DNA from: Candidatus Woesearchaeota archaeon
GTDB taxonomy: Archaea > Nanobdellota > Nanobdellia > Woesearchaeales > DSVV01
DNA length: 64,000 nucleotides
Reading direction: 5' to 3'
Assembly: GCA_018657385.1 (NCBI GenBank)
Contig: JABHXF010000034.1
Location: 8,081 to 72,080 of the forward strand
In this document: positions 1 to 64,000 of the stretch, piece by piece
Layout of the letters: every line of letters begins with the position of its first letter
Numbering within the stretch: position 1 is the first letter of the stretch
The notes under the pieces: generated by a model
What the model saw: only the letters and a program-made list of their open reading frames with translations
What the model was told of the DNA's origin: nothing
The model's database searches: none
Program-made: the position numbers and the translations under genes

Positions 1-1757
1 CAATCTCATCAAAGAAGATAATTGTTGGAGATGTTTGTCTAGCTTTTTTAAAGATCTTTCTAACAGCTTTTTCACTTTCACCAACCCATTTACTTAACAT
101 CTCAGGACCTTTTACAAGAATGAAATTTGCTTGTGATTCATTAGCAACTGCTTTTGCCAACATTGTCTTACCAGTTCCAGGTGCACCATATAACAATATC
201 CCACGAGGAGGTCTTACACCCAATCTCTTAAAAGATTCCGGATATTTTAATGGCCATTCAACTGCTTCTTTTAATTCCTGTTTAACATTATCTAAACCAC
301 CAACATCATTCCATTTAACATTAGGAATTTCTACTAAAACTTCTCTCATTGCACTTGGTCTTACAACTTTAAGTGCTTCTTTGAAATCATCCCTTGTAAT
401 TTTTAGTTTCTCTAAAACTTCCTTAGGTATGGCTTCACCTTCATCTAATGCTTTTATGTCTGGAAGAATTCTCCTTAAAACATTCATAGCTGCTTCTTTT
501 GCTAATGATGATAAATCTGCACCTACAAATCCATGTGTAATGTTTGCTAAATCCTTAAGATTAACATCTTTAGTTAACGGCATGTTTCTTGTATGAATTT
601 TTAAAATATTTAATCTTGATACCTTACTAGGAACACCAATTTCTACTTCCCTATCAAATCTTCCAGGTCTTCTTAATGCTTCATCAAGATCATCAGGTCT
701 ATTTGTTGCTGCAATAACAACAACTCTGCCTCTTGATTGTAGACCATCCATATTTGCTAAAAGCTGTGCAACTACACGACGTTCAACTTCTCCCTGAACT
801 TCTTCCCTTTTAGGAGCAATTGCATCGATTTCATCAAAAAAGATAATAGATGGAGCATTTTTTTCAGCATCTTCAAACTTCTTTCTTAAGTTTTGTTCAG
901 ACTGTCCATAAAATTTACTCATAATTTCTGGACCATTGATTAAAATAAAATGACTATCTGTTTCATTAGCTACTGCTTTTGCTAGCAAAGTTTTTCCAGT
1001 ACCTGGAGGACCATGTAATAATACACCTTTTGGTGGTTCAACACCAAGTCTTTCAAATACCTCAGGAAATTTCAATGGCAATTCTACCATTTCCCTAATT
1101 TTTTTGATTTCCTCATCTAGTCCACCAATATCTTCATATGTTACTTCTAAAACTTTTTCCTCTTTTAATTCAACAGCTTCTGGATTAAAAACAACTTCTG
1201 TATGTTCTGTAATAATAACAGCACATTTTGGATCTGCTGAAGCAACTATAAATTTTAAATCACTAAAACCAAATCCTGGACTGCTTTCATCTAACATAGA
1301 AAAAATATCATTAAAAAATGGACTATCACTCATAGTTGTTCTTCTTCTTCTGGTTCCACCTAAACTAACTATATCGCCTTTAGTAACCGCCCTTCCTAAT
1401 AATCCTTGTTTAAATATATTTGGAGATGCTCTAACTACAACTCCTTTCTGTGCTGGTGCAATTGTAACTTTTTTTGCTTCTTTAACTTCTGCTTTGTTAA
1501 CCTCAACAGTTTCACCAATACCAGTTTTTGCATTTCTTCTAATAATACCATCCATCCTAATAATGTTTAAACCAATATCACCTGGGTAAGCCCTGTCAAC
1601 AATACCTACTGTTTCACGCTCACCTTTGATTAAAACAATATCTCCTGGCCTAACACCAATTTGATGCATAAAACTAGAATCAACTCTAACAATACCTTTA
1701 CTTACATCATCTTGAATTGCCTCAGCAACTTTTAGTTTAATGGATTTTCCAGTCACT
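1..1757 (-). CDS. CDC48/VCP-like AAA+ ATPase (two AAA domains); the C-terminus runs off the window start. GTG start at 1757 preceded by a GAGGT RBS.
   Basis: The reverse-strand translation gives the N-domain [26 protein letters not shown]...[16 protein letters not shown]. The D1 Walker A is [19 protein letters not shown] (about 961-1020) and the D2 Walker A is [17 protein letters not shown] (about 151-200). Plus-strand ORFs 120..596 and 1104..1589 are antisense artefacts. Confidence 0.9.
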
Positions 1758-1881
1758 TTAATTACCTCTTATTTGTTATTTAAATTATTTATTTAAACCA
1801 AACTATTCACTATATTTAATTATGGAAAGTTATAATAATTAAAATTATGTTTTGAATTTGTAATAAATGAAAAATAAAAAA

Positions 1882-2295
1882 TTATTTTGTTTCGACTTTA
1901 ACTTTTGGTAATGGAATTGGAGATGGTAAGTTAATATCTCTTGCTAAAATTAATGCTTGAATATTACACCGATCTAGAATTACATTTAATGTTTCAGTCA
2001 TTACATCTTTATGAACTTTCTTTTGATCTTTCCACATTTCAAAAATTTCTTTAATTCTTGATTTACTATCAATATAGATTAAATCACCAACTAATTCAAT
2101 AGTTCCAACTTCAGGTTCATAAGTAGAATTAAACTTGAAGATTACCTTTAAGCTTTCTTGTTCATCTTGACCAATTGAAAAGCTAGACTCTTCTACACCT
2201 TGAATTGATACATTATTTGAAACACTAATTTTACCTTTAGATGGTTTATTTCGTTCTACATTAAGTTTTTTAAAATTAAATCCGACAACAGTCAT
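1882..2295 (-). CDS. hypothetical conserved protein (137 aa)
   Basis: Intact ORF in the local codon style. No motif recognised. Confidence 0.4.
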   Translation of the reverse strand: MTVVGFNFKKLNVERNKPSKGKISVSNNVSIQGVEESSFSIGQDEQESLKVIFKFNSTYEPEVGTIELVGDLIYIDSKSRIKEIFEMWKDQKKVHKDVMTETLNVILDRCNIQALILARDINLPSPIPLPKVKVETK

Positions 2296-2820
2296 TTATA
2301 TCACCTTTTGTTAGGAGCTAAGATTTGTGGGCTTTGTCCTTAAAGCTTGTTTTTATTGCTCTTAAGTACATATTACTTATACCTAGTCCTTTTTACTTTA
2401 GATTCTGGAATAAACAAATATTTATAAAGGTTTTGGAACATATATTTATATCTAATAGTATAATAACAATAATATAACTATTGTAATAACTATAATTGCT
2501 TAGTATAATGAATTTAGTAAAGTAAGTTAATGAGTTTAATATGGTAAATTTAATATAATAAGTATAACATAATGAATGTAATATAATGATTAGAAACATT
2601 AAAGCTGGTATTAAATCAAAAATAGATAAATGGAATTTACTTAAACCTATTCAAAAAAGGTTTTGGAAGTGTTTTATTCTTATCAAAATAGTAGTTATAA
2701 TTGTTGTAATAGGATTAGGTATATTATTTGCAATTAAATTTAAACAAAATATAGGGTAGATTAAGTTTTGTAACCACTTTGATTAATGAATTAGATGATT
2801 AAAAAATAATATTCAAAAAA

Positions 2821-3336
2821 TTAACTTTTCTTAAATGAACTATTATGTTTTCCTAAAATAAACCAAACAAAATAAGGTAGAATAAAACATAACCCAAAAT
2901 AAAATACAACAGGATCAGGATTATAATTAAAAGTAATTGATTTTTTGATTATTTCAACTATTACATAAATAAATATAACATCTAATAAAGTTAATAAAGG
3001 AATTGTTAATAATGCAATTATATGATGTTGATGTTCTAAGTGTTCAATTTCTAAAATTAACCAATTGAAAACCATACCACAACCAAGCCCTGCAATTATT
3101 ACAACAATATAAATCCATGGTGTTGGGATTAATAACATCAAAGGTATTGTAAAAATAATAACAAGAAAATTTAATATTATTAAACCAAACATTAGATACC
3201 AAAACCCAGTAAAATGAAGTTTCTTTTTAATATGTGTATGATGTTCTTTGGGTTGATTAACTACATTAGAAGCATGCTTAATTTCATCCCATGTCCAACC
3301 CTTATTGAATAATCTCTTTTTTCTGTCTACATCCAT
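2821..3336 (-). CDS. hypothetical integral membrane protein (4-5 TM, His-rich loop)
   Basis: Hydrophobic helices are visible in the translation (LIILNFLVIIFTIPLMLLIP..., IVVIIAGLGCGMVF...). Confidence 0.45.
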   Translation of the reverse strand: MDVDRKKRLFNKGWTWDEIKHASNVVNQPKEHHTHIKKKLHFTGFWYLMFGLIILNFLVIIFTIPLMLLIPTPWIYIVVIIAGLGCGMVFNWLILEIEHLEHQHHIIALLTIPLLTLLDVIFIYVIVEIIKKSITFNYNPDPVVFYFGLCFILPYFVWFILGKHNSSFKKS

Positions 3337-3431
3337 TTTAAACCAACGACATAAATTACTTTGTTGAAGTTATTATATTTATAAAAATAATTCAAACAAA
3401 TTATAGAGATACTTCAAACAAATTTAGTAAA

Positions 3432-4193
3432 TTAATACAAGTGTGTAGTATCAATATCCTTAGAATCTAATGGAATATTACCTTTATATGTTTTTCCTAA
3501 AATGTCAGCTGCAATTTTTTTAAACTCTAAACTGCCATCTCTATCTGGAAAAGCAAAAACAAATGGATTTTTATAATATAATGATGTTAAAAAATGTTTA
3601 TCCTCTGGAATTGCACCTAATATCTTTGTTTCTAAAAATTGTTTAATATTGTCTAGGCTCATCTCATAATCTTGATCTGTTTTTTTATTAATAACAACAC
3701 CATATAATTTTCTTTTGATATCTTTAATCATGTGTAATGTTTTTAATGTATCAGTTACTGCAATTAAATCAGGAGTTGTTATAATAATTACTGCATCAAC
3801 TGCCAACATGATTTTAATAACTTCATCACCTAAACCAGGAGGGCAATCAACAATAACATGATCAGGACCTTTTAGATTGTAAAATAAAGATTGTAAATTT
3901 TCATATTCCATATTTTTAATATCTTCATAAGAAATACTCCCAGGAATTACTTCTAAACCAGACGAATGTGTATGAATTGCTTCAGTAATTGGATAACAAC
4001 TATTCATTGCTCCTTGTAAATTTTTAACTGCTGGTGGAACACCTAAGCTGGTCCCAACATTTGCACTTGTAAAGTCACAATCAACTAACAAGGTATTAGC
4101 ACCAAAATGATTAAGTGCTAAAGCTAAATTAATAGAAGATGTTGTTTTACCCACTCCACCCTTTGCTGATATCACAGCTATGAATTCAGTCAT
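3432..4193 (-). CDS. minD: MinD/ParA-family P-loop ATPase
   Basis: Deviant Walker A AVISAKGGVGKTTSSINLA. The length and layout are MinD/ParA-like. Confidence 0.85.
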   Translation of the reverse strand: MTEFIAVISAKGGVGKTTSSINLALALNHFGANTLLVDCDFTSANVGTSLGVPPAVKNLQGAMNSCYPITEAIHTHSSGLEVIPGSISYEDIKNMEYENLQSLFYNLKGPDHVIVDCPPGLGDEVIKIMLAVDAVIIITTPDLIAVTDTLKTLHMIKDIKRKLYGVVINKKTDQDYEMSLDNIKQFLETKILGAIPEDKHFLTSLYYKNPFVFAFPDRDGSLEFKKIAADILGKTYKGNIPLDSKDIDTTHLY

Positions 4194-4305
4194 TTTTTGT
4201 CACAATATTTAATTGTTTAACTAATTTGAATATATTATTTGAATAATATAAAGTTATGTTGTATTTACCACTACACATCTTTTTTATTTCACATATTAGA
4301 ATATT

Positions 4306-4776
4306 TTACTTTTTTGTTAAAAGTTCTAAAATTTTATTAGCTTTCCTATAATATTCAGTTACAACATCAATACTTACTTCAACATTTCCTTCATCTTCAG
4401 TATGTGCAATTAGTGCAACATGTCTCCTAAATTCATTAATTCTGTCATATTCAGCTCTGTTAATCTTTCTTAGAAGCAGATAAAAATCAATTAATTCATC
4501 ATATTTGCCAGGATCTAGTTCTTTTAATATTTTACATTTCTTAATAGGAGCAGGAGGCATTTCTGTGATTCTCTTAGTTTCTAATGCATCATGAAGAGCA
4601 CCATTAATAATACAATCAAATGAATTAATTAGCCTTGTAAGAATATTCTTTAGAACATCTACTGTTCTAGTGTATTTTAAACTTACGAAAATCAAGTGAT
4701 CTACTCTTTTAAGCTCTTCACTTGATTCACCTAAATAATCTCCTTCTTCATATTCTATCATTATAATCCCCAACAA
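4306..4776 (-). CDS. hypothetical protein, co-oriented upstream of the minD-like gene
   Basis: ORF only. Confidence 0.35.
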   Translation of the reverse strand: MLGIIMIEYEEGDYLGESSEELKRVDHLIFVSLKYTRTVDVLKNILTRLINSFDCIINGALHDALETKRITEMPPAPIKKCKILKELDPGKYDELIDFYLLLRKINRAEYDRINEFRRHVALIAHTEDEGNVEVSIDVVTEYYRKANKILELLTKK

Positions 4777-4777
4777 T

Positions 4778-5242
4778 CTATGTAATCATACTTTCAGCAT
4801 CTCTTATAAAAACCTTTGTTTTTTCTATGTATAATTTAAGCGAATCCTTACTCAAAACCTTTATTTTATAATCTGAAGAGCAGATTACATAGCTGCCTTT
4901 CCTTGCAAAGCTTACTGGTCCTTCTTTTTGCTCTTTTAAGGTTGAGTGCACATCCTGTATAAGTTCTATATAACTAGTATTTAAATTATACCTTCTAAAC
5001 GCTCTCATCTTGAATATGTTAAACATTTCACTAAAAGATTCCTGAAAAGGTGGAATCTTCTTGTAATATAATTCATAATACAATATAGCTGATATTGTAT
5101 TGTTTAAAGCGCTAAAAAGCTTTTTAAGTACTAATAAAAGCAATTTAGGATCATTTACTACATTATGAGTGATATTTAACATATGGTCTGCTATCTGCAA
5201 ACTCTTTTTTGCATTATCCAGCTTATCTAAATAATCAACCAT
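4778..5242 (-). CDS. hypothetical protein, co-oriented upstream of the minD-like gene
   Basis: ORF only. There is a 1-nt gap to the next ORF, which suggests an operon. Confidence 0.35.
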   Translation of the reverse strand: MVDYLDKLDNAKKSLQIADHMLNITHNVVNDPKLLLLVLKKLFSALNNTISAILYYELYYKKIPPFQESFSEMFNIFKMRAFRRYNLNTSYIELIQDVHSTLKEQKEGPVSFARKGSYVICSSDYKIKVLSKDSLKLYIEKTKVFIRDAESMIT

Positions 5243-5363
5243 ACATTATAGTATATATGTCAGCAGACTATTTAAAGTTTTTGCTATTTTCTATATTAGA
5301 GTGGTAAAAGAAGATTTTGGTGGGATATTATTAAAAATAACAACAATGGTCAGTCTAAGTTTT

Positions 5364-5450
5364 AAATCCAACAATATGGCTGGATGAGCCGAAGGCGAAT
5401 AGGATATTTGCTTGCAAATGTCCGTCCGTGCCTGTGTTGTTGTTGGATTT
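5364..5450. repeat. structured intergenic repeat element, copy A. It has an 11-bp terminal inverted repeat AAATCCAACAA / TTGTTGGATTT that encloses the GC-rich hairpin core GGATATTTGCTTGCAAATGTCC. A second shared motif AAAAAGAGCCTGCCGGCCTGTTAAAAA lies at about 5487-5515.
   Basis: The same about 45-nt core plus the flanking CCAACAA/TTGTTGG arms recur at 7480-7614. It is GC-rich against the AT-rich background. Confidence 0.6.
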
Positions 5451-5542
5451 GTTATTAAGATATTAAAAAGAGAGAAGAATCAGAACAAAAAAGAGCCTGC
5501 CGGCCTGTTAAAAATTAAAAAAAATAAGAAAAAAAGAAAAAA

Positions 5543-7348
5543 CTAATTGCATGCATAGTTGTTTGGGTTGTAACAAATCGCTCCCTCTGGACATGTTAGT
5601 TCATAAACAGTTGGATAACCAGAACTCCATTTAGTACCCCATGAATATTCAGTACATGAATGTTGTTTATACTTAGGATTCCCATTATACACATTAGAAC
5701 AAATATATATTATATCACCCTCTTCACAATCATCATGACAATTACCATTATCAACAGAACAAATTTTAGGCATACCTGTTGGGGAAGACATTTTTGAACA
5801 CTCAACAATACTATTCATTTCTTCACCAGTACATGAATTAACTGACATATTGACTTGATCTAAGATCCCATCACCTGTTGCATCAATACATTTTGGTTCA
5901 CTTGTAGAAAGAGGCTTACAACAACCCTTATTTTCATCACAATCAATAGGTTCAAAGTTATATTGACCATCATAAGAAACTAAAAAGTCACCACAATAGT
6001 CTTCAGTATCATAAGTACCACCATTACAATTCCAATCCCAAAGTGACCCATATGCTGTTCCTTTCCAAGCTAATGAATTCCACTTAGAAATACATTCACC
6101 AGGTCCTGTAGGACTGAACTTACCAGGTGTACACTCAAATCCATCTAATGGTTCATTTTCTCCTGCTCCACCACCTGGTTGATTTAATGCCACATGTTGA
6201 CCAGCAGCATCTATAAAGAAATGTTGTGGATCAGCAAGATTATCCCAAGTAATCTTTGAAGGACAATCTGGATTAACTTCAGGTAAACTTTGTGCCATAG
6301 GACAAATATAAAATTCACTTGGCATTTTGAATGTTTTTGTTGCAGTACCTGGAACTTCTTCAATAGCTAAAACTTTGATTTGTTCACCATCAACTTCAAC
6401 TTCAACTCCTGTTATTCCCTGATCATTATTAAACTCAACAACAACTTCTTCCTCAGGACTTAACTCAATTTCAACTTCAACTTGATTTCCTTCTTCTGTA
6501 ACTTCAATTTCAGCTTCTTCTTCTTCACCATTTTCATTAACTACAACAATATCATCTTCTGTTATTGCAGGAGCAGTACAGCCCTTACCAAAACCTTCAA
6601 CACATACCTCAGGTGAATTACATTTTCCCCAAACTCCTTTTGCAGAAAGTGCACCATTTACACAAGAATAAACTCTAGGAGAACCACTAGCTGAACATTG
6701 ATTATAATCTTCATCACAAGCAACTTTACAATTTGCTTCTCCTGGTTCACCAACACAACTTCTGCTTAATCCATTGTAAGGATTTTTTTGAGCAGCACAA
6801 TTAGATTTTCCACCACCTTGTGCTTTATATAAATCATTACTATCACAATAAGGATATTCTTGTACCTCATCACTACCCATATTGACACATGCATCATTTA
6901 AACATCGATAATCAGCACCAGGATTATTGATATTAAGTTCGGCACAATTCTTTTGCCATCTTCCCACCTTACCATTATTCCTACAGAAGTATTCAAACAA
7001 ATAAGTTTTCCCACTGCTAAATGTATAACACTTATCTAATCTTGATTTTCCTTTATATGTAATTTTTCCTTTAATAAGCAATTGCTTTGGATCTTTTGTA
7101 GAATCTGCATCTTCATCATGACATTTACCTACAGTAAATGCTTGCCCAGATAAATCACCCGCAGCTTCATCATTATCAAATGGAATGTCTTCTTCTAATG
7201 CAAATTCTTCATCAGTAAGAATTTCTGCATCATCTCCAGATTCATCTGTAACTAATTTAGTACAACCATCAAACATTACAACTAAACCAAATAAAATCAT
7301 TAATGTTACTAATACTACTAAATACATAGAATGCTTATGTTTAACCAT
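5543..7348 (-). CDS. secreted or lipid-anchored cysteine-rich protein (601 aa, about 60 Cys, with a central acidic E/V-rich repeat region)
   Basis: N-terminal signal/TM MYLVVLVTLMILFGLVVMFDGC. There are many paired Cys and Gly/Asn-rich modules. Local GC (about 38-40%) is above the window average. The gene is flanked on both sides by the repeat element. Confidence 0.6.
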   Translation of the reverse strand: MVKHKHSMYLVVLVTLMILFGLVVMFDGCTKLVTDESGDDAEILTDEEFALEEDIPFDNDEAAGDLSGQAFTVGKCHDEDADSTKDPKQLLIKGKITYKGKSRLDKCYTFSSGKTYLFEYFCRNNGKVGRWQKNCAELNINNPGADYRCLNDACVNMGSDEVQEYPYCDSNDLYKAQGGGKSNCAAQKNPYNGLSRSCVGEPGEANCKVACDEDYNQCSASGSPRVYSCVNGALSAKGVWGKCNSPEVCVEGFGKGCTAPAITEDDIVVVNENGEEEEAEIEVTEEGNQVEVEIELSPEEEVVVEFNNDQGITGVEVEVDGEQIKVLAIEEVPGTATKTFKMPSEFYICPMAQSLPEVNPDCPSKITWDNLADPQHFFIDAAGQHVALNQPGGGAGENEPLDGFECTPGKFSPTGPGECISKWNSLAWKGTAYGSLWDWNCNGGTYDTEDYCGDFLVSYDGQYNFEPIDCDENKGCCKPLSTSEPKCIDATGDGILDQVNMSVNSCTGEEMNSIVECSKMSSPTGMPKICSVDNGNCHDDCEEGDIIYICSNVYNGNPKYKQHSCTEYSWGTKWSSGYPTVYELTCPEGAICYNPNNYACN

Positions 7349-7479
7349 CTTATCACCTTTTTTATTTTAATAATTATAGATTATAGTTAATCTAATGTTA
7401 ATTCTTATATGTTATTATATATAAATGTTACCATGAATTTAAAAAAATAAAAGATACTAAAATATTCAAGGAGAAAATT

Positions 7480-7614
7480 AAATCCAACAACATGGCTGGA
7501 TGAGCCTAAAGTGAATTGGACATTGGAATAAGAAAAAACAACTTGGCCAGGCGAGGCGTTAGCCGAGTAGGATATTTGCTTGCAAATGTCCGTCTGTGCC
7601 AGGGTTGTTGTTTT
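7480..7614. repeat. structured intergenic repeat element, copy B. It has the same core as 5364-5450 with an about 50-nt internal insertion and a degraded right arm. The motif AAAAAGAGCCTGCCGGCCTGTTAAAAA recurs at about 7676-7705.
   Basis: Direct sequence identity of AAATCCAACAAYATGGCTGGATGAGCC and TAGGATATTTGCTTGCAAATGTCCGTCYGTGCC with copy A. Confidence 0.6.
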
Positions 7615-7713
7615 TTCATATGTATCATTTAACCTAAAAAATTAAAACCCTTATGATTAAATTAAAAATCACAGCAAAAAGAGCCTGCCGGCCTGTTAAA
7701 AAAAAACAAAGAA

Positions 7714-8145
7714 TTACTTATACTCTTCAACACTTTCAAACAAAGTCATTAAACCTTGTTTTAATGCAGAATGTTCTGTTATTTTACTATGAGTAAAAGG
7801 ATAAATTATCCATTTTTTCTCAGTTGAAGAATTTGGATTTACAAAATATATACATAACATTGGCAATTCTGAAAGTTTTTTCCAAGAATTAATAATAATA
7901 TCAAAATTAGGTTTAGTATTAAAAGTTACAATACAAATTTGTTTGTCTTTGTAATCATCTAATAATTTATCAACAACATCAAGATGAGGTAAGATTGCAA
8001 AATATTGTGTATTTTCCTTTTGTTCAACTATAAGAATACCATCTTTTTCCTTAATATCTACAATTTTTTTATAAAAAAGATCCTTATGCTTAAGAAAAAG
8101 TATAAGCCATTCTTTTAATTCATCAAAATTCTTATCTTTTGCCAA
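7714..8145 (-). CDS. hypothetical protein (143 aa)
   Basis: ORF only. The shared GAGCCTGCCGGCCTG motif lies immediately downstream. Confidence 0.35.
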   Translation of the reverse strand: MAKDKNFDELKEWLILFLKHKDLFYKKIVDIKEKDGILIVEQKENTQYFAILPHLDVVDKLLDDYKDKQICIVTFNTKPNFDIIINSWKKLSELPMLCIYFVNPNSSTEKKWIIYPFTHSKITEHSALKQGLMTLFESVEEYK

Positions 8146-8296
8146 AAAATCACCTTTTTAGAATAAAGGATATAACAGATTTAAATATTTTTTGAGAAGA
8201 GTAGTAATCTAATTTGTTTTTTATCAAAAAAATAGAACCACTAAAAATATAATCTTAACACAATATTTATAAATCTAAAACCATTAATCCTATAAT

Positions 8297-8881
8297 ATGG
8301 CAGATATTGGAACAATTAATGAAAGTTTGTTAACATCAACAGATAGGACTGCTTATTTATACTCTAAAGTACAACCAATATTTACAGAAATTGTTGTAGC
8401 TGTAATCATATTATTAATTGGTTTAATCATTGGTAAAATCCTTGGAAGAGTTGTTCAAAAGCTATTAAATAGCCTAGAATTAAACAAACTAATTAGAAAA
8501 TCCACTGGAATGAGAGTCAGGATAGAAGAGTTTTTTGCAAAAATCACTAGTTATTTTATATTCTTTATTGCTATAATTATGGCATTAGATGTACTTAATC
8601 TAACATCATCAATAATTTACATTGTATCAATTATGATAATTGCAATTATTGTAATATCAATTGCAATAAGTATTAAAGATTTTATTCCAAATATGATTGC
8701 AGGTCTTTACATCCATAAAAAAAATATGTTTAAAGAAGGCAAAAAAATTAAAATTGATGGATTAGAAGGAACAATTGAACAAATTAATTTGACTGAAATA
8801 AAATTAATTACAAAAAAAGGAGATATTGTATTTATCCCTAATTCTTTATTAACAAAAAAAGAAGTTGTTGTTAAAAAATAA
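8297..8881 (+). CDS. small MscS-like mechanosensitive channel family protein
   Basis: Three TM helices are followed by KIKIDGLEGTIEQINLTEIKLITKKGDIVFIPNSLL, which matches the MscS beta-domain signature (G..G.V..I.L..T.L.T.DG..V.IPNS). Confidence 0.55.
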   Translation: MADIGTINESLLTSTDRTAYLYSKVQPIFTEIVVAVIILLIGLIIGKILGRVVQKLLNSLELNKLIRKSTGMRVRIEEFFAKITSYFIFFIAIIMALDVLNLTSSIIYIVSIMIIAIIVISIAISIKDFIPNMIAGLYIHKKNMFKEGKKIKIDGLEGTIEQINLTEIKLITKKGDIVFIPNSLLTKKEVVVKK

Positions 8882-8887
8882 TTAAAA

Positions 8888-9012
8888 GTTTTGAGTAAGT
8901 AGTTCTTGGTCTTGAGTTGGTTAGTAGTAAGTAGTTATGTGTATCACCCCTTGTACTCAAAACTGATTTTCTCAGAACCCTCTCACAACTCATTACCCAA
9001 AACTCAGAACTA
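8888..9012. repeat. GT-rich/AC-rich imperfect palindromic element, divergent copy 1 of a 3-member family, between convergent genes
   Basis: GTTTTGAGTA (8888-8897) pairs with TACTCAAAAC (8954-8963). It shares the words GTTTTGAGT, GGGTAATGAGTTGTGAG and TGAGTTGGTT with the elements at 19345-19512 and 36961-37115. Confidence 0.5.
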
Positions 9013-9028
9013 AATAATTAAGAAAGTA

Positions 9029-9274
9029 TTAACAAGATTCTAAAGCACTAACGAGATTCCAAATTTGAGACCTTGTATAAGGTTCCATATTTGCATCATC
9101 ACCAATTTCTTCTAACTCATCTAAGGCTTTGTTAATCTTAATACTGATATCTTGTTTTTCTTGAAGAGCTTTCATAGCATTATCTATTCTAGCTTTAACA
9201 TTTCTTGGAACAACTTGATCATCTAAGAGTTCTTTCATTACATCAATGATGTTATTGATTTTTTCATCACTCAT
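9029..9274 (-). CDS. UPF0147-family small archaeal protein
   Basis: An 81 aa helical protein with ...VVPRNVKARIDNAMKAL..., at the 3' end of the rpl37ae operon. Confidence 0.45.
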   Translation of the reverse strand: MSDEKINNIIDVMKELLDDQVVPRNVKARIDNAMKALQEKQDISIKINKALDELEEIGDDANMEPYTRSQIWNLVSALESC

Positions 9275-9594
9275 TTTTTATCTGCCTTTTCCATTTCTTC
9301 CATTACTTCTTTTCTTAATGTTTCTGCAGTTTCCTTCATTGTTGTTTCTTGTTTTTCAAAAGTTTTGATTCTTAACTCTGTTCTTTCTTTCTTTTCTTTT
9401 AAATCTTTATTTAAATCTTCTTTAGAAACCTTAACCATAATATTTCCAACAATCTTATAAGCATCTTCTGTTTTTTCTAATTCTTCTAGTGCTGAATCAA
9501 TCTCAACAATTTGACCTTGAACTTGTTGTCTTTGAGAAAGAATTTGTTGTAAATTTTGTTCTATCATTTGTAATTTATTTATTTTTTCAGACAT
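9271..9594 (-). CDS. pfdB: prefoldin beta subunit
   Basis: A 107 aa coiled-coil protein with the central beta-hairpin region EDAYKIVGNIMVKVSKED. It overlaps the next gene by 4 nt. Confidence 0.85.
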   Translation of the reverse strand: MSEKINKLQMIEQNLQQILSQRQQVQGQIVEIDSALEELEKTEDAYKIVGNIMVKVSKEDLNKDLKEKKERTELRIKTFEKQETTMKETAETLRKEVMEEMEKADKK

Positions 9595-9606
9595 TTTTAC
9601 TCACCT

Positions 9607-9825
9607 TTAAGTTTTCTCATATACTGTAAAAAGTTTTGTAAGGTTATTCAAAGTAGCTCTTAAAGCAACAGAATCCTTTGCAATAATCTTAATTTTTAAT
9701 TTACCATCAAATTTTTGAATAGTAAATTCACTTCTATTTTTTTTGCTGTTAGATATCTCAGGCATCAAAGCTTTGTAAAGCTTTTCAACATCACCTTTAA
9801 TTACCAACTCGCCCTTGTAATCCAT
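9607..9825 (-). CDS. KEOPS Pcc1-like small protein (COG2892-like)
   Basis: A 72 aa protein. The position between rpoP and pfdB matches the conserved archaeal L37ae-RpoP-Pcc1-prefoldin arrangement. The sequence call itself is weak. Confidence 0.4.
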   Translation of the reverse strand: MDYKGELVIKGDVEKLYKALMPEISNSKKNRSEFTIQKFDGKLKIKIIAKDSVALRATLNNLTKLFTVYEKT

Positions 9826-9837
9826 TTTATTAAATAA

Positions 9838-9975
9838 TTATCTTGCCTTAACTTTTGTAATTGTAGTTCTTGGCTTAAATAACATTTTACTACCACAATA
9901 AGGACATCTAATTTTTTTACGATGATATTCTTCTGAAACTTTTTTGTTACATTCAAAACATTTGTATTCAACCAT
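9838..9975 (-). CDS. rpoP: DNA-directed RNA polymerase subunit P (Rpb12 homolog, 45 aa, CxxC...CxxC)
   Basis: The reverse translation is MVEYKCFECNKKVSEEYHRKKIRCPYCGSKMLFKPRTTITKVKAR. It falls below the ORF-track length cutoff. Confidence 0.8.
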   Translation of the reverse strand: MVEYKCFECNKKVSEEYHRKKIRCPYCGSKMLFKPRTTITKVKAR

Positions 9976-9986
9976 TGAAATGCCCC

Positions 9987-10502
9987 CTAAGATTGTAATT
10001 CATCAGATTCTTCTTCAGTATCTTCTGATTGTTCTTCTGCTGTTTCAGGTTCTTCTTTTGTTTCATCTTGATCTTCTTCAGCAGCTGATTCATCAACATC
10101 TTCTTCATCAGATTCAGTTGTTTCATCAGATTCAGTATCTTCTGATTCAGTAGTATCTTCTTGTTCTTCTTCTGATTTAAGCTCTTGGCCCTTTTCAGGA
10201 ACAACTGTTTGAGCTTCCATCTCTTCTTCTAAATCAAAATCATCTTCTATGATCATTTTTTCTTCAGTAGCATCAACTTTTCTCTTTGTCTTGCTAAGTG
10301 TATAAGCTTTACCTGTGAATTTTTTATCACACTTTCTACATTGCCAGATACCAGCAGATTCCCTTTTAACTTTAACATTCTTACAAAAAGGACATTTATG
10401 TAATGCTCTTTGAATTTGCTCGATCTTTCCGAACATTTTCTTTGGAGTTCTACCATATCTTGAACCAAACCTTCTTATTGATTTTAATTTTGCTTCTGCC
10501 AT
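9987..10502 (-). CDS. rpl37ae: ribosomal protein L37ae (eL43) with an unusual C-terminal acidic extension of about 90 aa
   Basis: The N-terminal about 80 aa are SIRRFGSRYGRTPKK...CPFCKNVKVKRESAGIWQCRKCDKKFTGKAYT, the zinc ribbon typical of L37ae. An uninterrupted E/D/T/S-rich tail follows. Confidence 0.8.
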   Translation of the reverse strand: MAEAKLKSIRRFGSRYGRTPKKMFGKIEQIQRALHKCPFCKNVKVKRESAGIWQCRKCDKKFTGKAYTLSKTKRKVDATEEKMIIEDDFDLEEEMEAQTVVPEKGQELKSEEEQEDTTESEDTESDETTESDEEDVDESAAEEDQDETKEEPETAEEQSEDTEEESDELQS

Positions 10503-10536
10503 TTTAATACCTTTAATTATTATATTTTATTATGAA

Positions 10537-10640
10537 TGGGGCTGCCCAGATTTGAACTGGGGTCCTCTGGCATCTTTGAGCAATGCAGATGCAAAGCCCT
10601 CCCAAACCAGAAAGGATAGACCAAACTACCCCACAGCCCC
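10537..10640 (-). tRNA. tRNA-Pro(TGG): tRNA-Pro (anticodon UGG) with an about 30-nt intron after position 37; the CCA end is not encoded
   Basis: The reverse strand reads GGGGCUG UG GGGU AGUUUGGUCU AUCC UU UCUGG UUUGGG [intron] G CCAGA GGAC CCCAG UUCAAAU CUGGG CAGCCCC A. There is a 7-bp acceptor stem, a CCCAG/CUGGG T-stem and a UUCAAAU T-loop. It resembles archaeal tRNA-Pro closely. Confidence 0.75.
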
Positions 10641-10655
10641 TTTGGAGTAGGAAGC

Positions 10656-10665
10656 TATTTATAAA
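10656..10665 (-). promoter_or_regulatory. archaeal TATA box (TTTATAAATA on the minus strand) about 16-25 nt upstream of the mature 5' end of tRNA-Pro
   Basis: The minus-strand sequence reads ...CCATTATATTTATAAATAGCTTCCTACTCCAAA|GGGGCUG. Confidence 0.5.
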
Positions 10666-10779
10666 TATAATGGTTTAATTAGAGATTTATGATAGCTTTA
10701 TAAATGTTTTGGATATATTTGATTAAAGAAAGAGTTTTATTATAAATATGAGTAGATGAGATAATTATAGACAAAATCA

Positions 10780-11451
10780 TTAATTTTGGACATACCTTGG
10801 TACAGGTAAAGCAGGCCTAAACATTTCCAATACATCATTTTTAAGAGTGGGTACGGAATATTGGTGATTTATAGATAATTCTTCAATAGATCTTGCAAAA
10901 GGATATTCTTTTCCTTGAATTAAATCTACAAGAGATTCTGCTAAAATGTAACCATTATCTTGAGGCAAACCATCAATATCTTTTGCTAAAGGATGGTCTT
11001 GATATTGAGCCAAGTTACCTTTAAATTCTTCAGGATCTATAACTGACTTATCGGGAAAACCATATATAGAGATCTGGCTTGTTGAAACTACAATTAGTCC
11101 TTCACTAAGTTCTCTTAGTTTGTAAGCAACATTTTGGATAGTTGGATTAATATTGTCATCATTAATCTCATCAAAAGCCCTATATAAAGCATCAACCACT
11201 TGAGATCTGTGCTCATCTAACACCAAAGTATAGTCTAATAAGAAACCTGCTGCTATTTTCTTCCAATCTGGTTCAGAACTTGCTTGTAATCTATTATAAT
11301 GTATGTCAAAAGAAGGATTACCAAATATAGTTGGACCAGCAAATAAACAGACTAAACCAACCCCCCATGCAGAAGCATTTCCAACTTCATGTAATTCATA
11401 TTCATCCGAATCTTTTGGATAATGATATAATTGTACACTACTCATAGACAA
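10780..11451 (-). CDS. hypothetical protein (223 aa) with noticeably higher GC than its neighbours
   Basis: Intact ORF. Its composition is about 40% GC, against an about 28% background. It lies adjacent to a tRNA gene. Confidence 0.45.
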   Translation of the reverse strand: MSMSSVQLYHYPKDSDEYELHEVGNASAWGVGLVCLFAGPTIFGNPSFDIHYNRLQASSEPDWKKIAAGFLLDYTLVLDEHRSQVVDALYRAFDEINDDNINPTIQNVAYKLRELSEGLIVVSTSQISIYGFPDKSVIDPEEFKGNLAQYQDHPLAKDIDGLPQDNGYILAESLVDLIQGKEYPFARSIEELSINHQYSVPTLKNDVLEMFRPALPVPRYVQN

Positions 11452-11691
11452 AAAGTAATTAAGACAAATTTATAAATTTATATATAGTAAAAACATTAAG
11501 AGACAAATTATTTACTTGATTACTCCTGCTGAAGCAATAACTTTTAGAATTTCGTTTATTCCATCAAAATGTAATCCATTAGAAATATACCATCCTTCTT
11601 TTCTGGCAATATCTAATGCTTCCGAATAGGCATTTCCTAAAACATATTTTCTTCCTGTGTGATTTAACATATATAAAGAAAGGAGATTGTA

Positions 11692-12096
11692 TTAACTATA
11701 CCATTTATGATTTTTATATTTAATAATTAGTTTCTTAAAAATATTTAAATCAATATCATCTAATTTATTAATGTACAAACACCCTTTTCCGGATTTTATT
11801 TTGCCAAGTTTTTTTATCAAAGGTTCATTTTCCAAATAACATGTTAAATATATAGAAATATTAGCTTTTCTTGGAGCAACCCCGATATTAAACCATTCTA
11901 ATTCTTCTTTGCTATTTTTCCTGTTATACTTATATTTACCAAAACCTATAATAGTTCCCCACAGTTTAGGTTGTTTGCCAGTGATTTTCTTGATCAAAGA
12001 AATTATTGCTTTTGTATCTTTTTTTTTAGATTCATCACTAATAGAATTAACAAATTCTGTAACACTTTTTTTTGTTTCAATAGTTTTTAATACCAT
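11692..12096 (-). CDS. DUF1801 (YdhG-like) domain protein
   Basis: A 134 aa protein with a C-terminal GKGCLYINKLDDIDLNIFKKLI motif that is typical of the family. Confidence 0.45.
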   Translation of the reverse strand: MVLKTIETKKSVTEFVNSISDESKKKDTKAIISLIKKITGKQPKLWGTIIGFGKYKYNRKNSKEELEWFNIGVAPRKANISIYLTCYLENEPLIKKLGKIKSGKGCLYINKLDDIDLNIFKKLIIKYKNHKWYS

Positions 12097-12338
12097 TATT
12101 CTTCAGCCAATTCATCAAATTCTTTTCTCTTTTCTTCTACCCATATTTGCATTTCTTGAGGATCTTGCATTTTTTCTTTCATAACCTGCATTGCTTGCAG
12201 ATGATTTTGGTCTTGCTTTTGAAACATTTCTTTACCATGTTGCATGCTCATCTCCTTGATTTCTTCAAATGTTTCAGCACGAAATTCTTTATCACAAGTT
12301 TCAGGACCACCAAGTTGTTTACAAGTCATTTTTTTCAT
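12096..12338 (-). CDS. DUF1059-family small metal-binding protein (paralog 1)
   Basis: MKKMTCKQLGGPETCDKEFRAETFEEI...H, the family N-terminal pattern MKxFxCKdxGxxC. Confidence 0.5.
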   Translation of the reverse strand: MKKMTCKQLGGPETCDKEFRAETFEEIKEMSMQHGKEMFQKQDQNHLQAMQVMKEKMQDPQEMQIWVEEKRKEFDELAEE

Positions 12339-12565
12339 TTTTTATCCCACTCTCCTTTAAACCAATCCCACCATTTTTGCTTGTCTTCTTTGCTAGATTT
12401 CGCCATTTGCTCCCTTAATGATTTGTGGGCTTCATCAGTAGAACTCATAATGTGTTGACCACCTTTTTCTCCAACTTCTTTATATGTTTCGCCTTCAAAT
12501 ATTTCGTCACAAGGACCGCCCATTTCTTTGCATGTGAATTTTTTCATTTTAAATACCTCCATCAT
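12335..12565 (-). CDS. DUF1059-family small metal-binding protein (paralog 2, tandem duplicate)
   Basis: MKKFTCKEMGGPCDEIFEGETYKEV... It overlaps paralog 1 by 4 nt. Confidence 0.5.
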   Translation of the reverse strand: MMEVFKMKKFTCKEMGGPCDEIFEGETYKEVGEKGGQHIMSSTDEAHKSLREQMAKSSKEDKQKWWDWFKGEWDKK

Positions 12566-12956
12566 TAATACTATAGGTATTTGATTTATATAAATGTTAG
12601 TCCTTTAAGATATAAGTATTATAGAAAATGACTATTTGAATTTTTGTAGATTATATCAAAAATTCAATTACTCTTAATTCCAATGTTAAATCAAATAATT
12701 AAAATGATTATTTTAACACACCAGTAAGATATAATATTAATGAAAAAATAATTAGAAATAAAGCAATACTTAATGGCAAGATTGCTTTTTTATATCTTTT
12801 TATTATTTCTTCTTTGGGAACATTAGAATTTCCAACAAGTAATTTTGACCAATCCATAATCTATAAGCTTATGTTCATAATATATAAATATTCCTCATTG
12901 TTACAACACATTTAATTGTGGTTTGATTAAATTTCAGCGTTAATTGCATAGAATAA

Positions 12957-13850
12957 TCACTTTGTCAGCACAATTCCTTCATCCCATACTAATATTGTAT
13001 GTTCATGTTGACTTACCATGCCATCATTTACTTCAGGAAGAGGGGCATATTGCTGAATATTATTATTAAGTAAAAGTTGTCTTAAAGCTAATTTAACCCT
13101 ATTTAATGGAAATAATTTAACTAAATCCCTTGTTGAAAACGGCAATCCATTAAATTTCTTGATTTCTTCAAAAATCTTTCTTGCAAACATATCCCTAATA
13201 GGTTTATCTTGCTCTTGCATAAAAATATTAGCATGGCTTCCTTCTTTTATTCTTCCTGCCCCATCAGTTGCAAAAGGTTCAATAGCTATAATCATACCTT
13301 TCTCAAGTTGAGTTGTATCATTATTATCATAATTAGGTATAGATGGACTAGTATGAATTTCATATAAATCTAAACCATGGCCAGATAAATTTCTAATAGG
13401 TTGAAAACCATAGCTAGTAATAGTATCTTCAATTACTTTTCCTATTTCACAAAGCATTACACCAGGTTTGATAATTTTAATTGCATTTTCAACTGCTTTT
13501 TTGCTTGCTTCAACTAATTTATCATGTTTTCCAGATAAATCAAAAGTATAAGCAGTATCACCAACAGCTCCATTAAAACAAACACCAACATCAACTTTCA
13601 ATAGTTGTTTATCAAGAATTGTTTCATCTTCTGGAGTTGGAGTATAGTGGGCTGCGAAATTATCTGAGCTAAGATTAATTGGGAATGCTGGTGTTGCTCC
13701 AAGTTCTCTGATTTTATTTTCTATTTTTTCTCCAATTCCTAATAACTTAGCACCTGGTTTTATTATTGTTTTTGAATACTCTCTAACTTCACTTGCAATT
13801 TTACCTGCTTTAATCCAATCAGCATATTTAGTTTTTATTTCATCATTCAT
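12957..13850 (-). CDS. map: methionine aminopeptidase, type 2 (archaeal/eukaryotic type)
   Basis: HYTPTPEDETILDKQ...VDVGVCFNGAVGDTAYT...EPFATDG...HTILV. This is the pita-bread metal-ligand pattern of MetAP2. Confidence 0.85.
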   Translation of the reverse strand: MNDEIKTKYADWIKAGKIASEVREYSKTIIKPGAKLLGIGEKIENKIRELGATPAFPINLSSDNFAAHYTPTPEDETILDKQLLKVDVGVCFNGAVGDTAYTFDLSGKHDKLVEASKKAVENAIKIIKPGVMLCEIGKVIEDTITSYGFQPIRNLSGHGLDLYEIHTSPSIPNYDNNDTTQLEKGMIIAIEPFATDGAGRIKEGSHANIFMQEQDKPIRDMFARKIFEEIKKFNGLPFSTRDLVKLFPLNRVKLALRQLLLNNNIQQYAPLPEVNDGMVSQHEHTILVWDEGIVLTK

Positions 13851-13874
13851 TTTTTGTTCACCATAATTTATTGC

Positions 13875-14014
13875 GATAAAATCACCCCCTTGGCCAGTGG
13901 AGCTTACCTGACCTGATTAAAGGAAAATTGATTCATAAGGTCAGGTACCTTGATATCTTACGAATTAAAATGCAAGCTCCACAAAGACAAGGCCTTGGCG
14001 GCGATGATTTTATC
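13875..14014. ncRNA. candidate structured RNA, a long GC-rich imperfect hairpin of about 140 nt in the spoT-map intergenic region
   Basis: Nested helices are directly visible. GAUAAAAUCA pairs with UGAUUUUAUC at the termini. GUGGAGCUU (13898-13906) pairs with AAGCUCCAC (13973-13981). UACCUGACCU pairs with AGGUCAGGUA. The GC content is well above the surroundings. It could not be assigned to any known RNA family. Confidence 0.3.
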
Positions 14015-14028
14015 ATTAATAATATTTA

Positions 14029-15927
14029 TTATTTTGACTTTACTACATGAATAATCTCTTCCATCTTTTTAATTTCATTAATAACATCTTTTAATTTTAA
14101 TTCACTATCAACTTCAACACTTAATGTTGTTACAACTGATTCTTTTTTTGGTTTAGTATTTATATTTTTAAGATTTAGTTTGTATTCTGCAATTAAGTTT
14201 AAAACTTTTGCTAATGTTCCAACCTTATCCACCATAGTTAAAGCTAATTTTATAATAGGAAGTCTGTTTTCATCTTTCCATAAAACAGTTATTTCTTTTT
14301 TTGAATCCAAGGTATGAATATTAGGACAATCTTTTTTGTGAATAGTAATTTTCTTATCTTTAGTTAAAAACCCAACAATAGGATCTAACAATTTAGGAGA
14401 ACAACATTTAGATAGTTTAACAGGAGCTTTTTTACCAACAACATCAATTCGTTTTAAAATATCAATAGGCATTAATTCAATATCATCTTTTTTCTCGTGC
14501 TCAATTGTCATCCCCAATACTGATTTAATTTTACTTCTTGCTTTATTTGTTTTAACAAACTTTAACCATTGTCGAGAAGGTTTTGCATTTTTATTAATCA
14601 TAATTTCAATAATATCTCCTGATTCAAGTTTTGTTTCTAAAGGAACAATTTTATTATTGATTAATGCTTTTGAACATTTATTACCAATATTAGTATGAAC
14701 CATATATGCAAAATCAACAGTAGTAGAATCTTTTGGCAAAGTTATGGGGTCACCCTTTGGAGTAAACACAACCATCTCATCCTCAAATAAATCAATCTTT
14801 AATGTTTCAATAAATTCTGAAGACGTGCTTGCTAAATTACGCCACTCTAACATTTGTTTTAACCAAGAAATCTTTTTATCAAACAGTTGGTCCCTTTCTG
14901 TTCCTTGATAACGCCAATGAGCAGCAACACCATCTTCAGCCATGTGATGCATTTTTTCAGTTCTTATTTGGAACTCTAAAATCTTGCCACCCTCTGTTAT
15001 AACAGTCGTATGTAAACTTTGATAGCCATTTGATTTTGGTACAGAAATATAATCTTTAAATCGATGAGGAATAGGCTTATACATGTCATGAACTAAACCA
15101 ATAGCAGTATAACAATCAGGAATTGTTTTTGTAATAATTCTAACTGCAATTAAATCATAGATCTCATTAAAACCTACATTCTTTTTTTTCATTTTTTTGT
15201 AAATACTATAGAAATATTTTGCTCTTCCAGAAACTTTTGATTTTACATTCTTACTTTTTAATTGTTTTTTAATTTCTTTGATAATTTCAGCAGTATGTTT
15301 TTCTCTTTCATCTCTTTTTTCATCAATTTTGCTAGCTAAGAAACGATAAATTTCAGGTTCAAGATAACGTAAAGATAAATCTTCAAATTCTCCTTTTACA
15401 CTCCATATACCTAATTTATGGGCAATTGGTGCGTATATTTCCAAGGTTTGTTTTGCGATTCTTTTTTGTTTATCTACTGGAAGATATTTTAAAGTTCTTA
15501 TATTATGTAAACGATCTGCAAGTTTAATTAACATTACCCTCAGATCTTTAGCAGTTGCTAATAGTATTTTTCTTAAATTTTCATGAGTATAATCTTCTCT
15601 GCTACCAAAATGGATTTTATCAATTTTAGTAACACCTTCAACTAACCCAGCAATTTCATCTCCAAAAATTTGCTTTACTTTTTCAATCTTAATTTCAGTA
15701 TCTTCTACAATATCATGTAATAAAGCAGCACAGATAGATGCAGAATCTGCTTTTAAGCTTATCAAAATCTTGGCAACTTCAATAGGATGAGAGAAATATT
15801 CTTCACCACCAACTCTTTTTTGGCCTTTATGTGCCTTTTCTGCTAACACATAGGCTTTTTTGATTAGAGCTACATCTGCCTTAGGATTATATTTTAATAT
15901 TACTTTAACTAATTCTGATAATCTCAT
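14029..15927 (-). CDS. long RelA/SpoT homolog (RSH), a bifunctional (p)ppGpp synthetase/hydrolase with HD, synthetase, TGS and ACT domains
   Basis: HD motif HKGQKRVGGEEYFSHPIEVA...HDIVEDT. Synthetase motif DLIAVRIIT...RFKDYISVPKSNGYQSLHTTV. TGS-like region VFTPKGDPITLPKDSTTVDFAYMVHTNIG. A C-terminal ACT-like region is present. Confidence 0.85.
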   Translation of the reverse strand: MRLSELVKVILKYNPKADVALIKKAYVLAEKAHKGQKRVGGEEYFSHPIEVAKILISLKADSASICAALLHDIVEDTEIKIEKVKQIFGDEIAGLVEGVTKIDKIHFGSREDYTHENLRKILLATAKDLRVMLIKLADRLHNIRTLKYLPVDKQKRIAKQTLEIYAPIAHKLGIWSVKGEFEDLSLRYLEPEIYRFLASKIDEKRDEREKHTAEIIKEIKKQLKSKNVKSKVSGRAKYFYSIYKKMKKKNVGFNEIYDLIAVRIITKTIPDCYTAIGLVHDMYKPIPHRFKDYISVPKSNGYQSLHTTVITEGGKILEFQIRTEKMHHMAEDGVAAHWRYQGTERDQLFDKKISWLKQMLEWRNLASTSSEFIETLKIDLFEDEMVVFTPKGDPITLPKDSTTVDFAYMVHTNIGNKCSKALINNKIVPLETKLESGDIIEIMINKNAKPSRQWLKFVKTNKARSKIKSVLGMTIEHEKKDDIELMPIDILKRIDVVGKKAPVKLSKCCSPKLLDPIVGFLTKDKKITIHKKDCPNIHTLDSKKEITVLWKDENRLPIIKLALTMVDKVGTLAKVLNLIAEYKLNLKNINTKPKKESVVTTLSVEVDSELKLKDVINEIKKMEEIIHVVKSK

Positions 15928-16116
15928 GTAAATTAAGTATAAATCCTAAGTATATAAATCTTTTCACCAAAAACTTTATAAATGAAAATCACTAGGAGAC
16001 ATAAATAGTGTATTAGATATATTACTAAGTATATTATATTTAATAAAAAAAAGAGGCAACGTGAAATCAAAATTTTCACTGGTATCTTTTTTTGTAAACA
16101 AAAAAGAGGTGTAAAC

Positions 16117-16689
16117 ATGAAATTTTCAAAAAATGCGTCACTTAATCTATCAGTTAACGCAATTGTTGTGTTTGTATTAGCATTTTCTATGTTAGGTGTT
16201 GGTTTGTATGTTACTAACTTGATTAGAGAAAATGTTGGATCTGGAATAACATCTGTAGTTAATATTCAAGATCTAAAAAGTCCACCATCAGCAGAAGACC
16301 CAATTACAGTATCAAGAGAAGTAACTTTAAAGAAAGGTAAAGAAATTAAATTAGATATTGGTTATTATAATAAAGAAACAATAGCAGCAACACATGCTAG
16401 AATAGGAATCAGCAGTTGTATTACCCCAACAGGAGAAGAATTAGAAGGGATGGAAAATGGAGGTTCTGGAGAGGACACATTATTAGTTGTATCGCCTTTT
16501 GCATCAATGGTTGGAGCAAGTGAAGGGAAAGGATATAAAATTAAAATAGCAGATCAATCTGAAGCAGGAATTTTACCAACAGGAGCTTATGTTTGTACAA
16601 TGATTGTCTTTGACCCAGAAGGTGATGATAAGGGTTCAATAGACAATCCATATGAGGAAAAACAATTTTTCCTGAACATAGTATCATAA
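16117..16689 (+). CDS. putative pilin-like secreted protein with a class III (prepilin-type) signal peptide
   Basis: The N-terminus is MKFSKNA|SLNLSVNAIVVFVLAFSMLGVG, a charged head, a small residue and then a hydrophobic stretch. A strong GAGGTG RBS lies 7 nt upstream. Confidence 0.4.
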   Translation: MKFSKNASLNLSVNAIVVFVLAFSMLGVGLYVTNLIRENVGSGITSVVNIQDLKSPPSAEDPITVSREVTLKKGKEIKLDIGYYNKETIAATHARIGISSCITPTGEELEGMENGGSGEDTLLVVSPFASMVGASEGKGYKIKIADQSEAGILPTGAYVCTMIVFDPEGDDKGSIDNPYEEKQFFLNIVS

Positions 16690-16764
16690 AATAAAGTAGT
16701 ATTATTTTTTGTTTTTTAATTATATCAAAATAAAAAAATCAGTTAAAAAAAGAGGTGAATATTC

Positions 16765-17028
16765 ATGGCAAAAAGAAGAAAATCAGGAGCAAAAAAAGCT
16801 GGAAAATCTAAAGCTAAAAAACAACTAACAGAAGCACAAGAATTTGAGATTATGAAATTAGTATTAGACAAATTTTTATGGTTAGGATTTGCAATTATGG
16901 CAATTGGATTCTTTGTATCAGTATCTGGAGGATCATTGTTTAACGCAATAGCATATCTTGTTGCAGGAGCTTTAGTGTTAGTATTATTTATGATTTTAAT
17001 CGTCAAAGAATACGAAATCGTTAAATAA
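16765..17028 (+). CDS. small membrane protein with a Lys-rich N-terminus (87 aa)
   Basis: MAKRRKSGAKKAGKSKAKK... is followed by two TM helices. A GAGGTG RBS is present. Confidence 0.45.
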   Translation: MAKRRKSGAKKAGKSKAKKQLTEAQEFEIMKLVLDKFLWLGFAIMAIGFFVSVSGGSLFNAIAYLVAGALVLVLFMILIVKEYEIVK

Positions 17029-17051
17029 CTAAAAAAGAAAAAGGTGAAAAG

Positions 17052-17825
17052 ATGAAAAAGTTTTTTATATTTTTTATTATTATATTATTATGTTTCTTAG
17101 TAGGTTGTGGAGAAAAAGAATGCAAAAAAGATGAAGATTGCACAGCAATGAGTTGTTTTAGTGTAGCATGTGAAGAAAACCAATGTCTGAAAACACCACA
17201 ACCTGGTTGTTGTGGAAATCTAATGTGTGAAGATGATGAAAATTCATGCAGTTGTTCTAAAGATTGTAAAAAACCTAAGTGTGAAGGGAAAGTGGTAACT
17301 AAACAATCTGGAAGTAAAAAATATTATGCACAATATTTAGAATATATGTGTGTTGAAGATATTTGTATGCGAACTTTTGATGAAAGCGTTGTAAATAAAA
17401 TCCCTTTATTAAGTGAAAAGAAAGTTAACAACATGGATCTTGAGATTGGTGCAACATTTAATAAACCATTTGATTTAAGCAAAGATAAAATAATGGTTAC
17501 TATTACATTAAAAGACTTTGATGATAGTAAAGTTAAAATGCCATTTAAAATCAAAAAAATAAAAGTTATGAGTGGAGACATATTATATGGAGATATTAAT
17601 GTTAATAAAGAATTATTACAAGTTGGCTCTGGAATAAAAGAGTTTGTACAATTAACATTTAAACCTGAAGAATTAGAAAAAGAACAAAAACTAGAACTTA
17701 GAATTGATTATGAAGTAACTAAAGTAAATAATAAAGGAGATGAATTACTAAGAGATGATTTTAGTGAAACATTTTCACAAAAATTATTTTTAATTAATAC
17801 TGGATTGGCAGAACTAGAAGAGTAA
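17052..17825 (+). CDS. putative lipoprotein with a Cys-rich N-terminal module
   Basis: Signal plus lipobox MKKFFIFFIIILLCFLVGCG, followed by CKKDEDCTAMSCFSVACEENQC... Confidence 0.5.
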   Translation: MKKFFIFFIIILLCFLVGCGEKECKKDEDCTAMSCFSVACEENQCLKTPQPGCCGNLMCEDDENSCSCSKDCKKPKCEGKVVTKQSGSKKYYAQYLEYMCVEDICMRTFDESVVNKIPLLSEKKVNNMDLEIGATFNKPFDLSKDKIMVTITLKDFDDSKVKMPFKIKKIKVMSGDILYGDINVNKELLQVGSGIKEFVQLTFKPEELEKEQKLELRIDYEVTKVNNKGDELLRDDFSETFSQKLFLINTGLAELEE

Positions 17826-17862
17826 ATGTACTTATATATTAGGTACAAATGCATCGATTATA

Positions 17863-18534
17863 TTGAAAAAACAGAAATCATGTGAAACACAAAAGATGGC
17901 TAAAAGAATATACAAAAACAAAAAAGGTTTTGAGCTTAGTATTAATTTCATTGTTATGGTCATATTATCTTTAGTTATGTTGGGTGTTGGTTTTTTCTTT
18001 GCCAAGAATATTTTCTTTCATACAACAGAAATTGGAGAGCAATTGGATTATCAAACCAAACAACAGCTTGAATCAAAACTAAGAGATCCGTCTGCATTAG
18101 TGGCAATTGGAGTTAACAAAAAGTTAATTAAAAGAAACAATCAGGAAACATTTGGAGTAGGAGTTGCCAATAGAGATAAAGAAGAAGGATATTTTTTTCT
18201 AGAAGTTGAATGTAAAATTGCACAAATAAAAGATGAGAATGGTGATGAAACAAAAGATACTACTAGCTGCCCTGGTGACACAGAAAAATTTTGCTGTAAT
18301 GAATGGATTCAAAGTAAAATTTCAGGAAATAAACATGAAATAGATATTGGTGTATTAGAACCAAATGAATTTGAAGTAGCAACTGCATTCTTTAACATTC
18401 ATAAAAAAGCAGAACCAGGAGAATATGTTTATAATGTCCAAGTTAGAAGAAAAAAAGTAGGTAATAGTGGAACTGGTATTGGACAACCAACCAATTATGA
18501 TTCTGTGAAAAAGATATATGTTACTATACCTTAA
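17863..18534 (+). CDS. putative type IV pilin-like protein (class III signal peptide KKG|FELSINFIVMVILSLVML)
   Basis: A prepilin-like cleavage motif K-G|F-E-L precedes about 20 hydrophobic residues. The true start may be the internal MAKRIY. Confidence 0.5.
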   Translation: MKKQKSCETQKMAKRIYKNKKGFELSINFIVMVILSLVMLGVGFFFAKNIFFHTTEIGEQLDYQTKQQLESKLRDPSALVAIGVNKKLIKRNNQETFGVGVANRDKEEGYFFLEVECKIAQIKDENGDETKDTTSCPGDTEKFCCNEWIQSKISGNKHEIDIGVLEPNEFEVATAFFNIHKKAEPGEYVYNVQVRRKKVGNSGTGIGQPTNYDSVKKIYVTIP

Positions 18535-18543
18535 TTTAATTTG

Positions 18544-19287
18544 TTATTTACTATTCTTAATTATTTCTGTAAATAATTGTGGATCTAAACTTGCACCACC
18601 AATTAAAAAACCATTGATATCTTTTTCTTTAATTAATTCTGCAGCATTATCAGACTTAACACTCCCACCATAAAGTAATTTTAGTTGCCTAATAGTTGTT
18701 TGAGAATACATGTCTGTTAAAAATTCACGAATAAAGGCATGTGCTTCTTGAGCTTGTTCAGGTGTTGCTGTTTTTCCAGTACCAATTGCCCAAACAGGTT
18801 CATAAGCAACCATAACATTTTTAATTTGGTTTTCAGAAACATTCTTCAAACAAGCTTTTAATTGTGTTTCTAAAACTGAATCTGTTTTTTTCTTTTTTCT
18901 TTCATCTTCTGTTTCACCAACACATAAAATAGGCTTTAATCCGTGGCTAAGAGCAGATAAAACTTTCTTATTAATAAGTTGATTTGGTTCTTTAAAGATA
19001 TGTCTCCTCTCAGAATGGCCAATTAATACAAATTCACAAAACTCTTTAGCCATTAATGGTGAGATTTCCCCAGTAAATGCGCCCTTATCTTCAAAATACA
19101 TATTTTGAGCACATAATTTAATTTTATCATCCTTAATTTTAGATATTTCACTTAATGTTGTAAAAGGTGGAGAGATAATAATTTCATCATCTCCAAATTC
19201 AGAGACATTATTATTTAAATCGTTGATAAAAGCAATAGCCTCTTCAACAGATTTATTCATTTTCCAATTAGCAAAAATTATGTTCAT
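18544..19287 (-). CDS. tpiA: triosephosphate isomerase, bacterial/eukaryotic-type (247 aa)
   Basis: FANWKMN near the N-terminus and VAYEPVWAIGTGKTAT. Archaeal-type TIMs are about 225 aa and carry INFKTY/INYKTY instead. Confidence 0.8.
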   Translation of the reverse strand: MNIIFANWKMNKSVEEAIAFINDLNNNVSEFGDDEIIISPPFTTLSEISKIKDDKIKLCAQNMYFEDKGAFTGEISPLMAKEFCEFVLIGHSERRHIFKEPNQLINKKVLSALSHGLKPILCVGETEDERKKKKTDSVLETQLKACLKNVSENQIKNVMVAYEPVWAIGTGKTATPEQAQEAHAFIREFLTDMYSQTTIRQLKLLYGGSVKSDNAAELIKEKDINGFLIGGASLDPQLFTEIIKNSK

Positions 19288-19344
19288 GTTATCACCAATG
19301 ATGTAAAAATCAAATTGATATAAAAAACTTATCTTATTTAACCA

Positions 19345-19512
19345 TATGTGGTAAGTTAGGTCTTGAGTTTGGGGTCATGAGTTATGAGTTGGTTGTGGGT
19401 AAGTCAGTTATGGGATTTGGTTATGAGTTAATTAGTTTTGAGAAAAATACAGCGATACTAATTACTTATTAACTGATAACCAACCCAAAACCCATAACTC
19501 ATTACTCAAGAC
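19345..19512. repeat. GT-rich/AC-rich imperfect palindromic element, copy 2
   Basis: The left arm GGTCTTGAGTTTGGGGTCATGAGTTATGAG... pairs with the right arm ...CTCATTACTCAAGACTTATC. The core ATTTGGTTATGAGTTAATTAGTTTTGAGAAAAAT is 34/35 identical to 37024-37058. Confidence 0.6.
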
Positions 19513-19610
19513 TTATCATATACATTTAATCAAAACGTTTATATATTAATAAAACATTCAAAATAGTATTAGTATGTTGTATATTATAATAAAATAGTTG
19601 GGGTGGAAAA

Positions 19611-20372
19611 ATGATATTTAGTGGTGGTATTGGAATTATTGTATTAGCAGTATTAATTCTATTATCTAGTTTGAAAGTAGTAAATGAATATGAACGTGGA
19701 GTTAAATTCACTTTAGGAAAGTATTCTGGAGTAATGTTGCCTGGATTAAGAATAGTTGTACCAATTCTTCAAACATGGCAAAAAGTTGATATGAGAGTAA
19801 AAGCAGTAGATGTTCCTGACCAAGAAAGTATTACTAAAGATAATATTACAGTTGGAATCAACGCTGTTATTTATTACAAAGTAAGAGACTCTGCAAAAGC
19901 AATTATTGAAGTCGAACATTATAATTATGCTATTTCTCAATTAGCACAAACAACAATGAGAAATGTTGTTGGAGAAGTTGAGTTAGATGAATTATTGAGT
20001 AAAAGAGACCAAATCAGTGATAAAATTAAGGAAATTGTAGACAAAGCAAGTGACCCATGGGGAATAGAAGTTGAAACAGTTGAATTAAAGGACATTACAT
20101 TGGCTCAAGACATGAAAAGAGTTATTGGAAAGCAAGCTGAAGCTGAAAGAGAAAAAAGAGCAGTTATTATTAAGGCAGAAGGTGAAGTAATTGCAGCTAA
20201 GAACATGGCAAAAGCAGCTGATATGTTGAACAAGTCAAATGGAGCGTTACATCTGAGAACATTACAAACATTAAATGATTTATCAAGTGATCAGAGTAAT
20301 ACTGTTGTATTTGCAACCCCTATTGAAGTCTTAAGAGCATTTGAAGGCTTTACAGGAAAAAAGAAAAAATAG
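19611..20372 (+). CDS. SPFH/band-7 (stomatin/prohibitin-like) membrane protein
   Basis: An N-terminal TM helix is followed by the SPFH core VKFTLGKYSGVMLPGLRIVVP...DNITVGINAVIYYKV and a coiled-coil tail with AEAEREKRA. Confidence 0.85.
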   Translation: MIFSGGIGIIVLAVLILLSSLKVVNEYERGVKFTLGKYSGVMLPGLRIVVPILQTWQKVDMRVKAVDVPDQESITKDNITVGINAVIYYKVRDSAKAIIEVEHYNYAISQLAQTTMRNVVGEVELDELLSKRDQISDKIKEIVDKASDPWGIEVETVELKDITLAQDMKRVIGKQAEAEREKRAVIIKAEGEVIAAKNMAKAADMLNKSNGALHLRTLQTLNDLSSDQSNTVVFATPIEVLRAFEGFTGKKKK

Positions 20373-20599
20373 TTTTTTTCTTTATTTTTCTTATTCTTTT
20401 TTACTAGGTCCGGAGGACAAGTCACTCATGAATTAGTTTTTCGGTCTTCGTAGTTTGTTATTAGTAACGAAAACCAAACAACGAAGAACTAATAACAATA
20501 ATTAGTGAACAAAACAATCCCCCAAAACCACCCACCCTTAAATAATAAAGGGAAAGAAAAACATAAACTTTATAATAATCTGAAATAAAAAACTAAAAT

Positions 20600-20959
20600 A
20601 TGGAACTAAAACAAGTAATTTTAGTAAGGGCAGATCTGAAGATGTCAAAAGGTAAGATTGCAGCACAATCAGCACATGCTAGTGTTGAATGTGTTATGAA
20701 GGCAATGAAATCTAAAACAAAGGAAAAGCTAGTTAAAGAATGGCGTAGTGAAGGTATGATGAAGATTGTAGTAAAAGTTAGTTCTGAGAAAGAGTTGTAC
20801 AAATACATGCAAGAAGCTAAAGACCAAGGAATGATTACATCTATAATAACAGATGCTGGACATACATTTGTTGCCCCTGGCACAGTTACATGTGGTTGTA
20901 TAGGTCCTGTTGAGATAGAAGAAGTTGATGAAATTACTGGTGAATTAAAGATTCTTTAA
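20600..20959 (+). CDS. pth2: peptidyl-tRNA hydrolase, archaeal Pth2 type
   Basis: KQVILVRADLKMSKGKIAAQSAHASV...ITDAGHTFVAPGTVTCGCIGP. Confidence 0.9.
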   Translation: MELKQVILVRADLKMSKGKIAAQSAHASVECVMKAMKSKTKEKLVKEWRSEGMMKIVVKVSSEKELYKYMQEAKDQGMITSIITDAGHTFVAPGTVTCGCIGPVEIEEVDEITGELKIL

Positions 20960-21176
20960 TTAGTTCTATTTTTTAATTCTAACAAATATTAAGATTTTAT
21001 ATACGCAAAATAACAATAAAAAAAATTATAAAAAATACTGTTTTCATCCCATAATGGTGATAAAACTTTATATAGTATAAACGATATTTTCTATAATTAC
21101 TTATATTATTAAGTGAAGGGGGAGTATGTATTATACTCTATAATTAAAAAAAAGCGGGAGCAAAGAGGTGAATTAA

Positions 21177-21842
21177 ATGGTAGTTGAACAATTAGGTGTT
21201 TCTATAATGGATGCGCTAATGAGTGTTTTACTTGGAATTCTACAAGTTATTCCAGGATTAATTGCAGCAGTTATTGTATTATTAGTAGGTTATATTATTG
21301 GCTGGATAGTATATAGGGTATTAGATAAGTTATTTGAGAAAATAAAATTAGATAACTATGTTATTAAAAAAACAGGCTTAAAAAATAAGGTAGGTGATTT
21401 AAGATTAGGTCACATTTTGGCAGTAATCTCTAAGTGGTATATTTTCATACTATTCCTAACACCAGCAGCAAGTTTAGTTAGATTAAATGCATTATCTAAT
21501 TTTTTACTTGAACTGAACTTTTGGATTCCTAGTCTGATTGCAGCATTACTAATTGTATTGTTCGGAATTCTAGCAGCAAGTTATGTAGGTCAAAAAGTAG
21601 AAGATGTTAAAATGAAAAGCTCAAAAGCAGTTGCACATGTTGCACAAGTTGTTATCATGGTATTCATCGTGTTATTAGCTCTTGATCAAATTGGCTTAAA
21701 ATTAAGTCTAGCACATAATACATTCTTGATTATCTTAGGAGGAATTATGTTAGCATTTTCATTAGCAGTAGGTATAGGATATGGCCTAGCAATGAAAGAA
21801 ACTGCAAAAGCAAGACTTGGTAAATGGAAAAAGATGCTTTAA
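21177..21842 (+). CDS. membrane protein with 'conserved TM helix' repeats
   Basis: Repeated amphipathic TM segments. A GAGGTG RBS is present. Confidence 0.4.
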   Translation: MVVEQLGVSIMDALMSVLLGILQVIPGLIAAVIVLLVGYIIGWIVYRVLDKLFEKIKLDNYVIKKTGLKNKVGDLRLGHILAVISKWYIFILFLTPAASLVRLNALSNFLLELNFWIPSLIAALLIVLFGILAASYVGQKVEDVKMKSSKAVAHVAQVVIMVFIVLLALDQIGLKLSLAHNTFLIILGGIMLAFSLAVGIGYGLAMKETAKARLGKWKKML

Positions 21843-21971
21843 TCTTTTTTCTTGTTTTTTTATTTTTCTTATTCTAAACATAATTTAAAATTAGTTTTAT
21901 TCAGAATATTAAGTTTACACTTATAACTTAAGTTAATAAAGTATATATATACTAACATTTATCTTATATAT

Positions 21972-22418
21972 ATGGCTGAAAAGAAGAAAGTTATGATAGT
22001 TGATGATGAGTTCACGATAAGAGAATTAGTAGCTTTAACATTAGAACCTGATTTTGAGATTATTAAAGCGGAATCAGGAGAAGAAGCATTAGAAAAAATT
22101 AAACATAACAATCCTGATTTAATCATATTAGATATAATGATGCCAAATATGAATGGATACCAAGTCTGCAAAATCTTAAGAGCAGATAAGAATACAAGTA
22201 ATACCCCTATAATCATGCTAACAGCAAAACATCAAGTAGAAGATGTTAAAAGAGCCATAGAAACAGGAGCAGATGAGTATATAACTAAACCATTTGAACC
22301 TGATTTATTAAGAAAAAGGATTAATGAATACTTTGGAGATAAGAAAATAGAGAGAAAATTATTTCAATATGGAAAAAGCATCCATTATATTAAAGGTAGA
22401 GAAGACAATATTTCTTAA
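21972..22418 (+). CDS. stand-alone response regulator receiver (CheY-like REC)
   Basis: KKVMIVDDEFTIREL...DLIILDIMMPNMNGYQV...LTAK...GADEYITKPF. Confidence 0.85.
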   Translation: MAEKKKVMIVDDEFTIRELVALTLEPDFEIIKAESGEEALEKIKHNNPDLIILDIMMPNMNGYQVCKILRADKNTSNTPIIMLTAKHQVEDVKRAIETGADEYITKPFEPDLLRKRINEYFGDKKIERKLFQYGKSIHYIKGREDNIS

Positions 22419-22452
22419 TCATTATATGTTTAAATGATTTTTGAGGATAAAT

Positions 22453-23754
22453 ATGACTGAATTAATGAGCCCATGTGCAAATTTTGAAACACTTAATGCA
22501 GCCATAAAGGCGGGATGCAATAGTGTTTATTTTGGCATTAAACAATTAAATATGAGAACTAGTAGAACTAAAAACTTTGAATTAAAAGATCTTCCTAAAA
22601 TCAAAAAAATATGTACAAATAGTAAAATCAGTTGTTATTTAACATTGAATTCTATTGTTTATGATAATGAATTAAAGAAAGTTGAAAAAATACTAAGAAA
22701 GATAAAAAAACATAAAATAGATGCTGTAATTGCAAGTGATTGGGCAATAATATTAATGGCCAATAAAATGAAAATACCAGTGCATATTTCTACACAACAA
22801 AGTTGTAGTAATATTGAATCATTAAAATTATTTTCCAAATATGCAGAAAGAATTGTTTTAGCTAGAGAATTATCATTAAAACAAATTAGAGAAATTAAAA
22901 AGAACATTATAAAAAATAAAATAAAAGGAAGTACAGGAAAATTAATGCAAATTGAATGTTTTTGTCATGGGGCAATGTGCATCTCCATCTCTGGAAGATG
23001 TTTCCTTAGTCAATTTGTTTATGGTAGTAAATTTAGTGCAAACAGAGGAAGATGTTTGCAAAACTGTAGACGTGAATACATAATTAAAGATACTGAAAAA
23101 AATAATAAGATTAAAGTTGGACAAGAAAATGATAAAGCATATGCAATAAGTCCAAAAGATTTATGCACAATTGAAATATTAGATAAATTAGTTGAAAAAC
23201 TTGATAAGATTAATAATTGTATTGATGTTCTAAAAATTGAGGGTAGAGGAAGAAGTGTTGATTATATTTATGTTGTTACAAAGGCCTATAGAAATGCATT
23301 AAATGTAATTGCAGAAACAAGTGGAAAGAAGAATAAAAGTAAAATTAAATTTGATGCGAAATTGAAGAAGAAATTGATTAATGACATGAAAAAAGTCTAT
23401 AATAGGGGCCTTAGTACTGGCTTTTATTTAGGCAAGCCATTAAATGAATGGAGTAAAGCCTATGGAAGCAAAGCAACTGAAAAAAAATATTTGCTTGGCA
23501 AAGTTATTAATTATTTCAAGAATGCAAAAGTTGTTGAGATTAATATAGAGAGTGGAGAAGTTGAATTAAAAATAGGAAACAAAATAGCATTTACAGGAGC
23601 AACAACTGGTTATTATGAAAGTATAGTAGAAGAAATAAGAGATAGTAAAACAAATAAAAAAGTTAATTCTGCTAAAAAAGGACACAAAGTTACTATAAAG
23701 ACTTCAGAAAGATTAAGAGATGGAGATAAAGTGTTTATTGTAAAGAAAAGATAA
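22453..23754 (+). CDS. peptidase U32 family protein
   Basis: ELMSPCANFETLNAAIKAGCNSVYFG..., which resembles the U32 N-terminal ELLAPAGN...AGADAVY. The start is more likely ATG 22453 (with a GAGGAT RBS) than the TTG at 22441 given in the ORF track. Confidence 0.65.
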   Translation: MTELMSPCANFETLNAAIKAGCNSVYFGIKQLNMRTSRTKNFELKDLPKIKKICTNSKISCYLTLNSIVYDNELKKVEKILRKIKKHKIDAVIASDWAIILMANKMKIPVHISTQQSCSNIESLKLFSKYAERIVLARELSLKQIREIKKNIIKNKIKGSTGKLMQIECFCHGAMCISISGRCFLSQFVYGSKFSANRGRCLQNCRREYIIKDTEKNNKIKVGQENDKAYAISPKDLCTIEILDKLVEKLDKINNCIDVLKIEGRGRSVDYIYVVTKAYRNALNVIAETSGKKNKSKIKFDAKLKKKLINDMKKVYNRGLSTGFYLGKPLNEWSKAYGSKATEKKYLLGKVINYFKNAKVVEINIESGEVELKIGNKIAFTGATTGYYESIVEEIRDSKTNKKVNSAKKGHKVTIKTSERLRDGDKVFIVKKR

Positions 23755-23789
23755 TATTTATATAAAAGCAAGAGTGACTTAAAGATAAT

Positions 23790-25541
23790 ATGACTGATAA
23801 AGACAAAAACAAGAATAAGAATCAAAACAAGGATGAAAAATCTAAAACATCCAAGAGAAGAGATAAATCTAAAGTTGAACATAATCATTGGGCTGACCAA
23901 ATTGCTTCAGAAGTTAAGAAAAAAGTTGATGAAAACCCACAATTAAAGAAAGTAGTTAAAGAAATTGGATATTATTTAGTATATGATGAAAAAACCCCTT
24001 CTGGTACTATCCATGTTGGAAGTGGTAGAGGATGGGTTATACATGATGCAATTGCAAAAGCAATGCGTAAAGCAGGAATGAAAGCTAAATTTATATTAAG
24101 CAACGATGATATAGATCCATATGATAAACCAAATAAAGAATTAGATGAATCATGGAATAAATATATTGGAATGCCCTTTCGTAACATTCCATCCCCCGTA
24201 GAAGGTTATGAAAATTTTGCTGAATACTATTTCATGATGTGTGTAGAGAAGTTTGAAGAGCTTGGTATAGAAGCAGAAGTTGAAAGTACAGGAGAACAAT
24301 ATGAAAAAGGTGTTTTTAATAAAGCAATTAAAAAAGTTCTTGATAATTATGAAAAAGTACAGCAAACATATATTGACATGTATGGAGACGATGTTGAAGC
24401 TGGGAAAAAGATACCATTTAATATTATATGTGAAAAATGTGGTAAAATTGCCACAACTTTAGCAGTGAAATGGGATACAAAAAAAGAATTACTAAATTAT
24501 GAATGTAAAAAAGGTGAAAGTGTAGTAACCTGGGCATCAGGCTGTGGACATAAAGGTCAAATTAGCCCATATAATGGTAATGGTAAATTCCCATGGAAAG
24601 TTGAATGGCCAGCTAAATGGATTAGTAAAGGAGTTATGTGTGAGTTTGCAGGAAAAGATCATTTTACCAAAGGTGGTTCAAGAAGTTTTGGTGTTAAATT
24701 AAGCAATGAATTATTTGATTTTATGCCACCATATCCTTCAAATAGATTTATGACAGGCAAAGGTTATGAATTTTTTCAAATTGGTGGGAAGAAAATGTCA
24801 ACTTCTAAAGGAAGAGGGGTTTCTTTTGTTGAGATGACTAAAATTTTGCCAGCTAACCTTATTAGATTTTTATTAATTAAACCAAGACCAAATTCAGTAA
24901 TTGATTTTGACCCATATGACGATAACAATATTACTTTCTTATATGATAGATATGATAAAGCTGAAAGGATTTATTTTGATGAAGAAAAAGCAGATGAAAA
25001 AGAAAAGAAAATACAATCAAGAATTTATGAATTAAGTCATGTTGGGGAAATACCTAAGAAAATGCCCATTCAAATCCCATTAAAATTTGCAGCGATTGTA
25101 ATTCAAATTGCAATGAATGATGAAGAAAAAGCAATTGAGATTTTGCAAAATATGAAGCATTTACCAAAAAAATTAGAAGGAATAGGTAGACATAATGTAT
25201 TAGAAAGACTTAATAATGCAAAAAGGTGGATTAATAAGTTTGCTAGTGATAATTATAAGTTTAAATTAAATGAGAAAATAAACCAAAAGGAACTTAAACT
25301 TGACCATAAAGTTAAAAAAGCATTACAATTAATTGTAAAGAGATTAGAAGAAAAAACTTGGCAAGATAAAGAATTACATGATGAATTTTATAATATATGC
25401 AAAGAATTAGAATTAGAAACAAAAGAATTCTTTAAAGGAACATATGTGTTATTGATAGGCAAAGAAAAAGGTCCATTACTAGCTAAATTCATATTAGCAG
25501 TTGGCTTAGATAAGTTTAGAGAATTAGTTGAACAGTTATAA
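23790..25541 (+). CDS. lysK: lysyl-tRNA synthetase, class I (archaeal type), with a K/N/D-rich N-terminal extension
   Basis: HIGH-like TIHVGSGRG and KMSKS-like KMSTSKG motifs. The overall length is that of class I LysRS. Confidence 0.85.
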   Translation: MTDKDKNKNKNQNKDEKSKTSKRRDKSKVEHNHWADQIASEVKKKVDENPQLKKVVKEIGYYLVYDEKTPSGTIHVGSGRGWVIHDAIAKAMRKAGMKAKFILSNDDIDPYDKPNKELDESWNKYIGMPFRNIPSPVEGYENFAEYYFMMCVEKFEELGIEAEVESTGEQYEKGVFNKAIKKVLDNYEKVQQTYIDMYGDDVEAGKKIPFNIICEKCGKIATTLAVKWDTKKELLNYECKKGESVVTWASGCGHKGQISPYNGNGKFPWKVEWPAKWISKGVMCEFAGKDHFTKGGSRSFGVKLSNELFDFMPPYPSNRFMTGKGYEFFQIGGKKMSTSKGRGVSFVEMTKILPANLIRFLLIKPRPNSVIDFDPYDDNNITFLYDRYDKAERIYFDEEKADEKEKKIQSRIYELSHVGEIPKKMPIQIPLKFAAIVIQIAMNDEEKAIEILQNMKHLPKKLEGIGRHNVLERLNNAKRWINKFASDNYKFKLNEKINQKELKLDHKVKKALQLIVKRLEEKTWQDKELHDEFYNICKELELETKEFFKGTYVLLIGKEKGPLLAKFILAVGLDKFRELVEQL

Positions 25542-25578
25542 TCTTTACTTGCATTTGATGATTATAATTTTAAATAAT

Positions 25579-27954
25579 TTAATCAAATTCAATCTTCTTT
25601 TTAATTGGTAATTCAAATATAAAACTACTTCCTTTGTTAATTTCACTTTCAACATATATTTTTCCTTTATGTGCGTCTACAATATGTTTTGATATTGGAA
25701 GTCCTAATCCAGTTCCACCATATTGTCTAGTCATTGATGCATCTACTTGATAAAACTTATCAAATAGTCTGGGAATAACTTCCTTAGGAACACCAATACC
25801 AGTATCTTTAACCGTTGTTTTAATAAAATTATCCATTAATTCAATAATAACATAAATATTGCCATCTTTTGGGGTAAACTTAATTGCATTGCCAATTAAA
25901 TTAAAAAATATTTGTTTAATTAAATCTTGACTTGCACTAATTTTAGGAATATCTTTTTTTACATCAAGATGTATTTTAATGTCTTTATCATCAGCTAAAG
26001 TCGCAAGTGTTTTTATAACATCCCCTGCCACTATAATAATATCCATCTTTTCTTTCTTAAATTTAACTTTTCCTTTTTCAAGCTTTGCAAGGTCCAAAAC
26101 ATCATTAATTAATCTGCTTAATCTATCAGATTCTTCGATAATAATATTTAAACATTGCATTTGATTTTCTGGAAGCATCCCTAGTTTACCACCTAATAAT
26201 AGCTTAGTATAACCCTTAATACTAGTTAATGGTGTTCTTAATTCATGGCTTACATTACTAACAAATTCAGATTTCAATCTATCCATTCTTTCTAACTCTC
26301 TATTTTTTTCTACTAATTCTTTTGTGGCCATAAAAACTTCATTTTTTAATGTCTCGTTAAATAAACTAATTTCATTATATAATTTAGAGTTTTCAATAGC
26401 AATTGCAATATGGTTAGTTAAAATCTCTAATGGTTGTTTAAATTTTTCAAAGTTATTAAATTTAACACTATCTAAATTTAACACACCAATTACTTTTCCG
26501 GCTTTCATTAAAGGAATTACTGCTTCAGAAACAGTAGCTCTATTAACTTCAATATATCTTTTATCTTTTCTAACATCTGGAACAATCAAGGGTTTACCTT
26601 GTTTCGCTACCCACCCAGATAAACCTTCATCAATTTTGATTCTAACATTCTCTGCTTTTTCTATGGGATAACCTTTAATTAATTTCATATCTAAATAATC
26701 CCCCTTAACTAATAATAAAAAACCAGAATCAGAATTAGTAAATTCCATTGTTCTATCCATAATAATATTCAATAAGTTATCTAAATCAAGTTGTGCATTA
26801 ATAGTTTGACTTATTTCTAATAGGTTTGATAAAACATGACGTTCTTTTTTTATACTTGTATAAAATTCACTATTTCTAATACTCATTGCTGCTTGATTTG
26901 CTAATGTTTTCAATAGATCTAATTCATCTTTGTTATATCTTCTTAGCTTCTTAGTATAAATATTAATAGTCCCTAAGGATTTATCTTTTACAATAAGAGG
27001 AATTGTTAATAAACTCATTAATTTTACAGATTTTGCAAAACTTGGTCTAGCATATAATGGTTCCTTTAAAACTTCTTGAATATAAACTGGTTGTCTTGTT
27101 TTAACTGCTAATCCTGCAACACTATCATCTACAGGAATTGGACCATGATTAAAATATTCTTCTGATGAACTATAAGTTGATTTAGGAATTAAAAATTGAT
27201 TAGATTTATCAAGTAATGTAATAGTACAAGAATCAGAGTTAAGTAATTGAATAATTTTTACAATAATTAAACTTAAAATTTCATCTAAATCTAATGTTTT
27301 AGTAAGAGAAGAAGATATGTCATACATTGCTGTTAATTTCTTTAATCTTATACGATCCTCTCTATGAAGAACAGTATTATCAATTGCAAATGCAACTTGA
27401 TTTGCAAAAGGAAACAGATTATAAAGATCTTCTTTGATTAAAGGATTTTCTGAATATTTATTATCAATACTAATCATACCAATTACCCTTGTACCACTTA
27501 ATAATGGAAGGCTTGCAGATTCATTTACATCTTCTTTTTTAAGAATTTTAACAAATTTTGAAAATTGTGATGTTTTTAATATAATTGGCTCCTTTTTTGT
27601 AAAGCAATGGTATACTTTTTTGTGTACTTGAGAAATATCTAATTTAATATTTTTCATTGATATATCAGGCATGTGAGAAGATTTTGCCCCCATTAATAAT
27701 TTTTTTTGTTTGTCAAAAAGGTAAATTCTAACACGATCATAACCCCATAATTTAAATGCCTTAATTGTAAGCTCTAATATTTCATTAACATCCTCAGTGC
27801 ACTGGATAGAATTACTTATATCATGTAAACTTCTTAAGAACTGATTTTGGATTTTTAATTTTTTCTCAAAAGATAATTCTTCAGTTTCTTCTATTTTTCC
27901 TGATTTTTCTATCTCTTCTGTTTCTTCTTTTGTTTTCTTAACCATGTTTATCAC
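25579..27954 (-). CDS. sensor histidine kinase with multiple GAF domains plus HisKA and HATPase_c
   Basis: H-box VSHELRTPLTSIKGY, N-box FFNLIGNAIKFT, and G-boxes DTGIGVP and GGTGLGL. The N-terminus has about 450 aa of GAF-like repeats. Confidence 0.85.
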   Translation of the reverse strand: MINMVKKTKEETEEIEKSGKIEETEELSFEKKLKIQNQFLRSLHDISNSIQCTEDVNEILELTIKAFKLWGYDRVRIYLFDKQKKLLMGAKSSHMPDISMKNIKLDISQVHKKVYHCFTKKEPIILKTSQFSKFVKILKKEDVNESASLPLLSGTRVIGMISIDNKYSENPLIKEDLYNLFPFANQVAFAIDNTVLHREDRIRLKKLTAMYDISSSLTKTLDLDEILSLIIVKIIQLLNSDSCTITLLDKSNQFLIPKSTYSSSEEYFNHGPIPVDDSVAGLAVKTRQPVYIQEVLKEPLYARPSFAKSVKLMSLLTIPLIVKDKSLGTINIYTKKLRRYNKDELDLLKTLANQAAMSIRNSEFYTSIKKERHVLSNLLEISQTINAQLDLDNLLNIIMDRTMEFTNSDSGFLLLVKGDYLDMKLIKGYPIEKAENVRIKIDEGLSGWVAKQGKPLIVPDVRKDKRYIEVNRATVSEAVIPLMKAGKVIGVLNLDSVKFNNFEKFKQPLEILTNHIAIAIENSKLYNEISLFNETLKNEVFMATKELVEKNRELERMDRLKSEFVSNVSHELRTPLTSIKGYTKLLLGGKLGMLPENQMQCLNIIIEESDRLSRLINDVLDLAKLEKGKVKFKKEKMDIIIVAGDVIKTLATLADDKDIKIHLDVKKDIPKISASQDLIKQIFFNLIGNAIKFTPKDGNIYVIIELMDNFIKTTVKDTGIGVPKEVIPRLFDKFYQVDASMTRQYGGTGLGLPISKHIVDAHKGKIYVESEINKGSSFIFELPIKKKIEFD

Positions 27955-27995
27955 TTCATAACTATTTTCAGATTATTGTGTTTAGACTATTATGT

Positions 27996-29567
27996 TCAAA
28001 CAGGTAATGTAAAACTGATTGTTGTACCCTGATTTAACTTACTTTTTATGGAAATTTTCCCACCAAATGCCTCTAGTATTTTTTTTACAATTGGTAATCC
28101 TAACCCTGAACCACCTTTAGTTCTAACCATATGTTCTTCTGCTTGATAAAATTTATCAAAAACAGTATCAAGATCTTGTTTTTTAATACCTTTACCATTA
28201 TCCAAAATAGTAATTTCAATAAATTTCTCCTTTTTTTTAGTAGAATTAATAATTTTCTTTGCAGAGATTGTAATCATATCACCATTACCAATAAATTTAA
28301 TACTATTATCAATGATATGATTCAATACTTGTATTAATTTTTGCTTGTCTACTACAATAAGTGGAATGTTTTTAGGAATATTGATTTTAATCTTAATTCT
28401 TTGTTTTTTTGCTAATTCAATTGTATTACATTCAGTTAAACATTGTTTTAAGGAAACACTAGTTTTGTTTAATTTCATATCGTCAGATTCTAATTTGGAT
28501 ATATCTAACATGTTATCAATTAGTTCAACCAGTACATCTGATTGGTCAATAATAATTTTTAATGCCTTAGATTGCCTATAATTAATGTCTCCAAACTTTC
28601 CTGAATTTAATAAAGAAGTATATCCTTTGATATTTGTTAAAGGTGTTCTTAATTCATGACTAACAGTACTTAAAAATTCAGTTTTCATATTTTCAGTTCT
28701 TCTTTGCTTTGTTATATCCCTAATTATACAAACTGCCCCAGAAAAAACAAGATTGTTATTATTGTTATTCTTACTAGTACTAGTTGTAGTAGTGATAGTA
28801 GTTCTTGTACTATTATTATCTAAAACAGGAGAAACTATTGCAGTTATAATCTTGTTAAGAGGTTTTATTTCAAATTCCAGGCAATCATCTCTAAAATTAC
28901 ATTTTTTACTTGAGTTTTTTTTATTTTTTTCTAAGTTTATATTATTTATATTTGTGGTCAAAGTATCTGGATCAATATATAGATTATTCAAACCATATTT
29001 TTTTAATTGTAAAATATGTTTACCAATAGCTTTTGAAGCATTAATGTCAAATATATCCTCAGCTGATTTATTAAAAACAATTATTTTATTAGCACTATCT
29101 GTTACAATAACCCCATCACCCATTGATTCTATAATTAATTCTTTCTTTATTCTTTCTTTTGAAGCTATACCTTTAACTTTTTTACCATATCGTTTTTCTG
29201 CTTTTAATTTTGAAACCATTTTATTAAATGATTCTACTAATCTCCCAAATTCATCATTGCTTTGCTTATCTATTTTCTGACTAAGATCACCTTCAGTTAC
29301 TAGTTGTGTTCCAATAATTACCTTATCTAAAGGTTTAATTAACATATGAACAATAAACAATGAAATAAAAATAAGTAAAACAAAAGTTGCAATACCAATA
29401 GAGTAAAAGTTTTGAATAAACCCATCATATTTTAATGGAGTATTAATAACAACATTCCCTGTAACATCTACTATTGGTCTAGTTCCTAAAAATAAACCAA
29501 CAAGAATTATAGATGAAACTAATAAAAACATAACTAACAACATTATTTTATTCTTTACTGATACCAT
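27996..29567 (-). CDS. membrane sensor histidine kinase (2 TM, HAMP, PAS, HisKA, HATPase_c) with a T/N low-complexity insert
   Basis: VSHELRTPLTNIKGY, DNGKGI and GGSGLGL. TTITTTTSTSKNNNNNN lies in a linker. Confidence 0.85.
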   Translation of the reverse strand: MVSVKNKIMLLVMFLLVSSIILVGLFLGTRPIVDVTGNVVINTPLKYDGFIQNFYSIGIATFVLLIFISLFIVHMLIKPLDKVIIGTQLVTEGDLSQKIDKQSNDEFGRLVESFNKMVSKLKAEKRYGKKVKGIASKERIKKELIIESMGDGVIVTDSANKIIVFNKSAEDIFDINASKAIGKHILQLKKYGLNNLYIDPDTLTTNINNINLEKNKKNSSKKCNFRDDCLEFEIKPLNKIITAIVSPVLDNNSTRTTITTTTSTSKNNNNNNLVFSGAVCIIRDITKQRRTENMKTEFLSTVSHELRTPLTNIKGYTSLLNSGKFGDINYRQSKALKIIIDQSDVLVELIDNMLDISKLESDDMKLNKTSVSLKQCLTECNTIELAKKQRIKIKINIPKNIPLIVVDKQKLIQVLNHIIDNSIKFIGNGDMITISAKKIINSTKKKEKFIEITILDNGKGIKKQDLDTVFDKFYQAEEHMVRTKGGSGLGLPIVKKILEAFGGKISIKSKLNQGTTISFTLPV

Positions 29568-29614
29568 TTCAAATGTAACTCCCTTAAGGATTAAATGATA
29601 TTAACAGAGAGTAA

Positions 29615-30628
29615 TTAAGTTATTTTATCAAATACTTGATTGAAATCAAGATTTTTTTCTTGAATTTCTTTACCAGATAACATATTAACGTCTAGTTTTA
29701 ATTCTTTAAAGTTTGAATCAATATAAGGTAACATTTTTTCAAAGGCTACTTTAACTTCTTCATCTACACCTTTCATATCGCCAATTAAAACAAAATTATT
29801 ATTAATTGTATGACCTAAAAAACAATTTTGACCTAAAGTATTATTATTAATTAATCTCTGAAAGAGAACAAGTAATTCATTATGTTTCTTATAACCCTTT
29901 TCATCTGCAAACTTGCTTAAGCCATTTAACTTAAAATTATAAACATTAAAATATTTATTTTCAGCAATGTATTTATTCAACTCTTCTAGGATAAGATTTT
30001 TATCAGGTAATTTTGTGATTGGATGTTTACCAATTTGAGTTGAATGTTTCAGATTAAGATTAATTCTTGCTTCTAACTCAAGTGGATCAAATGGTTTTGT
30101 AATATAATCATCAGCCCCAACATCAATACCATCTATTTTATCTTTAATTTCTCCTTTTGCACTAAGTATAATAACATGAATATGTGAAGTTAATGGATTT
30201 TCTTTAAGAATTTTACAAACCTCATATCCACTCATACCAGGCATCATTAAATCTAAAACAAGAAGATCTACTTTGTTCTTTTTTAAAACTTCTAAAGCTT
30301 CATTTCCTGAATATGCTTCAAAAATATTAAATTTATCAGAAGCTAAACTTAATTTAATAAGATTTACAACATGTGGTTCATCATCTACAACTAAAATATT
30401 TGGTTTCTGTTGTTGTTCTGTTAGTTTCCATAATTTTGCCTGAGCAACTTCTTGTTGTGTAACTAAATTTTGTGCTTGTAATACTTCTAAATATTTAGAA
30501 ATAGTTAACCTATTATGTTGAATTTGTTTAGAAATCTCTGTAGATGATGCCCCAAACTCTGTAGTTTTTAAAAATTGTAATATTTTATCTTTAATATTAT
30601 TGTTATTATTGTTATTGATGTTAATCAC
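29615..30628 (-). CDS. response regulator with an N-terminal winged-HTH, a central REC and an uncharacterised C-terminal domain of about 130 aa
   Basis: A poly-N start is followed by the HTH FLKTTEFGASSTEISKQIQHNRLTISKYLEVL. The REC is ILVVDDEPHVVNLIK...DLLVLDLMMPGMSGYEV...GADDYITKPF. The C-terminal domain has no recognised motif. Confidence 0.75.
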   Translation of the reverse strand: MININNNNNNNIKDKILQFLKTTEFGASSTEISKQIQHNRLTISKYLEVLQAQNLVTQQEVAQAKLWKLTEQQQKPNILVVDDEPHVVNLIKLSLASDKFNIFEAYSGNEALEVLKKNKVDLLVLDLMMPGMSGYEVCKILKENPLTSHIHVIILSAKGEIKDKIDGIDVGADDYITKPFDPLELEARINLNLKHSTQIGKHPITKLPDKNLILEELNKYIAENKYFNVYNFKLNGLSKFADEKGYKKHNELLVLFQRLINNNTLGQNCFLGHTINNNFVLIGDMKGVDEEVKVAFEKMLPYIDSNFKELKLDVNMLSGKEIQEKNLDFNQVFDKIT

Positions 30629-30756
30629 CTGCTTTATGAATAATTATTTATCTACCATTAGTTATAGTATCTCATTTAAGGATTTGTTATAACTTCAAAT
30701 TTAATATCAGATTAATATTTAGTTTCTAAATTAATTTAAACACTTAAAAAATAAAA

Positions 30757-31137
30757 TTATTTGGACATGTTTAAGTTTAATTTTATTCTCTTAACTAATT
30801 CCATTGGATCAAATGGCTTTGTCATGTAATCATCAGCACCAACATCAATTGCATGTAATTTATCATTCATTTGACTTTTTGCACTTAATATCAAAACTGG
30901 AACATTCCTTGTTTTAGGATTTTCTCTTAATGCCTTACATAATTCATAACCATTGACACCAGGCATCATTAGATCTAAAACAACTAAGTCTGGTATGCTT
31001 TTATCAATATGCATTAGTGCTTCTCTTCCAGAATAAGCACCAGTTACATTATATTTATCTTTGTTCAAGCTAAGCTTAATTAGATTTACAATGTGTGGTT
31101 CATCATCCACAATAAGTACATTTTTTCTTTCTTCCAT
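30757..31137 (-). CDS. stand-alone response regulator receiver (REC), paralog of the REC in 29615..30628
   Basis: VLIVDDEPHIVNLIK...DLVVLDLMMPGVNGYEL...GADDYMTKPF. Confidence 0.85.
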   Translation of the reverse strand: MEERKNVLIVDDEPHIVNLIKLSLNKDKYNVTGAYSGREALMHIDKSIPDLVVLDLMMPGVNGYELCKALRENPKTRNVPVLILSAKSQMNDKLHAIDVGADDYMTKPFDPMELVKRIKLNLNMSK

Positions 31138-31360
31138 ATTACCACCCCCTAATGGTTCTTGCGATAAACACTTATGATAAACATATAAGATAAACAGATA
31201 TTTAATTGTTTTGCTTATATTTTATATAGAAATAAGAAAAAGAAGGTAAAGGATTAAGTAAAGATGTAATTAAAAGAGTAGATAAAAAAGTAAATGACAT
31301 ACAAAAAAGGAAGTAATAATCAAATTAGTTAATAAAAAAACACAGAATTAATTAACAACC

Positions 31361-32443
31361 TTAGAACTTATTAATAATCAATCTGCCCTTCTTAGCATGT
31401 ATAACTACTTCATTCTTTTCATCAAAATCAGTTAAATTAGTAATCATTTCAGGCAGAATTATTCTTTTACTCCTTATTGTTAGATTTGTAATTATTTCTT
31501 GAGGTGTTGCATTATCTGTATCAACACCACATTCCATTAAAATATCCTTAGTATTAACACTATCTTGCTTTTTCTTTACACGCTTAGAAGCTTCTTTTGC
31601 TAAAAATTTAGCAATCTTATCAGCAAGATCTACTTTTGTTGCTTTAGTAATTCCTTGTAAACCTGGACTTAAATTAAGCTCAATTACAACAGGACCTTTA
31701 ACACTCTGAAGAATATCAACACCACAAATATCACAATTTAAAGCTTGTGCTGCCCTTACTGCTAATTTTTTTGTATGTGTATCAAGTTCAATTGCTTCCC
31801 CAGTTCCACCAGCATGAATATTTGCTCTTTTTTCTTCTTTAGCTGCTTTTCTCTCCATTGCTGCAACAACCTTATCACCAACTACAAAAGCCCTAATATC
31901 AGTTCCACCTGTTTCTACATATTCTTGAATAATAAATGGCTGGTTTAAAGTTGTAAGAGCATCTAACATAGAACTTGCACTAGGATAACTATCAGCAAAC
32001 ATAACGCCTTTACCATGAGAACCCTCTGGAAATTTCATTATAATTGGATAATTAATGTTTTCTAGTAAATTTTTAGCTGCCTCAGTTGTAGGAGTTAAAT
32101 AAGTTTTAGGCATAGGAATACCAGCCTGTTGTAGCTTTAATTGAGTTAATAATTTATTATGACCAAGAGTAAAAGCACTTGAACTAATTGGAAGATAACA
32201 TTTTGAAGAATATGTAGCAGTTATTGCCCTTAAAATTTGGGCGTATCTATGAGATCCTTTTGCATAGATACAATCATATTCACCTAATGGTTTATTATCA
32301 TACAAAATCTCCATATCTTTCTTACCTAATTTAACCTCTAAAGCCCTTACATCAATAGCATCCACACTATCAAAATACTTTCTCATTGCCTCTAAAGTCC
32401 ATTGTGAACTTGTACTTCCTAAACTTATTAATGCTGCTTTCAT
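31361..32443 (-). CDS. RimK-family ATP-grasp ligase (alpha-L-glutamate ligase-like) with a C-terminal extension
   Basis: ATP-grasp layout with KGSHRYAQIL, ...GSHGKGV... and ...IELNLSPG. Confidence 0.7.
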   Translation of the reverse strand: MKAALISLGSTSSQWTLEAMRKYFDSVDAIDVRALEVKLGKKDMEILYDNKPLGEYDCIYAKGSHRYAQILRAITATYSSKCYLPISSSAFTLGHNKLLTQLKLQQAGIPMPKTYLTPTTEAAKNLLENINYPIIMKFPEGSHGKGVMFADSYPSASSMLDALTTLNQPFIIQEYVETGGTDIRAFVVGDKVVAAMERKAAKEEKRANIHAGGTGEAIELDTHTKKLAVRAAQALNCDICGVDILQSVKGPVVIELNLSPGLQGITKATKVDLADKIAKFLAKEASKRVKKKQDSVNTKDILMECGVDTDNATPQEIITNLTIRSKRIILPEMITNLTDFDEKNEVVIHAKKGRLIINKF

Positions 32444-32476
32444 TTTAATGTTATTTTTATGTTATTTTTATTAAAT

Positions 32477-32851
32477 TTAATCTATTTCATTATCTGCATT
32501 ACAAGTATCAATTAAAAATTTACCTTGCCTTAACAAATCCTGACCAATTAACATTTTGTATTTCATTTTTGTTCTATCTGCGATAGTAAATTGAGTTTTA
32601 AGTTTCTTCCCTGCAATTGTAACTGAACCTTCAACAATAGGCCTTAATGTTGCACCATGTGCACTTTTAACCATCTTTGTTTTTAAAACTGGACCTAATC
32701 TCAAAGAAGCAGCTAGCTTAACATCAATTGAACTTCTAGTTGCACCAGTATCAATTCTTGCAATAATTTGTTTATTAGTTGTTTTATTTCCTGATAAACT
32801 TACTTTTTCATATAAACCAATAATCTGATTATTTTTAATTGATTCTGACAT
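32477..32851 (-). CDS. retropepsin-like aspartic protease domain protein (RimK-associated, PF05618-like)
   Basis: The D-T-G-A active-site motif ARIDTGATRSSIDV is present. The gene sits immediately upstream of, and co-oriented with, the RimK gene. Confidence 0.6.
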   Translation of the reverse strand: MSESIKNNQIIGLYEKVSLSGNKTTNKQIIARIDTGATRSSIDVKLAASLRLGPVLKTKMVKSAHGATLRPIVEGSVTIAGKKLKTQFTIADRTKMKYKMLIGQDLLRQGKFLIDTCNADNEID

Positions 32852-33053
32852 AGATAGAATAGAAGAGGATAATGTTTATAAAGGTTGTGGATGTAAAATG
32901 CTGTGTATAAAGTCCCTCTCCCAAATATGAATAAAAGTCATTATTAAAGAAAACTAATTCATTAATTATATAAAGTAAATTAAAAGATTCAATATTAAAG
33001 ATTGAATTGTAAATAATTAAAGATAATAACTAAAAATCAATATAATAATTAAA

Positions 33054-34586
33054 ATGACAGATTATAGGAAAATTGCAAAAGAAGCACTATGGGTTTATTT
33101 ATTAACAATGTTAATAATTCCCAGTGGATTCTTAGTTAGAATATTATATGCACATAATCTAAGTATTATTGATTATGGTTTATTTTATGGATTATTTGCA
33201 TTTTTTGGTTTTTTTGGATTTGTTAGAGATTGGGGATTAAGTTCAGCAACATATTTCTATGCGAATAACTATATTATACATGGACAAAAAAATAAAATTA
33301 AAACATTATTTTTTCTTAATCATGGATTTAAAATCATATTATCTGCCCTAATTGGAGTAGGGATGTATTTATTTAGAGGAATAATCACATCAGGAATTTT
33401 CAAGAATGAAGGCAATATAGGATATATATTTGATATTTTTATTATTTTTTGGGTTATAACAACAATATGCAAATCTAATTACATCTTTTTTAATATATTT
33501 CAAGAACAAAGAATTTCTAAATTTCTTGAATTTTTAAATTGGTTTTTAATAATAATCCTATCATTAATTGGGTTCCAACTTTATGAGGCATACAAAGTAC
33601 CAGTAGTAGCATATTTAATTGCAATGGTTGTTGTATGTGTATTATCCATGTTAATATTTTCAATCAAACATAATGATTTATTTAAAAATGATTTTTACAA
33701 GGGTTCAGATTTAGGAAAAGAAGTTTTAAAGTATGCAAGTGCTGTTGTCATAGGTGGTTTTTCTACTATGGTATTAGCACACATTGATTTATTTCTGATC
33801 CAATTAATGATTGGTGCTGAAAAAGTAGCATATTATTCATCTGGATTTGCTCTAGCAAGTTTATTGATGATGATTGTAACACCATTAACAATAATTATTC
33901 AACCATTATTTTCAAAAATTTGGCATCAGAACAACAAAGAAGAATTATCAAAATTAATTAGTTTTATCCTGAATAATATATTAATATTTATTCTGCCATT
34001 TTCTTTATTTTGTTTCACATTTGCAGTCCAAATAATAACATTAGTATATGGTTCAAATTTTATTGAATCTGTAATCATATTAAAATTATTTAGTTTTTCA
34101 TTTATTATCAAAGTAATTAATAGTATATTATTCTTAGTATTATGGTCAATTGGAAAACCAAAACAAAGTAGTAAAATATTAATTATTGCAGGTGTATTAA
34201 ATGTAACATTAGATGTATTATTGATTAGTGTAATGGGTAATGTTGGGGCAGTAATTGCTACTAGTTTCTGTTATTTGCTAATGATGGTTCTTTGTCTAAG
34301 AGAAATACTAAAAGAAATAGATATCAAATTCAATATCAGTGAAATTACAAAAATTTTATTATCCTCGCTTGCTTTTTTAATTATTGCATTTACAATAAAA
34401 GGTAAAATAATCATATTTGATGTAGGCATAGATAAAATTAATTTCCTATTAAATGGTGGAATAGTATTTGGAATAGCATTAATTGTTTATACAATATGTT
34501 TATTATTATTAGGAGTAATTACTAAGGAGAAAATTGAAATTGTTAGAAGTCTATTTAACTTAAGATTTAAGAAGAAAAATCGATAA
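33054..34586 (+). CDS. polysaccharide biosynthesis protein, Wzx-like flippase (MOP superfamily, 12-14 TM)
   Basis: Uniformly hydrophobic multi-TM architecture of 510 aa. Confidence 0.65.
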   Translation: MTDYRKIAKEALWVYLLTMLIIPSGFLVRILYAHNLSIIDYGLFYGLFAFFGFFGFVRDWGLSSATYFYANNYIIHGQKNKIKTLFFLNHGFKIILSALIGVGMYLFRGIITSGIFKNEGNIGYIFDIFIIFWVITTICKSNYIFFNIFQEQRISKFLEFLNWFLIIILSLIGFQLYEAYKVPVVAYLIAMVVVCVLSMLIFSIKHNDLFKNDFYKGSDLGKEVLKYASAVVIGGFSTMVLAHIDLFLIQLMIGAEKVAYYSSGFALASLLMMIVTPLTIIIQPLFSKIWHQNNKEELSKLISFILNNILIFILPFSLFCFTFAVQIITLVYGSNFIESVIILKLFSFSFIIKVINSILFLVLWSIGKPKQSSKILIIAGVLNVTLDVLLISVMGNVGAVIATSFCYLLMMVLCLREILKEIDIKFNISEITKILLSSLAFLIIAFTIKGKIIIFDVGIDKINFLLNGGIVFGIALIVYTICLLLLGVITKEKIEIVRSLFNLRFKKKNR

Positions 34587-34718
34587 TAAGTATAATTATG
34601 TATTATTAATGCTGAATTTGTAATAAAACTTTTAAATTGGATTGAATTACACCACAAAAGAAAGATAAGAACAATAAAGAGTATAGAAATATAAAATATA
34701 GAGACATAGGTTAGAATA

Positions 34719-36158
34719 ATGATTAAGAAAATATTATTAATAATGCCACCATTGAGATTTGAAACACCACCTTATTTTACTTATAGTTTACCAATTCTAG
34801 CAGCATCACTTGAAAAAGAAGGTTTTGAAGTAGAAATATTAGATCTTGAATTACATAAGACTATAATAAACAAAAGAGGATTAACAAGATTAATTTGTTC
34901 TAAAAAATTTGATATAATGGGTATTTCAGGATTAATTACATCATATACAACAGTTCAAATGTTAATGGATATTACAAGAAAACAGTTCCCTAAGAAGAAA
35001 ATAATTTTAGGTGGGGGACTAGCATCATCTGTTCCTGAACATTCATTAAAAGTAATGAAAGCAGATTATGTTGTATATGGAGAAGGGGTGATATCAACAC
35101 CAAATCTAATTCACGCATTAAACAATAATAAAAAATTAAAGAATGTTAAAGGAATATGTTATATGAGCAAAGGAAAGATGATTAAGACAGAGCCACAACC
35201 ATTAGTTAGAAATCTTGATGATCTTCCTAGACCAGCATATCATTTAATGGATATGAAAAAATATATCAACCATTATGATAAATTATCTGGATTTAGGAAA
35301 AACATGAGAATAATGACTGGAGTAGGATGTATTGGACAATGTACTTATTGTTTTAGAATTTGTGGAAAAGGATCATACAGACTATATTCAATCCCTAGAG
35401 TAATCAAAGAAATGAAATATTTTATTAAAAAATATAATATTAAACATTTTAATTTTATTGATGAAGAATTCCTAGTTGCAAAAAGTAGAGTAATAGAATT
35501 ATGTAAACAAATGAGAAAGCATAAGATTAATGTAACATGGAAATGTTGTTCAAGGGTTGATTCAATTAATCCAGAAATTGTCAAAACAATTAAGAAAGCA
35601 GGTTGTGTTATTGTTGGATTAGGAATTGAATCAGGATCTCAAAAAATTTTAGATAATATGAAGAAAAATGTTAAAGTTGAACAAACTAAGAAAGCACTTA
35701 GAATACTAAGAAAATACAATATGCCTCACGGCGGTACAATGATGTATGGCATGGTTGGTGAAAATAAAGAAACTGTAAAAGAAACAATCAGGTTTTGTAG
35801 AGAAATGGAACATGATGTAGAATTCTTTTGGACAACACCATATCCTGGAACAGAAATATATAATGATTTAGTAAAACAAGGAAAAATAAAAGATGAAAAA
35901 GAATTTTTTGAGAAATTATCTGATGCTTATCAATTTTTAATTAATTTAACAGAATTTAAGACTGATGAAGAAGCAATATATTGGAAAAAATATTTACAGA
36001 GAAAAATTAAAATCCCATTATATAAAAAATTATACATTAGAGTTAGAGATAAAGGTCTTTGGAATTTAGACTTCCAAATTTATGATTTTATGAAAAGACG
36101 TTTATTTCCAGAAAAGTATTTTGAATCTAAATATACCACTAAAAAAAGAGCATTTTAA
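34719..36158 (+). CDS. B12-binding-domain radical SAM enzyme
   Basis: An N-terminal cobalamin-binding-like Rossmann region (LLIMPPLRFETPPY...LAASLEKEGFEVEILD) is followed by the CxxxCxxC motif GVGCIGQCTYCF. Confidence 0.75.
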   Translation: MIKKILLIMPPLRFETPPYFTYSLPILAASLEKEGFEVEILDLELHKTIINKRGLTRLICSKKFDIMGISGLITSYTTVQMLMDITRKQFPKKKIILGGGLASSVPEHSLKVMKADYVVYGEGVISTPNLIHALNNNKKLKNVKGICYMSKGKMIKTEPQPLVRNLDDLPRPAYHLMDMKKYINHYDKLSGFRKNMRIMTGVGCIGQCTYCFRICGKGSYRLYSIPRVIKEMKYFIKKYNIKHFNFIDEEFLVAKSRVIELCKQMRKHKINVTWKCCSRVDSINPEIVKTIKKAGCVIVGLGIESGSQKILDNMKKNVKVEQTKKALRILRKYNMPHGGTMMYGMVGENKETVKETIRFCREMEHDVEFFWTTPYPGTEIYNDLVKQGKIKDEKEFFEKLSDAYQFLINLTEFKTDEEAIYWKKYLQRKIKIPLYKKLYIRVRDKGLWNLDFQIYDFMKRRLFPEKYFESKYTTKKRAF

Positions 36159-36219
36159 AGAATATAAAAAACATCTATAAACATACATAAATTTGATTTA
36201 AAACATTATAACTAAGGGT

Positions 36220-36894
36220 TTGAATATGAACATAAAAACATTAATTAAAATTTATAGAAAAATTGCTTTTGATCAACGTAAAGAGTATGATAAAATTGCA
36301 TTTAAGTATATGAAAAAGTGTAGAAATATTCTAGATGTTGGATGTGGAATTGGAAGATTTATTTCATTATCACCAAAAAGAATAAGTGGAATAGACCATA
36401 GTGATGATAGTATTAGAATATGTAAGAAAAAAGGTTATAATGTAACAAAAGCTAATGTTAAAAACTTACCTTTTGATTCTGGCTCTTTTGATGGGGTTCA
36501 TTCATCACATGTTATTGAACACCTATATCCAGAGTATGCATACGAAATGCTAACAGAACTTGTCCGTGTTTTAAAAGTTGGTGGAATCATGGTTATAAGA
36601 TCTCCAATGTTATATGAGGGGTTTTTTGATGATTTTACACATGTTAAACCTTATCATCCAAAAGCATTATTTCATTATCTAATAACAGAAGAAAAAACAG
36701 ATCAAACTACAAAAAGTCCAATTAATGCTAAATTTAAGCTATTAAAACTGAAATATAGAAGAGCACCATTGTTTTTAGGCATTGAAGATACTAAATTATT
36801 CTTTTTAACTCCTATTTTTAACTTATTATATGGATTTGGCATTAGTTCATTTAAAAAAACAGGTTATATGCTGATTCTTAAGAAAATAGCTTAA
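36220..36894 (+). CDS. class I SAM-dependent methyltransferase
   Basis: Motif I ILDVGCGIGRF and motif post-I ...GIDHSDD.... Confidence 0.75.
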   Translation: MNMNIKTLIKIYRKIAFDQRKEYDKIAFKYMKKCRNILDVGCGIGRFISLSPKRISGIDHSDDSIRICKKKGYNVTKANVKNLPFDSGSFDGVHSSHVIEHLYPEYAYEMLTELVRVLKVGGIMVIRSPMLYEGFFDDFTHVKPYHPKALFHYLITEEKTDQTTKSPINAKFKLLKLKYRRAPLFLGIEDTKLFFLTPIFNLLYGFGISSFKKTGYMLILKKIA

Positions 36895-36960
36895 ATTGTA
36901 ATTATGAGATCTGTATTTTTTATTAAATGTCCTTTATAAGAGAGATTTTATGTAATTAAT

Positions 36961-37115
36961 AAGGTTTTGAGTTATGGGTAATGTGTTTTGAGTTGGTTCT
37001 GTGTAAATCAGTTGTGAGATTTGGTTATGAGTTAATTAGTTTTTAGAAAAATGTAGTAATACTCATAACCACTTACTGATAACCAACTCAAGACATAAAA
37101 CTCATTACTCATAAT
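36961..37115. repeat. GT-rich/AC-rich imperfect palindromic element, copy 3
   Basis: The left arm GGTTTTGAGTTATGGGTAATGTGTTTTGAGTTGGTT pairs with the right arm AACCAACTCAAGACATAAAACTCATTACTCATA. It shares a 34/35 core with copy 2. Confidence 0.6.
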
Positions 37116-37247
37116 TATAACATATAATATAAACTACTCTATATATAAATATATATCTTCCATAAAGCTTATAAATAAAACTAGGTTCTTTCAGTATTGA
37201 AATGGGTGTGTAAAAGATAGAAAAGCAGGGATACCCATAAAAAGAAA

Positions 37248-37922
37248 ATGAATAAATTAGAAACATTTGAACAATATTTTGCAACTAGTACAGGAAGCAT
37301 AAACATACCTAGTATGATATTAGCTTTATTTCTAGCAGCATTACTTTCTTACATTTTAGGTAAATTATACATTAAATATGGCAGCTGTTTATCAAATAGA
37401 GCAAAGTTTGCAGGAAATTTCATGATTCTTACAACTACTACAACATTAATCATAAGTGTTGTTAAATCTTCATTAGCATTATCTTTAGGTTTAGTAGGAG
37501 CATTATCTATTATAAGGTTTAGAGCAGCGATTAAAGAACCTGAAGAATTAGCATTTTTATTCCTAACTATTGCAATTGGACTTGGTTTTGGTGCTAATCA
37601 ATTTTTAATTACAATCATAGCATTTGTAATAATATCATTTTTAATAATATTAAGACACTGGTCAAAGAAGAAAAGTGTTGAAAATAATATGAATTTAACA
37701 ATTAATAGTAAAAAATCAGATAAAGTTACATTAAAGAATATATCATTTGTACTAAATAGATATTGCACATCTGTAAATCTAAAAAGGTTTGAGAGCTCAA
37801 ATGAAATTATTGAAGCATCTTTCTTTGTAACATTTGATTCATTTAATGATCTTGAAAGAGTTAAAAAAGATTTAGAAGATCTATCTAAAACAATTAATAT
37901 TAATTATCTGGAAAGAGAGTAA
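37248..37922 (+). CDS. DUF4956-family membrane protein
   Basis: Characteristic TM pattern ...LGLVGALSIIRFRAAIKEPEELAFLFLTIAIGLGFGANQF.... The family typically co-occurs with VTC and CotH domains. Confidence 0.6.
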   Translation: MNKLETFEQYFATSTGSINIPSMILALFLAALLSYILGKLYIKYGSCLSNRAKFAGNFMILTTTTTLIISVVKSSLALSLGLVGALSIIRFRAAIKEPEELAFLFLTIAIGLGFGANQFLITIIAFVIISFLIILRHWSKKKSVENNMNLTINSKKSDKVTLKNISFVLNRYCTSVNLKRFESSNEIIEASFFVTFDSFNDLERVKKDLEDLSKTININYLERE

Positions 37923-37995
37923 TTGAAGAATTCCCTTAGACTTTTAAGAGAGATCATAAAAACCCAAATAGTTGATGATATAGGGTATCCAAAAA

Positions 37996-40737
37996 ATGAT
38001 AATTAAAAAGAAAAAATATAAAAAAAACATATTTTCTTCTATTCTCAAAAAGATATTTAATAAGAAATCTTTAATTATATTAGGAATATTTTTACTAATT
38101 GCATGTTTCTTAGTTGGACTATTATCAGGTTTAGCAGTAAGTGGATTTTTTGGAAGCTTAGACAATCCATCTCAAAATGCAATTGGAATTATTGATGCAA
38201 TTGGAATTAAAACTATTGCAAGACCATTAATTCCAAAAATGCAAGATGTGATTTATACAATCAATGGAATTAAAGAAGAGAATATTAAGATCCCATTAAA
38301 CATTATCAAGGGATTCTTTTCCAAACCTGAGAAAATCTACATTGATATTGCTTTTGAGGATTATCAAAAAATAGCATACAAAAGAGAGAAAAGTTTAGCA
38401 TTGAGAGTTCATTTAACTGAAGATGATGATTATGTTCCAGGAACAATTAGATATAATGATGAAACATACAAAGTAAAACTAAGATTAAAAGGAGATTTAT
38501 TAGATCATTTAAGATCAGATAAATGGTCTTTTAGAATTAAAATAAGAAATAGCAAAACCTTATTTGGTATGGAAACGTTCTCTATTCAAACACCTAAAGC
38601 AAGAAATTGGCTAAATGAAATTGTTTATCAACATGTTTTGAAAAAAGAAGGTATAATTACACCAAGAACTAAATTTTTAGAAGTAGTAATAAATGGAAAA
38701 AATAAAGGCATATATGAGTTAGAAGAACATTTTGATAAAATCATGATTGAAAACAATTTGTTAAGAGAAGGACCAATAATTAAATTTAATGAAAATCTAA
38801 GATATATTAACAAAGTCTATTCTCCAAGTATTGGTTATAACAATAATGCAGGTGTTTATCTTTTTACAGATATAGATTCATTACAAACAAATAAAATAAT
38901 GAAAAATCCAGTATTATTTAATCAATTTGATGTTGGAAAAAATAGAATAGAATTATTTAGACAAGGAAAATTAAAAACTAGTCAAGTTTTTGATAGTGAA
39001 AAGTTAGCTAAATATTTTGCATTATCTGAGTTAACAGGGGCACAACATGGTTTATTCTTCCATAATCATAGGTTTTATTATAATCCTGTTACAACTAAGT
39101 TAGAACCAACTGGATTTGATGGTGATGCAGGAAAAGAAATTGTAGACCTCATATTTGTAGATGATCATTTATGGATAAGAGAATTATTTAAAGATGTTGA
39201 TTTTTTTGAAGCTTATATTAAAGAGCTTGAAAAGATATCTAATAAAGAATATGTTGATAATATATTTTCAGAATTAAAAGAAGAAAATAAAAGAAATATA
39301 AACATACTTCACAAAGATAATCCATTTTATCATTTCTCTAAAGATGTTTATTACAATAACATGGAAATAATTAACAAATATCTTAATCCAGGAAAAGCAT
39401 TGCAGGCTTATTTTTATCAGCAAAAAACTATTATAAAAGAAAGAACAGAAATTAAGGAAAGTGTTATTGTAAAAGTAAGTAATGTTCAATCAATGCCTTT
39501 AGTTATAGAAAATGTAATGCTTGAAGTAGAAAATCAGAAAATTGAATTACAAACTGAAGAAAAACAGATTCTTTTACCCTATTATCCTGAAGAATTCCCA
39601 GAATACAAAAAATTAGAATTTATTATACCTAAAGAATTTGAATGGAAAGATGAATATGCAAAAAATATGAGTATTAACTTTAAAATTTTAGGTACAGAAA
39701 AATTAAGAAGTGAAAAAATAATTCCTTGGTCTAATTTAGATGATAATTTTATAGAGGATGATATTATACTTAAAGAAAGTAATATTGAAGAATTTGAATT
39801 TATAGAGATTATAGAAAATGATGATGATAATAAAAAAATTCAAATTAAAAATGGAAAATGGGACATTAATAAGGACATAATTATCCCTAAAGGATACACA
39901 GTATTTTGTAATGAAGGAACTACAATTAACCTAATAAATAATGCAATTATGTTATCATACTCACCAATAATATTTATTGGATCAGAAGAAAAGCCAATAA
40001 AAATAATATCATCAGATAGTACTGGAGAAGGATTAGTTCTATTAAATACAAATAATGAAAAAAATATAAATGACAAAGAAAGCAAATCTGAGTTAAGACA
40101 TGTAATATTTGATAATTTAGGTACACCTTCAAAAAAAACATGGCAATTAACAGGTGCAGTTACATTTTATGAGTCTGATGTTGAAATTGAAAACTGTAAA
40201 TTTCTAAATGCAAGATCTGAAGATGGATTAAACATTATAAGATCAAAGTTTGAAATGAAAAATACAATAATTGAAAATACATTTTCAGATGCTTTTGATA
40301 TAGACTTTGGAGAGGGAATTTTAGATGGTATTTTCTTTATGAATTGTGGAAATGATTGTTTAGATACATCCGGAAGTAATATTGAAGGGAATAACATAAA
40401 TGTAGTAAATGTTGGAGATAAGGGAATTAGTATTGGAGAAAAAAGTAAAGCTGTTCTTACAAATGTAAATGTAAGAAATGCATTTATTGGTATAGCAAGT
40501 AAAGACCAATCTGAATTGATAATCAATAAGCTATCTGTTGCAGACTCAAAATATGGGATAGGAATATATCAGAAAAAAGCAGAGTATGGTTCAAGCAAAA
40601 TTAGAATTGAAAATTATGAATTGGAAAATAATAACCAAAGACACATAACTGAAGAAGGTTCTGTATTGATTTTAGATGATGAGATTATAAATGGTCAAGA
40701 AAAAAAGGTTTATGATATATTATATGGAGTTGAATGA
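37996..40737 (+). CDS. CotH-family atypical protein kinase domain protein (913 aa). It has an N-terminal membrane anchor, a central CotH domain and a C-terminal right-handed beta-helix repeat region.
   Basis: CotH core WSFRIKIRNSKTLFGMETFSIQTPKARNWLNEIVYQHVLKKEGIITPRTKFLEVVINGKNKGIYELEEHFD. The C-terminus has parallel beta-helix-like repeats (NCGNDCLDTSGSNIEGNNINVVNVGDKGISIGEKSKA...). Confidence 0.6.
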   Translation: MIIKKKKYKKNIFSSILKKIFNKKSLIILGIFLLIACFLVGLLSGLAVSGFFGSLDNPSQNAIGIIDAIGIKTIARPLIPKMQDVIYTINGIKEENIKIPLNIIKGFFSKPEKIYIDIAFEDYQKIAYKREKSLALRVHLTEDDDYVPGTIRYNDETYKVKLRLKGDLLDHLRSDKWSFRIKIRNSKTLFGMETFSIQTPKARNWLNEIVYQHVLKKEGIITPRTKFLEVVINGKNKGIYELEEHFDKIMIENNLLREGPIIKFNENLRYINKVYSPSIGYNNNAGVYLFTDIDSLQTNKIMKNPVLFNQFDVGKNRIELFRQGKLKTSQVFDSEKLAKYFALSELTGAQHGLFFHNHRFYYNPVTTKLEPTGFDGDAGKEIVDLIFVDDHLWIRELFKDVDFFEAYIKELEKISNKEYVDNIFSELKEENKRNINILHKDNPFYHFSKDVYYNNMEIINKYLNPGKALQAYFYQQKTIIKERTEIKESVIVKVSNVQSMPLVIENVMLEVENQKIELQTEEKQILLPYYPEEFPEYKKLEFIIPKEFEWKDEYAKNMSINFKILGTEKLRSEKIIPWSNLDDNFIEDDIILKESNIEEFEFIEIIENDDDNKKIQIKNGKWDINKDIIIPKGYTVFCNEGTTINLINNAIMLSYSPIIFIGSEEKPIKIISSDSTGEGLVLLNTNNEKNINDKESKSELRHVIFDNLGTPSKKTWQLTGAVTFYESDVEIENCKFLNARSEDGLNIIRSKFEMKNTIIENTFSDAFDIDFGEGILDGIFFMNCGNDCLDTSGSNIEGNNINVVNVGDKGISIGEKSKAVLTNVNVRNAFIGIASKDQSELIINKLSVADSKYGIGIYQKKAEYGSSKIRIENYELENNNQRHITEEGSVLILDDEIINGQEKKVYDILYGVE

Positions 40738-40768
40738 TTAGTAAAATCAATAAAAGAATTAAATTAAA

Positions 40769-41470
40769 ATGATACACAAATTCCTAAATCCTAAAAAATT
40801 CAGATATGAAAGAAAGTTTCTTGTAGAAGAACTTGGAAAGAAAGAAGCATTATTTGTTATTAAAGAAAATCCAGCAATGTTCTCAGAAATATTTCACGAG
40901 CGAAGAATAAACAATATTTATTTTGATTCAAGTAACATGGAAAGTTATCATGATAATGTAATGGGAAATAGTCAAAGAGTAAAAATAAGAATTAGATGGT
41001 ATAATGATTTATTTGGTCATATTAAAAAACCAGTTTTAGAAATCAAAATTAGAAATAATGAATTAGGCTCAAAACAATCATATCAATTAAAACCATTTAT
41101 TCTTGGAAACAATACATCAAAAGATTGGTTAATAAAAGAAGTTATTTGTAAGTCCAGTCTTCCAAGATGGTTAGTAGAACACATAAAATCTCTTAAATTT
41201 GCTTTGTTAAATAGTTATACAAGAAGATATTTTAGATCTGCTGATAAAAAATATAGAATAACAATAGATTATGATCTAAAATTTAATGAAATATTTCAGA
41301 ATAACAATAAATTTGTTAAAACAATCAACCATAAAGAGTATATAATATTAGAACTGAAATATGAAAGAGATGCCGATGAAGGTGCAGAGAATATTACTAA
41401 CAGTTTCCCATTTAGATTAACTAAGAGTTCAAAATTTGTATCAGGAATAGATTCTATTAGTGAAGCATAA
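40769..41470 (+). CDS. VTC-domain (CYTH-like triphosphate tunnel, polyphosphate-polymerase-type) protein
   Basis: RYERKFLVEE..., IYFDSSNMESYHD, RVKIRIRWYND and LEIKIRNN, the alternating basic beta-strand pattern of the VTC/CYTH family. Confidence 0.55.
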   Translation: MIHKFLNPKKFRYERKFLVEELGKKEALFVIKENPAMFSEIFHERRINNIYFDSSNMESYHDNVMGNSQRVKIRIRWYNDLFGHIKKPVLEIKIRNNELGSKQSYQLKPFILGNNTSKDWLIKEVICKSSLPRWLVEHIKSLKFALLNSYTRRYFRSADKKYRITIDYDLKFNEIFQNNNKFVKTINHKEYIILELKYERDADEGAENITNSFPFRLTKSSKFVSGIDSISEA

Positions 41471-41538
41471 TTAAGTTAAATCCAACCAATAATATATGAA
41501 GATATATTAAAAAATATATATTAACATTTATCAAGAAA

Positions 41539-42327
41539 ATGAAATTAAAAATAAGCAAAAACATTTACCAGAGCATATACAAATATTTAGATTATATTAG
41601 ATATTATGGTATTTTTAATTCCATTACACGTCTACCAAATTATTTGTTAGAAAAAGCATGGAATGTTTTAATTGATTACCCGGCAAGTAAGCTAATAGGA
41701 TCAAAACAAACTAAGAAACTATATTTCAATTTATTTAAACTGAGATGTGAATATGGTCTTTTTTTAGGAAAAAAGAGATTATGGATTGGAAATTATACAA
41801 TGCAAAGGGTCTATAAAATAGTTTATGTTGATATTAAAAAAATAAAATATAGAACTGATCAAAAAGGATCACCATTTTTTATTGAATCTGGAAAATGGGA
41901 TAAAAATAAAAGAAAAATACCATTACATCCAACAATAAAACAATTATTTGTTGATCATTATGATTATAAAGAAACACAACAATATAAAAATATGAAAAAA
42001 GCAGTATTAAAGGGTGAATATAACAAAAGTTATTGGTGCAGAACATTAAAAGAAGTAGATAAATATTTTGAAATATTAATCTCAGCATATGATAGTATTA
42101 AGAAAAAAGGATATAAAACACAACTACAACTAAAAAAAATCAACAAAAAAGGAAAATATAATAGACTAGATGAGATTAGAGTTTCTATTGATAGAAATGG
42201 AAATTATCTTATGGAAAACTCAGGAAATCATAGATTAGGAATTGTAAAATTATTAAAGATTAAAAAAGTACAAGTAGTAATAATAAGAATCCATTATTTA
42301 TGGTGGAAGAAGATTAATAAGATTTAA
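41539..42327 (+). CDS. hypothetical protein (262 aa, very basic)
   Basis: ORF only. It lies between the VTC gene and the TagF-like gene. Confidence 0.4.
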   Translation: MKLKISKNIYQSIYKYLDYIRYYGIFNSITRLPNYLLEKAWNVLIDYPASKLIGSKQTKKLYFNLFKLRCEYGLFLGKKRLWIGNYTMQRVYKIVYVDIKKIKYRTDQKGSPFFIESGKWDKNKRKIPLHPTIKQLFVDHYDYKETQQYKNMKKAVLKGEYNKSYWCRTLKEVDKYFEILISAYDSIKKKGYKTQLQLKKINKKGKYNRLDEIRVSIDRNGNYLMENSGNHRLGIVKLLKIKKVQVVIIRIHYLWWKKINKI

Positions 42328-42385
42328 AAAGATTAAATATGGGATTTAGAAATGATTACGTTTTCAACACAATTGGTTAAATAAA

Positions 42386-43798
42386 ATGGTTAAATATGGT
42401 GCAAGATTAAATAAAGATGATTTAAGATATTTAAAAAATCGTTTAGATGAATTAAACCAAGATATATTAACATACAAAAACATAAATTTGGTAGAAAAGT
42501 GTGAATTAGAGTTAATTTATAGTAATCAATCTAAATTTTTAATTTCTAGTGCATTTAATAAATTAAAACATATAAGAATGAGTTTAAGATCAATTATTTC
42601 AAAACCAAAAAAAGGTAATCAAAATAAAATTTTATTTTTATTGTACACTAACAGCCATATTAACAATAGCAGATCTATAATAAATGAGTTAGGTGAAAAA
42701 GCATTGGTTGTAAAAAAAGATGGATTTACTAATCATGTTGCAAAAAAACTTAAAAGAAATAATATAGAATTTAATGATATTGAAGGATATGATAAATCTA
42801 AAAAAAACATATCAACAGCTGAAAAATCATTAGACAAAGCATATAATGAATTAGTAAAAGAAGATAAGATTGAAAAACCAATGCTAAAATATATGTTTAA
42901 ATCCTATTTCCCTGAGGTGATTAAATATATTGAATTAATAAACAACATGTTAGAATTTGAAAAACCAAAATTATTAGTTGTAATGAATGAAATTACAACA
43001 TTAGGAAACATAGCTGTTTCTATTGCAAAAGAAAAAAAGATTCAAACATTATGTATCCAACATGGAGCAATAGCAAATAATCCAGGTAGTTTTGTACCTG
43101 TTTCTGTTGATAAAGTAGCAGTTTGGGGAGAATATTCAAAAAAAGTAATGATGGAACATAATACACCTGAAGAAAAAATAGTTATAACAGGTGCCCCACA
43201 ATTTGATATATTAAAAGATTATAATAAGGGAATAACACCTAAAATTGCAAAAGAAATTGGTTTAGATATAACAAAAAAATATGTTTTAATTACAACACAA
43301 AATTATCCATTTATGGAAGATGTACTAAGATCAGTATGTAATACTGTAAAATTAATTCCAGAATTACAATTAGTAATTAAAACACATCCATCTGAGTATT
43401 TTGCTGATAAATATGTCAAAATTGCTCAAAAATCAGGAATTAAAAGCATAGTTACAAGTAAATACCTGTATCCTTTATTAAAAAGCTGTAGTGCAATGAT
43501 AACTGTTTCTTCAACTACTGGTATGGAAGCATTGATGATGAAAAAGCCAGTAATTACTGTTAATTATACTGGATCTGAAGATCCTATGCCCTATGCAGAA
43601 AATGGGGCAGCAATTGGTGTATATAAAGAAGAAGAATTGTTACCAGCTATAAAAGCAGTAATAAATAATGATGATAATAATGATAAAATAAATGAAATAA
43701 TTAAGAAATCTAAAAATTTCCTATATGATAGATGCCATGTAATTGATGGAAATGCATCTCAAAGAATTGTTGAATTAATCCACAAAATAAGTAATTAA
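42386..43798 (+). CDS. CDP-glycerol glycerophosphotransferase (TagB/TagF)-like polyol-phosphate transferase
   Basis: GT-B-like C-terminal half with KKYVLITTQNYPF, ...VIKTHPSEY... and ...SAMITVSSTTGMEALMMKKPVIT, which resemble the TagF motifs. This is a family-level call only. Confidence 0.4.
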   Translation: MVKYGARLNKDDLRYLKNRLDELNQDILTYKNINLVEKCELELIYSNQSKFLISSAFNKLKHIRMSLRSIISKPKKGNQNKILFLLYTNSHINNSRSIINELGEKALVVKKDGFTNHVAKKLKRNNIEFNDIEGYDKSKKNISTAEKSLDKAYNELVKEDKIEKPMLKYMFKSYFPEVIKYIELINNMLEFEKPKLLVVMNEITTLGNIAVSIAKEKKIQTLCIQHGAIANNPGSFVPVSVDKVAVWGEYSKKVMMEHNTPEEKIVITGAPQFDILKDYNKGITPKIAKEIGLDITKKYVLITTQNYPFMEDVLRSVCNTVKLIPELQLVIKTHPSEYFADKYVKIAQKSGIKSIVTSKYLYPLLKSCSAMITVSSTTGMEALMMKKPVITVNYTGSEDPMPYAENGAAIGVYKEEELLPAIKAVINNDDNNDKINEIIKKSKNFLYDRCHVIDGNASQRIVELIHKISN

Positions 43799-44134
43799 TC
43801 TAATAATCAAAATTTGCCAATTTTAAATTGTCTCGCCAACTATCCCTATGCTGAAGCATGGAGCATAACCTGAGCATAGCTCAGCTGTGCACAAAATACT
43901 ACGCATTTTGTTGTATTAGGGGTTCGTAAATTGATTGGCAAATTTTCATTCTTTCAAATTAAAGCGAACTGTATCCTACATCCACAACTTGAAATATGTG
44001 GTCTTAGGACTTTAATTTGAAATAACCTAAAAAATCTATTTCTTTATAAATAAACTCTTAAATTTTAAGACAAAATGACAAAAAAAGATTAGTTTTTCGC
44101 AAACTTTATAAAAAGTTTAGGGATATTAAAAACA

Positions 44135-44617
44135 ATGAAAAAACCAAAAAAATTAGATGATAAAAATTGTGCAATATTAAGATTATTGCAAGAAAACTGC
44201 AGAATGTCACTTACAGAAATTTCTAGAAACGTTGGATTATCTGTTGATTCTGTTAAAAAGAGAATTAATAAGATGATAAATGAAAATGTCTTCTTTCCTA
44301 AAATCCAGTTAAGACCTAGGAACTTTGGCTATAATAATGTAGTAGATATTAAAATAAAGATTCAGAATTATAATGAAGAAGAAATAAATGAATTTATTAC
44401 ATACCTAAAAGAACATCCAAGAGTTGTTGAATTATTCTCTATTGCTGGTGATTGGAACTTCTCAATTGTAATAATTGCAAAAGATGCACTTGAACAAGGA
44501 AGATTAACTGAAGAGATTAGAAATAGATTTAGTAAAATTATTGCTGGTTGGTCAGAATCATTAACTACTAAGGCATATAAATTTGAAGAATATGATATGA
44601 CTAAATTAATGGAATAG
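44135..44617 (+). CDS. Lrp/AsnC-family transcriptional regulator
   Basis: N-terminal HTH LDDKNCAILRLLQENCRMSLTEISRNVGLSVDSVKKRINKM and a C-terminal RAM/AsnC_trans domain. Confidence 0.85.
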   Translation: MKKPKKLDDKNCAILRLLQENCRMSLTEISRNVGLSVDSVKKRINKMINENVFFPKIQLRPRNFGYNNVVDIKIKIQNYNEEEINEFITYLKEHPRVVELFSIAGDWNFSIVIIAKDALEQGRLTEEIRNRFSKIIAGWSESLTTKAYKFEEYDMTKLME

Positions 44618-44701
44618 TAGAATATAATATGTTTAGAAAATATTTAGTATTTAGTGTAATATGAGATGGAGATTAAATTAACAAAGCATTAAGGTGATAA
44701 A

Positions 44702-47401
<2,700 letters not shown>

Positions 47402-47460
47402 TTTGAAATTTAAAAAATTATTGAAAAAGAATAATAATAACAATAATAAACATACAAAAA

Positions 47461-49547
<2,087 letters not shown>

Positions 49548-49551
<4 letters not shown>

Positions 49552-51101
49552 TTATAGGTAAATCATGCATGTATATTAATTATAATAACAAAAAAACAAA
49601 AATGAAACAAGAACAAAGAAACAGATTATTAGAAGAAAGAAATAATTTAGATACTGATTTTGTTAGTGAAAAGAGTAAAATAATCAACATTAAAATTCTT
49701 GAGTTGAATGAGTTAAATAATGCCAGAAATATTGGAATATATTATCCTAAAGATTGTGAAGTTGATACTAAAGAATTAATTAAAAAGTTAATTGAAAATG
49801 GAAAAAATGTGTTTTTGCCAAAAGTTATAAAAAATAATGATAAAGACATAGATAATGATGAAATGGAATTCAAAGAAATAAAAAACTTTGAAGAACTTGT
49901 TTATGGAGAGTATGGTATAAAAGAACCTAGTGAAAATTCGAGAAAAATAAATGCTGAAGAAATAGATGTATTAATTATGCCTTGTGTTGGAGTTGACACA
50001 AAAGGCAATAGAATTGGTAGAGGAAAAGGGTATTATGACAAATATCTTGAAAGTGTAAGCAAAGCAAAGAAGATTTGTGTTGCATATGATTTTCAAATTA
50101 TAGATAATGAAATAGAAAAAGAAGCACATGATAAAAAAGTAGATATAATAATTACAGAAAGTAAAATAATTACAACTGATGAAATAATTAATTCAAACGC
50201 ATTTAAATTATTAGATGGAAAAAAGTTAGCAGATCAAATTAATGAAAAAGTTAAGCAAGAAATTAATTCATATTCTAATAAAGAATTAATAAAAGTTCCT
50301 AAGCTAGTTGCTATAATTGTAGGAGAAGATCCTGCATCAAAATTATATGTTAGAATAAAAGGAGAAAAATGTAAAGAAGTTGGAATTAATTTTGAAAAAT
50401 TGAGTTATTCTGAAGAGATGGATGAAAATGAATTAATAAATGAAATAGAAAAACTAAACAATGAAAAAGAAGTAACTGGAATAATGATACAATTGCCTTT
50501 ACCAAAACATCTAGACAAAGAAAAAATAATTAATAAAATTAGTGTTAAAAAAGATATTGATGGCCTTACTCAAGAAAACAGAATATTACTTTCTCAAGGA
50601 GATGAAAGCTTAGCATGCTGTGCCCCAAAAGGGATTATGAGGTTATTAGATGAAAATAATATTGAGCTTAAAGGAAAAAATATAGTTGTTCTAGGAAAAG
50701 GATATCTAGTTGGTTATCCATTTATATTAATGTTAAAAAATAGAAATCTTGATTTTACAGTATGTGATTGTAATACGCAAAACATACAAGAATTTACTAG
50801 AAAGGCAGATATATTAATAACAGCAACAGGAAATGCTCACTTAATTAAATCAAATGACATAAAAGAAGGTGTAGTGATTATTGATGCAGGATGTGCAAAA
50901 GTAGGAGGATGTGTTGTTGGAGATGTAGATTTTGAAGATGTGAAAAATAAATCATCTTACATAACACCTATAATTGGTGGTGTTGGACCTGTAACAGTTG
51001 CTATATTGATGGAAAACATATTAACTGCACATAAAAATTCATTCATAAGAGAAACAAAAGAAATCAATGAAACAAATCAGAGGAATGAAGAAGATGACTA
51101 A
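49548..51101 (+). CDS. fusion of 5-formyltetrahydrofolate cyclo-ligase (MTHFS) and bifunctional methylene-THF dehydrogenase/methenyl-THF cyclohydrolase (FolD)
   Basis: MTHFS part IDVLIMPCVGVDTKGNRIGRGKGYYDKYL. FolD part LVAIIVGEDPASKLYVRIKGEKCKEVGI...GIMIQLPLPKHLDKEKIINKISVKKDIDG...PIIGGVGPVTVAILMEN. It overlaps the upstream gene by 4 nt. Confidence 0.75.
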
Positions 51102-51801
51102 AAAGATAGTAATTTATGGATCTGGTGGATCAGGAAGAGAAGTTAAGATGTTTATTGATCAAATTAATGAACATTATAATAATGAAGATTACAAAAACAA
51201 TCAAAATAATGAAAATAAGAAGGTTTTTGAGATAATTGGATTTATTGATGATAATCCTGAAAAGAAAGGTACAATTGTAGTAGATAATCTAAAAATCATA
51301 GGAGATTTTAATTATTTATTAAATTATAATGATCAATTAAATGTAGTTATTGCAATAGGAGAGATGACAATTAGAAAAAGCATATTTGATAAGATAAAAC
51401 AAAATACAAAACTAAAGTTTCCAAATATAATTCATCCTAGTGTAATATATGAGAAAAAAACAAGCAACATAGGAAAAGGTAATATTATTTCATCTGGAGC
51501 TGTAATTAGCACTAATTTTTCATGTGGAGATTTTAATCATATTCATTTGAATGCAGCAATAGGACATGATTTTAGATGTGGAGACTATTGCAATTTGTTT
51601 CCTGGTATTAATATTGCTGGAATGGTTAAGATGCATGATTTTTGTGAAATTGGGTTAGGATCAAGCATTAGACAATGTATTGAAATTCCAACAAATGTCA
51701 GAGTTGCTGGCTGTTCATTCATAATGAGAAACCCAGAACCAAATTATAGTTATATTGGAGTACCAATTAGAAAATTTTTCAAACTTAAAGAAATCAAATA
51801 A
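51094..51801 (+). CDS. hexapeptide-repeat sugar N-/O-acetyltransferase (NeuD/PglD/PseH-like)
   Basis: N-terminal Rossmann-like IVIYGSGGSGREV and C-terminal left-handed beta-helix repeats. The start is likely ATG 51094 (MTKKIVIYG), overlapping the FolD stop by 8 nt. Confidence 0.65.
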   Translation: MTKKIVIYGSGGSGREVKMFIDQINEHYNNEDYKNNQNNENKKVFEIIGFIDDNPEKKGTIVVDNLKIIGDFNYLLNYNDQLNVVIAIGEMTIRKSIFDKIKQNTKLKFPNIIHPSVIYEKKTSNIGKGNIISSGAVISTNFSCGDFNHIHLNAAIGHDFRCGDYCNLFPGINIAGMVKMHDFCEIGLGSSIRQCIEIPTNVRVAGCSFIMRNPEPNYSYIGVPIRKFFKLKEIK

Positions 51802-51880
51802 TAATAATAATAATAATAATTTAAAAAAATTAAAAAAACAAGATGAATTAATAATATAATAACACAAATGAGGCAAAAAT

Positions 51881-52231
51881 ATGAACCTAGAAATTGGAAC
51901 TGATATAGAAGAAATAACAAGATTCAGAGAAAAGCCTTATGATAAGAATAAAGGATTTTATGAAAAAGTATTCACTGAAAATGAAATTTTATATTGTATG
52001 GAAAAAGCAGACCCATATCAACATTTTGCAGTGAGGTTTTGTGCTAAAGAAGCTGTAATAAAAGCATTACAAAATAAAAAGGTTTCATTTAATGAAATTG
52101 AAGTTATTAATGAAGATAATATTCCTAAAATTAAAATTAATTTAGAGAATTTTAATGAGATGGATATTAAAGTATCATTATCACATACAAAAAATTATGC
52201 TGTTGCATATGTTATTGTAGTTAAAAATTAA
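51881..52231 (+). CDS. acpS: holo-[acyl-carrier-protein] synthase (4'-phosphopantetheinyl transferase, AcpS type)
   Basis: IGTDIEEITRF...FTENEILYC...RFCAKEAVIKAL. Confidence 0.75.
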   Translation: MNLEIGTDIEEITRFREKPYDKNKGFYEKVFTENEILYCMEKADPYQHFAVRFCAKEAVIKALQNKKVSFNEIEVINEDNIPKIKINLENFNEMDIKVSLSHTKNYAVAYVIVVKN

Positions 52232-52246
52232 GAATAAGGTGAAAAA

Positions 52247-52498
52247 ATGAATGAAGAAGAAGTAAAAAACGAAATAACAAACATATTCAAAGAAACATTT
52301 CCAGAACTAAAAGAAAAAGAGCTTGAATTAGATAAACATCAGAATGATTTTGAAAACTGGGATTCATTTGCACATATGGAAATTGTTGGAAAAGTTGAAG
52401 AAAAATTTAAAGTTAGCTTAGAGATGGATGAAGTAATTAGCTTAGAAACACCACGAAAATTTATTGAAATTATTGTTAAGAAGACTAGTGGAAGTTAA
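52247..52498 (+). CDS. acyl carrier protein-like (83 aa)
   Basis: The phosphopantetheine-attachment Ser lies in NWDSFAHMEIV (DS motif). It is a helical acidic protein. An AAGGTG RBS is present. Confidence 0.6.
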   Translation: MNEEEVKNEITNIFKETFPELKEKELELDKHQNDFENWDSFAHMEIVGKVEEKFKVSLEMDEVISLETPRKFIEIIVKKTSGS

Positions 52499-52562
52499 TG
52501 ATTAGACAAAAGACCAGTAAAAATTAAAATTTATAATAAAACAAGCAGAGGAGGAAATAAAG

Positions 52563-54200
52563 ATGTCAACAATGTTTTCAATTGTAGAAAATAGCAGCAG
52601 AAAATATCCAAATAAGACAGCATTAGTCTATAAGGAAAACAAATATACTTATTCAGAACTAATGAAAAAAATAGATGTAGTTAGATCATTCTTTATCAAT
52701 AATACATCTAATCAAGATAAAGTGTTCTTATTAATGGAAAATTCAGATTCGTGGGTTATATCATATTTTGGTATTATGGGTGCAGGATGTATATGTGCTC
52801 CTCTTGGTGTAAGAACATCTGATTCTAACATCTTATTCCAACTTAAATTTGCACAACCAAAATATATTGTAATTTCAAGTAAGTTTAAAGACAAATGTGA
52901 AAGATTAGAGTTAGATAAAATTGCAAAAGTAATAGTTTATGATGAAATAATTGACAACCATGATAAAATTGATAACAGCAATGAAAATATAAGAAATAAT
53001 GAATCCAGTGTTCATAAAAGAGAAGTTGAATTAACAGAAGATAGTTATAATAGCTTAATTTATACATCAGGAACCAAAGGGATTCAAAAAGCAATCCTAC
53101 TTAAACATAAAATAGTGTATAATTCAACAAAAAACATAATAGATTACCTCAAAATTAGACATGATGATATTTATTATCAAATATTACCATTATCACATTC
53201 ATTTGGTCTTGGTAATGTTCATACCACATTATATATGGGTGGCACAGTTATAATTGCAGATAACACAATCAATTTAAAAAAAATAATTAATGAAATGGTT
53301 GAAAACAAAGTTACATTTTTTGCAGCTGTTCCATTAACACTTAAATTGATGGTTGAAAATTTCTTTGAAGATTTTAAAAGATTAGATGAACATTTAAGAA
53401 CAATTTGCACAAATACAGGACCAATGCCAACTGATATTACACATAGAATAATTACAGAAACCAAAAACATTCAATTTTATACATATTATGGGTTAACAGA
53501 AGCATCAAGATCATCTTTTATGTACTTTAATCTATATCCAGATAAATTAAAGTCAGTAGGGAAACCAACACCTAATGTAAATATTAAATTACTAAACCAT
53601 AATGGAGAGATAATAACAAAAGCTAATGAAGTTGGTGAAATATGTATTATTGGTAACCATACTGTAAAGGGTTATTGGAATAATGAAGAAGCAACAAATA
53701 AGTCATTTAAGCAAGGATGGTTACACACAGGCGATATGGGATACTTTGATAATGAAGGATTTTTGTTTGTAACTGGTAGAGATGATGATATTGTGAATAT
53801 GGGTGGAGAAAAGGTTTCATTACAAGAAATAGATAATGTAATTAGTAAATGCGCATTAGTAAAAGATGTAATGTGCCTAGAACAAAAAGATTATGAGAGA
53901 GAATTTGTAATTAATGCACATGTAGTTTTAGATGATGACAAATTAAATAATAATCAAGAAGAAAAATTAAGTGAAGAAGAGATCAAAAGAATCATATTAG
54001 AACATTGTAAACAAAGTTTAGACAATTTCAAAATACCTAATAAAATCCTGTATTGTGAAACACTACCTAGAACAGATTCTGGAAAAACTAAAAGAGCGTT
54101 TTTTAGAAATCAAATGAATAAGGAAAATGAAGAATTCAAAGATGAGGAAAGATTCAAAAAAAATGAAGTAATTAATAAAGGTGATATAAATGGAAAGTGA
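52563..54200 (+). CDS. AMP-dependent synthetase/ligase (acyl-ACP/CoA ligase)
   Basis: AMP-binding motif LIYTSGTKGIQKAILLKH. Also ...YGLTEA... and a C-terminal ...TDSGKTKR motif. Confidence 0.75.
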   Translation: MSTMFSIVENSSRKYPNKTALVYKENKYTYSELMKKIDVVRSFFINNTSNQDKVFLLMENSDSWVISYFGIMGAGCICAPLGVRTSDSNILFQLKFAQPKYIVISSKFKDKCERLELDKIAKVIVYDEIIDNHDKIDNSNENIRNNESSVHKREVELTEDSYNSLIYTSGTKGIQKAILLKHKIVYNSTKNIIDYLKIRHDDIYYQILPLSHSFGLGNVHTTLYMGGTVIIADNTINLKKIINEMVENKVTFFAAVPLTLKLMVENFFEDFKRLDEHLRTICTNTGPMPTDITHRIITETKNIQFYTYYGLTEASRSSFMYFNLYPDKLKSVGKPTPNVNIKLLNHNGEIITKANEVGEICIIGNHTVKGYWNNEEATNKSFKQGWLHTGDMGYFDNEGFLFVTGRDDDIVNMGGEKVSLQEIDNVISKCALVKDVMCLEQKDYEREFVINAHVVLDDDKLNNNQEEKLSEEEIKRIILEHCKQSLDNFKIPNKILYCETLPRTDSGKTKRAFFRNQMNKENEEFKDEERFKKNEVINKGDINGK

Positions 54201-55338
54201 ATCTGAAATGAATAATAAAGAAAATAGTCAAATTAATCTTATCAATGAAAATAATAGAATGTTTGGGTTTCTAAAAAAAGCATTCTTTCCAAAAACCATA
54301 ATATTTTCAAGTTTGAATAATTATCTAAAAACAATTGAAAATAAGAAATGTTTCTTAATATGCTCAAAATCATTTCTTGACAACAATCCAGACTGCACAA
54401 CTAATCTTGAAGTAGTAGACAAATATATTTTATCTGGAGAACCAAGTATTAATACATTAAAAGAATGCGTAGATAAAATCAATCAAATCACTGAGGAACT
54501 TTTCATTATAGGAATTGGTGGAGGATCAGTAGTTGATCTTGCAAAAGCGGTAAAAAAAGAATGTAATAAACAATTAATTGTAATTCCAACAACACCTGCA
54601 ACAGGTTCAGAAGTAACACCATTTTCAGTATTTGTTGACCAAGAAGAAGAAAAAAAAGAAGAAGAGAGAGAAAGAGAAAACAAGAAAACAATAATTAATA
54701 GTCAAAAATTGTTGCCAGATGTTGTAATCTTAGATCCATCATACCAAAAAACAATACCTAAAGAATTACATGGTTACATGGTTGGAGATATACTAGCCCA
54801 TAGTATTGAAGCTTTTTTATCAAAATTTTCTAATCCATTATCAGATGTTTTAGCATTACAATCAATTAAATTAATAGATCATACCTTAAGCATAGATGAT
54901 TATAATAAAAACATAGATAAATTTTGGGAAAAGATTCAAATAGCTGGATTATTAGCAGGACAAGCACAAGGCATGGCTGCAACAGGATTAGTACATTCAT
55001 TTGCTCATCAATTTGGAGCAAAATATAAAATACCACATAGTAAAGCAGTTACAATATTTCTAAAGGATGTGATTAAGCTTAATCTTGATAATTATGATGT
55101 AAATGAAAAAATGAGTAATTTAGGTTATTTAAAACCTGAAGATTTAATCTCAGTAATTGAAAAACATCAAAGATTATTTAATTTACAAAACGATAAAATG
55201 AGAATAAAGGTTAACAATGATTTTAATATGGAAGAATGTATTAATAAAATAAAAAGAGATGTTTGTTCAGCAACAAACCCATTTAGAGCAAATGATGAAC
55301 AAATTAAAGAAATAATTGAAAAACATATTGAAAATTAA
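54190..55338 (+). CDS. iron-containing (group III) alcohol dehydrogenase family oxidoreductase
   Basis: GIGGGSVVDLAKAV and ...PTTPATGSEVTPFSV..., the Fe-ADH nucleotide and metal-site motifs. It overlaps the upstream gene. Confidence 0.65.
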   Translation: MESESEMNNKENSQINLINENNRMFGFLKKAFFPKTIIFSSLNNYLKTIENKKCFLICSKSFLDNNPDCTTNLEVVDKYILSGEPSINTLKECVDKINQITEELFIIGIGGGSVVDLAKAVKKECNKQLIVIPTTPATGSEVTPFSVFVDQEEEKKEEERERENKKTIINSQKLLPDVVILDPSYQKTIPKELHGYMVGDILAHSIEAFLSKFSNPLSDVLALQSIKLIDHTLSIDDYNKNIDKFWEKIQIAGLLAGQAQGMAATGLVHSFAHQFGAKYKIPHSKAVTIFLKDVIKLNLDNYDVNEKMSNLGYLKPEDLISVIEKHQRLFNLQNDKMRIKVNNDFNMEECINKIKRDVCSATNPFRANDEQIKEIIEKHIEN

Positions 55339-55405
55339 AAAGAAATGAAAAAATAGAATAATTCAAAAGAAAAAATTGAAAATAAAAAGAGTGTAGATAA
55401 TAAAA

Positions 55406-56548
55406 ATGAAAGTTGATGAATTAATTGAAAAAGATGCATATTCAATGCCTTCAAGTGAAAAACAAACATTATTCCTTGAAGCAATGAAAGAATCAATTAG
55501 ATTTCACTATAATAATTGTAATGAATTTAAGAATTATTTAGATTACTTAAAATTTGATATTAATTCTGAATATAGCTTAGAAGACCTTCCTTATCTACCA
55601 ATACCAATTTTCAAAGAGATGGAATTAATAACAGGATCAAAAGAAGATATTAAAACAACTATTAACTCAAGTTCAACAACATCAAATAAACCAAGTAAAA
55701 TTCCTCTTGATAAAATTACAATGAAAAGACAACAAATTGCATTAAAAAATATTATGTCAAGTTACCTTGGGAAAGAAAGAAGAATATTTATTATATTTGA
55801 TAAAAAATCTACTATTGAAAATCGTGGTCAGAACACATCATCAAGAGCATCTGCAATCCTTGGTATGTTGCCTTTTGCAAAATCAATGAAATTTGTCCTT
55901 AATGATGATTTAGAGTTCGATATGGAGTTGTTTAAAGAAGCAATAGATTCAATAAGTAGTAGTAATAATGATGATAGAGAGAGTGGTGAAAAAATTAAAA
56001 TTTGTTTTTTCGGCTTTACATGGATAATATATAAAACATATTTATCAATAAGAAAAGATCTGAAAAAATTAGAGCAGTTTAGAATATTAATTAAGGAGTT
56101 ATCTAGGTTATCAAATGATAAAAAAGTTTTACATATTGGTGGTTGGAAAAAATTAAAAGAAATAGCTGTTGAAAAATCACAATTCAATAATGAAATAGGT
56201 ATGATTACTAATGTAGATATAAAAGAAATAATTGATTTTTATGGAATGACAGAACAACTTGGAACAGTTTATCCTGATTGTGAAGAAGGATATAAACATG
56301 CATCTTTATACTCAGAAATAATTATTAGAGACCAAAACACATTATTACCATTAGAAGTTGGAAAAGCAGGATTAATTCAATTGATAACACCTTTACCAAA
56401 TAGTTACCCTGGAATATCAATATTAACTGAAGATGTTGGAGAGTTAATAGGAATAGATAATTGTAAATGTGGACGAAAAGGCAAATATTTCATATTCAAG
56501 AAAAGGGTTGAAAAAGCACCAATTAAAGGATGTGGTGATACATTATGA
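55406..56548 (+). CDS. LuxE-like acyl-protein synthetase/acyl-adenylating family protein
   Basis: The N-terminal ...SMPSSEKQTLFLEAMKESIRFHYNNCNEFKNYL and the P-loop-like INSSSTTSNKPSKIPL are consistent with PF04443. This is a family-level call only. Confidence 0.45.
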   Translation: MKVDELIEKDAYSMPSSEKQTLFLEAMKESIRFHYNNCNEFKNYLDYLKFDINSEYSLEDLPYLPIPIFKEMELITGSKEDIKTTINSSSTTSNKPSKIPLDKITMKRQQIALKNIMSSYLGKERRIFIIFDKKSTIENRGQNTSSRASAILGMLPFAKSMKFVLNDDLEFDMELFKEAIDSISSSNNDDRESGEKIKICFFGFTWIIYKTYLSIRKDLKKLEQFRILIKELSRLSNDKKVLHIGGWKKLKEIAVEKSQFNNEIGMITNVDIKEIIDFYGMTEQLGTVYPDCEEGYKHASLYSEIIIRDQNTLLPLEVGKAGLIQLITPLPNSYPGISILTEDVGELIGIDNCKCGRKGKYFIFKKRVEKAPIKGCGDTL

Positions 56549-57894
56549 AAGTAATATTTAAGAATGGTAAGATATTAAATGAAACATTTGAAAAAGAGTC
56601 TAGTAGTCAAGAAATTAAAGATATAAATATGGTCATAGAAGAACTTAAATCAAAGAAAGAGTATATTCATTCATTAAAAATAGATTGGATTATTGAGTTT
56701 TTCAATGAAATTTCAAGATATTGGATAGGGAATAAAGAATTAGAAACTAAAGTTGGAACATTAAAGCATTTAGCAGATTTTTTTACAAAAGAAAATACAA
56801 CATCTATGCTGAATTTTGCATTACGTGGAGATTATAAAATATTAGATAACTTTATTGATTTAAACCAAATAAAATATGTATATCATTGTCAACCAAGAGG
56901 ATTAGTTGTTCAATGGCTTTCAGGAAATGTACCATTATTAGGTTTATATTCTATTTTTATGGCTATGTTAACTAAAAATGTATCTTTAATTAAAGCATCA
57001 AGTAAAGCATACAAAGAATTATTGATATTATTAGAATCATTAAATAATGTTAATACTGAATATATCAAAGGTTCAGAGTTCTTAGAAACAATTACAGTTG
57101 TTTTAGTAGATAATAATGATACAAAAACACATAATGAAATGTCATCATCAGCTGATGTTAGAGTTGCATGGGGTGGTCATGAAGCAATACAAACAATAAT
57201 TAACCTAAAAAAAGATGTTTTTTGTGAAGATATTGTGTTTGGACCAAAATATTCATATGGAGTTATTGATAAAGAAGCATTAGTTGATTATAAAAAAATA
57301 GCACAAAGATTAGCATTTGATATTTGTACATTTGATCAACAAGCATGTTCTTCTCCACATACAATATTTGTTGAGGAAAACAACCAGACCTCTGCTGTAG
57401 TATTTGCTGAAGAACTAGCAAAGAATATTGATTTTATCACTAAGAAAATGCTTCCAAAAGAAAATGAAGGTGCACAAAAAAAATTAGAAATATTAACACA
57501 AAGGGCAAAGTATAGTATGATGGAAGAGACAAGAGATATAAAAGACATAGAAAGTACAAAAGATTCAAAAGTATTTTCATCAGAAAATACAGATTGGACT
57601 GTAATATGCAGTAATGAAGAAGGTTTGTATAATGCATGCTTTTCAAGAGTAATTCATGTAAAACCAATAGATAACATTAGTAAACTAAAACAATATAATG
57701 ACAAAAAAAAGCAAACTTTAGGTATTGCCTTGAATAAACAAAATCGAAAAGAAATAATTAATGAGATTACATTAAATGGGATTGATAGATGCCCAAGATT
57801 CGGAGATATGACCTTATTTGAATCACCATGGGATGGAATGTTTCCAATAGATAGATTAGTAAGATGGGTAGCATTAAGCAAAAAAAGAGATTAA
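56545..57894 (+). CDS. LuxC-like acyl-CoA/acyl-protein reductase (aldehyde-dehydrogenase superfamily)
   Basis: YVYHCQPRGLVVQWLSGNVPLLGLYSIFMAMLTKNVSLIKASSKAY resembles the LuxC HWxAGNxP...LTKN pattern. It overlaps the upstream LuxE-like gene by 4 nt. Confidence 0.5.
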   Translation: MKVIFKNGKILNETFEKESSSQEIKDINMVIEELKSKKEYIHSLKIDWIIEFFNEISRYWIGNKELETKVGTLKHLADFFTKENTTSMLNFALRGDYKILDNFIDLNQIKYVYHCQPRGLVVQWLSGNVPLLGLYSIFMAMLTKNVSLIKASSKAYKELLILLESLNNVNTEYIKGSEFLETITVVLVDNNDTKTHNEMSSSADVRVAWGGHEAIQTIINLKKDVFCEDIVFGPKYSYGVIDKEALVDYKKIAQRLAFDICTFDQQACSSPHTIFVEENNQTSAVVFAEELAKNIDFITKKMLPKENEGAQKKLEILTQRAKYSMMEETRDIKDIESTKDSKVFSSENTDWTVICSNEEGLYNACFSRVIHVKPIDNISKLKQYNDKKKQTLGIALNKQNRKEIINEITLNGIDRCPRFGDMTLFESPWDGMFPIDRLVRWVALSKKRD

Positions 57895-58023
57895 ACTTTA
57901 TTCAAAAAGAAAAATAAGACAAAACAAAATTAAAAAACAAACAATAGATCAAATAAAATTCAATCATGAAAAAAATGAATTAGATCAAGAAAAAGAAACA
58001 TAAATTGAAGAGAGGGAAAAAAC

Positions 58024-59175
58024 ATGACAATTAAAGTACCATTATTTAAAACATTTTCAGATGAAAAAGACGTAGAAGCAGTTGCAAAAGTACTTAGAAG
58101 AAAAACTTATTGGGCAACAGGACCAGAAATACAAGAATTTGAAAATAAAATAGCTGAATTTGTTGGAAGAAAGTATGCATTAACATTTAATTCAGGAACA
58201 TCAGCTTTACATGCATTACTTCTTGCACATGATGTTAAAGATAAAGAAGTAATTGTACCTTCATTTACATTCATTGCAACCTCAAATGCAGTAATCCTAG
58301 CTGGTGGAAAACCAGTATTTGCAGAATCTGAACATGAAACATTTGGATTAGATGCTGAAGATGTTAGAAAAAGAATAACACCTAACACAAAAGCAATAAT
58401 GCAATTACATTATGGTGGATTCCCAGGAAAAGATACTGAAAAATTAAGAGAAATCGCTGATGAACATAATATTTTATTTATTGAAGATGCTGCTGAATCA
58501 CTTGGTTCAAGCATAAATGGAAAGATGATTGGAAACTTTGGCCATAGTTCAATGTTTAGCTTTTGCCAAAATAAAGTATTAGCAATTGGTGAAGGAGGAA
58601 TATTATTAACTGATGATGAAAAAGTTTTTGAAAAAGCAAAATTAATCAGATCTCATGGAAGAGTTGAATTAAATGAAGATTATTTTTCATCAACAAAAGA
58701 TAATGATTATATTGAAGCAGGATTTAATTATAGAATGCCAACAATTTGTGCAGCATTAGGATTATCACAATTTGATAAAATACAAGAAGTAATTAGTAGA
58801 AGAAGAGAAAAAGGCCAATATTTGAGTAAACATTTATCTCAAATTAAAGGCATTAGAATTCCTCTTGAATTCAAAGACCATTTTCAAGTATATCAAATGT
58901 ATTCAATATTACTCGAAAATGAAGCAACAAAAGATAAATTACAAGAATATTTAACAAAAAATGGTATAATGAACAAAGTCTATTTTTTACCTGTACATCT
59001 AAAAACATTATACAAAAGAAATTATGGATGTAAAGAAGGAGATTTACCCAAAACAGAACTATTATCTAGTAGAATATTAAATATTCCACTTTTCCCTGAT
59101 ATTAGTAAGGAAGATCTTGATTATATGATAAAAATAATAAAACAGTTTTTTGATAGTATAGATAGTATCAACTAA
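58024..59175 (+). CDS. DegT/DnrJ/EryC1/StrS-family PLP-dependent sugar aminotransferase (PseC/LegC/ArnB-like)
   Basis: ...ALTFNSGTSALHALLLA..., ...DAAESLGS... and ...FSFCQNKVLAIGEGG... (the PLP-Lys region). Confidence 0.8.
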   Translation: MTIKVPLFKTFSDEKDVEAVAKVLRRKTYWATGPEIQEFENKIAEFVGRKYALTFNSGTSALHALLLAHDVKDKEVIVPSFTFIATSNAVILAGGKPVFAESEHETFGLDAEDVRKRITPNTKAIMQLHYGGFPGKDTEKLREIADEHNILFIEDAAESLGSSINGKMIGNFGHSSMFSFCQNKVLAIGEGGILLTDDEKVFEKAKLIRSHGRVELNEDYFSSTKDNDYIEAGFNYRMPTICAALGLSQFDKIQEVISRRREKGQYLSKHLSQIKGIRIPLEFKDHFQVYQMYSILLENEATKDKLQEYLTKNGIMNKVYFLPVHLKTLYKRNYGCKEGDLPKTELLSSRILNIPLFPDISKEDLDYMIKIIKQFFDSIDSIN

Positions 59176-59188
59176 GAGAGCAAAAATA

Positions 59189-60898
59189 ATGAGTAAAATA
59201 AAGAACTTTTTTGAAAATTTAAAAATAGATGATTGTAATAGTTATCACCCTTATTTGTTTTTAGTATCTTTCATATTATTGCTTAGCTTTTTTAGAAATG
59301 ATATCCCCATATCAACCATATTTTATAGTGCATTAATTATGTTAGGACTCACATTTGCATTATATGGATCAATAGCTCTTGTATTAAAGATTATAATTAA
59401 AAAAAATGTAATAAATAAGGCTTCAATATTGACTACAACAATTTTATTTGTAGTATTTCCATTAAGTTTCCTGTTTTACTCATTGAGAAATACAAAAATA
59501 AATAGTTTTGTAGTAGGCAGCCCAATAAATCTATTAGTAATTTCATTAATCACGTTAGGATTAGTTGGATTATTTGTCCTATTAACTAAAAAAGATTTAA
59601 TTAAGCTGAATAAAAGATTAAATAAAATCTCAAATGTAGTTATTATATTAAGTTGGATTATATTCTTAATAATTATTATAACACAAAACATAGGTTTAGC
59701 AGACCAAGGAATTGAATCATTTGAGGATGAAATTGTAAAATTTGTTAATGACAAAATAACATATGAATCTGATGATATTGAAAGCAAAAATGATAATGAT
59801 AAAAAAGAAGAAGGGATTATAATTTATGAGGATATAAATACAGAGCTAGAAAAGTTACCCAATATTTATTATATATTATTAGATGGATACACAAGTTCAT
59901 ATAATCTTGATCAAATATATAATTATGATAATAGTGATTTCACAGATTACCTTACAGATAAAGGCTTTTACATTGCAAAAGAGAGTAATAGTAATTATGC
60001 AAATACATACTTATCTGTATCATCATCTACAAATATGCAGCATGTAACATTTTTAGGAAATATATTGGGAGAAGAAGCAAGTGGAAGAATCATTCCAAAT
60101 CACATGATTAAGAATAATAAAGTAATGAATTTCTTAAAAACAAAGGGATATAAAATTTATCATGATGTTGAACATGGTAATAAGAATACTAATGCAGATT
60201 ATCATGGTTGTGGTGCAAAATTTGATAGGTTTAAAGAATTATTTGAACCAACTATGATAGATATAATTGATAATAAGATTGGAACAATTAGAAGAATGAG
60301 ATATAAATGTTCATTCAATAAACTTAAATCAGCACATGATAAAGAAGGTCCCATATTTGTATTTGCACAAATAAAGCCACCACATCCAGTTTATGTATTT
60401 GATAAAGATGGCAATGCAGTATTAGCTAATATGGGTACAGAAGATTATATGTGGAAACAAAAAGATAATTATATTGAACAATTAATGTATGTAAACAAAG
60501 TCATGATTAAAATTATTGATAAAATATTAGCAGAATCAGAAACCCCACCAGTTATAATAATACAAGGAGATCATGGCACAGGTTCATCATTTGCTCAAAT
60601 TGATAGAGAAGATGGTGGAGGGTGGGAATATCCTGAAAATAAAACAATGTTAAAAGAAAGAATGGGAATATTAAATGCATATTATCTTCCTGAATTAAAA
60701 AATGTAGAAAAGTCCAGTGTGAATAATGAGATATTATACTCATCTATAACACCAGTTAATAGTTTTAGAATTGTGTTTAATCAATATTTTGACATGGAAT
60801 TAGAATTATTAGAAGATGATAGTTTTTATTCATCAAAAAGAACACCATATAGAATGGTTGATATAACTGATAAAGTTAAAATTGAAGGAGAGAATTAG
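59189..60898 (+). CDS. membrane-anchored sulfatase/alkaline-phosphatase-superfamily transferase (LtaS/EptA-like)
   Basis: An N-terminal domain of about 5 TM helices is followed by an extracytoplasmic domain with ...IYYILLDGYTSSYNL... and ...IIIQGDHGTGSS.... Confidence 0.5.
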   Translation: MSKIKNFFENLKIDDCNSYHPYLFLVSFILLLSFFRNDIPISTIFYSALIMLGLTFALYGSIALVLKIIIKKNVINKASILTTTILFVVFPLSFLFYSLRNTKINSFVVGSPINLLVISLITLGLVGLFVLLTKKDLIKLNKRLNKISNVVIILSWIIFLIIIITQNIGLADQGIESFEDEIVKFVNDKITYESDDIESKNDNDKKEEGIIIYEDINTELEKLPNIYYILLDGYTSSYNLDQIYNYDNSDFTDYLTDKGFYIAKESNSNYANTYLSVSSSTNMQHVTFLGNILGEEASGRIIPNHMIKNNKVMNFLKTKGYKIYHDVEHGNKNTNADYHGCGAKFDRFKELFEPTMIDIIDNKIGTIRRMRYKCSFNKLKSAHDKEGPIFVFAQIKPPHPVYVFDKDGNAVLANMGTEDYMWKQKDNYIEQLMYVNKVMIKIIDKILAESETPPVIIIQGDHGTGSSFAQIDREDGGGWEYPENKTMLKERMGILNAYYLPELKNVEKSSVNNEILYSSITPVNSFRIVFNQYFDMELELLEDDSFYSSKRTPYRMVDITDKVKIEGEN

Positions 60899-60967
60899 AT
60901 TTAAAGAGTATAAAAAATAGATTAAATATACAATTAAAATAATTAAAAGCTAGAGAGGTAAAATAAA

Positions 60968-61927
60968 ATGGTTACAGACGAAGATTTAAAAAAAGAAGCA
61001 GAAGCCTTTGATAAACAAACTGAAGAAAGAATTAAACAAGGTTTTATTCCTGATTTAAGAAGATTAAAGAAAGTTGAATGGTTTTACAATAATATGTGGA
61101 GAGATCCAGAATTTGTTAAAATCCACCTTATGCCTAAAGTAAATTATGTAATTAACATTGCAAAACAAAAAGGAGGCAAAGTTTTAGAACTAGGATGTGG
61201 TTATGGATATTTAACATTAGAATTAGCAAGAAATGGATTAGATGTTACAGGCATCGATCTATCTTCAAAAAGTATAGAAGTTGCAAAAAGGTTTGCAGAG
61301 GAAAATCCATTCAAAGAAAACTTTGGATCATTAAACTATGAATGTAATAATATTTTAGAAATGGAGTTTGGAGAAAACAAATTTGATACAATTGTATTTT
61401 TTGGAACATTACACCATCTTCCAGATATAGATAAAATATTATTAAAAGTTAATAAAGCATTAAAAGATGGAGGAAATTTAATTGTATGTGAGCCAATTAG
61501 AGAAAATCTAAAAAAAGAAGAAATCCAAATTGCCTCAATTCTAAAAGCAATTCTTCCAACATACATTCCTTATGAAGAAAAACTAGGTAAATTAGATAAC
61601 ACAGAAGAGTGGAATAAGTATGTTGATGAAGTTTACAAAGAATACACATACCAAGATGATCATGAACAATCACCATGTGATAATATCACATCATCAAAAG
61701 ATTTGATAGTTAATTCAATAAAAAACCAATTTGAAGTTAAAAATATTGAATTTTCTGATGCATTCTTGGATAAGATTATTGGAGGACTAAGAGGAGAAAA
61801 CAAATACTTAATAGCAAAATTCCTTAAATTCTTAGATGATGAAATGATCAAGAAAAACATGATGCAGCCAGGAGGGATAAGAATCCATGCTGTCAAACAA
61901 ATTAATGAATCAAACATAAGAGATTGA
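60968..61927 (+). CDS. class I SAM-dependent methyltransferase
   Basis: KVLELGCGYGYLTLELARNGLDVTGIDLS. Confidence 0.75.
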   Translation: MVTDEDLKKEAEAFDKQTEERIKQGFIPDLRRLKKVEWFYNNMWRDPEFVKIHLMPKVNYVINIAKQKGGKVLELGCGYGYLTLELARNGLDVTGIDLSSKSIEVAKRFAEENPFKENFGSLNYECNNILEMEFGENKFDTIVFFGTLHHLPDIDKILLKVNKALKDGGNLIVCEPIRENLKKEEIQIASILKAILPTYIPYEEKLGKLDNTEEWNKYVDEVYKEYTYQDDHEQSPCDNITSSKDLIVNSIKNQFEVKNIEFSDAFLDKIIGGLRGENKYLIAKFLKFLDDEMIKKNMMQPGGIRIHAVKQINESNIRD

Positions 61928-61939
61928 AAGAAATAAACT

Positions 61940-63328
61940 ATGAAGAGGGATAATATGAAAATCGACCAAATATTAGTTACAAACGATACAAGCATTAAAG
62001 AAACAATGAAAATTATTGATAGGGGTTCCATCAGAACTGCAATAGTAGTAGATGAATCTAAAAGATTAATTGGTGTAGTAACAGATGGTGACATCAGAAG
62101 AGGGATATTAAGTGGTATTGATATTAATGAACAAGTATCAAAAATAATGAATGATAACCCTTTTTTTGTAAAATCAAGCACATCAAAAGAAGAAATTATT
62201 ACTACGCTTAAAGAAAAAGGAATTCTTAATGCACCAGTTGTAGATGAAAACAAAAATGTAATAGATATAGTTTTGCTATCTGGTGGATCAGGCACATCTA
62301 ATTTTAATAAAAGTGAAAGATTAAATAAACATCTTGGTACAATTCTTGTAATTGGTGGCGCAGGTTATGTTGGTTCAATTTTAGTTAGGAAATTATTATC
62401 AAAAGGATATAGAGTAAATGTTCTTGATAAATTTTTATATGGTAAAGAATCACTTCAAGACATTAAAGAAAATCAAAAATTGAGAATTGTAGAAGGAGAT
62501 ACAAGACATATTGAAGACATTACTTCTGCAATAAGAGAAGCTGATGCAGTTGTTCATTTAGCAGAACTTGTAGGAGATCCTGCCTGCGCATTAGATACAA
62601 CAAAAACTACTGAAATTAATTGTCTTGCAACAAGAGCAATTGCATCTATTTGTAAACACTTTCAAATTAACAGATTAGTATATGCATCATCATGCAGTGT
62701 ATATGGTGCATCTGAAGGTGGTGCATTATTAACTGAAGAATCACCACTTACTCCTGTATCGTTATATGCTAAAATGAAAATAGCATCTGAAAAAGCATTA
62801 TTAGAAATGAGAGATGATAATTTCTTACCAACTATCTTAAGATTAGGTACTGTATTTGGTTTTTCATATAGACCTAGATTTGATTTAGTTGTAAATTTAC
62901 TTACAGCAAAAGCAATAAAGGAAGGTAAGATCACTATATTTGGTGGTGACCAATGGAGACCAAATGTACATGTTGAAGATGTTGCAGACACAATTGTTTC
63001 TGTACTTGAATCACCTATTGAAGATGTTGGTGGTAAAATATTTAATGTTGGTCATGAAGACAACAACCATACAATAAATAAAATTGGAGATTATGTCAAA
63101 GAATTAATTCCAAGTGCTGAAGTAGTAATTGAGGACAAGGAAGTTGATAAAAGAGATTATAAAGTTGATTTTACAAAAATAAGAGAAATATTAGGAGATA
63201 ACATTAAGAAAAATTTAGGAGATGGAATCAACGAAATTAGAGTAGCATTAGAACAAGATCAAGAATTAGATTATTGTGATAAAAAACATAGTAATATTAA
63301 ATTCTTAACAGAGAATAATCCAAATTAA
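61940..63328 (+). CDS. fusion of a CBS-domain pair with an NAD-dependent sugar-nucleotide epimerase/dehydratase (extended SDR)
   Basis: The first about 120 aa are CBS-like (IVTDGDIRRGIL...). The remainder has the Rossmann GTILVIGGAGYVGSILV and a catalytic YAKMK. Confidence 0.7.
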   Translation: MKRDNMKIDQILVTNDTSIKETMKIIDRGSIRTAIVVDESKRLIGVVTDGDIRRGILSGIDINEQVSKIMNDNPFFVKSSTSKEEIITTLKEKGILNAPVVDENKNVIDIVLLSGGSGTSNFNKSERLNKHLGTILVIGGAGYVGSILVRKLLSKGYRVNVLDKFLYGKESLQDIKENQKLRIVEGDTRHIEDITSAIREADAVVHLAELVGDPACALDTTKTTEINCLATRAIASICKHFQINRLVYASSCSVYGASEGGALLTEESPLTPVSLYAKMKIASEKALLEMRDDNFLPTILRLGTVFGFSYRPRFDLVVNLLTAKAIKEGKITIFGGDQWRPNVHVEDVADTIVSVLESPIEDVGGKIFNVGHEDNNHTINKIGDYVKELIPSAEVVIEDKEVDKRDYKVDFTKIREILGDNIKKNLGDGINEIRVALEQDQELDYCDKKHSNIKFLTENNPN

Positions 63329-63416
63329 TAGAATTTAATTATTTTTTCTTTTATTTTATTATTTTCTGATTATTAATTAAATCATGTTGTAATGAAGAGA
63401 TTTACAACACAGCTTA

Positions 63417-64000
63417 TTATCTTCCAATACCTTTGTAGATAATTTCTTTACTAACTATAGATTGTTTATCAAAGAAATTTCTACCATCAACAACAACCCT
63501 AACTTGTTTTTGCATAAGAACATCAGGAGTTATTTTTTTAAAGTCATGATGTGAAGTTACTAAAACAACACAATCACATTCTTTAACTTCATCTAAGGAA
63601 ACAACATCAGATTTTTCAAGAACATGTGGATCAAAAATAATTAAATTAGCACCTTTCTTTTTTAATTGTTTTATTATTTCAAAAGATGGTGATTCACGCA
63701 TATCATTAACATTTGGTTTGTAAGCAAGACCTAAAATCAAAATTTTTGAACCATTAACTGCTTTGCCAGCTTTATTTAATCCATCGACAATTAAATTAAC
63801 AGTGTAAAGTGGCATAGAATTATTAATATCTCTTGCTAAAGCAAGAAATTTATGATCAAAACCACTTTGTTTTGCTTTTTCAATTAAATAATAAGGATCA
63901 ACAGGAATACAATGCCCACCAACACCACAACCAGGATAATGTGGCATAAAAGCAAATGGTTTTGTTGAAGCTGCCTTAATTACTTCTGAAATATCAATTC
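63417..64000 (-). CDS. UDP-glucose/GDP-mannose (UDP-ManNAc) 6-dehydrogenase family; the N-terminal part runs off the window end
   Basis: MPHYPGCGVGGHCIPVDPYYL...LGLAYKPNVNDMRESPS. The reading frame continues upstream of the listed Met to the window end (...ELISEVIKAASTKPFAF MPHYPG). Confidence 0.8.
   Translation of the reverse strand, partial: IDISEVIKAASTKPFAFMPHYPGCGVGGHCIPVDPYYLIEKAKQSGFDHKFLALARDINNSMPLYTVNLIVDGLNKAGKAVNGSKILILGLAYKPNVNDMRESPSFEIIKQLKKKGANLIIFDPHVLEKSDVVSLDEVKECDCVVLVTSHHDFKKITPDVLMQKQVRVVVDGRNFFDKQSIVSKEIIYKGIGR

Follow-up and report, generated by a model that had tools for sequence, protein, structure and literature searches.

Several families of short repeats provide the closest described counterparts of the element analysed here. 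ERIC/IRU of enterobacteria and the Correia elements of Neisseria are short, non-coding sequences with inverted-repeat ends that occupy intergenic DNA in many copies. MITEs likewise carry terminal inverted repeats and are dispersed through their genomes. The REPs of REP/BIME-RAYT systems are single hairpins of 20-40 nt, and to our knowledge no REP system has been described in archaea. According to a published survey, one Woesearchaeal genome is very densely populated with MITE-like elements (PMC11602168).

The window, by which we mean the whole stretch of 64,000 nucleotides analysed, comes from an AT-rich genome of Woesearchaeota (DPANN). A preliminary description had identified a gene for a Cys-rich protein bracketed by two copies of an element, had called that element MITE-like or a non-coding RNA, and had likened the arrangement to a cassette. 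We found that the element is real, structured and multi-copy, with 83 copies and compensatory change among them, so that the label was a fair one, and that the cassette was not supported.

Copies of the repeat family E

A 33-nt core occurred exactly twice in the window, at 5400-5432 and 7568-7600, on the plus strand in both cases, with no occurrence expected by chance. The complete elements around it, E1 and E2b, belong to a repeat family interspersed in Woesearchaeota genomes, called E here. The following E sequences were located in the window.

5333-5353, plus strand: decayed 5' piece of another E member, AAAAATAACAACAATGGTCAG, stacked upstream of E1 (read from the sequence)
5364-5450, plus strand: E1, complete element (covariance-model match of 103 bits at 5362-5451; covariation in the family)
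7480-7532, plus strand: E2a, truncated 5' piece of an E1-type element (sequence match to E1)
7533-7616, plus strand: E2b, complete variant element (covariance-model match of 86 bits at 7529-7619; alignment)

The terminal arms proposed earlier, AAATCCAACAA/TTGTTGGATTT, do close the first copy (5364-5450). The proposal of two copies of 90-135 nt stood as far as the twofold core was concerned and failed for the second copy, which is the E2a piece followed by the complete E2b and not one unit of 135 nt. E2a was identical to E1 at 26 of its first 27 nt and continued with TAAAGTGAATTGGACATTGGAATAAG, and a composite of the E2a/E2b type recurred in L016. Pieces similar to the decayed one upstream of E1 were also found upstream of full copies in L007, L010, L016, and L026. 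The outcome that would have spoken against such a family, an element confined to these two sites and without structure elsewhere, clearly failed to appear: E was present in many further stretches of DNA, with strong compensatory change among its copies.

E is about 85-100 nt long and occurs at a density of roughly 20-30 or more copies per Mb, which amounts to tens per genome. The covariance model matched 83 copies across 494 kb of related DNA. The MAG SI074_bin25 held at least 29 copies by strict pattern matches on 10 contigs, to which the covariance model added further ones. GTDB genomes were surveyed with a structure-aware pattern, and the E-bearing stretches comprised 38 in these genomes and 24 metagenomic ones. 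E was also present in the Bin_274, SuakinDeep, RIFCSPHIGHO2, and Modern_marine MAGs, and its hosts were Woesearchaeota of marine, brine, and groundwater habitats. A genome scan with the long-hairpin core as query gave zero matches. No Rfam 15 family reached its gathering threshold in the window, the elements gave just unrelated chance matches when the Rfam search was relaxed to E-values up to 10, and 141 kb of SI074_bin25 yielded a single tRNA and nothing else. Viral contigs held no copy of E, and a viral origin was therefore dropped. Literature searches retrieved no description of E; the family is apparently undescribed so far.

Fold of the element

Read on one strand, E forms a conserved three-way junction. 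The closing stem P1 comprises 12-13 bp with an A-rich 5' arm and a U-rich 3' arm; its sequence varies among genomes, and its arms were paired in 95-96% of alignment cells. P2 is a nearly invariant helix of 7 bp, GGCCRGR / UCYG(U)GCC, with a bulged U. P4 is a short hairpin in which a Watson-Crick pair is followed by two tandem G.A pairs and then by 3 bp, and a UA linker joins it to P5, a hairpin of variable length that begins GGA...UCC and has a loop variable in length and sequence. The junction also contains one unpaired G. E1 folded at -36 kcal/mol (z = -5.5), with P1 arms AAAUCCAACAAUA / UGUUGUUGGAUUU, P2 GGCUGGA / UCCG(U)GCC, P4 U-GA-GCC-GAA-GGC-GA-A, and P5 GGAUAUUUG-CUUG-CAAAUGUCC. E2b has arms of its own (AAAAAACAAC / GUUGUUGUUUUUU), a swapped P4 (GGC-GUUA-GCC), and in P2 a compensated A:U pair in place of the G:C of E1.

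Checking the fold for covariation gave strong compensatory change in support of P1, P2, P4, and P5. Across the alignment, 97-98% of cells were paired versus 41-59% with slid partners, both sides had changed in 26 of 33 pairs, and an alignment that had not been fitted to the fold recovered the same fold. The Y:R pair closing P4 covaried (C:G 55, U:A 13). G:U pairs far outnumbered A:C (155 versus 15), which indicates that one strand folds, as RNA or as ssDNA. The core was almost invariant across genera, and P1, P4, and P5 varied by compensation. Of all copies, 69% had a 3' arm that ended in at least T4, versus 27% in the background. With an A-run, a stable GC-rich fold and a T-run in this order, transcription from either side meets a hairpin and then U's.

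Several known RNA structures were compared with this fold and rejected. A kink-turn was dismissed since Watson-Crick pairs, among them the closing Y:R pair, enclose the tandem G.A pairs from either side and since no bulge lies 5' of the GA, where a kink-turn has one of 3 nt. A tRNA, split tRNA or intron was dismissed since neither ARAGORN nor the Rfam tRNA model matched E and the P5 loop is variable; with ARAGORN, the window yielded no tRNA and about 430 kb of loci just one, a scarcity attributable to the long introns that tRNAs of these genomes carry (for example 36 nt in L037). Twister, pistol, hatchet, C/D, H/ACA, SRP, and RNase P gave no Rfam matches, and their cores misfit.

The Cys-rich gene and gene-end hairpins

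Besides E, the bracketed region contains the Cys-rich gene and a second repeat, H2, whose copies in the window are given with the gene below.

5488-5514, plus strand: H2 copy 1 (27-mer), 29 nt past the stop codon of the Cys-rich gene
5543-7348, minus strand: gene for the Cys-rich protein, 601 aa (ORF)
7676-7702, plus strand: H2 copy 2 (27-mer), 12 nt past the stop of a 143-aa gene (7714-8145, minus strand)
20403-20418, minus strand: H2 copy 3, type GTCCTCCGGACCTAGT, 30 nt past the stop of the gene at 19611-20372 (plus strand), with no E nearby

The identical 27-mer, AAAAAGAGCCTGCCGGCCTGTTAAAAA, was present exactly twice, 37 and 59 nt past the elements as the preliminary description had it. Its supposed tie to the elements fared less well: both copies follow E, whereas the related copy at 20403-20418 stands without E. 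H2 lies just past stop codons and on the same strand as the genes concerned; copy 1 reads on the minus strand as a T-run, AACAG, a short GC hairpin and a T-run. At the orthologous position in L070, H2 of the other sequence type follows the orthologue of the 143-aa gene, with no E. RNAalifold gave no consensus pairs for H2. We rejected H2 as a component of E, since it occurs alone, upstream or downstream of E, on either strand, and in L070 without E. H2 is a separate family of gene-end hairpins, distinct from E.

The 601-aa ORF and an N-terminal hydrophobic helix at residues 7-29, a membrane or signal anchor, were confirmed, and so was the acidic region (about residues 262-330) in a middle part that is acidic and beta-rich. 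The count of Cys was 37, not about 60. A conserved Cys-containing domain spans about residues 70-160. The structural model was partly confident (mean pLDDT 60) and gave no significant PDB match, and a sequence search of PDB gave no match either. The protein is probably a cell-surface protein. A link to a diversity-generating retroelement was rejected, there being no template/variable repeat pair within the window. The raised GC of the gene was borne out (0.33-0.37 versus 0.22-0.30 in the immediate neighbours), a modest excess because 0.33-0.34 is reached elsewhere in the window too.

We then compared the locus with its counterparts in relatives. In the closest relatives, L070 and L073 (identity of the orthologue of the 154-aa flanking protein 82% and 66%, respectively), the two flanking genes lie next to each other, and both the Cys-rich gene and E are missing. 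L068 has a paralogous Cys-rich gene of 422 aa at the same place and no E within 21 kb. The orthologous locus thus lacked E in L070, L073 and L068, all too diverged for base-exact empty sites. The Cys-rich paralogues have their own promoter and a T-rich tail, and they need no E. With relatives that lack both gene and E or carry a paralogue without E, and with copies in intergenic regions of all kinds and in both orientations, the idea that E copies delimit a cassette with the Cys-rich gene was not supported. The gene is a lineage-variable insertion, unrelated to the E family.

Readings of E and comparison with known systems

All E copies were intergenic. Among 65 classified copies, orientation relative to the neighbouring genes was random (20/18/15/12): 20 were sense and 18 antisense in tandem-gene regions, 15 lay between divergent starts and 12 between convergent ends. 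Relative to the base skew nearby, orientation was likewise unbiased (35/35). Truncated 5' pieces lay upstream of at least 10 full copies, and a 3' piece lay downstream of none; the truncated pieces all began at the identical first base, and composite units were repeated at unrelated loci. The stem arms, which are terminal inverted repeats in function, were uniform within one genome. Adjacent inverted pairs were found in L009/L028, L027, L045, L058, and L059, and where orthologous positions were compared, E was inverted in two of four.

The reading that we tentatively favour, at a little short of an even chance, is that E is a non-autonomous repeat family whose fold is recognised in single-stranded form, with the Cys-rich gene and H2 separate from it. 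The fold would be read as a single strand, RNA or ssDNA, by a trans-acting protein, and E would persist as an element copied into intergenic DNA, often onto or beside resident copies. Copying of this kind would explain why truncated 5' pieces are stacked upstream of intact copies, why arms are alike within a genome, and why orientation changes at conserved positions. Several observations speak against a mobile repeat. Among 449 ORFs (~560 kb), neither a transposase nor a reverse transcriptase nor any other gene that recurred lay beside E copies. No target-site duplication was definable, the comparison with diverged relatives giving no clean boundaries and the TTTA or ATAC repeats that flank E being indistinguishable from stem extension. 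Viral contigs lacked E. Finally, some positions were common to different genera (flanking proteins 60-84% identical) with the fold intact. In addition, pairing at 97% over 79 distinct copies points to purifying selection on each, which is more in keeping with a role for the host than with selfish DNA in decay.

E copies could also be members of a gene family that encodes a small RNA acting in trans, for instance the RNA part of an abundant ribonucleoprotein, a reading that we consider rather unlikely. Each copy would be transcribed alone, beginning with P1 and stopping at its closing U-run. The near-invariant core with its compensated P1, P4, and P5, the strand-specific fold, and the retention of intact copies at orthologous positions agree with this proposal. 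So do the excess of T4 or longer at the 3' arm, an oligo-T run being the archaeal termination signal, and the common first base of the truncated pieces, as for a defined RNA 5' end. However, no TATA/BRE-like signal was found upstream at a fixed distance, and the strong promoter motif of the genome stood upstream in sense at only ~10 of 74 copies, and its positions formed no peak. Some copies begin 0-5 nt past a stop codon, as in L007 and L036 after a gene that we take to be ribC, named by reading its translated N-terminus rather than by database search. It would also be surprising for a genome of about 1-2 Mb to carry tens of genes for a single RNA.

E might instead resemble the REP elements of bacteria in being a cis-acting RNA module in UTRs, acting as a two-way terminator, a 3'-end shield, or a processing or insulator signal. 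The hairpin and U's met from both directions of transcription, the copies directly past a stop and ahead of the next gene start, and the frequent adjacency of E to the gene-end H2 are all consistent with this. Placement makes it improbable: 15 of the 65 classified copies lie between divergent starts, where a terminator is needless, versus 12 at convergent ends, which led us to reject an intrinsic terminator, and tandem regions hold sense and antisense copies in nearly equal number though a single strand folds well. A plain terminator, moreover, needs no invariant junction common to several genera.

There is a slim prospect that E represents a new class of functional RNA in DPANN, either self-processing and spreading by way of an RNA intermediate (an archaeal counterpart of SINEs or retrozymes) or a protein-recruiting module at tens of loci; the stacks of 5'-complete pieces would then be scars of template jumping in reverse transcription. 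A small self-cleaving ribozyme in particular, possibly spread by RNA copying in a SINE-like manner, is very unlikely. The compact three-way junction, the hairpin flanked by tandem G.A, the many copies per genome, the few invariant unpaired bases (UA, G, bulged U), and peripheral stems of variable length would fit, and template jumping would be expected to leave such 5' stacks. Yet no Rfam ribozyme family matched even at E-values up to 10, the hammerhead core (CUGANGA, GAAA, UH) is absent with G at position 14 in most copies, no reverse transcriptase was seen beside copies, and the conserved bases lie mostly in helices, which points to recognition by protein.

Least credible, and already largely refuted, is the view of E copies as recombination or mobility borders of a Cys-rich-gene cassette, as in an integron or composite element: direct repeats of E plus H2 do bracket the gene, L070 and L073 have the two flanking genes but not this one between them, and one arm type happens to fit the integron core site (ATCCAAC ~ RYYYAAC, GTTGGAT ~ GTTRRRY), but the L068 paralogues lack E, E copies elsewhere adjoin core genes such as ribC, are found in every orientation and are not arranged in arrays of one orientation, the remaining arm types misfit the integron consensus, the conserved centre is unlike attC, no integrase was seen, and the presence of H2 past the 143-aa gene is ancestral.

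DPANN genomes are tiny and have little non-coding DNA, yet E fills a noticeable share of their intergenic space, and its near-invariant junction has been retained in marine, brine, and groundwater lineages. Covariation as strong as this is usually the mark of a molecule with a specific partner; the partner of E, once found, could reveal an archaeal mobility system not yet known or a new RNA-protein machine. For annotation, a covariance model of this family would tag dozens of loci in each genome and would keep GC-rich islands from being misread as cassette borders or small genes.

Among known systems, the hammerhead resembles E in having three helices, one of them a short hairpin extended by two sheared G.A pairs, and a minority of E copies read CAGAUGA-stem-GAAUA. 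The junction strands differ (7, 3, and 1 nt in the hammerhead, 0, 2, and 1 nt in E), and the catalytic core bases are absent or variable in E. Most hammerheads have an invariant A where E has G. With a junction of GA / GARUA, G at this key position, and no Rfam match at E-values up to 10, the hammerhead was rejected. Integron attC sites are, like E, imperfect inverted repeats functional on one strand, but they have no conserved central sequence or three-way junction; attC sites conserve shape and not central sequence, and the core-site consensus is RYYYAAC and GTTRRRY. Only the AAATCC-type arm of E fits, its orientations are mixed, and no integrase was found in the ORFs neighbouring E copies, so attC was rejected as well.

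REP/BIME-RAYT systems share with E a strand-specific imperfect fold with a bulge, adjacent inverted pairs, arms that agree within each genome, and the tetranucleotide GUAG directly 5' of a hairpin (GA-GUAG-GA... in E). E is a three-way junction of 90 nt and not a single short palindrome, and Pfam scans of the ORFs neighbouring E in the sampled DNA showed no RAYT-like or Y1-type gene; identity with REP/RAYT was therefore rejected. With MITEs, E shares terminal inverted repeats (the P1 arms), many dispersed copies as in SI074_bin25, and presence or absence among relatives (missing in L070, L073, and L068), but neither a full-length insertion sequence with E ends nor a transposase domain lay beside copies in the ~560 kb sampled. 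ERIC/IRU and Correia elements are like E in being short, non-coding, multi-copy and intergenic with inverted-repeat ends, in occurring in either orientation with variable presence, and in keeping their fold by compensatory change. For E, neither a definable target-site duplication nor a parental insertion sequence sharing its ends came to light; E also differs from them in its core, a near-invariant three-way junction across genera and habitats, and in the persistence of intact copies at orthologous positions.

The E repeat family and its fold

The preliminary description had reported two copies of a structured repeat (E), each followed by an identical motif (H2), around a gene for a 601-aa cysteine-rich protein. 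The 33-nt core and the 27-mer (H2) were each recovered exactly twice in 64 kb, where they had been placed (0 expected by chance), and a covariance-model scan of the window returned the two known E copies only. Copy 2 was composite, consisting of a piece and a complete element.

E copies in the window
5364-5450, + strand: E1, copy 1
7480-7532, + strand: E2a, first 27 nt of copy 1 repeated, divergence after
7533-7616, + strand: E2b, complete element, arms AAAAAACAAC / GUUGUUGUUUUUU, unlike copy 1 arms

E1 folded at -36 kcal/mol (z = -5.5) on the + strand, and the opposite strand folded less well. The small hairpin was swapped in E2b (GGC-GUUA-GCC versus GCC-GAA-GGC in copy 1).

Copies beyond the window formed a large family in many different contexts. 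A degenerate core pattern matched 24 stretches of varied context in the metagenome collection, and a pattern tolerating variable hairpins matched 38 stretches in GTDB species genomes, 27 of which (29 matches) lay on 10 contigs of the Woesearchaeota MAG SI074_bin25. Others were in Bin_274, SuakinDeep_MAG79_5, and RIFCSPHIGHO2_02_FULL_36_9, in one MAG labelled Methanosarcinales, and in a Nanoarchaeota MAG of marine origin. Ten copies were used to build a covariance model, which identified 83 copies in 494 kb of related DNA; none were found on viral contigs. The original observation was therefore real but underestimated in extent, and the window pair locally samples a repeat family that is both strongly structured and deeply conserved. 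Rfam 15 gave no match to E at gathering scores in the window or 141 kb of SI074_bin25, nor anything matching E around the window elements at E-values up to 10, and no description was found in the literature searched; the family is absent from Rfam and from these papers. Since a Woesearchaeal genome had a MITE-like element density of 105 per Mb, among the highest in archaea (PMC11602168), E may already have been counted there, uncharacterised.

Covariation bore out the fold, with strong compensatory change across the family. In the model-fitted alignment, standard pairs filled 97.1% of 2546 cells and 26 of 33 pairs changed on both sides, whereas sliding the partners by 1-3 columns reduced pairing to 41-59%. 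The same helices emerged when RNAalifold was run on 28 diverse copies aligned plainly with MAFFT. The closing stem P1 (12-13 bp) varied freely by compensation (AAAUCCAACAAC, GAAAAUAACAAC, CAAAAAAUAACAAC, GGUGAUGAU, and AAAUUACUAUUCC, each with its complement). P2 was GGCCRGR : UCYG(U)GCC, with a single U bulged in every case and one pair switching cleanly between A:U (50 copies) and G:C (21). Watson-Crick covariation linked the base after P2 to the purine of GA-R-UA (C:G 55, U:A 13, U:G 1, C:A 2), so that the hairpin P4 comprises this closing pair, two tandem G.A pairs, and a 3-bp stem, for which every combination was found, under a loop of mostly GAA or GNNA. Junction strands were 0 nt, UA, and G. 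The variable hairpin P5 began with invariant pairs (G-C, G-C, A-U) and continued for 4 to about 14 bp. Across copies, G:U pairs numbered 155 against 15 A:C mismatches, showing that the selected strand is the + strand of the window copies, as RNA or single-stranded DNA.

The cysteine-rich gene and the H2 motif

The gene between the E copies (5543-7348, - strand) and its E borders had been likened to a cassette. Relatives did not support this. Orthologues of the flanking genes, encoding 143-aa and 154-aa proteins, were adjacent in L070 (174 nt apart; 154-aa protein 82% identical) and L073 (93 nt; 66%), with neither the Cys-rich gene nor E present. L068 (67% identical) carried a 422-aa Cys-rich paralogue between both flanking genes and, 3 kb away, another of 446 aa that shared 55% identity with the window protein's N-terminal half; there was no E in 21 kb. 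The paralogues shared a promoter of their own, AACATTTATATA ... AAAATAAAAAGGTGA, plus a T-rich tail. The gene is thus a variable member of a putative surface-protein family, gained and lost in the region independently. The 75 nt immediately before the 154-aa gene were conserved in all four genomes; beyond them upstream, divergence was too great to define insertion ends.

The elevated GC of the gene was confirmed (G+C 0.33-0.37), but its excess over the local level was only moderate, and the protein contained 37 Cys instead of about 60. Neither Pfam nor the PDB sequences yielded a match to it. A full HMMER scan yielded 63 cluster representatives, and for nearly all of them the match ran across a domain spanning roughly residues 72-160, in which C76, C107, C122, C135, C149, and C154 were invariant or nearly so; a few homologues carried BACON, CARDB, or LRR modules. 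The AlphaFold model (mean pLDDT 60) had a helix at residues 7-29, was confident at 70-160 and 540-600, and gave no PDB fold match with E-value <0.1. The protein is probably a membrane-anchored or secreted surface protein.

Related H2 copies numbered 26, in two types (GAGCC-UGCC-GGCCUGUU and GUCC-NNN-GGACCUAGU). They stood downstream or upstream of E or by themselves, and on either strand. The three window copies and that of L070 shared the strand of their gene and lay 12-33 nt past its stop codon, after a T-run; for 12 of 25 copies, such a stop codon was no more than 60 nt away. H2 is probably a gene-end hairpin with a predicted link to termination; its short stem showed no covariation support. 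The two identical 27-mers suggest recent local duplication or gene conversion.

H2 copy away from E
20403-20418, - strand: third window copy, 30 nt past the stop codon of gene 19611-20372, no E nearby

Origin and other features of the window

The window is strongly AT-rich (27% G+C) and encodes archaeal ribosomal protein L37ae, Pcc1, prefoldin, CDC48, and GatD. Together with the NCBI name of the 601-aa protein (hypothetical protein, Candidatus Woesearchaeota archaeon) and marine metagenome contigs of up to 282 kb carrying identical DNA, these markers establish it as chromosomal DNA of a DPANN archaeon. ARAGORN and Rfam found no tRNA gene in the 64 kb; in the relative SI074_bin25, tRNA genes with long introns (36 nt in one) escaped ARAGORN, and locus L037 (2347-2569) carried an intron-bearing tRNA directly followed by a second intron-bearing tRNA-like sequence. 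Long RelA/SpoT-type enzymes are mainly bacterial; one is encoded here and conserved in L001 and L068. A second intergenic repeat family consists of long hairpins (about 160 nt), G/U-rich in the 5' half and A/C-rich in the 3' half; one copy folded at -48.8 kcal/mol (z = -4.4).

Other features of the window
19345-19508; 36949-37132; inverted at 8871-9006: second repeat family, copies 75-86% alike
14029-15927, - strand: RelA/SpoT-type protein (HD, RelA_SpoT, TGS, ACT)
45494-45540; 48028-48126: poly-Asn (long AAT codon runs) within large ORFs 44702-47401 and 47461-49551
30060-30401 and 30782-31123: paralogous duplication (70-77% alike), small genes at 29615-31137
26197-26290 and 28608-28701: paralogous duplication (70-77% alike), sensor-kinase-like genes 25579-27954 and 27996-29567

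Placement, turnover, and nature of E

E copies were intergenic without exception, some beginning 0-5 nt after a stop codon. A run of A4 or longer stood at the 5' arm in 74% of copies, and T4 or longer at the 3' arm in 69% (27% in background). Orientation bore no relation to local base skew, and no positional signal was detected upstream of P1.

Four positions were common to the window's genus and SI074_bin25 (L025/L060, two in L007/L036, and L008/L051), with flanking proteins 60-84% identical; two of the four comparisons showed E in opposite orientations. Downstream of what we take to be ribC, from its translated N-terminus and not a database search, the orthologous copies had their particular P2 and P4 variants in common and a remodelled P5. 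E was missing from the Cys-rich locus in three relatives. At least 10 full copies in the window's genus were preceded by 1-4 truncated pieces, starting at the first P1 base and breaking off close to where the 5' strand of P2 ends, with no 3' piece downstream of a full copy; composite units (piece, full copy, spacer, and H2) recurred at unrelated loci. Arms were uniform per genome, shared positions included. Taken together, shared positions, turnover, and uniform arms suggest a process of renewal in which new copies are made onto or beside resident ones.

Neither a transposase nor a reverse transcriptase was found among 449 neighbouring ORFs, and no other gene recurred there. No target-site duplication could be defined. 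Many SI074_bin25 copies (e.g., L031, L052, L056, L057, and L060) had ATAC just before the 5' arm A-run and again 3-5 nt past the 3' arm T-run, which may represent either a stem extension or a target duplication of 4 bp.

The reading we favour, tentatively, is that E would be a non-autonomous element that is recognised when single-stranded. A family of small-RNA genes, for which the selected strand would act as RNA, is less likely. These genomes have a strong promoter motif (AAACnTTTATATA-like), and only about 10 of 74 copies had it upstream in the sense direction, at no preferred distance. A cis-acting RNA module is less likely still, with tandem sense (20), tandem antisense (18), divergent starts (15), and convergent ends (12) about equally frequent relative to flanking genes.

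Several SI074_bin25 copies had another small repeat, about 55 nt long (CTTGATGTTAATCA..TTCGACTTTAGTCGTAATTATTATTG), inserted within the 3' arm. At some loci, E occurred in pairs.

Compound E sites in related loci
L038 ~2610-2670; L042 ~3040 (-); L063 (-) near 7600: ~55-nt repeat inside the 3' arm
L009/L028 ~1755-1945; L027 2598-2790; L045 5303-5551; L058 300-518; L059 255-509: paired E

These pairs, head-to-head or tail-to-tail and 10-60 nt apart, resemble the paired REP clusters of bacteria.

Follow-up and report, generated by a model that had tools for sequence, protein, structure and literature searches.

Does a Woesearchaeota archaeon encode a working stringent factor of the bacterial kind? 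The question is raised by a long RelA/SpoT (RSH) gene in a 64,000-nucleotide stretch (hereafter the window) of contig JABHXF010000034.1, assigned to a Candidatus Woesearchaeota archaeon. According to the 2011 RSH census, (p)ppGpp enzymes are rare in archaea, and SAS/SAH were the only RSH classes recorded there (PMC3153485). Archaeal second-messenger reviews published in 2021 and 2023 likewise call these enzymes rare, and regard the alarmone as undetected there and probably of little importance (PMC8646023, PMC10249747). In 2021, Li et al. put the share of Woesearchaeota with RelA/SpoT at 41.7% and predicted that the gene came from bacteria (PMC8407392), and close homologues are annotated by NCBI and JGI. 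The presence of RSH in Woesearchaeota is therefore not new, and for DPANN it outdates the premise of the initial annotation of this locus, that long RSHs are bacterial and plastid enzymes largely absent from archaea. No DPANN or archaeal taxon is named in the supplement to the RSH census preprint, and our search of the literature found no description of the shortened helical architecture reported below. We consider it likely that a Woesearchaeota-type (DPANN) archaeon carries this gene in its chromosome as a genuine long RSH of the Rel type, which was acquired from bacteria in one early event, has been inherited vertically since then and is predicted to be bifunctional.

A long RSH of predicted Rel type

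The gene occupies positions 14029..15927 on the minus strand and encodes, according to the list of open reading frames, a protein of 632 aa, a predicted bifunctional (p)ppGpp synthetase/hydrolase. The protein scored 694.5 bits against the NCBIfam model for long RSHs, TIGR00691 (spoT_relA), well above its curated cutoff of 499.2. The N-terminal pair of domains expected of a long RSH was recovered with Pfam: the HD (hydrolase) domain (aa 25–175; 15403..15855, minus strand; HD_4, E 4.9e-50) and the SYNTH (synthetase) domain (aa 234–343; 14899..15228, minus strand; RelA_SpoT, E 5.9e-41). They are followed, on the same strand, by a TGS domain (aa 386–443; 14599..14772; Pfam TGS, E 7.2e-19), a zinc-finger/RIS (ribosome-intersubunit) domain (aa 494–545; 14293..14448) and an ACT/RRM domain (aa 560–628; 14044..14250; Pfam ACT_4, E 4.9e-10; ACT, E 3.8e-8). 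The zinc-finger/RIS domain was delimited by alignment with the zinc-finger domain of mycobacterial Rel and with residues 594–652 of E. coli RelA, and PF28438 (RelA_RIS) is recorded in the precomputed annotation of the 88%-identical homologue P0001 and of other homologues.

Comparison with the more specific family models placed the protein outside the neighbouring classes. It is not a member of the E. coli-type RelA equivalog NF008124 (425.9 bits, cutoff 728), and its HD residues are intact; it also falls below the threshold of the SpoT equivalog NF008303 (565.9 bits, cutoff 947). An SAS/SAH identity was ruled out by the five-domain, 632-aa architecture, which is not that of a single-domain protein, and by a score of 35 bits against the SAS model NF053588 (cutoff 320). 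Among solved structures the best match was B. subtilis Rel (6yxa, E 1e-152), to which the protein is ~48–50% identical over residues 13–473, covering HD, SYNTH and TGS.

AlphaFold2 produced a confident model (mean pLDDT 82.3, pTM 0.74) that is long-RSH-like. The top Foldseek matches were RelA on the 70S ribosome, B. subtilis Rel and SpoT, and the N-terminal half superposed on T. thermophilus Rel (6s2u) with a TM score of 0.85. The ACT region was modelled as a beta-alpha-beta-beta-alpha-beta fold with a pLDDT of ~82–90.

Catalytic and sensing residues are conserved across the archaeal clade

All HD residues sought in the protein were found (R38, H47, H71-D72, E75-D76, D138 and N142, corresponding to R44, H53, H77-D78, E81-D82, D144 and N148 in Rel numbering). 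R38, H47, H71, D72, E75, D138 and N142 are invariant in 62/62 clade members; at position 76, 44 members have D and 18 have E. The SYNTH residues were also complete (G234-R235-x-K237, D258, RFKD at 289–292, Y302, Q303, H306, E318 and Q320), with D258 and E318 aligning to B. subtilis D264 and E324; these functional residues are invariant in 62/62 members, except at R289, where 46 have R and 14 have K. The charge motif, RFKD, is of the basic RXKD type and not the acidic EXDD type.

This combination, an intact hydrolase set together with an intact synthetase set and an RXKD motif, is that of the Rel subfamily, and a bifunctional Rel-type enzyme is predicted from these residues. Firmicutes Rel proteins (B. 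subtilis Rel, 6yxa/6htq; S. equisimilis RelSeq, 1vj7) share with it all catalytic residues and the RXKD motif, as well as the CCA-sensing histidine of TGS, the zinc finger and ACT. E. coli RelA (monofunctional; 5iqr, 5kpv) and SpoT have the same domain order and fold, and their RIS and ACT domains can be aligned to those of the archaeal protein; however, the hydrolase domain of E. coli RelA is degenerate and its motif is acidic (EXDD type), in contrast to the intact HD domain and RFKD of the protein studied here.

Residues of the regulatory half are conserved too. In alignment with 6yxa, H411 of TGS is the counterpart of B. subtilis H420 and E. coli RelA H432, the histidine that stacks on the CCA end of tRNA (PMC7797070). 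H411 is invariant in 62/62 clade members and so are C508, C509, H530 and C534 of the zinc finger, at a mean column identity of 60% across the 62 sequences. The invariance of the catalytic residues, H411 and the zinc-finger residues indicates that both activities, as well as the sensing modules, are under purifying selection. Synonymous sites were saturated at 75–78% protein identity, which makes dN/dS unsuitable.

These residues bear directly on whether the gene could be a decaying relic, a retained ORF whose product neither synthesizes nor degrades (p)ppGpp. Such a pseudo-enzyme would be in keeping with the loss of a domain described below, with the reductive nature of DPANN genomes and with the failure to detect the alarmone in archaea. 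Yet the ORF is intact, at least 25 functional residues are invariant over 62 homologues that diverge to 55–88% identity, and the borders of the deletion are clean, conserved and clade-wide; we regard a relic as very improbable. The initial annotation had named missing catalytic residues as one finding that would sink its claim, and had asked for them to be checked: the key HD and SYNTH residues are in place, RFKD included, and nearly all are invariant among the archaeal homologues.

The helical-domain core is missing from the whole clade

The same annotation described a full-length long RSH with HD, synthetase, TGS and ACT domains. The four domains are there, as the Pfam matches confirm, but "full-length" overstates the protein, since ~70–90 residues between TGS and the zinc finger are gone. 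The residue-level alignment shows no counterpart of Linker Helix 2 or of the core of the alpha-helical (AH) domain, which also sets the protein apart from Firmicutes Rel. The AH remnant (aa 444–493; 14449..14598, minus strand), defined from alignment, spacing, conservation and pLDDT, retains the beginning of Linker Helix 1, which is conserved, and then a spacer of ~20 residues with little conservation. With TGS, RIS and ACT present and AH reduced, the C-terminal region holds four of five regulatory elements. The alignment to PDB sequences breaks in this region, where q470 pairs with residue 546 and q503 with residue 661 of mycobacterial Rel. The TGS-to-CC spacing is 64 aa, compared with 63–69 in archaeal homologues and 125–160 in bacteria (147 in E. 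coli RelA, 126 in SpoT). Across the 62 clade members the spacer has a mean conservation of 0.32 and a length of 18–29 aa, and in the AlphaFold2 model residues 477–488 have a pLDDT below 50.

Loss of the AH core, with a disordered tether of ~20 residues in its place, is thus common to the whole archaeal clade. The Woesearchaeota/Nanoarchaeota RelA/SpoT proteins in NCBI and JGI MAGs (~630–660 aa, 55–88% identical) have the same domain set and the same short spacing between TGS and the zinc finger, and differ from the protein studied here in nothing essential (best match 88%, from JGI; best named MAG 78%). The clade as a whole shares the deletion, with borders that are clean and conserved, which argues that it is old and tolerated.

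A shortened helical region unique to archaea was considered and rejected, as intermediate shortenings occur in bacterial contexts. In the bacterial long RSHs P0129, P0134 and P0154 and in the Parcubacteria/Nealsonbacteria proteins L024 and L027, the TGS-to-CC spacing is cut to 76–98 residues. These proteins are less extreme than the archaeal clade, and those of Parcubacteria lack ACT as well; their neighbours are HU, SecDF, Der, L27, sigma-70, flagellar genes and the apt-rel-dtd context, and their grouping with the archaeal clade is not robust (NJ support no higher than 31%).

What could the loss mean for regulation? For B. subtilis Rel, stable tRNA binding was seen with a TGS-Helical fragment but not with TGS on its own (PMC7797070). 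Since the helical domain is needed there for stable binding, sensing of tRNA and the ribosome in the bacterial manner may be weakened or replaced in archaeal RSH. One alternative takes this further: the enzyme would be active but controlled off the ribosome and independently of deacylated tRNA, through an ACT ligand, a partner protein or its expression level, and, similar to SpoT, it might chiefly hydrolyse (p)ppGpp in a housekeeping role and synthesize it weakly. In its favour are the clade-wide deletion of the AH core and Linker Helix 2 and the fact that B. subtilis Rel needs its helical domain to bind tRNA stably and specifically (PMC7797070). Two further observations point the same way: only the spacer is less conserved than ACT (mean 0.46 over the 62 members), and among full-length structures the model lies nearest to the compact full-length SpoT 7qpr (TM 0.52). 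However, H411, the zinc-finger residues and the remnant of Linker Helix 1 are invariant or highly conserved, which would be hard to explain had tRNA and ribosome sensing been abandoned, and the score against NF008303 is far from that of a SpoT (566 bits against 947). We therefore hold off-ribosome control to be unlikely, if well short of negligible.

In the preferred reading, that of a bifunctional Rel-type enzyme, (p)ppGpp would be made by the SYNTH domain, through pyrophosphate transfer from ATP onto GDP or GTP, and broken down by hydrolysis in the Mn-dependent HD domain. The C-terminal series of TGS, tether, zinc-finger/RIS and ACT would switch synthesis and hydrolysis reciprocally. The most likely input would be uncharged tRNA, its CCA end sensed by the TGS histidine while RIS and ACT dock on the ribosome; in this minimal architecture a short flexible tether would substitute for the core of the helical domain. 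The analysis itself establishes that the gene is intact, which domains it encodes, that the catalytic and sensing residues are conserved, that the gene resides in an archaeon, that the archaeal sequences form a single clade and that the deletion is real; enzymatic activity, the activating signal and any downstream physiology of the alarmone are inferences, as is the stringent-response-like signalling suggested in the initial annotation.

The gene resides in an archaeal chromosome

The immediate surroundings of the gene were read on both sides. Upstream, it shares an intergenic region with a divergent gene (15928..16116, minus strand, by sequence reading). The string TTTATATA at 15951–15958 (-31 to -24 from the ATG) lies where an archaeal TATA box would be expected before a leaderless or short-leader mRNA; it is weak evidence for such a box, as A/T strings of this kind are common in a 27% GC genome. 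Directly downstream lies a methionine aminopeptidase (MetAP; M24, 297 aa; 12957..13850, minus strand, Pfam). The RSH–MetAP linkage is conserved: the two genes are adjacent in the JGI contig and in the MAGs L001–L004 described below and lie within ~1 kb of each other in distant homologues. A hairpin-forming insert of 146 nt separates them in the window and is not found in the closest relatives.

The claim that the gene lies a few kilobases from an archaeal ribosomal-protein/RNA polymerase operon and an intron-containing tRNA was borne out. The operon (9029..10502, minus strand, Pfam), 3.5 kb from RSH, comprises L37ae (9987–10502), an RPAB4/RpoP zinc ribbon (9838–9975; 23.9 bits, marginally below the cutoff of 24), Pcc1 (9607–9825), prefoldin beta (9271–9594) and UPF0147 (9029–9274), all on the minus strand, and its gene order is the same in L001 and L004. 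A second archaeal marker, tRNA-Pro(TGG) with a 29-nt intron, was found at 10537..10640 (minus strand; ARAGORN -i) and becomes a clean 75-nt tRNA-Pro once the intron is removed. It was seen only with intron detection switched on; ARAGORN with default settings and two Rfam searches (at the gathering threshold, and with E up to 1 over 1–22 kb) returned no tRNA or other RNA. On the other side of RSH lie PTH2 (20600–20959) and a class I LysRS (23790–25541), both on the plus strand. The window also holds many genes of bacterial type, among them two-component systems, a TIM of bacterial size and glycan-biosynthesis genes.

Gene order extends well beyond this assembly. According to its gene table, a 167-kb JGI contig repeats the order LysRS-I ... 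PTH2-Band7-TIM-4 ORFs-RSH-MetAP-L37ae-RpoP-Pcc1-PfdB, with an RSH 88% identical to ours, and the order is also kept in four Woesearchaeota MAGs from other studies (L001–L004); it is thus the closest RelA/SpoT homologues that share the neighbourhood. More distant homologues lie on contigs of 857 and 543 kb beside L21e, Rpb4, S6e, NOG1, Kae1 and Rpr2. Unlike Firmicutes Rel, the gene is encoded in an archaeon and outside the bacterial apt-rel-dtd context. Its GC content (0.283) is close to the mean of the genes in the window (0.280; z 0.12), its GC3 has a z of 0.21, and its codon usage correlates with that of the other window genes at 0.946 (rank 20 of 46), in agreement with the AT-rich, host-like composition noted at the outset.

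Could a bacterial rel have been joined to archaeal sequence during assembly or binning? Rel is otherwise a bacterial hallmark, and an artefact could draw on the bacterial-type genes in the window (two-component systems, TIM, glycan biosynthesis). Against this, the flanking genes on both sides are the same in five independent assemblies from different projects, homologues sit within archaeal contigs as long as 543 and 857 kb, the gene cannot be told from its neighbours by GC, GC3 or codon usage, and only the archaeal clade has the short-linker form. A chimeric contig, the other outcome against which the initial annotation had wanted continuity checked, is effectively refuted. We conclude from the synteny in five independent assemblies, the archaeal markers around distant homologues and the host-like GC and codon usage that the gene is resident in the archaeon.

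A single archaeal clade of probable bacterial ancestry

In the phylogeny that the initial annotation had called for, the 20 archaeal RSH sequences formed one clade in 99.8% of 500 bootstraps; in a larger tree of 214 sequences, most of them carrying no taxon label, this clade was recovered with only 34% support. All trees were built by neighbor joining (NJ) only, in a numpy implementation with bootstrapping. Host-like composition and the single archaeal clade (99.8%, NJ) fit the old acquisition proposed in that annotation. The likely course of events is a single early gene transfer from bacteria into a Woesearchaeota-type lineage, with vertical inheritance thereafter. The best-scoring long forms came from Negativicutes, Clostridia, Deltaproteobacteria and Chrysiogenetes, and because they are spread over these groups no bacterial donor can be named. 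An apparent closeness to Clostridia was set aside, as it may stem from the AT/Lys-rich peptide patterns used for locus retrieval.

Implications for alarmone signalling in archaea

The locus is part of a large, conserved and vertically inherited clade of apparently functional Rel enzymes in Woesearchaeota-type DPANN archaea. To our knowledge, archaea lack the classical RNA polymerase/DksA target of bacteria. We tentatively propose that this clade may be a naturally minimised stringent factor, without the helical core and re-fitted to archaeal ribosomes, that mediates a true (p)ppGpp response; we put this forward as a possibility that we still hold to be doubtful. If it were true, DPANN archaea would mount a (p)ppGpp response to starvation for amino acids or charged tRNA, the first such system in Archaea, and its targets would lie outside the RNA polymerase/DksA route, for example among translational GTPases or purine-salvage enzymes. 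The protein offers a concrete case in which to ask whether any archaeon uses (p)ppGpp, and the loss of the helical core throughout the clade serves as an experiment of nature, probing how much of the machinery by which bacteria sense tRNA and the ribosome is required.

A Rel-type enzyme with intact active sites

The 632-aa long RSH is encoded on the minus strand at 14029-15927, exactly the ORF proposed in the initial annotation, and the four domains proposed for it all have Pfam matches: HD_4 (aa 25-175), RelA_SpoT (aa 234-343), TGS (aa 386-443) and ACT (aa 560-628). The protein scores 694.5 bits against the NCBIfam subfamily model TIGR00691 (cutoff 499.2) and falls under the cutoff of each of the E. 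coli RelA and SpoT equivalog models. Its closest solved structure is B. subtilis Rel (6yxa, E 1e-152), to which residues 13-473 align unbroken. Using a confident AlphaFold2 model (mean pLDDT 82.3, pTM 0.74), Foldseek retrieved long RSHs only (RelA on the 70S, B. subtilis Rel and full-length SpoT), and the N-terminal half of the model matched T. thermophilus Rel with a TM of 0.85.

Residues were numbered from a gap-free alignment to B. subtilis Rel (offset +6). The hydrolase set is complete (R38, H47, H71-D72, E75-D76, D138 and N142, corresponding to Rel R44, H53, H77-D78, E81-D82, D144 and N148). For the synthetase, D258 and E318 (Rel D264 and E324) are in place, and the charge motif reads RFKD, which is of the RXKD type found in bifunctional enzymes. 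Across an alignment of 62 members of the archaeal clade (55–88% identity to the query, mean column identity 60%), these residues do not vary except at position 76, where 44 sequences have D and 18 have E, and at position 289, where 46 have R and 14 have K. The same alignment shows no variation at G234, R235, K237, K291, D292, Y302, Q303, H306 and Q320, at H411 of the TGS domain or at C508, C509, H530 and C534 of the zinc finger. H411 is equivalent to H420 of B. subtilis Rel and H432 of E. coli RelA, a histidine that stacks on the tRNA CCA end and whose substitution abolishes activation (PMC7797070). This conservation pattern indicates that both enzymatic activities and the sensing modules are under purifying selection. 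No key residue is missing, contrary to what a pseudo-enzyme would show, and from its sequence we predict that the RSH is bifunctional.

The gene belongs to an archaeal chromosome

The archaeal ribosomal-protein/RNAP operon reported near the RSH was recovered by Pfam at 9029-10502 (-), as L37ae, an RPAB4/RpoP zinc ribbon (23.9 bits, barely below the cutoff of 24), Pcc1, prefoldin beta and UPF0147. PTH2 (20600-20959) and class I LysRS (23790-25541) are likewise of archaeal or archaeal/eukaryotic type. The intron-containing tRNA is real: ARAGORN with intron detection identified a tRNA-Pro(TGG) with a 29-nt intron at 10537-10640 (-), which default ARAGORN and Rfam (even at E up to 1) did not detect and which, once the intron is removed, is recognised as a standard 75-nt tRNA-Pro. 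It is the sole tRNA in the 64 kb, with a GC of ~0.54 vs a background of 0.27.

A chimeric contig could have placed a bacterial gene beside these markers. This possibility is ruled out by conserved synteny, by archaeal markers around distant homologues and by host-like composition. On a 167-kb JGI contig the RSH is 88% identical to the query and gene order matches on both sides (LysRS-I, U32, response regulator, MscS, PTH2, Band7, TIM, four unknown ORFs, RSH, MetAP, L37ae). In four Woesearchaeota MAG loci from different projects (L001-L004; RSH identity 74–78%), the RSH is again flanked by MetAP and, on its other side, by the four unknown ORFs; two of these loci, L001 and L004, additionally keep TIM-Band7 and L37ae-RpoP-Pcc1-PfdB. 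Homologues at 58–60% identity on 857-kb and 543-kb contigs neighbour L21e, Rpb4, S6e, NOG1, Kae1 and Rpr2, and another on a 64-kb contig adjoins Kae1 and STT3. As initially described, the AT-rich composition is that of the host: GC (z 0.12), GC3 (z 0.21) and codon usage (r 0.946, rank 20/46) are typical of the window genes, and GC is even, ~0.25–0.32, over the whole 64 kb. We conclude that this Rel gene is intact, conserved and native to its archaeal host, and that it encodes every residue required to make and to hydrolyse (p)ppGpp.

A probable single, old acquisition

Among at least 8000 matches, the best 120 are 55–88% identical to the query, most of them full-length (~630–690 aa), and their named sources are Candidatus Woesearchaeota, Nanoarchaeia, Nanoarchaeota or Nanobdellota. 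The gene occurs in 12 GTDB species representatives. We built a neighbour-joining tree from 20 archaeal and 40 bacterial sequences only, each assignable to its domain by label or context. In 99.8% of 500 bootstraps the archaeal members formed a single clade, apart from the bacterial ones; support for any sister group was at most 31%. A larger tree, mostly of unnamed representatives, recovered the same clade with a support of only 34%. Since the GC of archaeal members ranges from 0.30 to 0.51, common composition alone does not explain the clade. No particular donor stands out, since the top-scoring bacterial long forms are spread over Negativicutes, Clostridia, Deltaproteobacteria and Chrysiogenetes. 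The simplest reading is one ancient transfer from a bacterium to an archaeon, deletion of the helical core, then vertical descent, in keeping with the old acquisition first proposed.

Three GTDB species representatives titled "uncultured Methanosarcinales archaeon" at NCBI (L005, L008 and L010) carry short-form RSHs nested in the Woesearchaeota/Nanoarchaeota clade, L008 grouping tightly with bins labelled Woesearchaeota or Nanoarchaeota (L006, L007 and L009). The Methanosarcinales labels are probably wrong, and these loci are unlikely to be evidence of Rel in methanogens.

The archaeal enzymes lack the tRNA-contacting helical core

The description "full-length" holds for HD, SYNTH, TGS, RIS and ACT, all present, but not for the helical domain between TGS and the RIS zinc finger, whose core is deleted. 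Alignment to a 797-aa mycobacterial Rel breaks past TGS (query 470 aligns to 546, query 503 to 661). For 314 proteins we measured how far the zinc-finger CC motif lies beyond the TGS end and obtained a bimodal histogram: 64 residues in the query and 63–69 in 12 archaeon-labelled proteins, vs 125–160 in bacterial long RSHs (147 in E. coli RelA, 126 in SpoT). Consistently, 50%-identity representatives of ~630–675 aa align in one stretch and those of ~705–800 aa in two. The archaeal proteins retain only the start of Linker Helix 1 (PSRQWLKFVKTNKARSKIKSVL), followed by a spacer leading directly into the first RIS strand. Relative to the domain description of Loveland et al. 2016, what is missing is the tRNA-contacting helical core and Linker Helix 2, which packs against ACT (PMC4974054). 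The spacer, 18–29 residues long, has a conservation of 0.32 in the 62-member alignment, vs 0.65–0.81 for HD, SYNTH, TGS and RIS and 0.46 for ACT, and its residues 477-488 have a pLDDT below 50.

Helical shortening is not exclusively archaeal: segments of 76–98 residues occur in Parcubacteria and in proteins whose gene neighbourhood is plainly bacterial (HU, SecDF, Der, L27, sigma-70, flagella, apt-rel-dtd). Judged from these sequences, it is the extreme shortening that is a signature of the archaeal clade.

Other features of the window

The RSH stop (14029) is separated from the MetAP start (13850) by a 146-nt spacer at 13870-14015 (-). Its GC is 0.42, vs 0.27 for the genome, and it folds as a single extended, imperfect hairpin (MFE -51.1 kcal/mol, z -5.46; 0 of 200 shuffles matched it). 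It has no Rfam match and no second copy in the window, and the closest relatives do without it (RSH-MetAP gap of just 15–28 nt). Candidate explanations are insertion of a structured RNA, the remnant of a MITE-like element, and a terminator or processing element. A second GC-rich structured element occurs as direct copies at 5362-5522 and 7478-7710 (87–91% identical, one with a ~50-nt internal insertion), both ending in the small palindrome AAAAAGAGCCTGCCGGCCTGTTAAAAA. The copies flank a 601-aa orphan ORF (5543-7348, -), and each immediately precedes a minus-strand gene that lacks a Pfam match. The fold is strand-dependent (z -2.5 to -5.3) and has no Rfam match; a possible identity is a cis-regulatory or non-coding RNA present as repeats.

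Divergent from the RSH, 16117-18534 (+) holds four ORFs with no Pfam match (190, 87, 257 and 223 aa), conserved beside it in L001-L004 and the JGI contig. Two (16117-16689 and 17863-18534) begin with a short charged start and a hydrophobic helix, by eye like an archaeal class III (type IV pilin-like) signal peptide, and 17052-17825 is Cys-rich with a lipobox-like N-terminus. Triosephosphate isomerase (18544-19287, -; PF00121 over its full length, 314 bits) is kept in syntenic relatives. At 247 aa it is nearer in size to bacterial/eukaryotic enzymes than to the shorter typical archaeal ones, and so may be another bacterial acquisition. The 171-aa L37ae (9987-10502, -; domain at residues 4-75) has an acidic, low-complexity C-terminal tail of ~95 residues, similar in length to that of its L004 relative.

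Bacterial-type two-component genes are dense at 21972-22418 and 25579-31137, with two histidine kinases (a 791-aa triple-GAF and a 523-aa HAMP-PAS protein) and three receiver-domain proteins. At 37248-41470 (+), DUF4956, a 913-aa CotH-domain protein and a VTC-domain protein adjoin. The VTC domain is tied to polyphosphate metabolism, and (p)ppGpp controls polyphosphate levels in E. coli; if VTC denotes polyphosphate here, its proximity to an alarmone enzyme is notable. A 21-kb same-strand cluster for glycan and nonulosonic-acid-type biosynthesis (42386-63328, +) includes fusions (an 899-aa CTP-transferase/NeuB/SAF/PIG-L, formyltransferase/UDP-GlcNAc 2-epimerase and 5-FTHF cyclo-ligase/FolD), ACPS, an AMP-binding enzyme, LuxE and LuxC acyl-protein synthetase/reductase and a DegT aminotransferase.

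Implications for archaeal alarmone signalling

The view that long RSHs are largely absent from archaea agrees with a 2011 census, which found none (PMC3153485), but not with Li et al. 2021, who reported RelA/SpoT in DPANN genomes at frequencies of 69.0% in Diapherotrites, 41.7% in Woesearchaeota, 21.3% in Pacearchaeota and 19.0% in Nanoarchaeota, and predicted that it came from bacteria (PMC8407392). Publications on archaeal second messengers from 2021 and 2023, reviews among them, still describe (p)ppGpp as undetected, its enzymes as rare and the alarmone as apparently unimportant in archaea (PMC8646023, PMC10249747). Given Li et al. 2021 and the annotation of close homologues by NCBI and JGI as bifunctional (p)ppGpp synthetase/hydrolase, the presence of RSH in such archaea was documented before this analysis, which adds one more member to a recorded group. 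In a limited literature search we found no residue-level analysis, experimental work or report of helical-core deletion for archaeal RSH. We judge the initial observation and interpretation correct overall, refuted neither by chimerism nor by loss of catalytic residues. Our analysis adds evidence that the gene was acquired once, long ago, and has been maintained by selection; it also predicts a bifunctional enzyme and shows that loss of the tRNA-contacting helical core defines the clade.

By analogy with Rel, RelA and SpoT, the C-terminal region would switch hydrolase and synthetase reciprocally, the invariant TGS histidine would read the CCA end of uncharged tRNA, and RIS and ACT would fix the enzyme to the ribosome close to the A-site finger. 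In B. subtilis Rel a TGS-Helical fragment binds tRNA stably and TGS alone does not (PMC7797070), so weaker tRNA binding, greater ribosome dependence or another input may characterize the archaeal enzyme. Its downstream targets cannot be bacterial RNA polymerase/DksA; by analogy, candidates would be GTPases of translation and ribosome assembly and purine-salvage enzymes. The loss of the tRNA-contacting helical core makes the regulatory mechanism of archaeal RSH a testable question.

Follow-up and report, generated by a model that had tools for sequence, protein, structure and literature searches.

A gene triad encoding a DUF4956 membrane protein, a CotH-like/beta-helix protein and a VTC (triphosphate-tunnel) domain protein forms a conserved unit of archaea and bacteria, with the gene order DUF4956 > CotH > VTC, and probably decorates the sugar coat of the cell surface with phosphate. 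We describe it here from a marine Candidatus Woesearchaeota (DPANN) archaeon, in a stretch of DNA of 64,000 nucleotides (the window). Our preferred reading, to which we assign a probability of roughly 40%, is that the triad acts as one operon unit and delivers polyphosphate-derived phosphate to a surface glycan as a trans-membrane relay.

How prokaryotes could phosphorylate anything outside the cell is a puzzle, as the exterior offers no ATP. With a polymerase-type domain predicted inside, a kinase fold predicted outside and a membrane protein between them, the triad is a concrete candidate answer to this energy problem, since the arrangement recurs in hundreds of species of both prokaryotic domains. 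VTC-type polyphosphate synthesis is usually seen as eukaryotic; the operon places it in a prokaryotic setting, with the catalytic centre conserved. In DPANN archaea, which rely on cell-surface contact for their way of life, the triad would mark a conserved surface-modification function.

The locus and the distribution of the triad

Five co-oriented ORFs occupy exactly positions 37248-43798 of the window (Table 1). Gaps between them measure 31-73 bp, and a gap of ~350 bp flanks the block on each side. The coordinates confirm the adjacent, co-oriented DUF4956, CotH and VTC genes of a preliminary description of this DNA, which had also placed them in a surface-glycan island with a flippase; indeed, a Wzx/MurJ-type flippase is encoded in the window and a nonulosonic-acid pathway lies downstream of the block. 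Other neighbours are a B12-radical SAM enzyme, a methyltransferase and an Lrp regulator. No RNA family of Rfam matched the window at its gathering score.

Table 1. Features of the five-gene block and the neighbouring flippase (nucleotide positions in the window; aa, residues of the respective protein)
Feature	Residues	Position	Strand	Basis
DUF4956 membrane protein, 224 aa		37248..37922	+	Pfam PF16316
Five TM helices of the DUF4956 protein	20-140	37305-37667	+	AF2 model
ACT-like beta-alpha-beta-beta-alpha-beta domain, C-terminal, cytoplasmic (predicted)	146-222	37683-37913	+	AF2 model
Type-II membrane-anchored extracellular (predicted) CotH-like/beta-helix protein, 913 aa		37996..40737	+	Pfam CotH, AF2, Foldseek
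Signal-anchor TM helix of the CotH-like protein	25-50	38068..38145	+	Hydropathy, charge count
CotH-like kinase-fold domain	about 110-465	38323..39390	+	5jd9 profile alignment, hhalign, MAFFT, A1 invariant columns
Beta-sandwich linker domain	about 469-575	39400..39720	+	AF2 model secondary structure
Right-handed parallel beta-helix	about 600-900	39793..40695	+	Foldseek, invariant columns
Stand-alone VTC (triphosphate-tunnel) domain protein, 233 aa, cytoplasmic (predicted)		40769..41470	+	Pfam PF09359
Basic 262-aa protein, unnamed family		41539..42327	+	ORF, profile searches
GT-B-fold transferase, 470 aa, loosely TagF-like		42386..43798	+	Pfam
Wzx/MurJ-type flippase		33054-34586		Pfam

The window also encodes a long RelA/SpoT enzyme, HAMP/PAS/GAF histidine kinases and RimK. 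Because of these genes a bacterial origin was at first suspected, but it was rejected: the archaeal markers ribosomal protein L37ae, Pcc1, prefoldin and PTH2 are present, and the homologues of RelA and of the DUF4956 protein are named Woesearchaeota or Nanoarchaeota. The DUF4956 protein itself is 100% identical to an NCBI entry of Candidatus Woesearchaeota, named DUF4956 domain-containing protein.

A scan of a collection with one genome per species found the long CotH subfamily at 571 loci. Among the best 80 of these, the three genes lay on one strand in the order DUF4956 > CotH > VTC, usually abutting or overlapping, at 56 loci; the exceptions were mostly truncated contigs. Since three genes in identical order recur at 56/80 related loci, the triad is not a chance arrangement, and the preliminary description was right to call it recurrent. 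When only those of the best 80 loci with sufficient flanking DNA were counted, the complete triad was present in 15/15 archaeal and 29/35 bacterial loci. The pairwise-identity matrices of the three proteins correlate (rho 0.64-0.70), a level reached by 0/500 permutations. Neighbours at related loci are glycan genes (epimerases, GT2, GT4, flippase, Wzy-like), and a calcineurin-like phosphoesterase is encoded at 12 loci, often between the CotH and VTC genes; its Methanolobus copy has hydrophobic segments at the N and C termini. Candidate fusions joining VTC, DUF4956 or CotH were rejected, as the long L057/L074 ORFs carry DUF4956 only and are probably over-extended reading frames. A tblastn search of plasmids with the window VTC protein gave no match; the B. 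cereus CotH sequence as query led to a plasmid-borne triad, on Pseudobutyrivibrio pNP95, with flanking GT2 and GT4 genes.

The triad had been thought essentially undescribed in archaea. A literature search indeed found no published description there, but the triad is common in archaea as judged by automatic annotation, and archaeal loci, cultured methanogens included, make up 21 of the best 80. It is present in cultured Methanosarcina (strains Mfa9 and 2.H.T.1A.6) and in Methanogenium marinum, which makes it testable; members of Methanosarcina can be genetically manipulated. From bacteria, the association is known in print, with knock-outs (PMC7112168, PMC12345266).

The fourth and fifth genes had been grouped with the triad. 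Iterated HMM searches found no homologues of the 262-aa and 470-aa proteins in the 80 related loci, and both were rejected as members of the system; they are local glycan-pathway additions of the lineage, outside the conserved triad. The 262-aa protein is strongly basic, as had been noted (59 K+R vs 20 D+E, net charge +39), and has no match in Pfam, the PDB (even with a profile) or PADLOC. Its family (1303 representative homologues; invariant W120, G229, H231, R232 and H252) shows occasional GT4 or methyltransferase fusions, and its GGxHR motif may be reminiscent of ParB/Srx domains. The 470-aa protein scores above the cut-off for Glyphos_transf (TagF, PF04464; 31.3 bits, cut-off 22.1, 1.4e-7), an unspecific match; "TagF-like" is only loosely right, because Epimerase_2 scores higher (48.4 bits, 8e-13). 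Uncharacterised GT-B families of surface-carbohydrate loci also score better than TagF. Capsule_synth gives 34.3 bits (2.3e-8), the NCBIfam GT-B families, BFO_1060 and TIGR04396 among them, all match below cut-off, and the best PDB match is 9wde, a diacylglycerol glucosyltransferase (GT28; E 1e-4). A role in anti-phage defence was rejected, as PADLOC had no match for any of the five proteins.

Architecture of the triad proteins

The family assignments of the preliminary description all stood, with Pfam scores above the curated cut-offs. The 224-aa protein matches PF16316 with 60.3 bits (cut-off 30.6, E 2.6e-16). Its AF2 model (pLDDT 80) has helices at residues 20-44, 51-72, 75-93, 98-115 and 119-140, followed by the ACT-like fold. 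Loop charges predict that the N terminus is outside and the C terminus inside, and a K-rich stop-transfer sequence precedes the ACT-like domain. The stretch VKSSLALSLGLVGALSIxRFRAAIKEPEEL is nearly all invariant in bacteria and archaea. The modelled architecture, five TM helices plus a cytoplasmic ACT-like domain, resembles that of MgtC, which is known as a regulator and not as a transporter. The Pfam MgtC profile (PF02308) stays under its cut-off (17.4 vs 31.4 bits), and the TM core differs from MgtC/YhiD/SapB as a separate and far more conserved sequence family. No solved channel matched the TM part, nor did anything from the yeast VTC TM domain.

The 913-aa protein matches Pfam CotH (PF08757) over residues 163-419 (E 1.6e-8) with 34.8 bits against a gathering cut-off of 23.8, which is weak beside the 140.8 bits of the triad CotH from the Firmicute Pseudobutyrivibrio. 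The sequence alone had no match in the PDB; a profile built from alignment A1 was needed and matched 5jd9 (E 1.3e-4). The AF2 model (pLDDT 88) shows a CotH fold and then a C-terminal beta-helix, as had been proposed, and Foldseek aligned it with 5JD9/5JDA (E 6e-11, target TM-score 0.71-0.72). The protein has 543 or more full-length homologues, at 37-63% identity. The predicted cytoplasmic tail before the signal-anchor has 10 K/R and zero D/E, which agrees with the membrane anchoring already suggested and puts the bulk of the protein outside; a basic tail and a single N-terminal TM helix are common to 116/120 homologues.

The CotH-like domain had been called an atypical kinase. This should not be assumed, because the catalytic-loop Asp is replaced by an invariant His351-Gly352 (His codon 39046-39048). 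B. cereus NFDGFVHN aligns with QHGLFFHN of the window protein, so that, according to where the gap is placed, the Asp column falls on Gly352 or His351. All 42 aligned family sequences have His351, the loop has no conserved acidic residue, and the equivalent of B. subtilis D228 is missing from every one of the 42. The D228Q substitution inactivates B. subtilis CotH, and the D228/D251 mapping from B. subtilis to B. cereus is based on the same report (PMC7821199) and on the 23-residue D-to-D spacing. The domain could therefore be inactive. It retains Lys, Asn and Asp at aligned positions where CotH proteins are conserved: Asn357, present in 90% of sequences or more, pairs with the catalytic-loop Asn of B. 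cereus, and Asp375 (at least 90%) with the first or second Asp of WDYD, depending on the aligner.

The 233-aa protein matches PF09359 over profile positions 2-233 of 235 (97.8 bits, cut-off 23, E 9.5e-28). Against the PDB its sequence alone gave marginal matches only; an alignment-built profile (A2) was needed and matched the Vtc2, Vtc4 and Vtc3 structures (E 1.4e-7 to 8e-4). Residues K16, R74, R76, K93, Y150, R152, S221 and K222 are invariant in 33 sequences and align to Vtc4 K200, R264, R266, K281, Y359, R361, S457 and K458, within the Vtc4 motifs TTKYW, HRLRWYG, ERK, FYNR and FSKF. The list of triphosphate-binding residues of Vtc4 is from bioRxiv 10.1101/2023.01.27.525886, where K458 is the one residue that differs in the inactive Vtc2/3 (Ile or Leu there). 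The substitutions R264A/R266A/E426N inactivate yeast VTC (PMC9911596). An invariant E195 lies in the strand ILELKY; it is matched to E426 by the E-x-K pattern, as the HMMER alignment stops short of this strand. Judged by these aligned residues, the protein is of the Vtc4 polyphosphate-polymerase catalytic type, in agreement with the earlier assignment. We found no SPX domain, TM domain or TM-like segment in it, and predict it to be inside the cell.

A possible phosphate relay and its alternatives

In the relay that we propose, the soluble Vtc4-type protein would use NTP at the inner membrane face to build polyphosphate or a short activated phosphate chain. DUF4956, with its extremely conserved polar/basic TM core, would dock the polymerase and pass or present what it makes to the far side of the membrane; a small-ligand cue, read by the cytoplasmic ACT-like domain, would gate this step. 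Outside, on its one N-terminal helix, the 913-aa protein would hold the surface glycan in the beta-helix groove while the CotH-like domain moves phosphate from the exported donor onto the glycan or a glycoprotein, perhaps via the invariant His in the place of the usual catalytic Asp. We infer all three activities (polyphosphate synthesis, export through DUF4956 and use by the CotH-like domain), and with them polyphosphate at the surface, as the preliminary description had suggested. The topology predicted by the positive-inside rule, with VTC and the ACT domain inside and CotH outside, fits extracellular phospho-modification. To our knowledge, no experiment has shown polyphosphate synthesis by any prokaryotic VTC-domain protein, and we know of no kinase-fold enzyme that uses polyphosphate as donor.

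We take the triad to be one machine because its order is fixed, starts and stops overlap, the genes are co-inherited across phyla and domains, and the CotH subfamily rarely occurs without its partners. A precedent for the relay comes from the homologous triad of Streptococcus intermedius, where deletion of the DUF4956 or CotH gene alters Pel levels and aggregation (PMC12345266). Other results of these knock-outs argue against a simple linear pathway: the two deletions shift Pel levels in opposite directions, and for deletion of the VTC gene no change in either aggregation or Pel was reported.

These phenotypes, in which the amount of Pel is raised or lowered and not abolished, would also suit a regulatory or sensor module, a somewhat doubtful reading in our estimate. 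Here a dead CotH-like glycan receptor would signal through DUF4956, and VTC would make or hydrolyse a cytoplasmic phosphate signal, so that surface-polysaccharide synthesis is tuned to phosphate or energy status. The loss of the canonical catalytic Asp and the MgtC-like architecture with a ligand-binding ACT-type domain are consistent with it; the discussion of PMC12345266 describes MgtC as regulating phosphate metabolism, and Whitfield et al. proposed regulation by phosphorylation (PMC7112168). However, the invariant His, Asn, Asp and Lys of the CotH-like pocket and the dense Asp/Lys row of the beta-helix resemble active sites and not decay, the full Vtc4-type residue set is retained as far as it could be aligned, and the phosphoesterase adjacent at 12 loci suggests real extracellular phosphate chemistry.

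The beta-helix is lined by a row of invariant residues (D743, D765, D768, D770, N786, D787, D790 and D808, together with K809, E815, K836, D837, K860 and K861). Its Foldseek matches, listed after 5JD9/5JDA, are GH87, AlgE4, GH28 and tailspikes, and also NosD; a weak profile match to endopolygalacturonase 1k5c spans the NTD / DD motifs of that enzyme, and PF13229 and PF12708 are recorded for homologues. A resemblance to GH87, GH28, the AlgE4 epimerase and phage depolymerases, with invariant Asp residues aligned to the GH28 NTD / DD motifs, could mean that the locus serves two independent functions, the beta-helix protein being an extracellular glycan hydrolase, lyase or epimerase, and VTC with DUF4956 making or regulating ordinary intracellular polyphosphate. 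Pel-linked triads do adjoin a proven glycoside hydrolase (PMC12345266). We consider this split improbable: a Lys, K809, stands where GH28 has its second catalytic Asp, and fixed order, gene overlaps, co-inheritance and the near-absence of the CotH subfamily without partners speak against it.

A canonical ATP-dependent Ser/Thr protein kinase of the Bacillus CotH type, acting on S-layer or envelope proteins with VTC and DUF4956 as accessories, would agree with the Pfam and 5JD9/5JDA matches and with the phosphorylation of coat proteins by B. subtilis CotH (PMC7821199), but is very improbable given a predicted extracellular site without ATP supply, the missing D228 equivalent in 42/42 aligned members and a low Pfam score beside that of the Firmicute triad CotH.

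Comparison with known systems

The closest known relative of the triad is the set of CotH/polyP-polymerase/DUF4956 accessory genes in Gram-positive pel operons of Streptococcus, Clostridium and Bifidobacterium (Whitfield et al. 2020, PMC7112168), which in S. intermedius are SIR_1594/1593/1592 (mBio 2025, PMC12345266). In both cases the same three Pfam families, biochemically uncharacterised as a set, adjoin within an exopolysaccharide locus, CotH is predicted to be extracellular and DUF4956 is described as an MgtC-like TM domain with an intracellular ACT domain. The Pseudobutyrivibrio plasmid pNP95 carries the three families in this arrangement too. The gene order differs, being CotH > VTC > DUF4956 in the pel module. 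The pel-module CotH has about 500-600 aa with a signal peptide and FN3, whereas the window protein has about 900 aa with a signal-anchor, beta-sandwich and beta-helix, a weaker Pfam match (34.8 vs 140.8 bits) and His-Gly for the catalytic Asp. The host, an archaeon, differs as well. The pel accessory genes directly adjoin pelDEADAFG and come with a DUF4832 hydrolase, whereas Pfam found no Pel or DUF4832 domains near the window triad. The S. intermedius authors found no such synteny outside pel loci (PMC12345266); the long-CotH triad family shows that it is widespread there. The pel-linked relatives affect how S. intermedius aggregates, and a Clostridium perfringens necrotic-enteritis locus carries such genes too, which gives the triad relevance for pathogens.

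The 913-aa protein has the atypical kinase fold of Bacillus CotH (5JD9/5JDA; target TM-score 0.71). It also keeps the Lys of the N-lobe, the Asn of the catalytic loop and one or more Asp residues of the WDxD region, with His-Gly in place of D228. Bacillus CotH resides in the mother-cell cytoplasm, whereas the 913-aa protein is membrane-anchored and predicted to be extracellular, has no sporulation context and is fused to a beta-sandwich and a beta-helix.

A further precedent for the relay is eukaryotic VTC, in which cytosolic synthesis of polyP is coupled to its transit through the membrane (PMC9911596). The window VTC keeps all aligned Vtc4 triphosphate-binding residues, K458 included; in both systems the catalytic domain is cytoplasmic (by prediction here) and has a genetic link to a small polytopic membrane protein, and the product would reach the non-cytoplasmic side of the membrane. 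In contrast to eukaryotic VTC, the window protein lacks both an SPX sensor and a TM domain fused to its tunnel domain; DUF4956 is unrelated by Pfam to the Vtc1-type TM domain, and no structural match between them was found. An ACT-like domain takes the place of the regulatory module, and there is an extra, extracellular CotH-like partner. An unlikely but far-reaching version of the relay would cast the triad as a prokaryotic VTC machine, the counterpart of the eukaryotic one, coupled to an extracellular phosphotransferase that needs no ATP: a DUF4956 oligomer would thread polyphosphate out, and the CotH-like His, possibly as phospho-His, would phosphorylate or polyphosphorylate surface glycans. 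If this were true, a phosphorylation system driven by polyphosphate would be known from the cell exterior for the first time, and the triad would be a probable evolutionary origin of the eukaryotic VTC polymerase domain.

The five-gene block and its archaeal host

All five open reading frames of the preliminary description were recovered on the forward strand, exactly where it had put them (see table), and the matches of the first three products to the Pfam models DUF4956, CotH and VTC each exceeded the gathering score, upholding the families assigned to them. The genes are separated by 31-73 bp, with a gap of ~350 bp on either flank, a spacing compatible with a single transcription unit. On the 5' side Pfam identified a Wzx/MurJ-type flippase, a B12-binding radical SAM enzyme and a methyltransferase; on the 3' side lie an Lrp/AsnC regulator and then a long nonulosonic-acid and acyl-modification pathway. 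The 470-aa product matched Epimerase_2 (8e-13), Capsule_synth (2.3e-8) and Glyphos_transf (1.4e-7) in Pfam, and every NCBIfam match fell under the cut-off.

The basic 262-aa protein belongs to an unnamed family (1303 representatives at E <= 1e-3) with invariant W120, G229, H231, R232 and H252 and the motif GGxHRL; searches of Pfam and PDB gave no match. Occasional fusions of members with a GT4, methyltransferase or enolase-like domain suggest a role in a glycan pathway. An imperfect palindrome of ~160 nt was observed in two intergenic copies (85% mutual identity), one of them directly upstream of the DUF4956 gene. The element folds into an extended hairpin (-58 kcal/mol; z = -7.8 versus shuffles) and had no match in Rfam; it may represent a repeat of the MITE/REP type, or else a structured leader or terminator.

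Features of the window and of other CotH loci of the analysis (L-numbers; positions within each locus)
Feature	Position	Strand	Description
DUF4956 ORF	37248-37922	+	224 aa; Pfam DUF4956, E 2.6e-16
CotH-like ORF	37996-40737	+	913 aa; Pfam CotH, E 1.6e-8, residues 163-419
VTC ORF	40769-41470	+	233 aa; Pfam VTC, E 9.5e-28, nearly whole model covered
Basic-protein ORF	41539-42327	+	262 aa; no Pfam match
GT-B ORF	42386-43798	+	470 aa; several Pfam GT-B families
Palindrome, two copies	36950-37125; 19340-19500		intergenic
RelA/SpoT	14029-15927	-	HD, RelA_SpoT, TGS, ACT
Two-component cluster	25579-30628	-	two kinases, response regulator
RimK/RimB-like pair	31361-32851		two genes
Glycan pathway	44702-63328		downstream of triad
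(TAA)33	48027-48126		inside formyltransferase-epimerase gene
(ATA)17	45486-45535		inside CMP-synthase/NeuB/PIG-L fusion gene
Metallophosphoesterase, L016	12630-13751
Metallophosphoesterase, L019	12644-13729
Metallophosphoesterase, L090	1879-2982
Metallophosphoesterase, L010, L015, L034, L036, L050
Paired triads, L009	9321-19275		Nanoarchaeota SAG AM-311-K23
Paired triads, L045	12718-19736

A bacterial source of the window, suspected from a RelA/SpoT enzyme and several histidine kinases of bacterial type, was dropped because archaeal markers are present on the contig (ribosomal protein L37ae, Pcc1, prefoldin beta, PTH2 and class I LysRS). Those RelA/SpoT homologues that bear a name come from Woesearchaeota, Nanoarchaeota or Nanobdellota, and NCBI lists a protein of Candidatus Woesearchaeota with 100% identity to the DUF4956 protein. 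Several marine metagenome assemblies contain the contig at 99.7-99.9% identity, in contigs of up to 282 kb. The RelA/SpoT protein is of the long bifunctional type, with homologues of 55-78% identity in numerous MAGs of Woesearchaeota and Nanoarchaeota; this bacterial-type stringent-response enzyme is apparently established in DPANN. The bacterial-type two-component cluster encodes two kinases, one of 791 aa (GAF-GAF-HisKA-HATPase) and one of 523 aa (HAMP-PAS-HisKA-HATPase), together with a 337-aa response regulator. It is followed by genes for an ATP-grasp enzyme of RimK type and an aspartic protease resembling RimB, an unusual set for a DPANN archaeon with a small genome.

The glycan pathway downstream of the triad contains three fusion genes: one joins CMP-sugar synthase, NeuB and PIG-L deacetylase, another a formyltransferase and a NeuC-like epimerase, and the third FolD and 5-formyl-THF cyclo-ligase. 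It also includes PglD, a DegT aminotransferase, Fe-ADH, LuxE, LuxC, a phosphopantetheinyl transferase, an AMP-ligase and a small ORF of carrier size without an assigned family. This content suggests that the product is a nonulosonic acid, formylated or acylated, with its own one-carbon supply. Two of its genes carry trinucleotide arrays that would encode homopolymeric linkers; BLAST alignments break at both, and the lengths of the products vary among strains of 99.7-99.9% identity (899-912 aa and 675-696 aa).

Conservation of the triad

The 913-aa protein has at least 543 full-length relatives (~820-940 aa, 37-63% identity) from Nanoarchaeota, Methanogenium, KSB1, Thermotogota, Chloroflexota, Omnitrophota and others, forming a large and uniform family. 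With one genome scanned per species, 571 loci were obtained for this CotH subfamily, and the best 80, each with 10-kb flanks, were analyzed for synteny by searching their ORFs with iterated HMMs seeded by the window proteins. DUF4956 was present in 72 of these 80 loci and VTC in 65; in 56 the order was DUF4956, CotH, VTC on one strand, the genes mostly abutting or overlapping, and loci without the full order were mostly contigs that end early. Archaea contributed 21 of the 80 (Woesearchaeota, Pacearchaeota, Nanohalarchaeota, Methanosarcina, Methanolobus and Methanogenium marinum DSM 15558). Where enough flank was available, the triad was complete in 29/35 bacterial and in 15/15 archaeal loci. 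Pairwise identities of the three proteins, compared as matrices, are correlated (Spearman 0.64-0.70; 0/500 permutations as high), a pattern that fits joint transfer of the genes in a single block. We conclude that the triad is real, far beyond chance.

Membership did not extend to the two genes that follow, which the preliminary description had listed after the triad: neither the 262-aa nor the 470-aa protein had a homologue in the best 80 loci, and they are local neighbours outside the conserved system. Other neighbours in these loci recur loosely and are glycan genes: NAD-dependent epimerases (16), GT2 (14), GT4 (13), flippases (9), Wzy-type proteins (6) and, in five loci, chiefly of Woesearchaeota, a cytidylyltransferase-PEP mutase. 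A calcineurin-like metallophosphoesterase lies beside or between the triad genes in 12 of the 80, often between CotH and VTC (Methanolobus, Methanogenium, a Thermotogota MAG), and may be a fourth, optional component; the Methanolobus enzyme has hydrophobic segments at both its N and C terminus. On a Hymenobacter plasmid, a metallophosphoesterase gene adjoins a stand-alone CotH gene. In some genomes two whole triads stand side by side, inverted or tandem; their CotH paralogues are divergent, with catalytic-loop motifs unlike those of the main family.

Predicted properties of the three proteins

The VTC protein has no TM segment and neither an SPX nor a TM domain. Twelve residues are invariant among 33 aligned orthologues (E14, K16, R74, R76, K93, Y150, R152, R163, E195, K197, S221 and K222), and a PDB profile search with this alignment retrieved yeast Vtc2, Vtc4 and Vtc3. 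In the profile alignment K16 corresponds to K200 of Vtc4 (Vtc4 motif TTKYW), R74/R76 to R264/R266 (HRLRWYG), K93 to K281 (ERK), Y150/R152 to Y359/R361 (FYNR) and S221/K222 to S457/K458 (FSKF). These Vtc4 residues hold triphosphate, and their mutants show less cellular polyP; K458 alone differs in the inactive paralogues, being Ile in Vtc2 and Leu in Vtc3 (VTC cryo-EM, bioRxiv 10.1101/2023.01.27.525886). R264A/R266A/E426N is the standard inactive VTC mutant (PMC9911596); E426 was matched to E195 by pattern only. From the conservation of the aligned triphosphate residues, K458 included, the archaeal protein is predicted to have an active centre of the Vtc4 type.

The CotH-like protein starts with 24 residues containing 10 K/R and no D/E, followed by a single strong TM helix, an arrangement common to 116/120 homologues. 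By the positive-inside rule ~860 residues are predicted to be extracellular; charges and hydropathy gave the topology check called for earlier, with the CotH-like bulk outside and VTC free of TM segments. The AlphaFold2 model (mean pLDDT 88, pTM 0.70) consists of a long helical stalk, a kinase-like domain (aa ~110-465), a beta-sandwich (~469-575) and a right-handed beta-helix (~600-900). Foldseek against PDB ranked B. cereus CotH (5JD9/5JDA) first (E 6e-11, target TM-score 0.71-0.72), ahead of the beta-helix enzymes GH87, AlgE4 epimerase, GH28 and phage depolymerases. Both the CotH fold and the beta-helix proposed earlier are borne out by the model, and the reading as a generic beta-helix glycosidase lacking the CotH core was set aside.

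The proposed atypical kinase kept its fold in our analysis but not its catalytic Asp. Three aligners matched B. cereus NFDGFVHN to the family motif QHGxxxHN. The Asp of the former equals B. subtilis D228, a mapping that rests on the 23-residue spacing between two mutated Asp; D228Q inactivates B. subtilis CotH (PMC7821199). At this position the family has Gly352 or, with other gap placement, the invariant His351 directly before it, and the alignment columns contain no conserved acidic residue in the catalytic loop; canonical CotH proteins and a Hymenobacter CotH have the Asp. Asn357, the N-lobe Lys (K176) and Asp375 are kept, the last falling at the D251 position or not depending on gap placement. 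The active site departs from the canonical one, and the label "kinase" is doubtful. Along the beta-helix runs an invariant row (D743, D765, D768, D770, N786, D787, D790, D808, K809, E815, K836, D837, K860 and K861) that partly aligns with the GH28 NTD and DD motifs, the second Asp being replaced by Lys; we read it as a probable groove for binding or processing an anionic polymer.

In the DUF4956 model (pLDDT 80) five TM helices precede a C-terminal domain of the order beta-alpha-beta-beta-alpha-beta; from the charges of the loops, the N terminus is predicted to be external and the ACT-like domain cytoplasmic. Its TM core, VKSSLALSLGLVGALSIxRFRAAIKEPEEL, is near-fully invariant from Planctomycetota to Methanosarcina, and mean column identity (59-60%) is above the values of both enzymes. 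The TM part matched no solved structure, and the score against Pfam MgtC was under the cut-off, so the protein is MgtC-like in architecture only.

A possible phosphate relay and known relatives of the triad

Any mechanism has to accommodate a strictly co-inherited operon in a surface glycan context, with a phosphoesterase adjoining in some loci; a predicted polymerase-competent Vtc4-type domain in the cytoplasm; a protein with a kinase fold and glycan groove, predicted to lie outside the cell, where there is no ATP; and, between them, a single small membrane protein under strong constraint, with a predicted cytoplasmic ligand-binding domain. Surface phosphate chemistry by the triad is a reasonable hypothesis, and the earlier interpretation is partly correct. 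We favour a phosphate relay, every catalytic step of which we infer, at a probability of about 0.4. VTC would synthesize polyphosphate; DUF4956 would dock the polymerase and hand or present its product across the membrane, a step analogous, not homologous, to the yeast VTC channel; and the CotH-like domain would move phosphate onto a glycan gripped by the beta-helix, with His351 as possible base or phospho-carrier.

The foremost rival, if an unlikely one, is that the triad serves in sensing or regulation and its kinase domain is dead: the lost Asp and the putative ligand-binding domain speak for it, the predicted active VTC centre against it. Less likely still are two independent functions travelling together, an idea that the likeness of the beta-helix to GH87, GH28 and AlgE4 favours and strict co-inheritance disfavours. 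A canonical ATP-dependent protein kinase, suggested by the Pfam match and the fold, is improbable given the missing Asp and a predicted extracellular location.

Related genes are known: CotH, polyP-polymerase and DUF4956 genes adjoin pelDEADAFG in streptococci, clostridia and bifidobacteria (PMC7112168), and Clostridium perfringens NELoc-2 groups VTC-domain, CotH and unnamed membrane-protein genes (PMC2879425). The pel-linked triad was examined genetically in S. intermedius, where deletion of the DUF4956 gene raised Pel and that of the CotH gene lowered it, each halved aggregation in artificial sputum medium, and the VTC deletion had no reported effect (PMC12345266). These results fit neither the relay nor any rival cleanly. 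A literature search for prokaryotic VTC polymerases found none, nor did full-text searches on DUF4956 or on CotH kinase and archaea yield a description of the triad in archaea. The S. intermedius authors did not find the synteny outside pel loci (PMC12345266); in our locus survey it is widespread there. A Firmicute form, on Pseudobutyrivibrio plasmid pNP95, reads GT2, CotH (593 aa, 140.8 bits to Pfam CotH), VTC, DUF4956, GT4. The window's form differs from the Gram-positive pel form in gene order, in CotH architecture and active site, in having no pel genes and in its archaeal host.

Follow-up and report, generated by a model that had tools for sequence, protein, structure and literature searches.

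An acyl carrier protein, LuxE and LuxC cassette in a nonulosonate operon of a DPANN archaeon and its predicted role in N-acylation

Six consecutive genes of a DPANN (Woesearchaeota) archaeon encode an AcpS-type phosphopantetheinyl transferase (PPTase), an acyl carrier protein (ACP), an adenylating ligase, an iron-containing alcohol dehydrogenase (Fe-ADH), LuxE and LuxC. The observation of the six genes is confirmed. We consider it fairly probable that positions 51067-59175 of the window, the whole 64,000-nucleotide stretch of DNA that was analyzed, constitute a self-contained unit that produces and delivers an N-acyl side chain within a legionaminic-type nonulosonate operon at 44702-63328. The cassette is not a new kind of system, as it is widespread in bacteria, and what is new is the archaeal host and a PPTase that accompanies the cassette only where ACP machinery is reported (archaea) or expected (CPR) to be missing. 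If our reading is true, a small di-acid is probably converted to a hydroxy-acid side chain on a sialic-acid-like surface sugar of a tiny DPANN archaeon, and the same locus also encodes N-formylation of the nonulosonate.

The cassette and its operon

The genes of the operon discussed here are as follows (bit scores in parentheses).

44702..47401, plus strand, fusion of CMP-nonulosonate cytidylyltransferase, NeuB-type synthase and PIG-L de-N-acetylase (PF02348; PF03102, 292.5 bits; PF08666; PF02585)
47461..49551, plus strand, fusion of formyltransferase and NeuC-type hydrolysing 2-epimerase (PF00551, PF02911, PF02350)
49548..51101, plus strand, fusion of 5-formyl-THF cyclo-ligase and FolD (PF01812, 151.6; PF00763, 128.5; PF02882, 172.1)
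51067..51801, plus strand, PglD/NeuD-family left-handed beta-helix (LbH) N-acyltransferase (PF17836 PglD_N, 47.8; TIGR03570 NeuD_NnaD, 148.3, just below the cut-off of 160.8)
51881..52231, plus strand, AcpS-type 4'-phosphopantetheinyl transferase (PF01648, 68.6, cut-off 25; TIGR00516 acpS, 76.5, cut-off 59.8)
52247..52498, plus strand, dedicated ACP of 83 aa (PF00550, 22.2, cut-off 20.8)
52563..54200, plus strand, ANL-superfamily adenylating ligase (PF00501, 221.7; PF13193, 34.8)
54190..55338, plus strand, Fe-ADH (PF00465, 81.8; PF25137, 91.5)
55406..56548, plus strand, LuxE-type acyl-protein synthetase (PF04443, 216.8, cut-off 24.9)
56545..57894, plus strand, LuxC-type acyl-thioester reductase (PF05893, 287.2, cut-off 21)
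58024..59175, plus strand, DegT/PseC/LegC-type sugar 4-aminotransferase (PF01041, 351.6; TIGR03588 PseC, 283, cut-off 423; TIGR04181 LegC family, 235, cut-off 420)
61940..63328, plus strand, CBS-domain and SDR sugar-nucleotide dehydratase/epimerase (PF00571; PF01370, 155.9)

The six cassette reading frames lie exactly at these coordinates, all on the plus strand; the ligase and Fe-ADH frames overlap by 11 nt, those of LuxE and LuxC overlap by 4 nt, and the remaining gaps among the six genes are 15-67 nt. The identical LuxC protein was recovered from 23 or more contigs of independent samples, with the same neighbors wherever flanks were returned, and thus the cassette is not an assembly artifact. 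All six families scored above threshold in Pfam and NCBIfam searches, and their attachment or catalytic residues are conserved. The sequence-only reading had named these six genes, the NeuD-like and DegT genes that flank them and a nonulosonate cluster around them, and the HMM scores bear out each annotation, just as the NeuB, NeuC and CMP-transferase genes bear out the setting. LuxE and LuxC, the two assignments for which that reading had proposed a check by PF04443 and PF05893, score far above the cut-offs, and the LuxC cysteine and ACP serine that it expected are present and conserved (Cys268 and Ser40).

The sugar genes are probably of legionaminic type. The NeuB part of the first fusion passes TIGR03569 NeuB_NnaB (408, cut-off 399.65) and falls short of PseI (274.7, cut-off 340), and the NeuC part of the second passes TIGR03568 NeuC_NnaA (449.8, cut-off 235.9). 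The CBS-SDR protein is a weak candidate for the 4,6-dehydratase, with scores far short of LegB (80, cut-off 475) and PseB (35, cut-off 408). The DegT aminotransferase would be the source of the amine that is acylated, and the cyclo-ligase/FolD fusion is likely a private source of 10-formyl-THF for an N-formyl group. The best solved relatives of the PglD-like transferase, VioB, PerB and PglD, are 4-amino-sugar N-acetyltransferases, and its His167 aligns with the His-Asp in the VVDHD segment of PerB.

Catalytic residues and a predicted pathway

AcpS, in which Asp8, Glu57 and Lys61 are conserved among 20 homologs, would convert apo-ACP to holo-ACP. The ACP is recovered by an iterated profile at E=8e-30, and its Ser40, within W-D-S, is present in every one of 65 distinct cassette ACPs. 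Cassettes with a PPTase are confined to archaeal loci, CPR loci with the DPANN-like type of LuxC and three MAG contigs labeled otherwise, and this pattern of co-occurrence argues that the cassette ACP is used as a holo-carrier. AcpS is the lineage-specific part of the cassette, a point that the sequence-only reading had missed, as it had the archaeal host. CPR bacteria would be expected, like most archaea, to lack ACP-based fatty-acid synthesis or ACP machinery.

The enzymes that act on the acid likewise retain their motifs. The ligase keeps the conserved motifs TSGTKGIQK, YGLTEASR, TGD and GK in intact form; among solved structures it is closest to oxalate-CoA ligase, oxalyl-CoA synthetase and MenE, the substrates of which are oxalate or o-succinylbenzoate, and it reached the cut-off of no NCBIfam equivalog. 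LuxE aligns with the LuxE of 7xc6, including the lysine of the GGWK loop and the cysteine of KGC (Cys376); both that loop and Cys376, the C-terminal cysteine of GCGD, show at least 90% conservation among 80 homologs, and the protein is predicted to adenylate a carboxylate and then acylate itself on the C-terminal cysteine. In LuxC, Cys268 (within FDQQACSSP) aligns with the acylated catalytic cysteine of Photobacterium phosphoreum LuxC (7xc6) and is invariant or at least 90% conserved in sets of 14 and 83 homologs, and the predicted role is reduction of the acyl-Cys intermediate to an aldehyde with NAD(P)H. The Fe-ADH carries a GGGS nucleotide motif and D..H, H..H and H metal motifs that align with solved Fe-ADHs. 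As bioluminescence orthologs, LuxE (NF052244, 77, cut-off 550) and LuxC (NF052251, 134, cut-off 750) were both ruled out.

The combination of two different carboxylate-activating enzymes with a carrier protein, an alcohol dehydrogenase and a thioester reductase fits a route that turns a dicarboxylate into hydroxyacyl-ACP. These enzyme classes and catalytic residues suggest a route, the substrates and step order of which we infer, from a dicarboxylate through hydroxyacyl-ACP to N-acylation of a legionaminic-type nonulosonate, and we think it reasonably likely. AcpS would modify the ACP at Ser40. LuxE would activate a small dicarboxylic acid, for instance L-malate or succinate, by adenylating one of its carboxyls, and the acid would be thioesterified to LuxE Cys376, passed to LuxC Cys268 and reduced to the semialdehyde. 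The Fe-ADH would then yield an omega-hydroxy acid, for example 2,4-dihydroxybutanoate ("tetronate") or 4-hydroxybutanoate, and the ANL ligase would adenylate the other carboxyl and load the hydroxy acid onto holo-ACP. Next, the PglD-like transferase would use this hydroxyacyl group to acylate the 4-amino group made by the DegT enzyme, and that amine would become N7 of the nonulosonate. Finally, the fused deacetylase and formyltransferase may exchange the other N-acetyl group (N5) for formyl, with the donor from the cyclo-ligase/FolD protein, for a predicted product of 5-N-formyl-7-N-(hydroxyacyl) legionaminic-type acid. The identity of the acid is fixed by none of the sequence features examined. 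The general idea in the sequence-only reading of machinery for an unusual N-acyl group is supported, with hydroxyacyl as the best guess, but its acetimidoyl option is not, as the locus contains no amidotransferase-type gene.

Known systems and distribution

The composition of the cassette matches, by published description, that of the V. cholerae O1 genes VC0248-VC0252, which the literature assigns to synthesis of tetronate (2,4-dihydroxybutanoyl) for N-acylation of perosamine, with RfbL/WbeL as the ligase and RfbK as the ACP. The pathway was proposed from sequence in 1995, and its support consists of homology and of genetic evidence on a single gene, wbeL, which is required for the O1 antigen. 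Thus, the earlier description of the LuxC/LuxE pairing as not functionally defined overlooked a pathway on record, yet it holds for biochemistry, as we found no assayed enzyme of this cassette type in the literature. As a sequence proxy for VC0248-VC0252 we used Vibrio fortis (locus L036), which has legionaminic-type genes next to an ACP, a 473-aa ligase, an Fe-ADH and an 825-aa fusion of LuxE and LuxC. We take V. cholerae WbeM to be an Fe-ADH and WbeN to be a LuxE/LuxC-like protein.

The cassette also resembles ACP, ligase, luxE and luxC genes in flagellin glycosylation islands of Aeromonas and enterobacteria. The Aeromonas AH-3 island carries a version with an SDR, and that strain is reported to make a 376.14-Da Pse derivative plus an unexplained 102-Da moiety that is free-standing at the glycan end. 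Replacement of one acetyl of a Pse5Ac7Ac residue (316.127) by C4H6O3 (102.032) gives 376.148, although O-methylglyceroyl and other groups have the same mass as C4H6O3.

The sequence-only reading had called the pairing rare outside bioluminescence, but it is common: at 50% identity the relatives fall into 2237 clusters, two narrow peptide patterns matched 167 species genomes, and 69 plasmids carry a pair. To these, published counts add 98 strains of Aeromonas and some 70-80 of enterobacteria. Of 80 genome loci, which span many phyla, most keep the order ACP, ligase, Fe-ADH, LuxE, LuxC; they lie among sugar genes such as those for NeuB, CMP-transferase, NeuC, DegT, a deacetylase or a formyltransferase. 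With either Fe-ADH or an SDR in third place, this order recurs in glycan loci across Vibrio, Planctomycetes, Acidobacteria, Firmicutes, Bacteroidetes and CPR bacteria and across DPANN, thaumarchaeal and Asgard archaea. Carriers of the cassette include Vibrio fortis, V. vulnificus, Nitrosopumilus and Promethearchaeum MK-D1. The window cassette shares only 25-35% identity with bacterial cassettes. No NeuB was found within 10 kb in the loci of Asgard archaea and Thaumarchaeota, and therefore the cassette is linked to amino-sugar acylation generally and not strictly to nonulosonates.

Alternative products and acceptors

Might the product instead be a lipid? LuxC and LuxE have their homologs in the lux fatty-acid reductase, the top NCBIfam match of the ligase is a long-chain fatty-acid-CoA ligase subfamily (311, below its cut-off of 476), and the Aeromonas and Enterobacteriaceae papers both speculate that a liposugar is made. 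The ligase and ACP would capture a long-chain fatty acid, and, once reduced by LuxE, LuxC and the dehydrogenase to the fatty aldehyde or alcohol, it would end up as a lipid substituent of the glycan. A monocarboxylic acid, however, needs no second adenylating enzyme and, once reduced to an alcohol, has no carboxyl remaining for an amide made by the adjoining N-acyltransferase, and the locus contains no alkyl- or ether-forming enzyme. Moreover, most archaea are reported to lack ACP-based fatty-acid synthesis, and the product ascribed to the V. cholerae set in the literature is a C4 hydroxy acid rather than a lipid. A weaker point is that the alignment to P. phosphoreum LuxC stops at residue 445 of 477, and therefore the C-terminal segment with the cleft-exit residues I472, L478 and F483 is not covered. 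We consider a lipid product quite unlikely. Very unlikely, in our estimate, is that the aldehyde is a branch point, transaminated or condensed to an omega-amino-acyl or other group with the Fe-ADH auxiliary or oxidative. Many cassettes do lack Fe-ADH, among them those of Thaumarchaeota, of Bacteroidales and of some Planctomycetes, with the ligase 2.6 kb upstream of LuxC, and a DegT-type aminotransferase is often nearby, but an SDR frequently replaces the missing enzyme, as in Aeromonas and a Deinococcus plasmid. In the window, moreover, the Fe-ADH is intact in its metal and NAD motifs and overlaps the ligase gene, and the sole DegT enzyme is already required for the sugar 4-amino group.

The acceptor could also differ, as the acyl group may go to a different amino sugar within the glycan, to a hydroxyl or to a protein while the PglD-like enzyme performs an ordinary acetyl-CoA-dependent LegH/PglD step. 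PglD-family enzymes, like the solved relatives above, normally use acetyl-CoA; perosamine is the target in V. cholerae; the Aeromonas 102-Da moiety is free-standing; and the cassettes of Promethearchaeum and Nitrosopumilus, which have no NeuB within 10 kb, sit beside GT4, LbH, DegT, deacetylase and formyltransferase genes. Should the window enzyme simply be an N7 acetyltransferase, the ACP-bound acyl group would have no identified transferase in the window, where the ~350-aa GNAT-like partner of the closest relative is absent; a ~350-aa protein with weak GNAT similarity occupies the acyltransferase position in 11 other loci. We judge a different acceptor to be unlikely, and acylation of the nonulosonate amine is favored by the makeup of the operon, in which a single aminotransferase, a single candidate dehydratase and a single soluble acyltransferase are interleaved with the NeuB, NeuC and CMP-transferase genes. 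It is favored also by homologous PglD-like LbH transferases that adjoin the cassette in several unrelated loci, namely, the window, the Deinococcus plasmid and loci L028, L082, L047 and L069.

The six-gene cassette and its sugar locus

The cassette lies within a run of fourteen closely packed genes of one orientation at 44702-63328 of the window, which has a G+C content of about 27%. The members of that run that matter here are listed below, with profile scores for the six cassette genes.

Genes of the locus and family tests of the cassette (bit scores, with cut-offs where they apply)
44702-47401: fusion of CMP-transferase, NeuB and PIG-L deacetylase, upstream of the cassette
within 47461-51101: fusion of a formyltransferase and a NeuC-type hydrolysing 2-epimerase, upstream of the cassette
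within 47461-51101: fusion of 5-formyl-THF cyclo-ligase and FolD, upstream of the cassette
51067-51801: PglD/NeuD-like transferase, directly upstream of AcpS
51881-57894, forward strand: the cassette, consisting of the next six entries
AcpS: PF01648 68.6 bits; TIGR00516 76.5, cut-off 59.8
ACP: PF00550 22.2, cut-off 20.8, marginal
AMP-ligase: PF00501 221.7
Fe-ADH: PF00465 81.8; PF25137 91.5
LuxE: PF04443 216.8, cut-off 24.9
LuxC: PF05893 287.2, cut-off 21, covering residues 67-441 of 449
58024-59175: DegT aminotransferase, downstream of the cassette
59189-60898: orphan membrane protein, downstream of the cassette
further downstream: methyltransferase and CBS-SDR protein

The six reading frames named in the sequence-only reading were recovered at exactly the coordinates it had assigned to them, and all six family assignments passed their HMM tests. 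That reading hinged on the LuxE and LuxC assignments, and both proteins score above the thresholds of their Pfam models. None of the NCBIfam ACP models reached its cut-off on the ACP. The reading frames of LuxE and LuxC overlap by 4 nt.

The residues expected of active enzymes, including the LuxC cysteine and the ACP serine that the sequence-only reading had singled out, are present. Cys268 of LuxC (FDQQAC, with the DQQAC motif) aligned to the acylated catalytic cysteine of LuxC in 7xc6, the PDB entry for the LuxC-LuxE fatty-acid reductase of P. phosphoreum, and it did not vary among 14 homologues and was conserved to at least 90% in a set of 83. In LuxE, the GGWK lysine loop and the cysteine of a C-terminal KGC (Cys376) aligned to Lys238 and Cys364 of the lux enzyme and were at least 90% conserved across 80 homologues. 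The KGC cysteine is the acyl-bearing residue in the lux enzyme, and it was kept in LuxE-LuxC fusion proteins too. The ACP carries Ser40 in a W-D-S motif that was 100% conserved in 65 cassette-linked ACPs. Asp8 and Glu57 of AcpS, presumably the Mg ligands, were conserved, and the core motifs of the ligase and the GGGS and histidine motifs of the Fe-ADH were intact. An assembly or annotation artefact was ruled out because at least 23 contigs from independent metagenomes carry an identical LuxC, and its neighbouring genes agree wherever flanking sequence was available. We conclude that the cassette is genuine and intact, a variant, with AcpS added, of a cassette that is known but uncharacterised.

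What sugar the surrounding genes make was approached through family models. The NeuB_NnaB model was passed (408, cut-off 399.65), as was the NeuC_NnaA model (449.8, cut-off 235.9), and the PseI model failed. Because the NeuB and NeuC equivalogs pass, PseI fails, and both an aminotransferase and an N-acyltransferase are present, the locus points to a legionaminic-type 5,7-diamino nonulosonate as its probable product, even as the LegC-family (235 against 420) and LegB (80 against 475) models stayed below their cut-offs. Judging by the PIG-L, formyltransferase and cyclo-ligase/FolD genes, the second amine is probably N-formylated. For a 5,7-diamino nonulosonate, the calculated residue mass is 362.133 with formyl and C4H6O3 and 346.138 with formyl and 4-hydroxybutanoyl. 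That the cassette serves the nonulosonate rather than another amino sugar rests on operon structure.

The PglD/NeuD-like transferase beside AcpS scored 148.3 bits with TIGR03570, slightly under the cut-off of 160.8, and passed PF17836 PglD_N (47.8, cut-off 23.4). Its beta-helix core is present, with weak LpxA/LpxD matches across it, and its His167 aligns with the His-Asp of the PerB "VVDHD" segment and with the equivalent position of VioB. The equivalent histidine is, we assume, the catalytic base in the PglD/NeuD family.

Several genes of the locus are unusual in their own right. The 899-aa ORF at the head of the run joins a CMP-nonulosonate cytidylyltransferase, a NeuB-type synthase with SAF domain and a PIG-L de-N-acetylase, so that one polypeptide covers the final two steps of the pathway and N-deacetylation. 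Together, the two fusions that follow have the look of a dedicated source of 10-formyl-THF for making an N-formyl sugar, in an archaeon whose genome is reduced. The orphan, a 569-aa multi-pass membrane protein between the aminotransferase and the methyltransferase, had no Pfam or NCBIfam match even at E=1, and in a comparison of 88 loci its homologues were found only on this organism's own contigs. A 470-aa protein at 42386-43798 gave sub-threshold matches to a BFO_1060-family glycosyltransferase and to TIGR04396 "surface carbohydrate biosynthesis", and is a candidate for the nonulosonate transferase of the locus.

Known relatives and proposed chemistry

How the cassette might work is suggested by its co-occurring enzymes. 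One carboxyl of a small dicarboxylate would be reduced to an alcohol, the remaining carboxyl would be loaded on holo-ACP, and the acyl group would then be transferred to a sugar amine. We propose a dicarboxylate because two carboxylate activators, a thioester reductase, an alcohol dehydrogenase, a carrier protein and an adjacent N-acyltransferase are found together. The nearest solved relatives of the ligase are oxalate-CoA and o-succinylbenzoate-CoA ligases. The sequence-only reading had proposed an unusual N-acyl substituent, for example hydroxyacyl or acetimidoyl. It was broadly right, and the enzyme set fits the hydroxyacyl option; the acetimidoyl option falls away, as the window's cluster has no gene of the amidotransferase or Asn-synthase type.

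The closest described enzyme set is that of Vibrio cholerae O1. A tetronate pathway was reportedly proposed there by Morona and colleagues in 1995 (Gene 166:19). RfbM/WbeM is presumably an Fe-ADH and RfbN/WbeN a LuxE/LuxC-like protein. The tetronate genes are VC0248-VC0252 (rfbK-O/wbeK-O), of which RfbK is an ACP and RfbL/WbeL a 471-aa ligase; wbeL is required for the O1 antigen, and the set serves N-acylation of the 4-amino-4,6-dideoxy sugar perosamine with a C4 hydroxy-acid. By description, the enzymes are the same as those of the window: an ACP, an AMP-ligase, an Fe-ADH, a LuxE/LuxC-like protein and a transferase. In the window, adjacent, co-oriented genes for this content lie at 51067-57894, and a Vibrio fortis locus used as a stand-in has the same content, with an ACP, a 473-aa ligase, an Fe-ADH and an 825-aa LuxE-LuxC fusion beside legionaminic-type genes. 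The stand-in proteins are only about 25-35% identical to those of the window, and V. cholerae itself is compared by description. LuxE and LuxC are separate genes in the window but fused in Vibrio fortis. Relative to the V. cholerae set, the window adds an AcpS gene, its host is an archaeon, and its sugar context is a legionaminic-type nonulosonate instead of perosamine. The window ORFs scanned included no genes for GDP-mannose or perosamine; what surrounds the cassette is NeuB, NeuC and a CMP-transferase. Searches for V. cholerae RfbN, by homology with the Vibrio fortis fusion and by cluster look-up of ten fusions, returned only other Vibrio and Flavobacteria, and blastn with the Vibrio fusion gene found no match in all complete E. 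coli genomes.

A second set of relatives has been read differently. The flagellin glycosylation islands of Aeromonas group II and of enterobacteria contain ACP, SDR (3-oxoacyl-ACP reductase), AMP-synthetase, luxE and luxC among their pse genes, conserved in 98 Aeromonas and about 70-80 enterobacterial strains, and the authors of both studies suggest a "liposugar." As in the window, ACP, AMP-synthetase, luxE and luxC sit among nonulosonate genes. The islands, however, have the SDR where the window has Fe-ADH, they lack AcpS, and their target is bacterial flagellin via Maf proteins, whereas the host of the window is archaeal; flagellin and Maf gave no match in the window ORFs scanned. An SDR version of the cassette, followed by a PglD-like transferase, is also found in a Deinococcus plasmid EPS locus. 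Judged from gene content, the logic of the enzyme set would favour a hydroxyacyl product over the liposugar. The proposed sequence from di-acid to omega-hydroxyacyl-ACP to N-acyl amino sugar, if correct, would supersede the liposugar guess of the flagellin literature and offers an assignment for two masses reported from the flagellin glycan of Aeromonas piscicola AH-3: a pseudaminic derivative of 376.14 Da and a moiety of 102 Da that had no explanation. By mass arithmetic, C4H6O3 (102.032) in place of one acetyl of Pse5Ac7Ac (residue 316.127) gives 376.148. The AH-3 masses are consistent with a dihydroxybutanoyl group, for which isobaric alternatives exist, and the AH-3 glycan is the kind of product expected from that island's ACP, ligase, luxE and luxC genes. 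We found no literature assigning the AH-3 masses to those genes, and nothing usable on 4-hydroxybutanoyl with nonulosonates or on LuxC/LuxE with tetronate.

A genuine lux system was also considered, and the window proteins have in common with the 7xc6 pair their two folds and covalent chemistry. Scores, however, were below the lux equivalog cut-offs for both LuxC (134.1 against 750, NF052251) and LuxE (77.3 against 550, NF052244), and luciferase (luxA, luxB) and LuxD-type Pfam models had no match in the window ORFs scanned; bioluminescence was therefore rejected. In 7xc6, a C-terminal tail of LuxC lines the exit of a long hydrophobic cleft, and this tail is missing from the window LuxC alignment. 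A residue-level reading of the substrate cleft was dropped, and the missing tail is the only part of it that can be stated with confidence. The substrate of the window LuxE and LuxC is likely a short polar di-acid rather than myristate.

Acyl-ACP donors are known elsewhere in sugar chemistry. LpxA and LpxD are left-handed beta-helix transferases that use them, and the BtrI-BtrH system of butirosin synthesis assembles an unusual hydroxy/amino-acyl side chain while it is bound to a dedicated ACP, then moves it to an amino sugar. Neither is orthologous to the cassette: LpxA and LpxD handle long 3-hydroxyacyl chains from FAS II, and the Btr enzymes use different chemistry.

Distribution and the accompanying phosphopantetheinyl transferase

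The sequence-only reading took the LuxC/LuxE pairing to be rare outside bioluminescence, which proved wrong. Relatives of LuxC formed 2237 clusters at 50% identity (865 with E<1e-10), many of them LuxE-LuxC fusions of about 820 aa; two narrow peptide patterns matched 167 species genomes, and 69 plasmids carry the pair. Among 80 fetched loci, the order ACP-ligase-Fe-ADH-LuxE-LuxC recurs in bacteria (Vibrio, Marinomonas, Magnetococcales, Planctomycetes, Acidobacteria, Lachnospiraceae, Bacteroidales and CPR bacteria) and in archaea (DPANN, Thaumarchaeota and Asgard), and in one sub-type the Fe-ADH is absent or replaced by an SDR. Neighbours of the cassette include NeuB, CMP-transferase, NeuC, DegT, deacetylases, formyltransferases and glycosyltransferases. 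A Salmonella plasmid match was set aside: its LuxE, AMP-binding and PaaK-like genes are arranged differently and have no adjacent glycan genes. The family, with more than 2000 clusters, occurs in surface-glycan loci of Vibrio, Aeromonas and Enterobacteriaceae pathogens, gut anaerobes and several archaeal phyla, and we found no report of demonstrated chemistry for it. Cultured carriers include Promethearchaeum syntrophicum MK-D1, Vibrio, Marinomonas polaris and Clostridium pascui, and so the hypothesis is directly testable.

Many loci have an acyltransferase right next to the cassette. A PglD-like transferase abuts the cassette in the window, in the Deinococcus plasmid and in the fetched loci L028, L082, L047 and L069. 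In 11 others, from Vibrio, Lachnospiraceae, CPR bacteria and Nanoarchaeota, the gene right after LuxC encodes a member of one protein family, about 350 aa long; these loci include L006 (11295-12332), the Vibrio fortis locus L036 (11275-12342), L010, L011, L041, L062, L071, L072, L074 and L078. GNAT was matched marginally by one member (21.8 bits, cut-off 20.7) and not at all by the one from Vibrio. This protein is a candidate cognate acyl-ACP transferase, and the family has no member in the window.

What is new is the host, an archaeon, and the accompanying PPTase; the cassette itself was already known. A PPTase was no more than 5 kb from LuxC in 13 of the 14 archaeal loci (Sfp-type in Promethearchaeum) and in all four full-flank CPR loci of the DPANN-like LuxC type. 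It was within the same distance on three MAG contigs labelled Chloroflexi, Pseudomonadales and Gammaproteobacteria. The remaining bacterial loci, about 55 in number, had none; a Saccharibacteria locus with the other type of LuxC is among them. A LuxC neighbour-joining tree, drawn without support values, placed the DPANN, CPR and thaumarchaeal proteins in one clade and Asgard separately, and 19 of the 22 loci of that clade have a PPTase. We know of no ACP-based fatty-acid synthesis in CPR bacteria and expect none. Most archaea are reported to lack ACP and ACP synthase, and the few cases have been attributed to transfer from bacteria. Given this distribution, hosts that lack an activating enzyme seem to receive one with the cassette. 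The accompanying PPTase is also an argument for the ACP being a working holo-carrier.

The cassette with its activating enzyme would thus be an example of apparent inter-domain transfer of a complete functional unit, and it places a carrier-protein pathway in Archaea, which are reported to be without ACP-based fatty-acid synthesis, and in CPR, where none is expected. We speculate, tentatively and at less than even odds, that cassette and PPTase form a self-sufficient, horizontally mobile "glycan side-chain factory," which apparently moved among CPR bacteria, DPANN archaea and Thaumarchaeota and was independently assembled in Asgard with an Sfp-type PPTase, and that through it the woesearchaeon displays on its cell surface a legionaminic-type acid not described before, with 5-N-formyl and 7-N-(dihydroxy- or hydroxy-butanoyl) groups. 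If so, the cassette would explain part of the reported archaeal ACP and ACP-synthase genes that look "stray," and the surface acid might bear on the attachment of episymbionts to their hosts.

Other genes in the window and in related loci

In the cultured Asgard Promethearchaeum syntrophicum MK-D1 (locus L081, 4587-18336), ACP, ligase, Fe-ADH, LuxE and LuxC adjoin a GT4 phosphosugar transferase. An Sfp-type PPTase, a DUF354 protein, a hexapeptide transferase and a DegT aminotransferase surround them, and there is no NeuB within 10 kb. The glycan region of the window contains a B12-binding radical-SAM enzyme (34719-36158), and a similar one in Nitrosopumilus (L024, 13075-14511), some 3 kb away from the cassette, has a formyltransferase and a PIG-L deacetylase for neighbours. 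Three adjoining genes at 37248-41470, close to the glycan genes on their upstream side, encode a DUF4956 protein, a CotH-kinase-like protein of 913 aa and a VTC-domain protein.

Rfam and tRNA scans of the window gave no matches. The exact LuxC sequence is assigned by NCBI to a Candidatus Woesearchaeota archaeon. The archaeal markers of the window are ribosomal protein eL43/L37ae, a type II methionine aminopeptidase and a class I (archaeal-type) LysRS, and its bacterial-type genes are a full-length RelA/SpoT, a bacterial-type TIM and histidine kinases. The eL43/L37ae match (9987-10502, reverse strand) covers only the first ~84 residues of a 171-aa ORF, which has either a long C-terminal extension or a mis-set boundary. 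The RelA/SpoT (14029-15927, reverse strand) has HD, synthetase, TGS and ACT domains and scores 694 bits with TIGR00691; since the archaeal markers are on the same contig, a DPANN archaeon here seems to have a stringent-response enzyme of bacterial type. A response regulator at 25579-30628 (reverse strand) is next to two sensor histidine kinases, of which one has three GAF domains and the other HAMP and PAS, more signalling machinery than is usual in a fragment of a DPANN genome.
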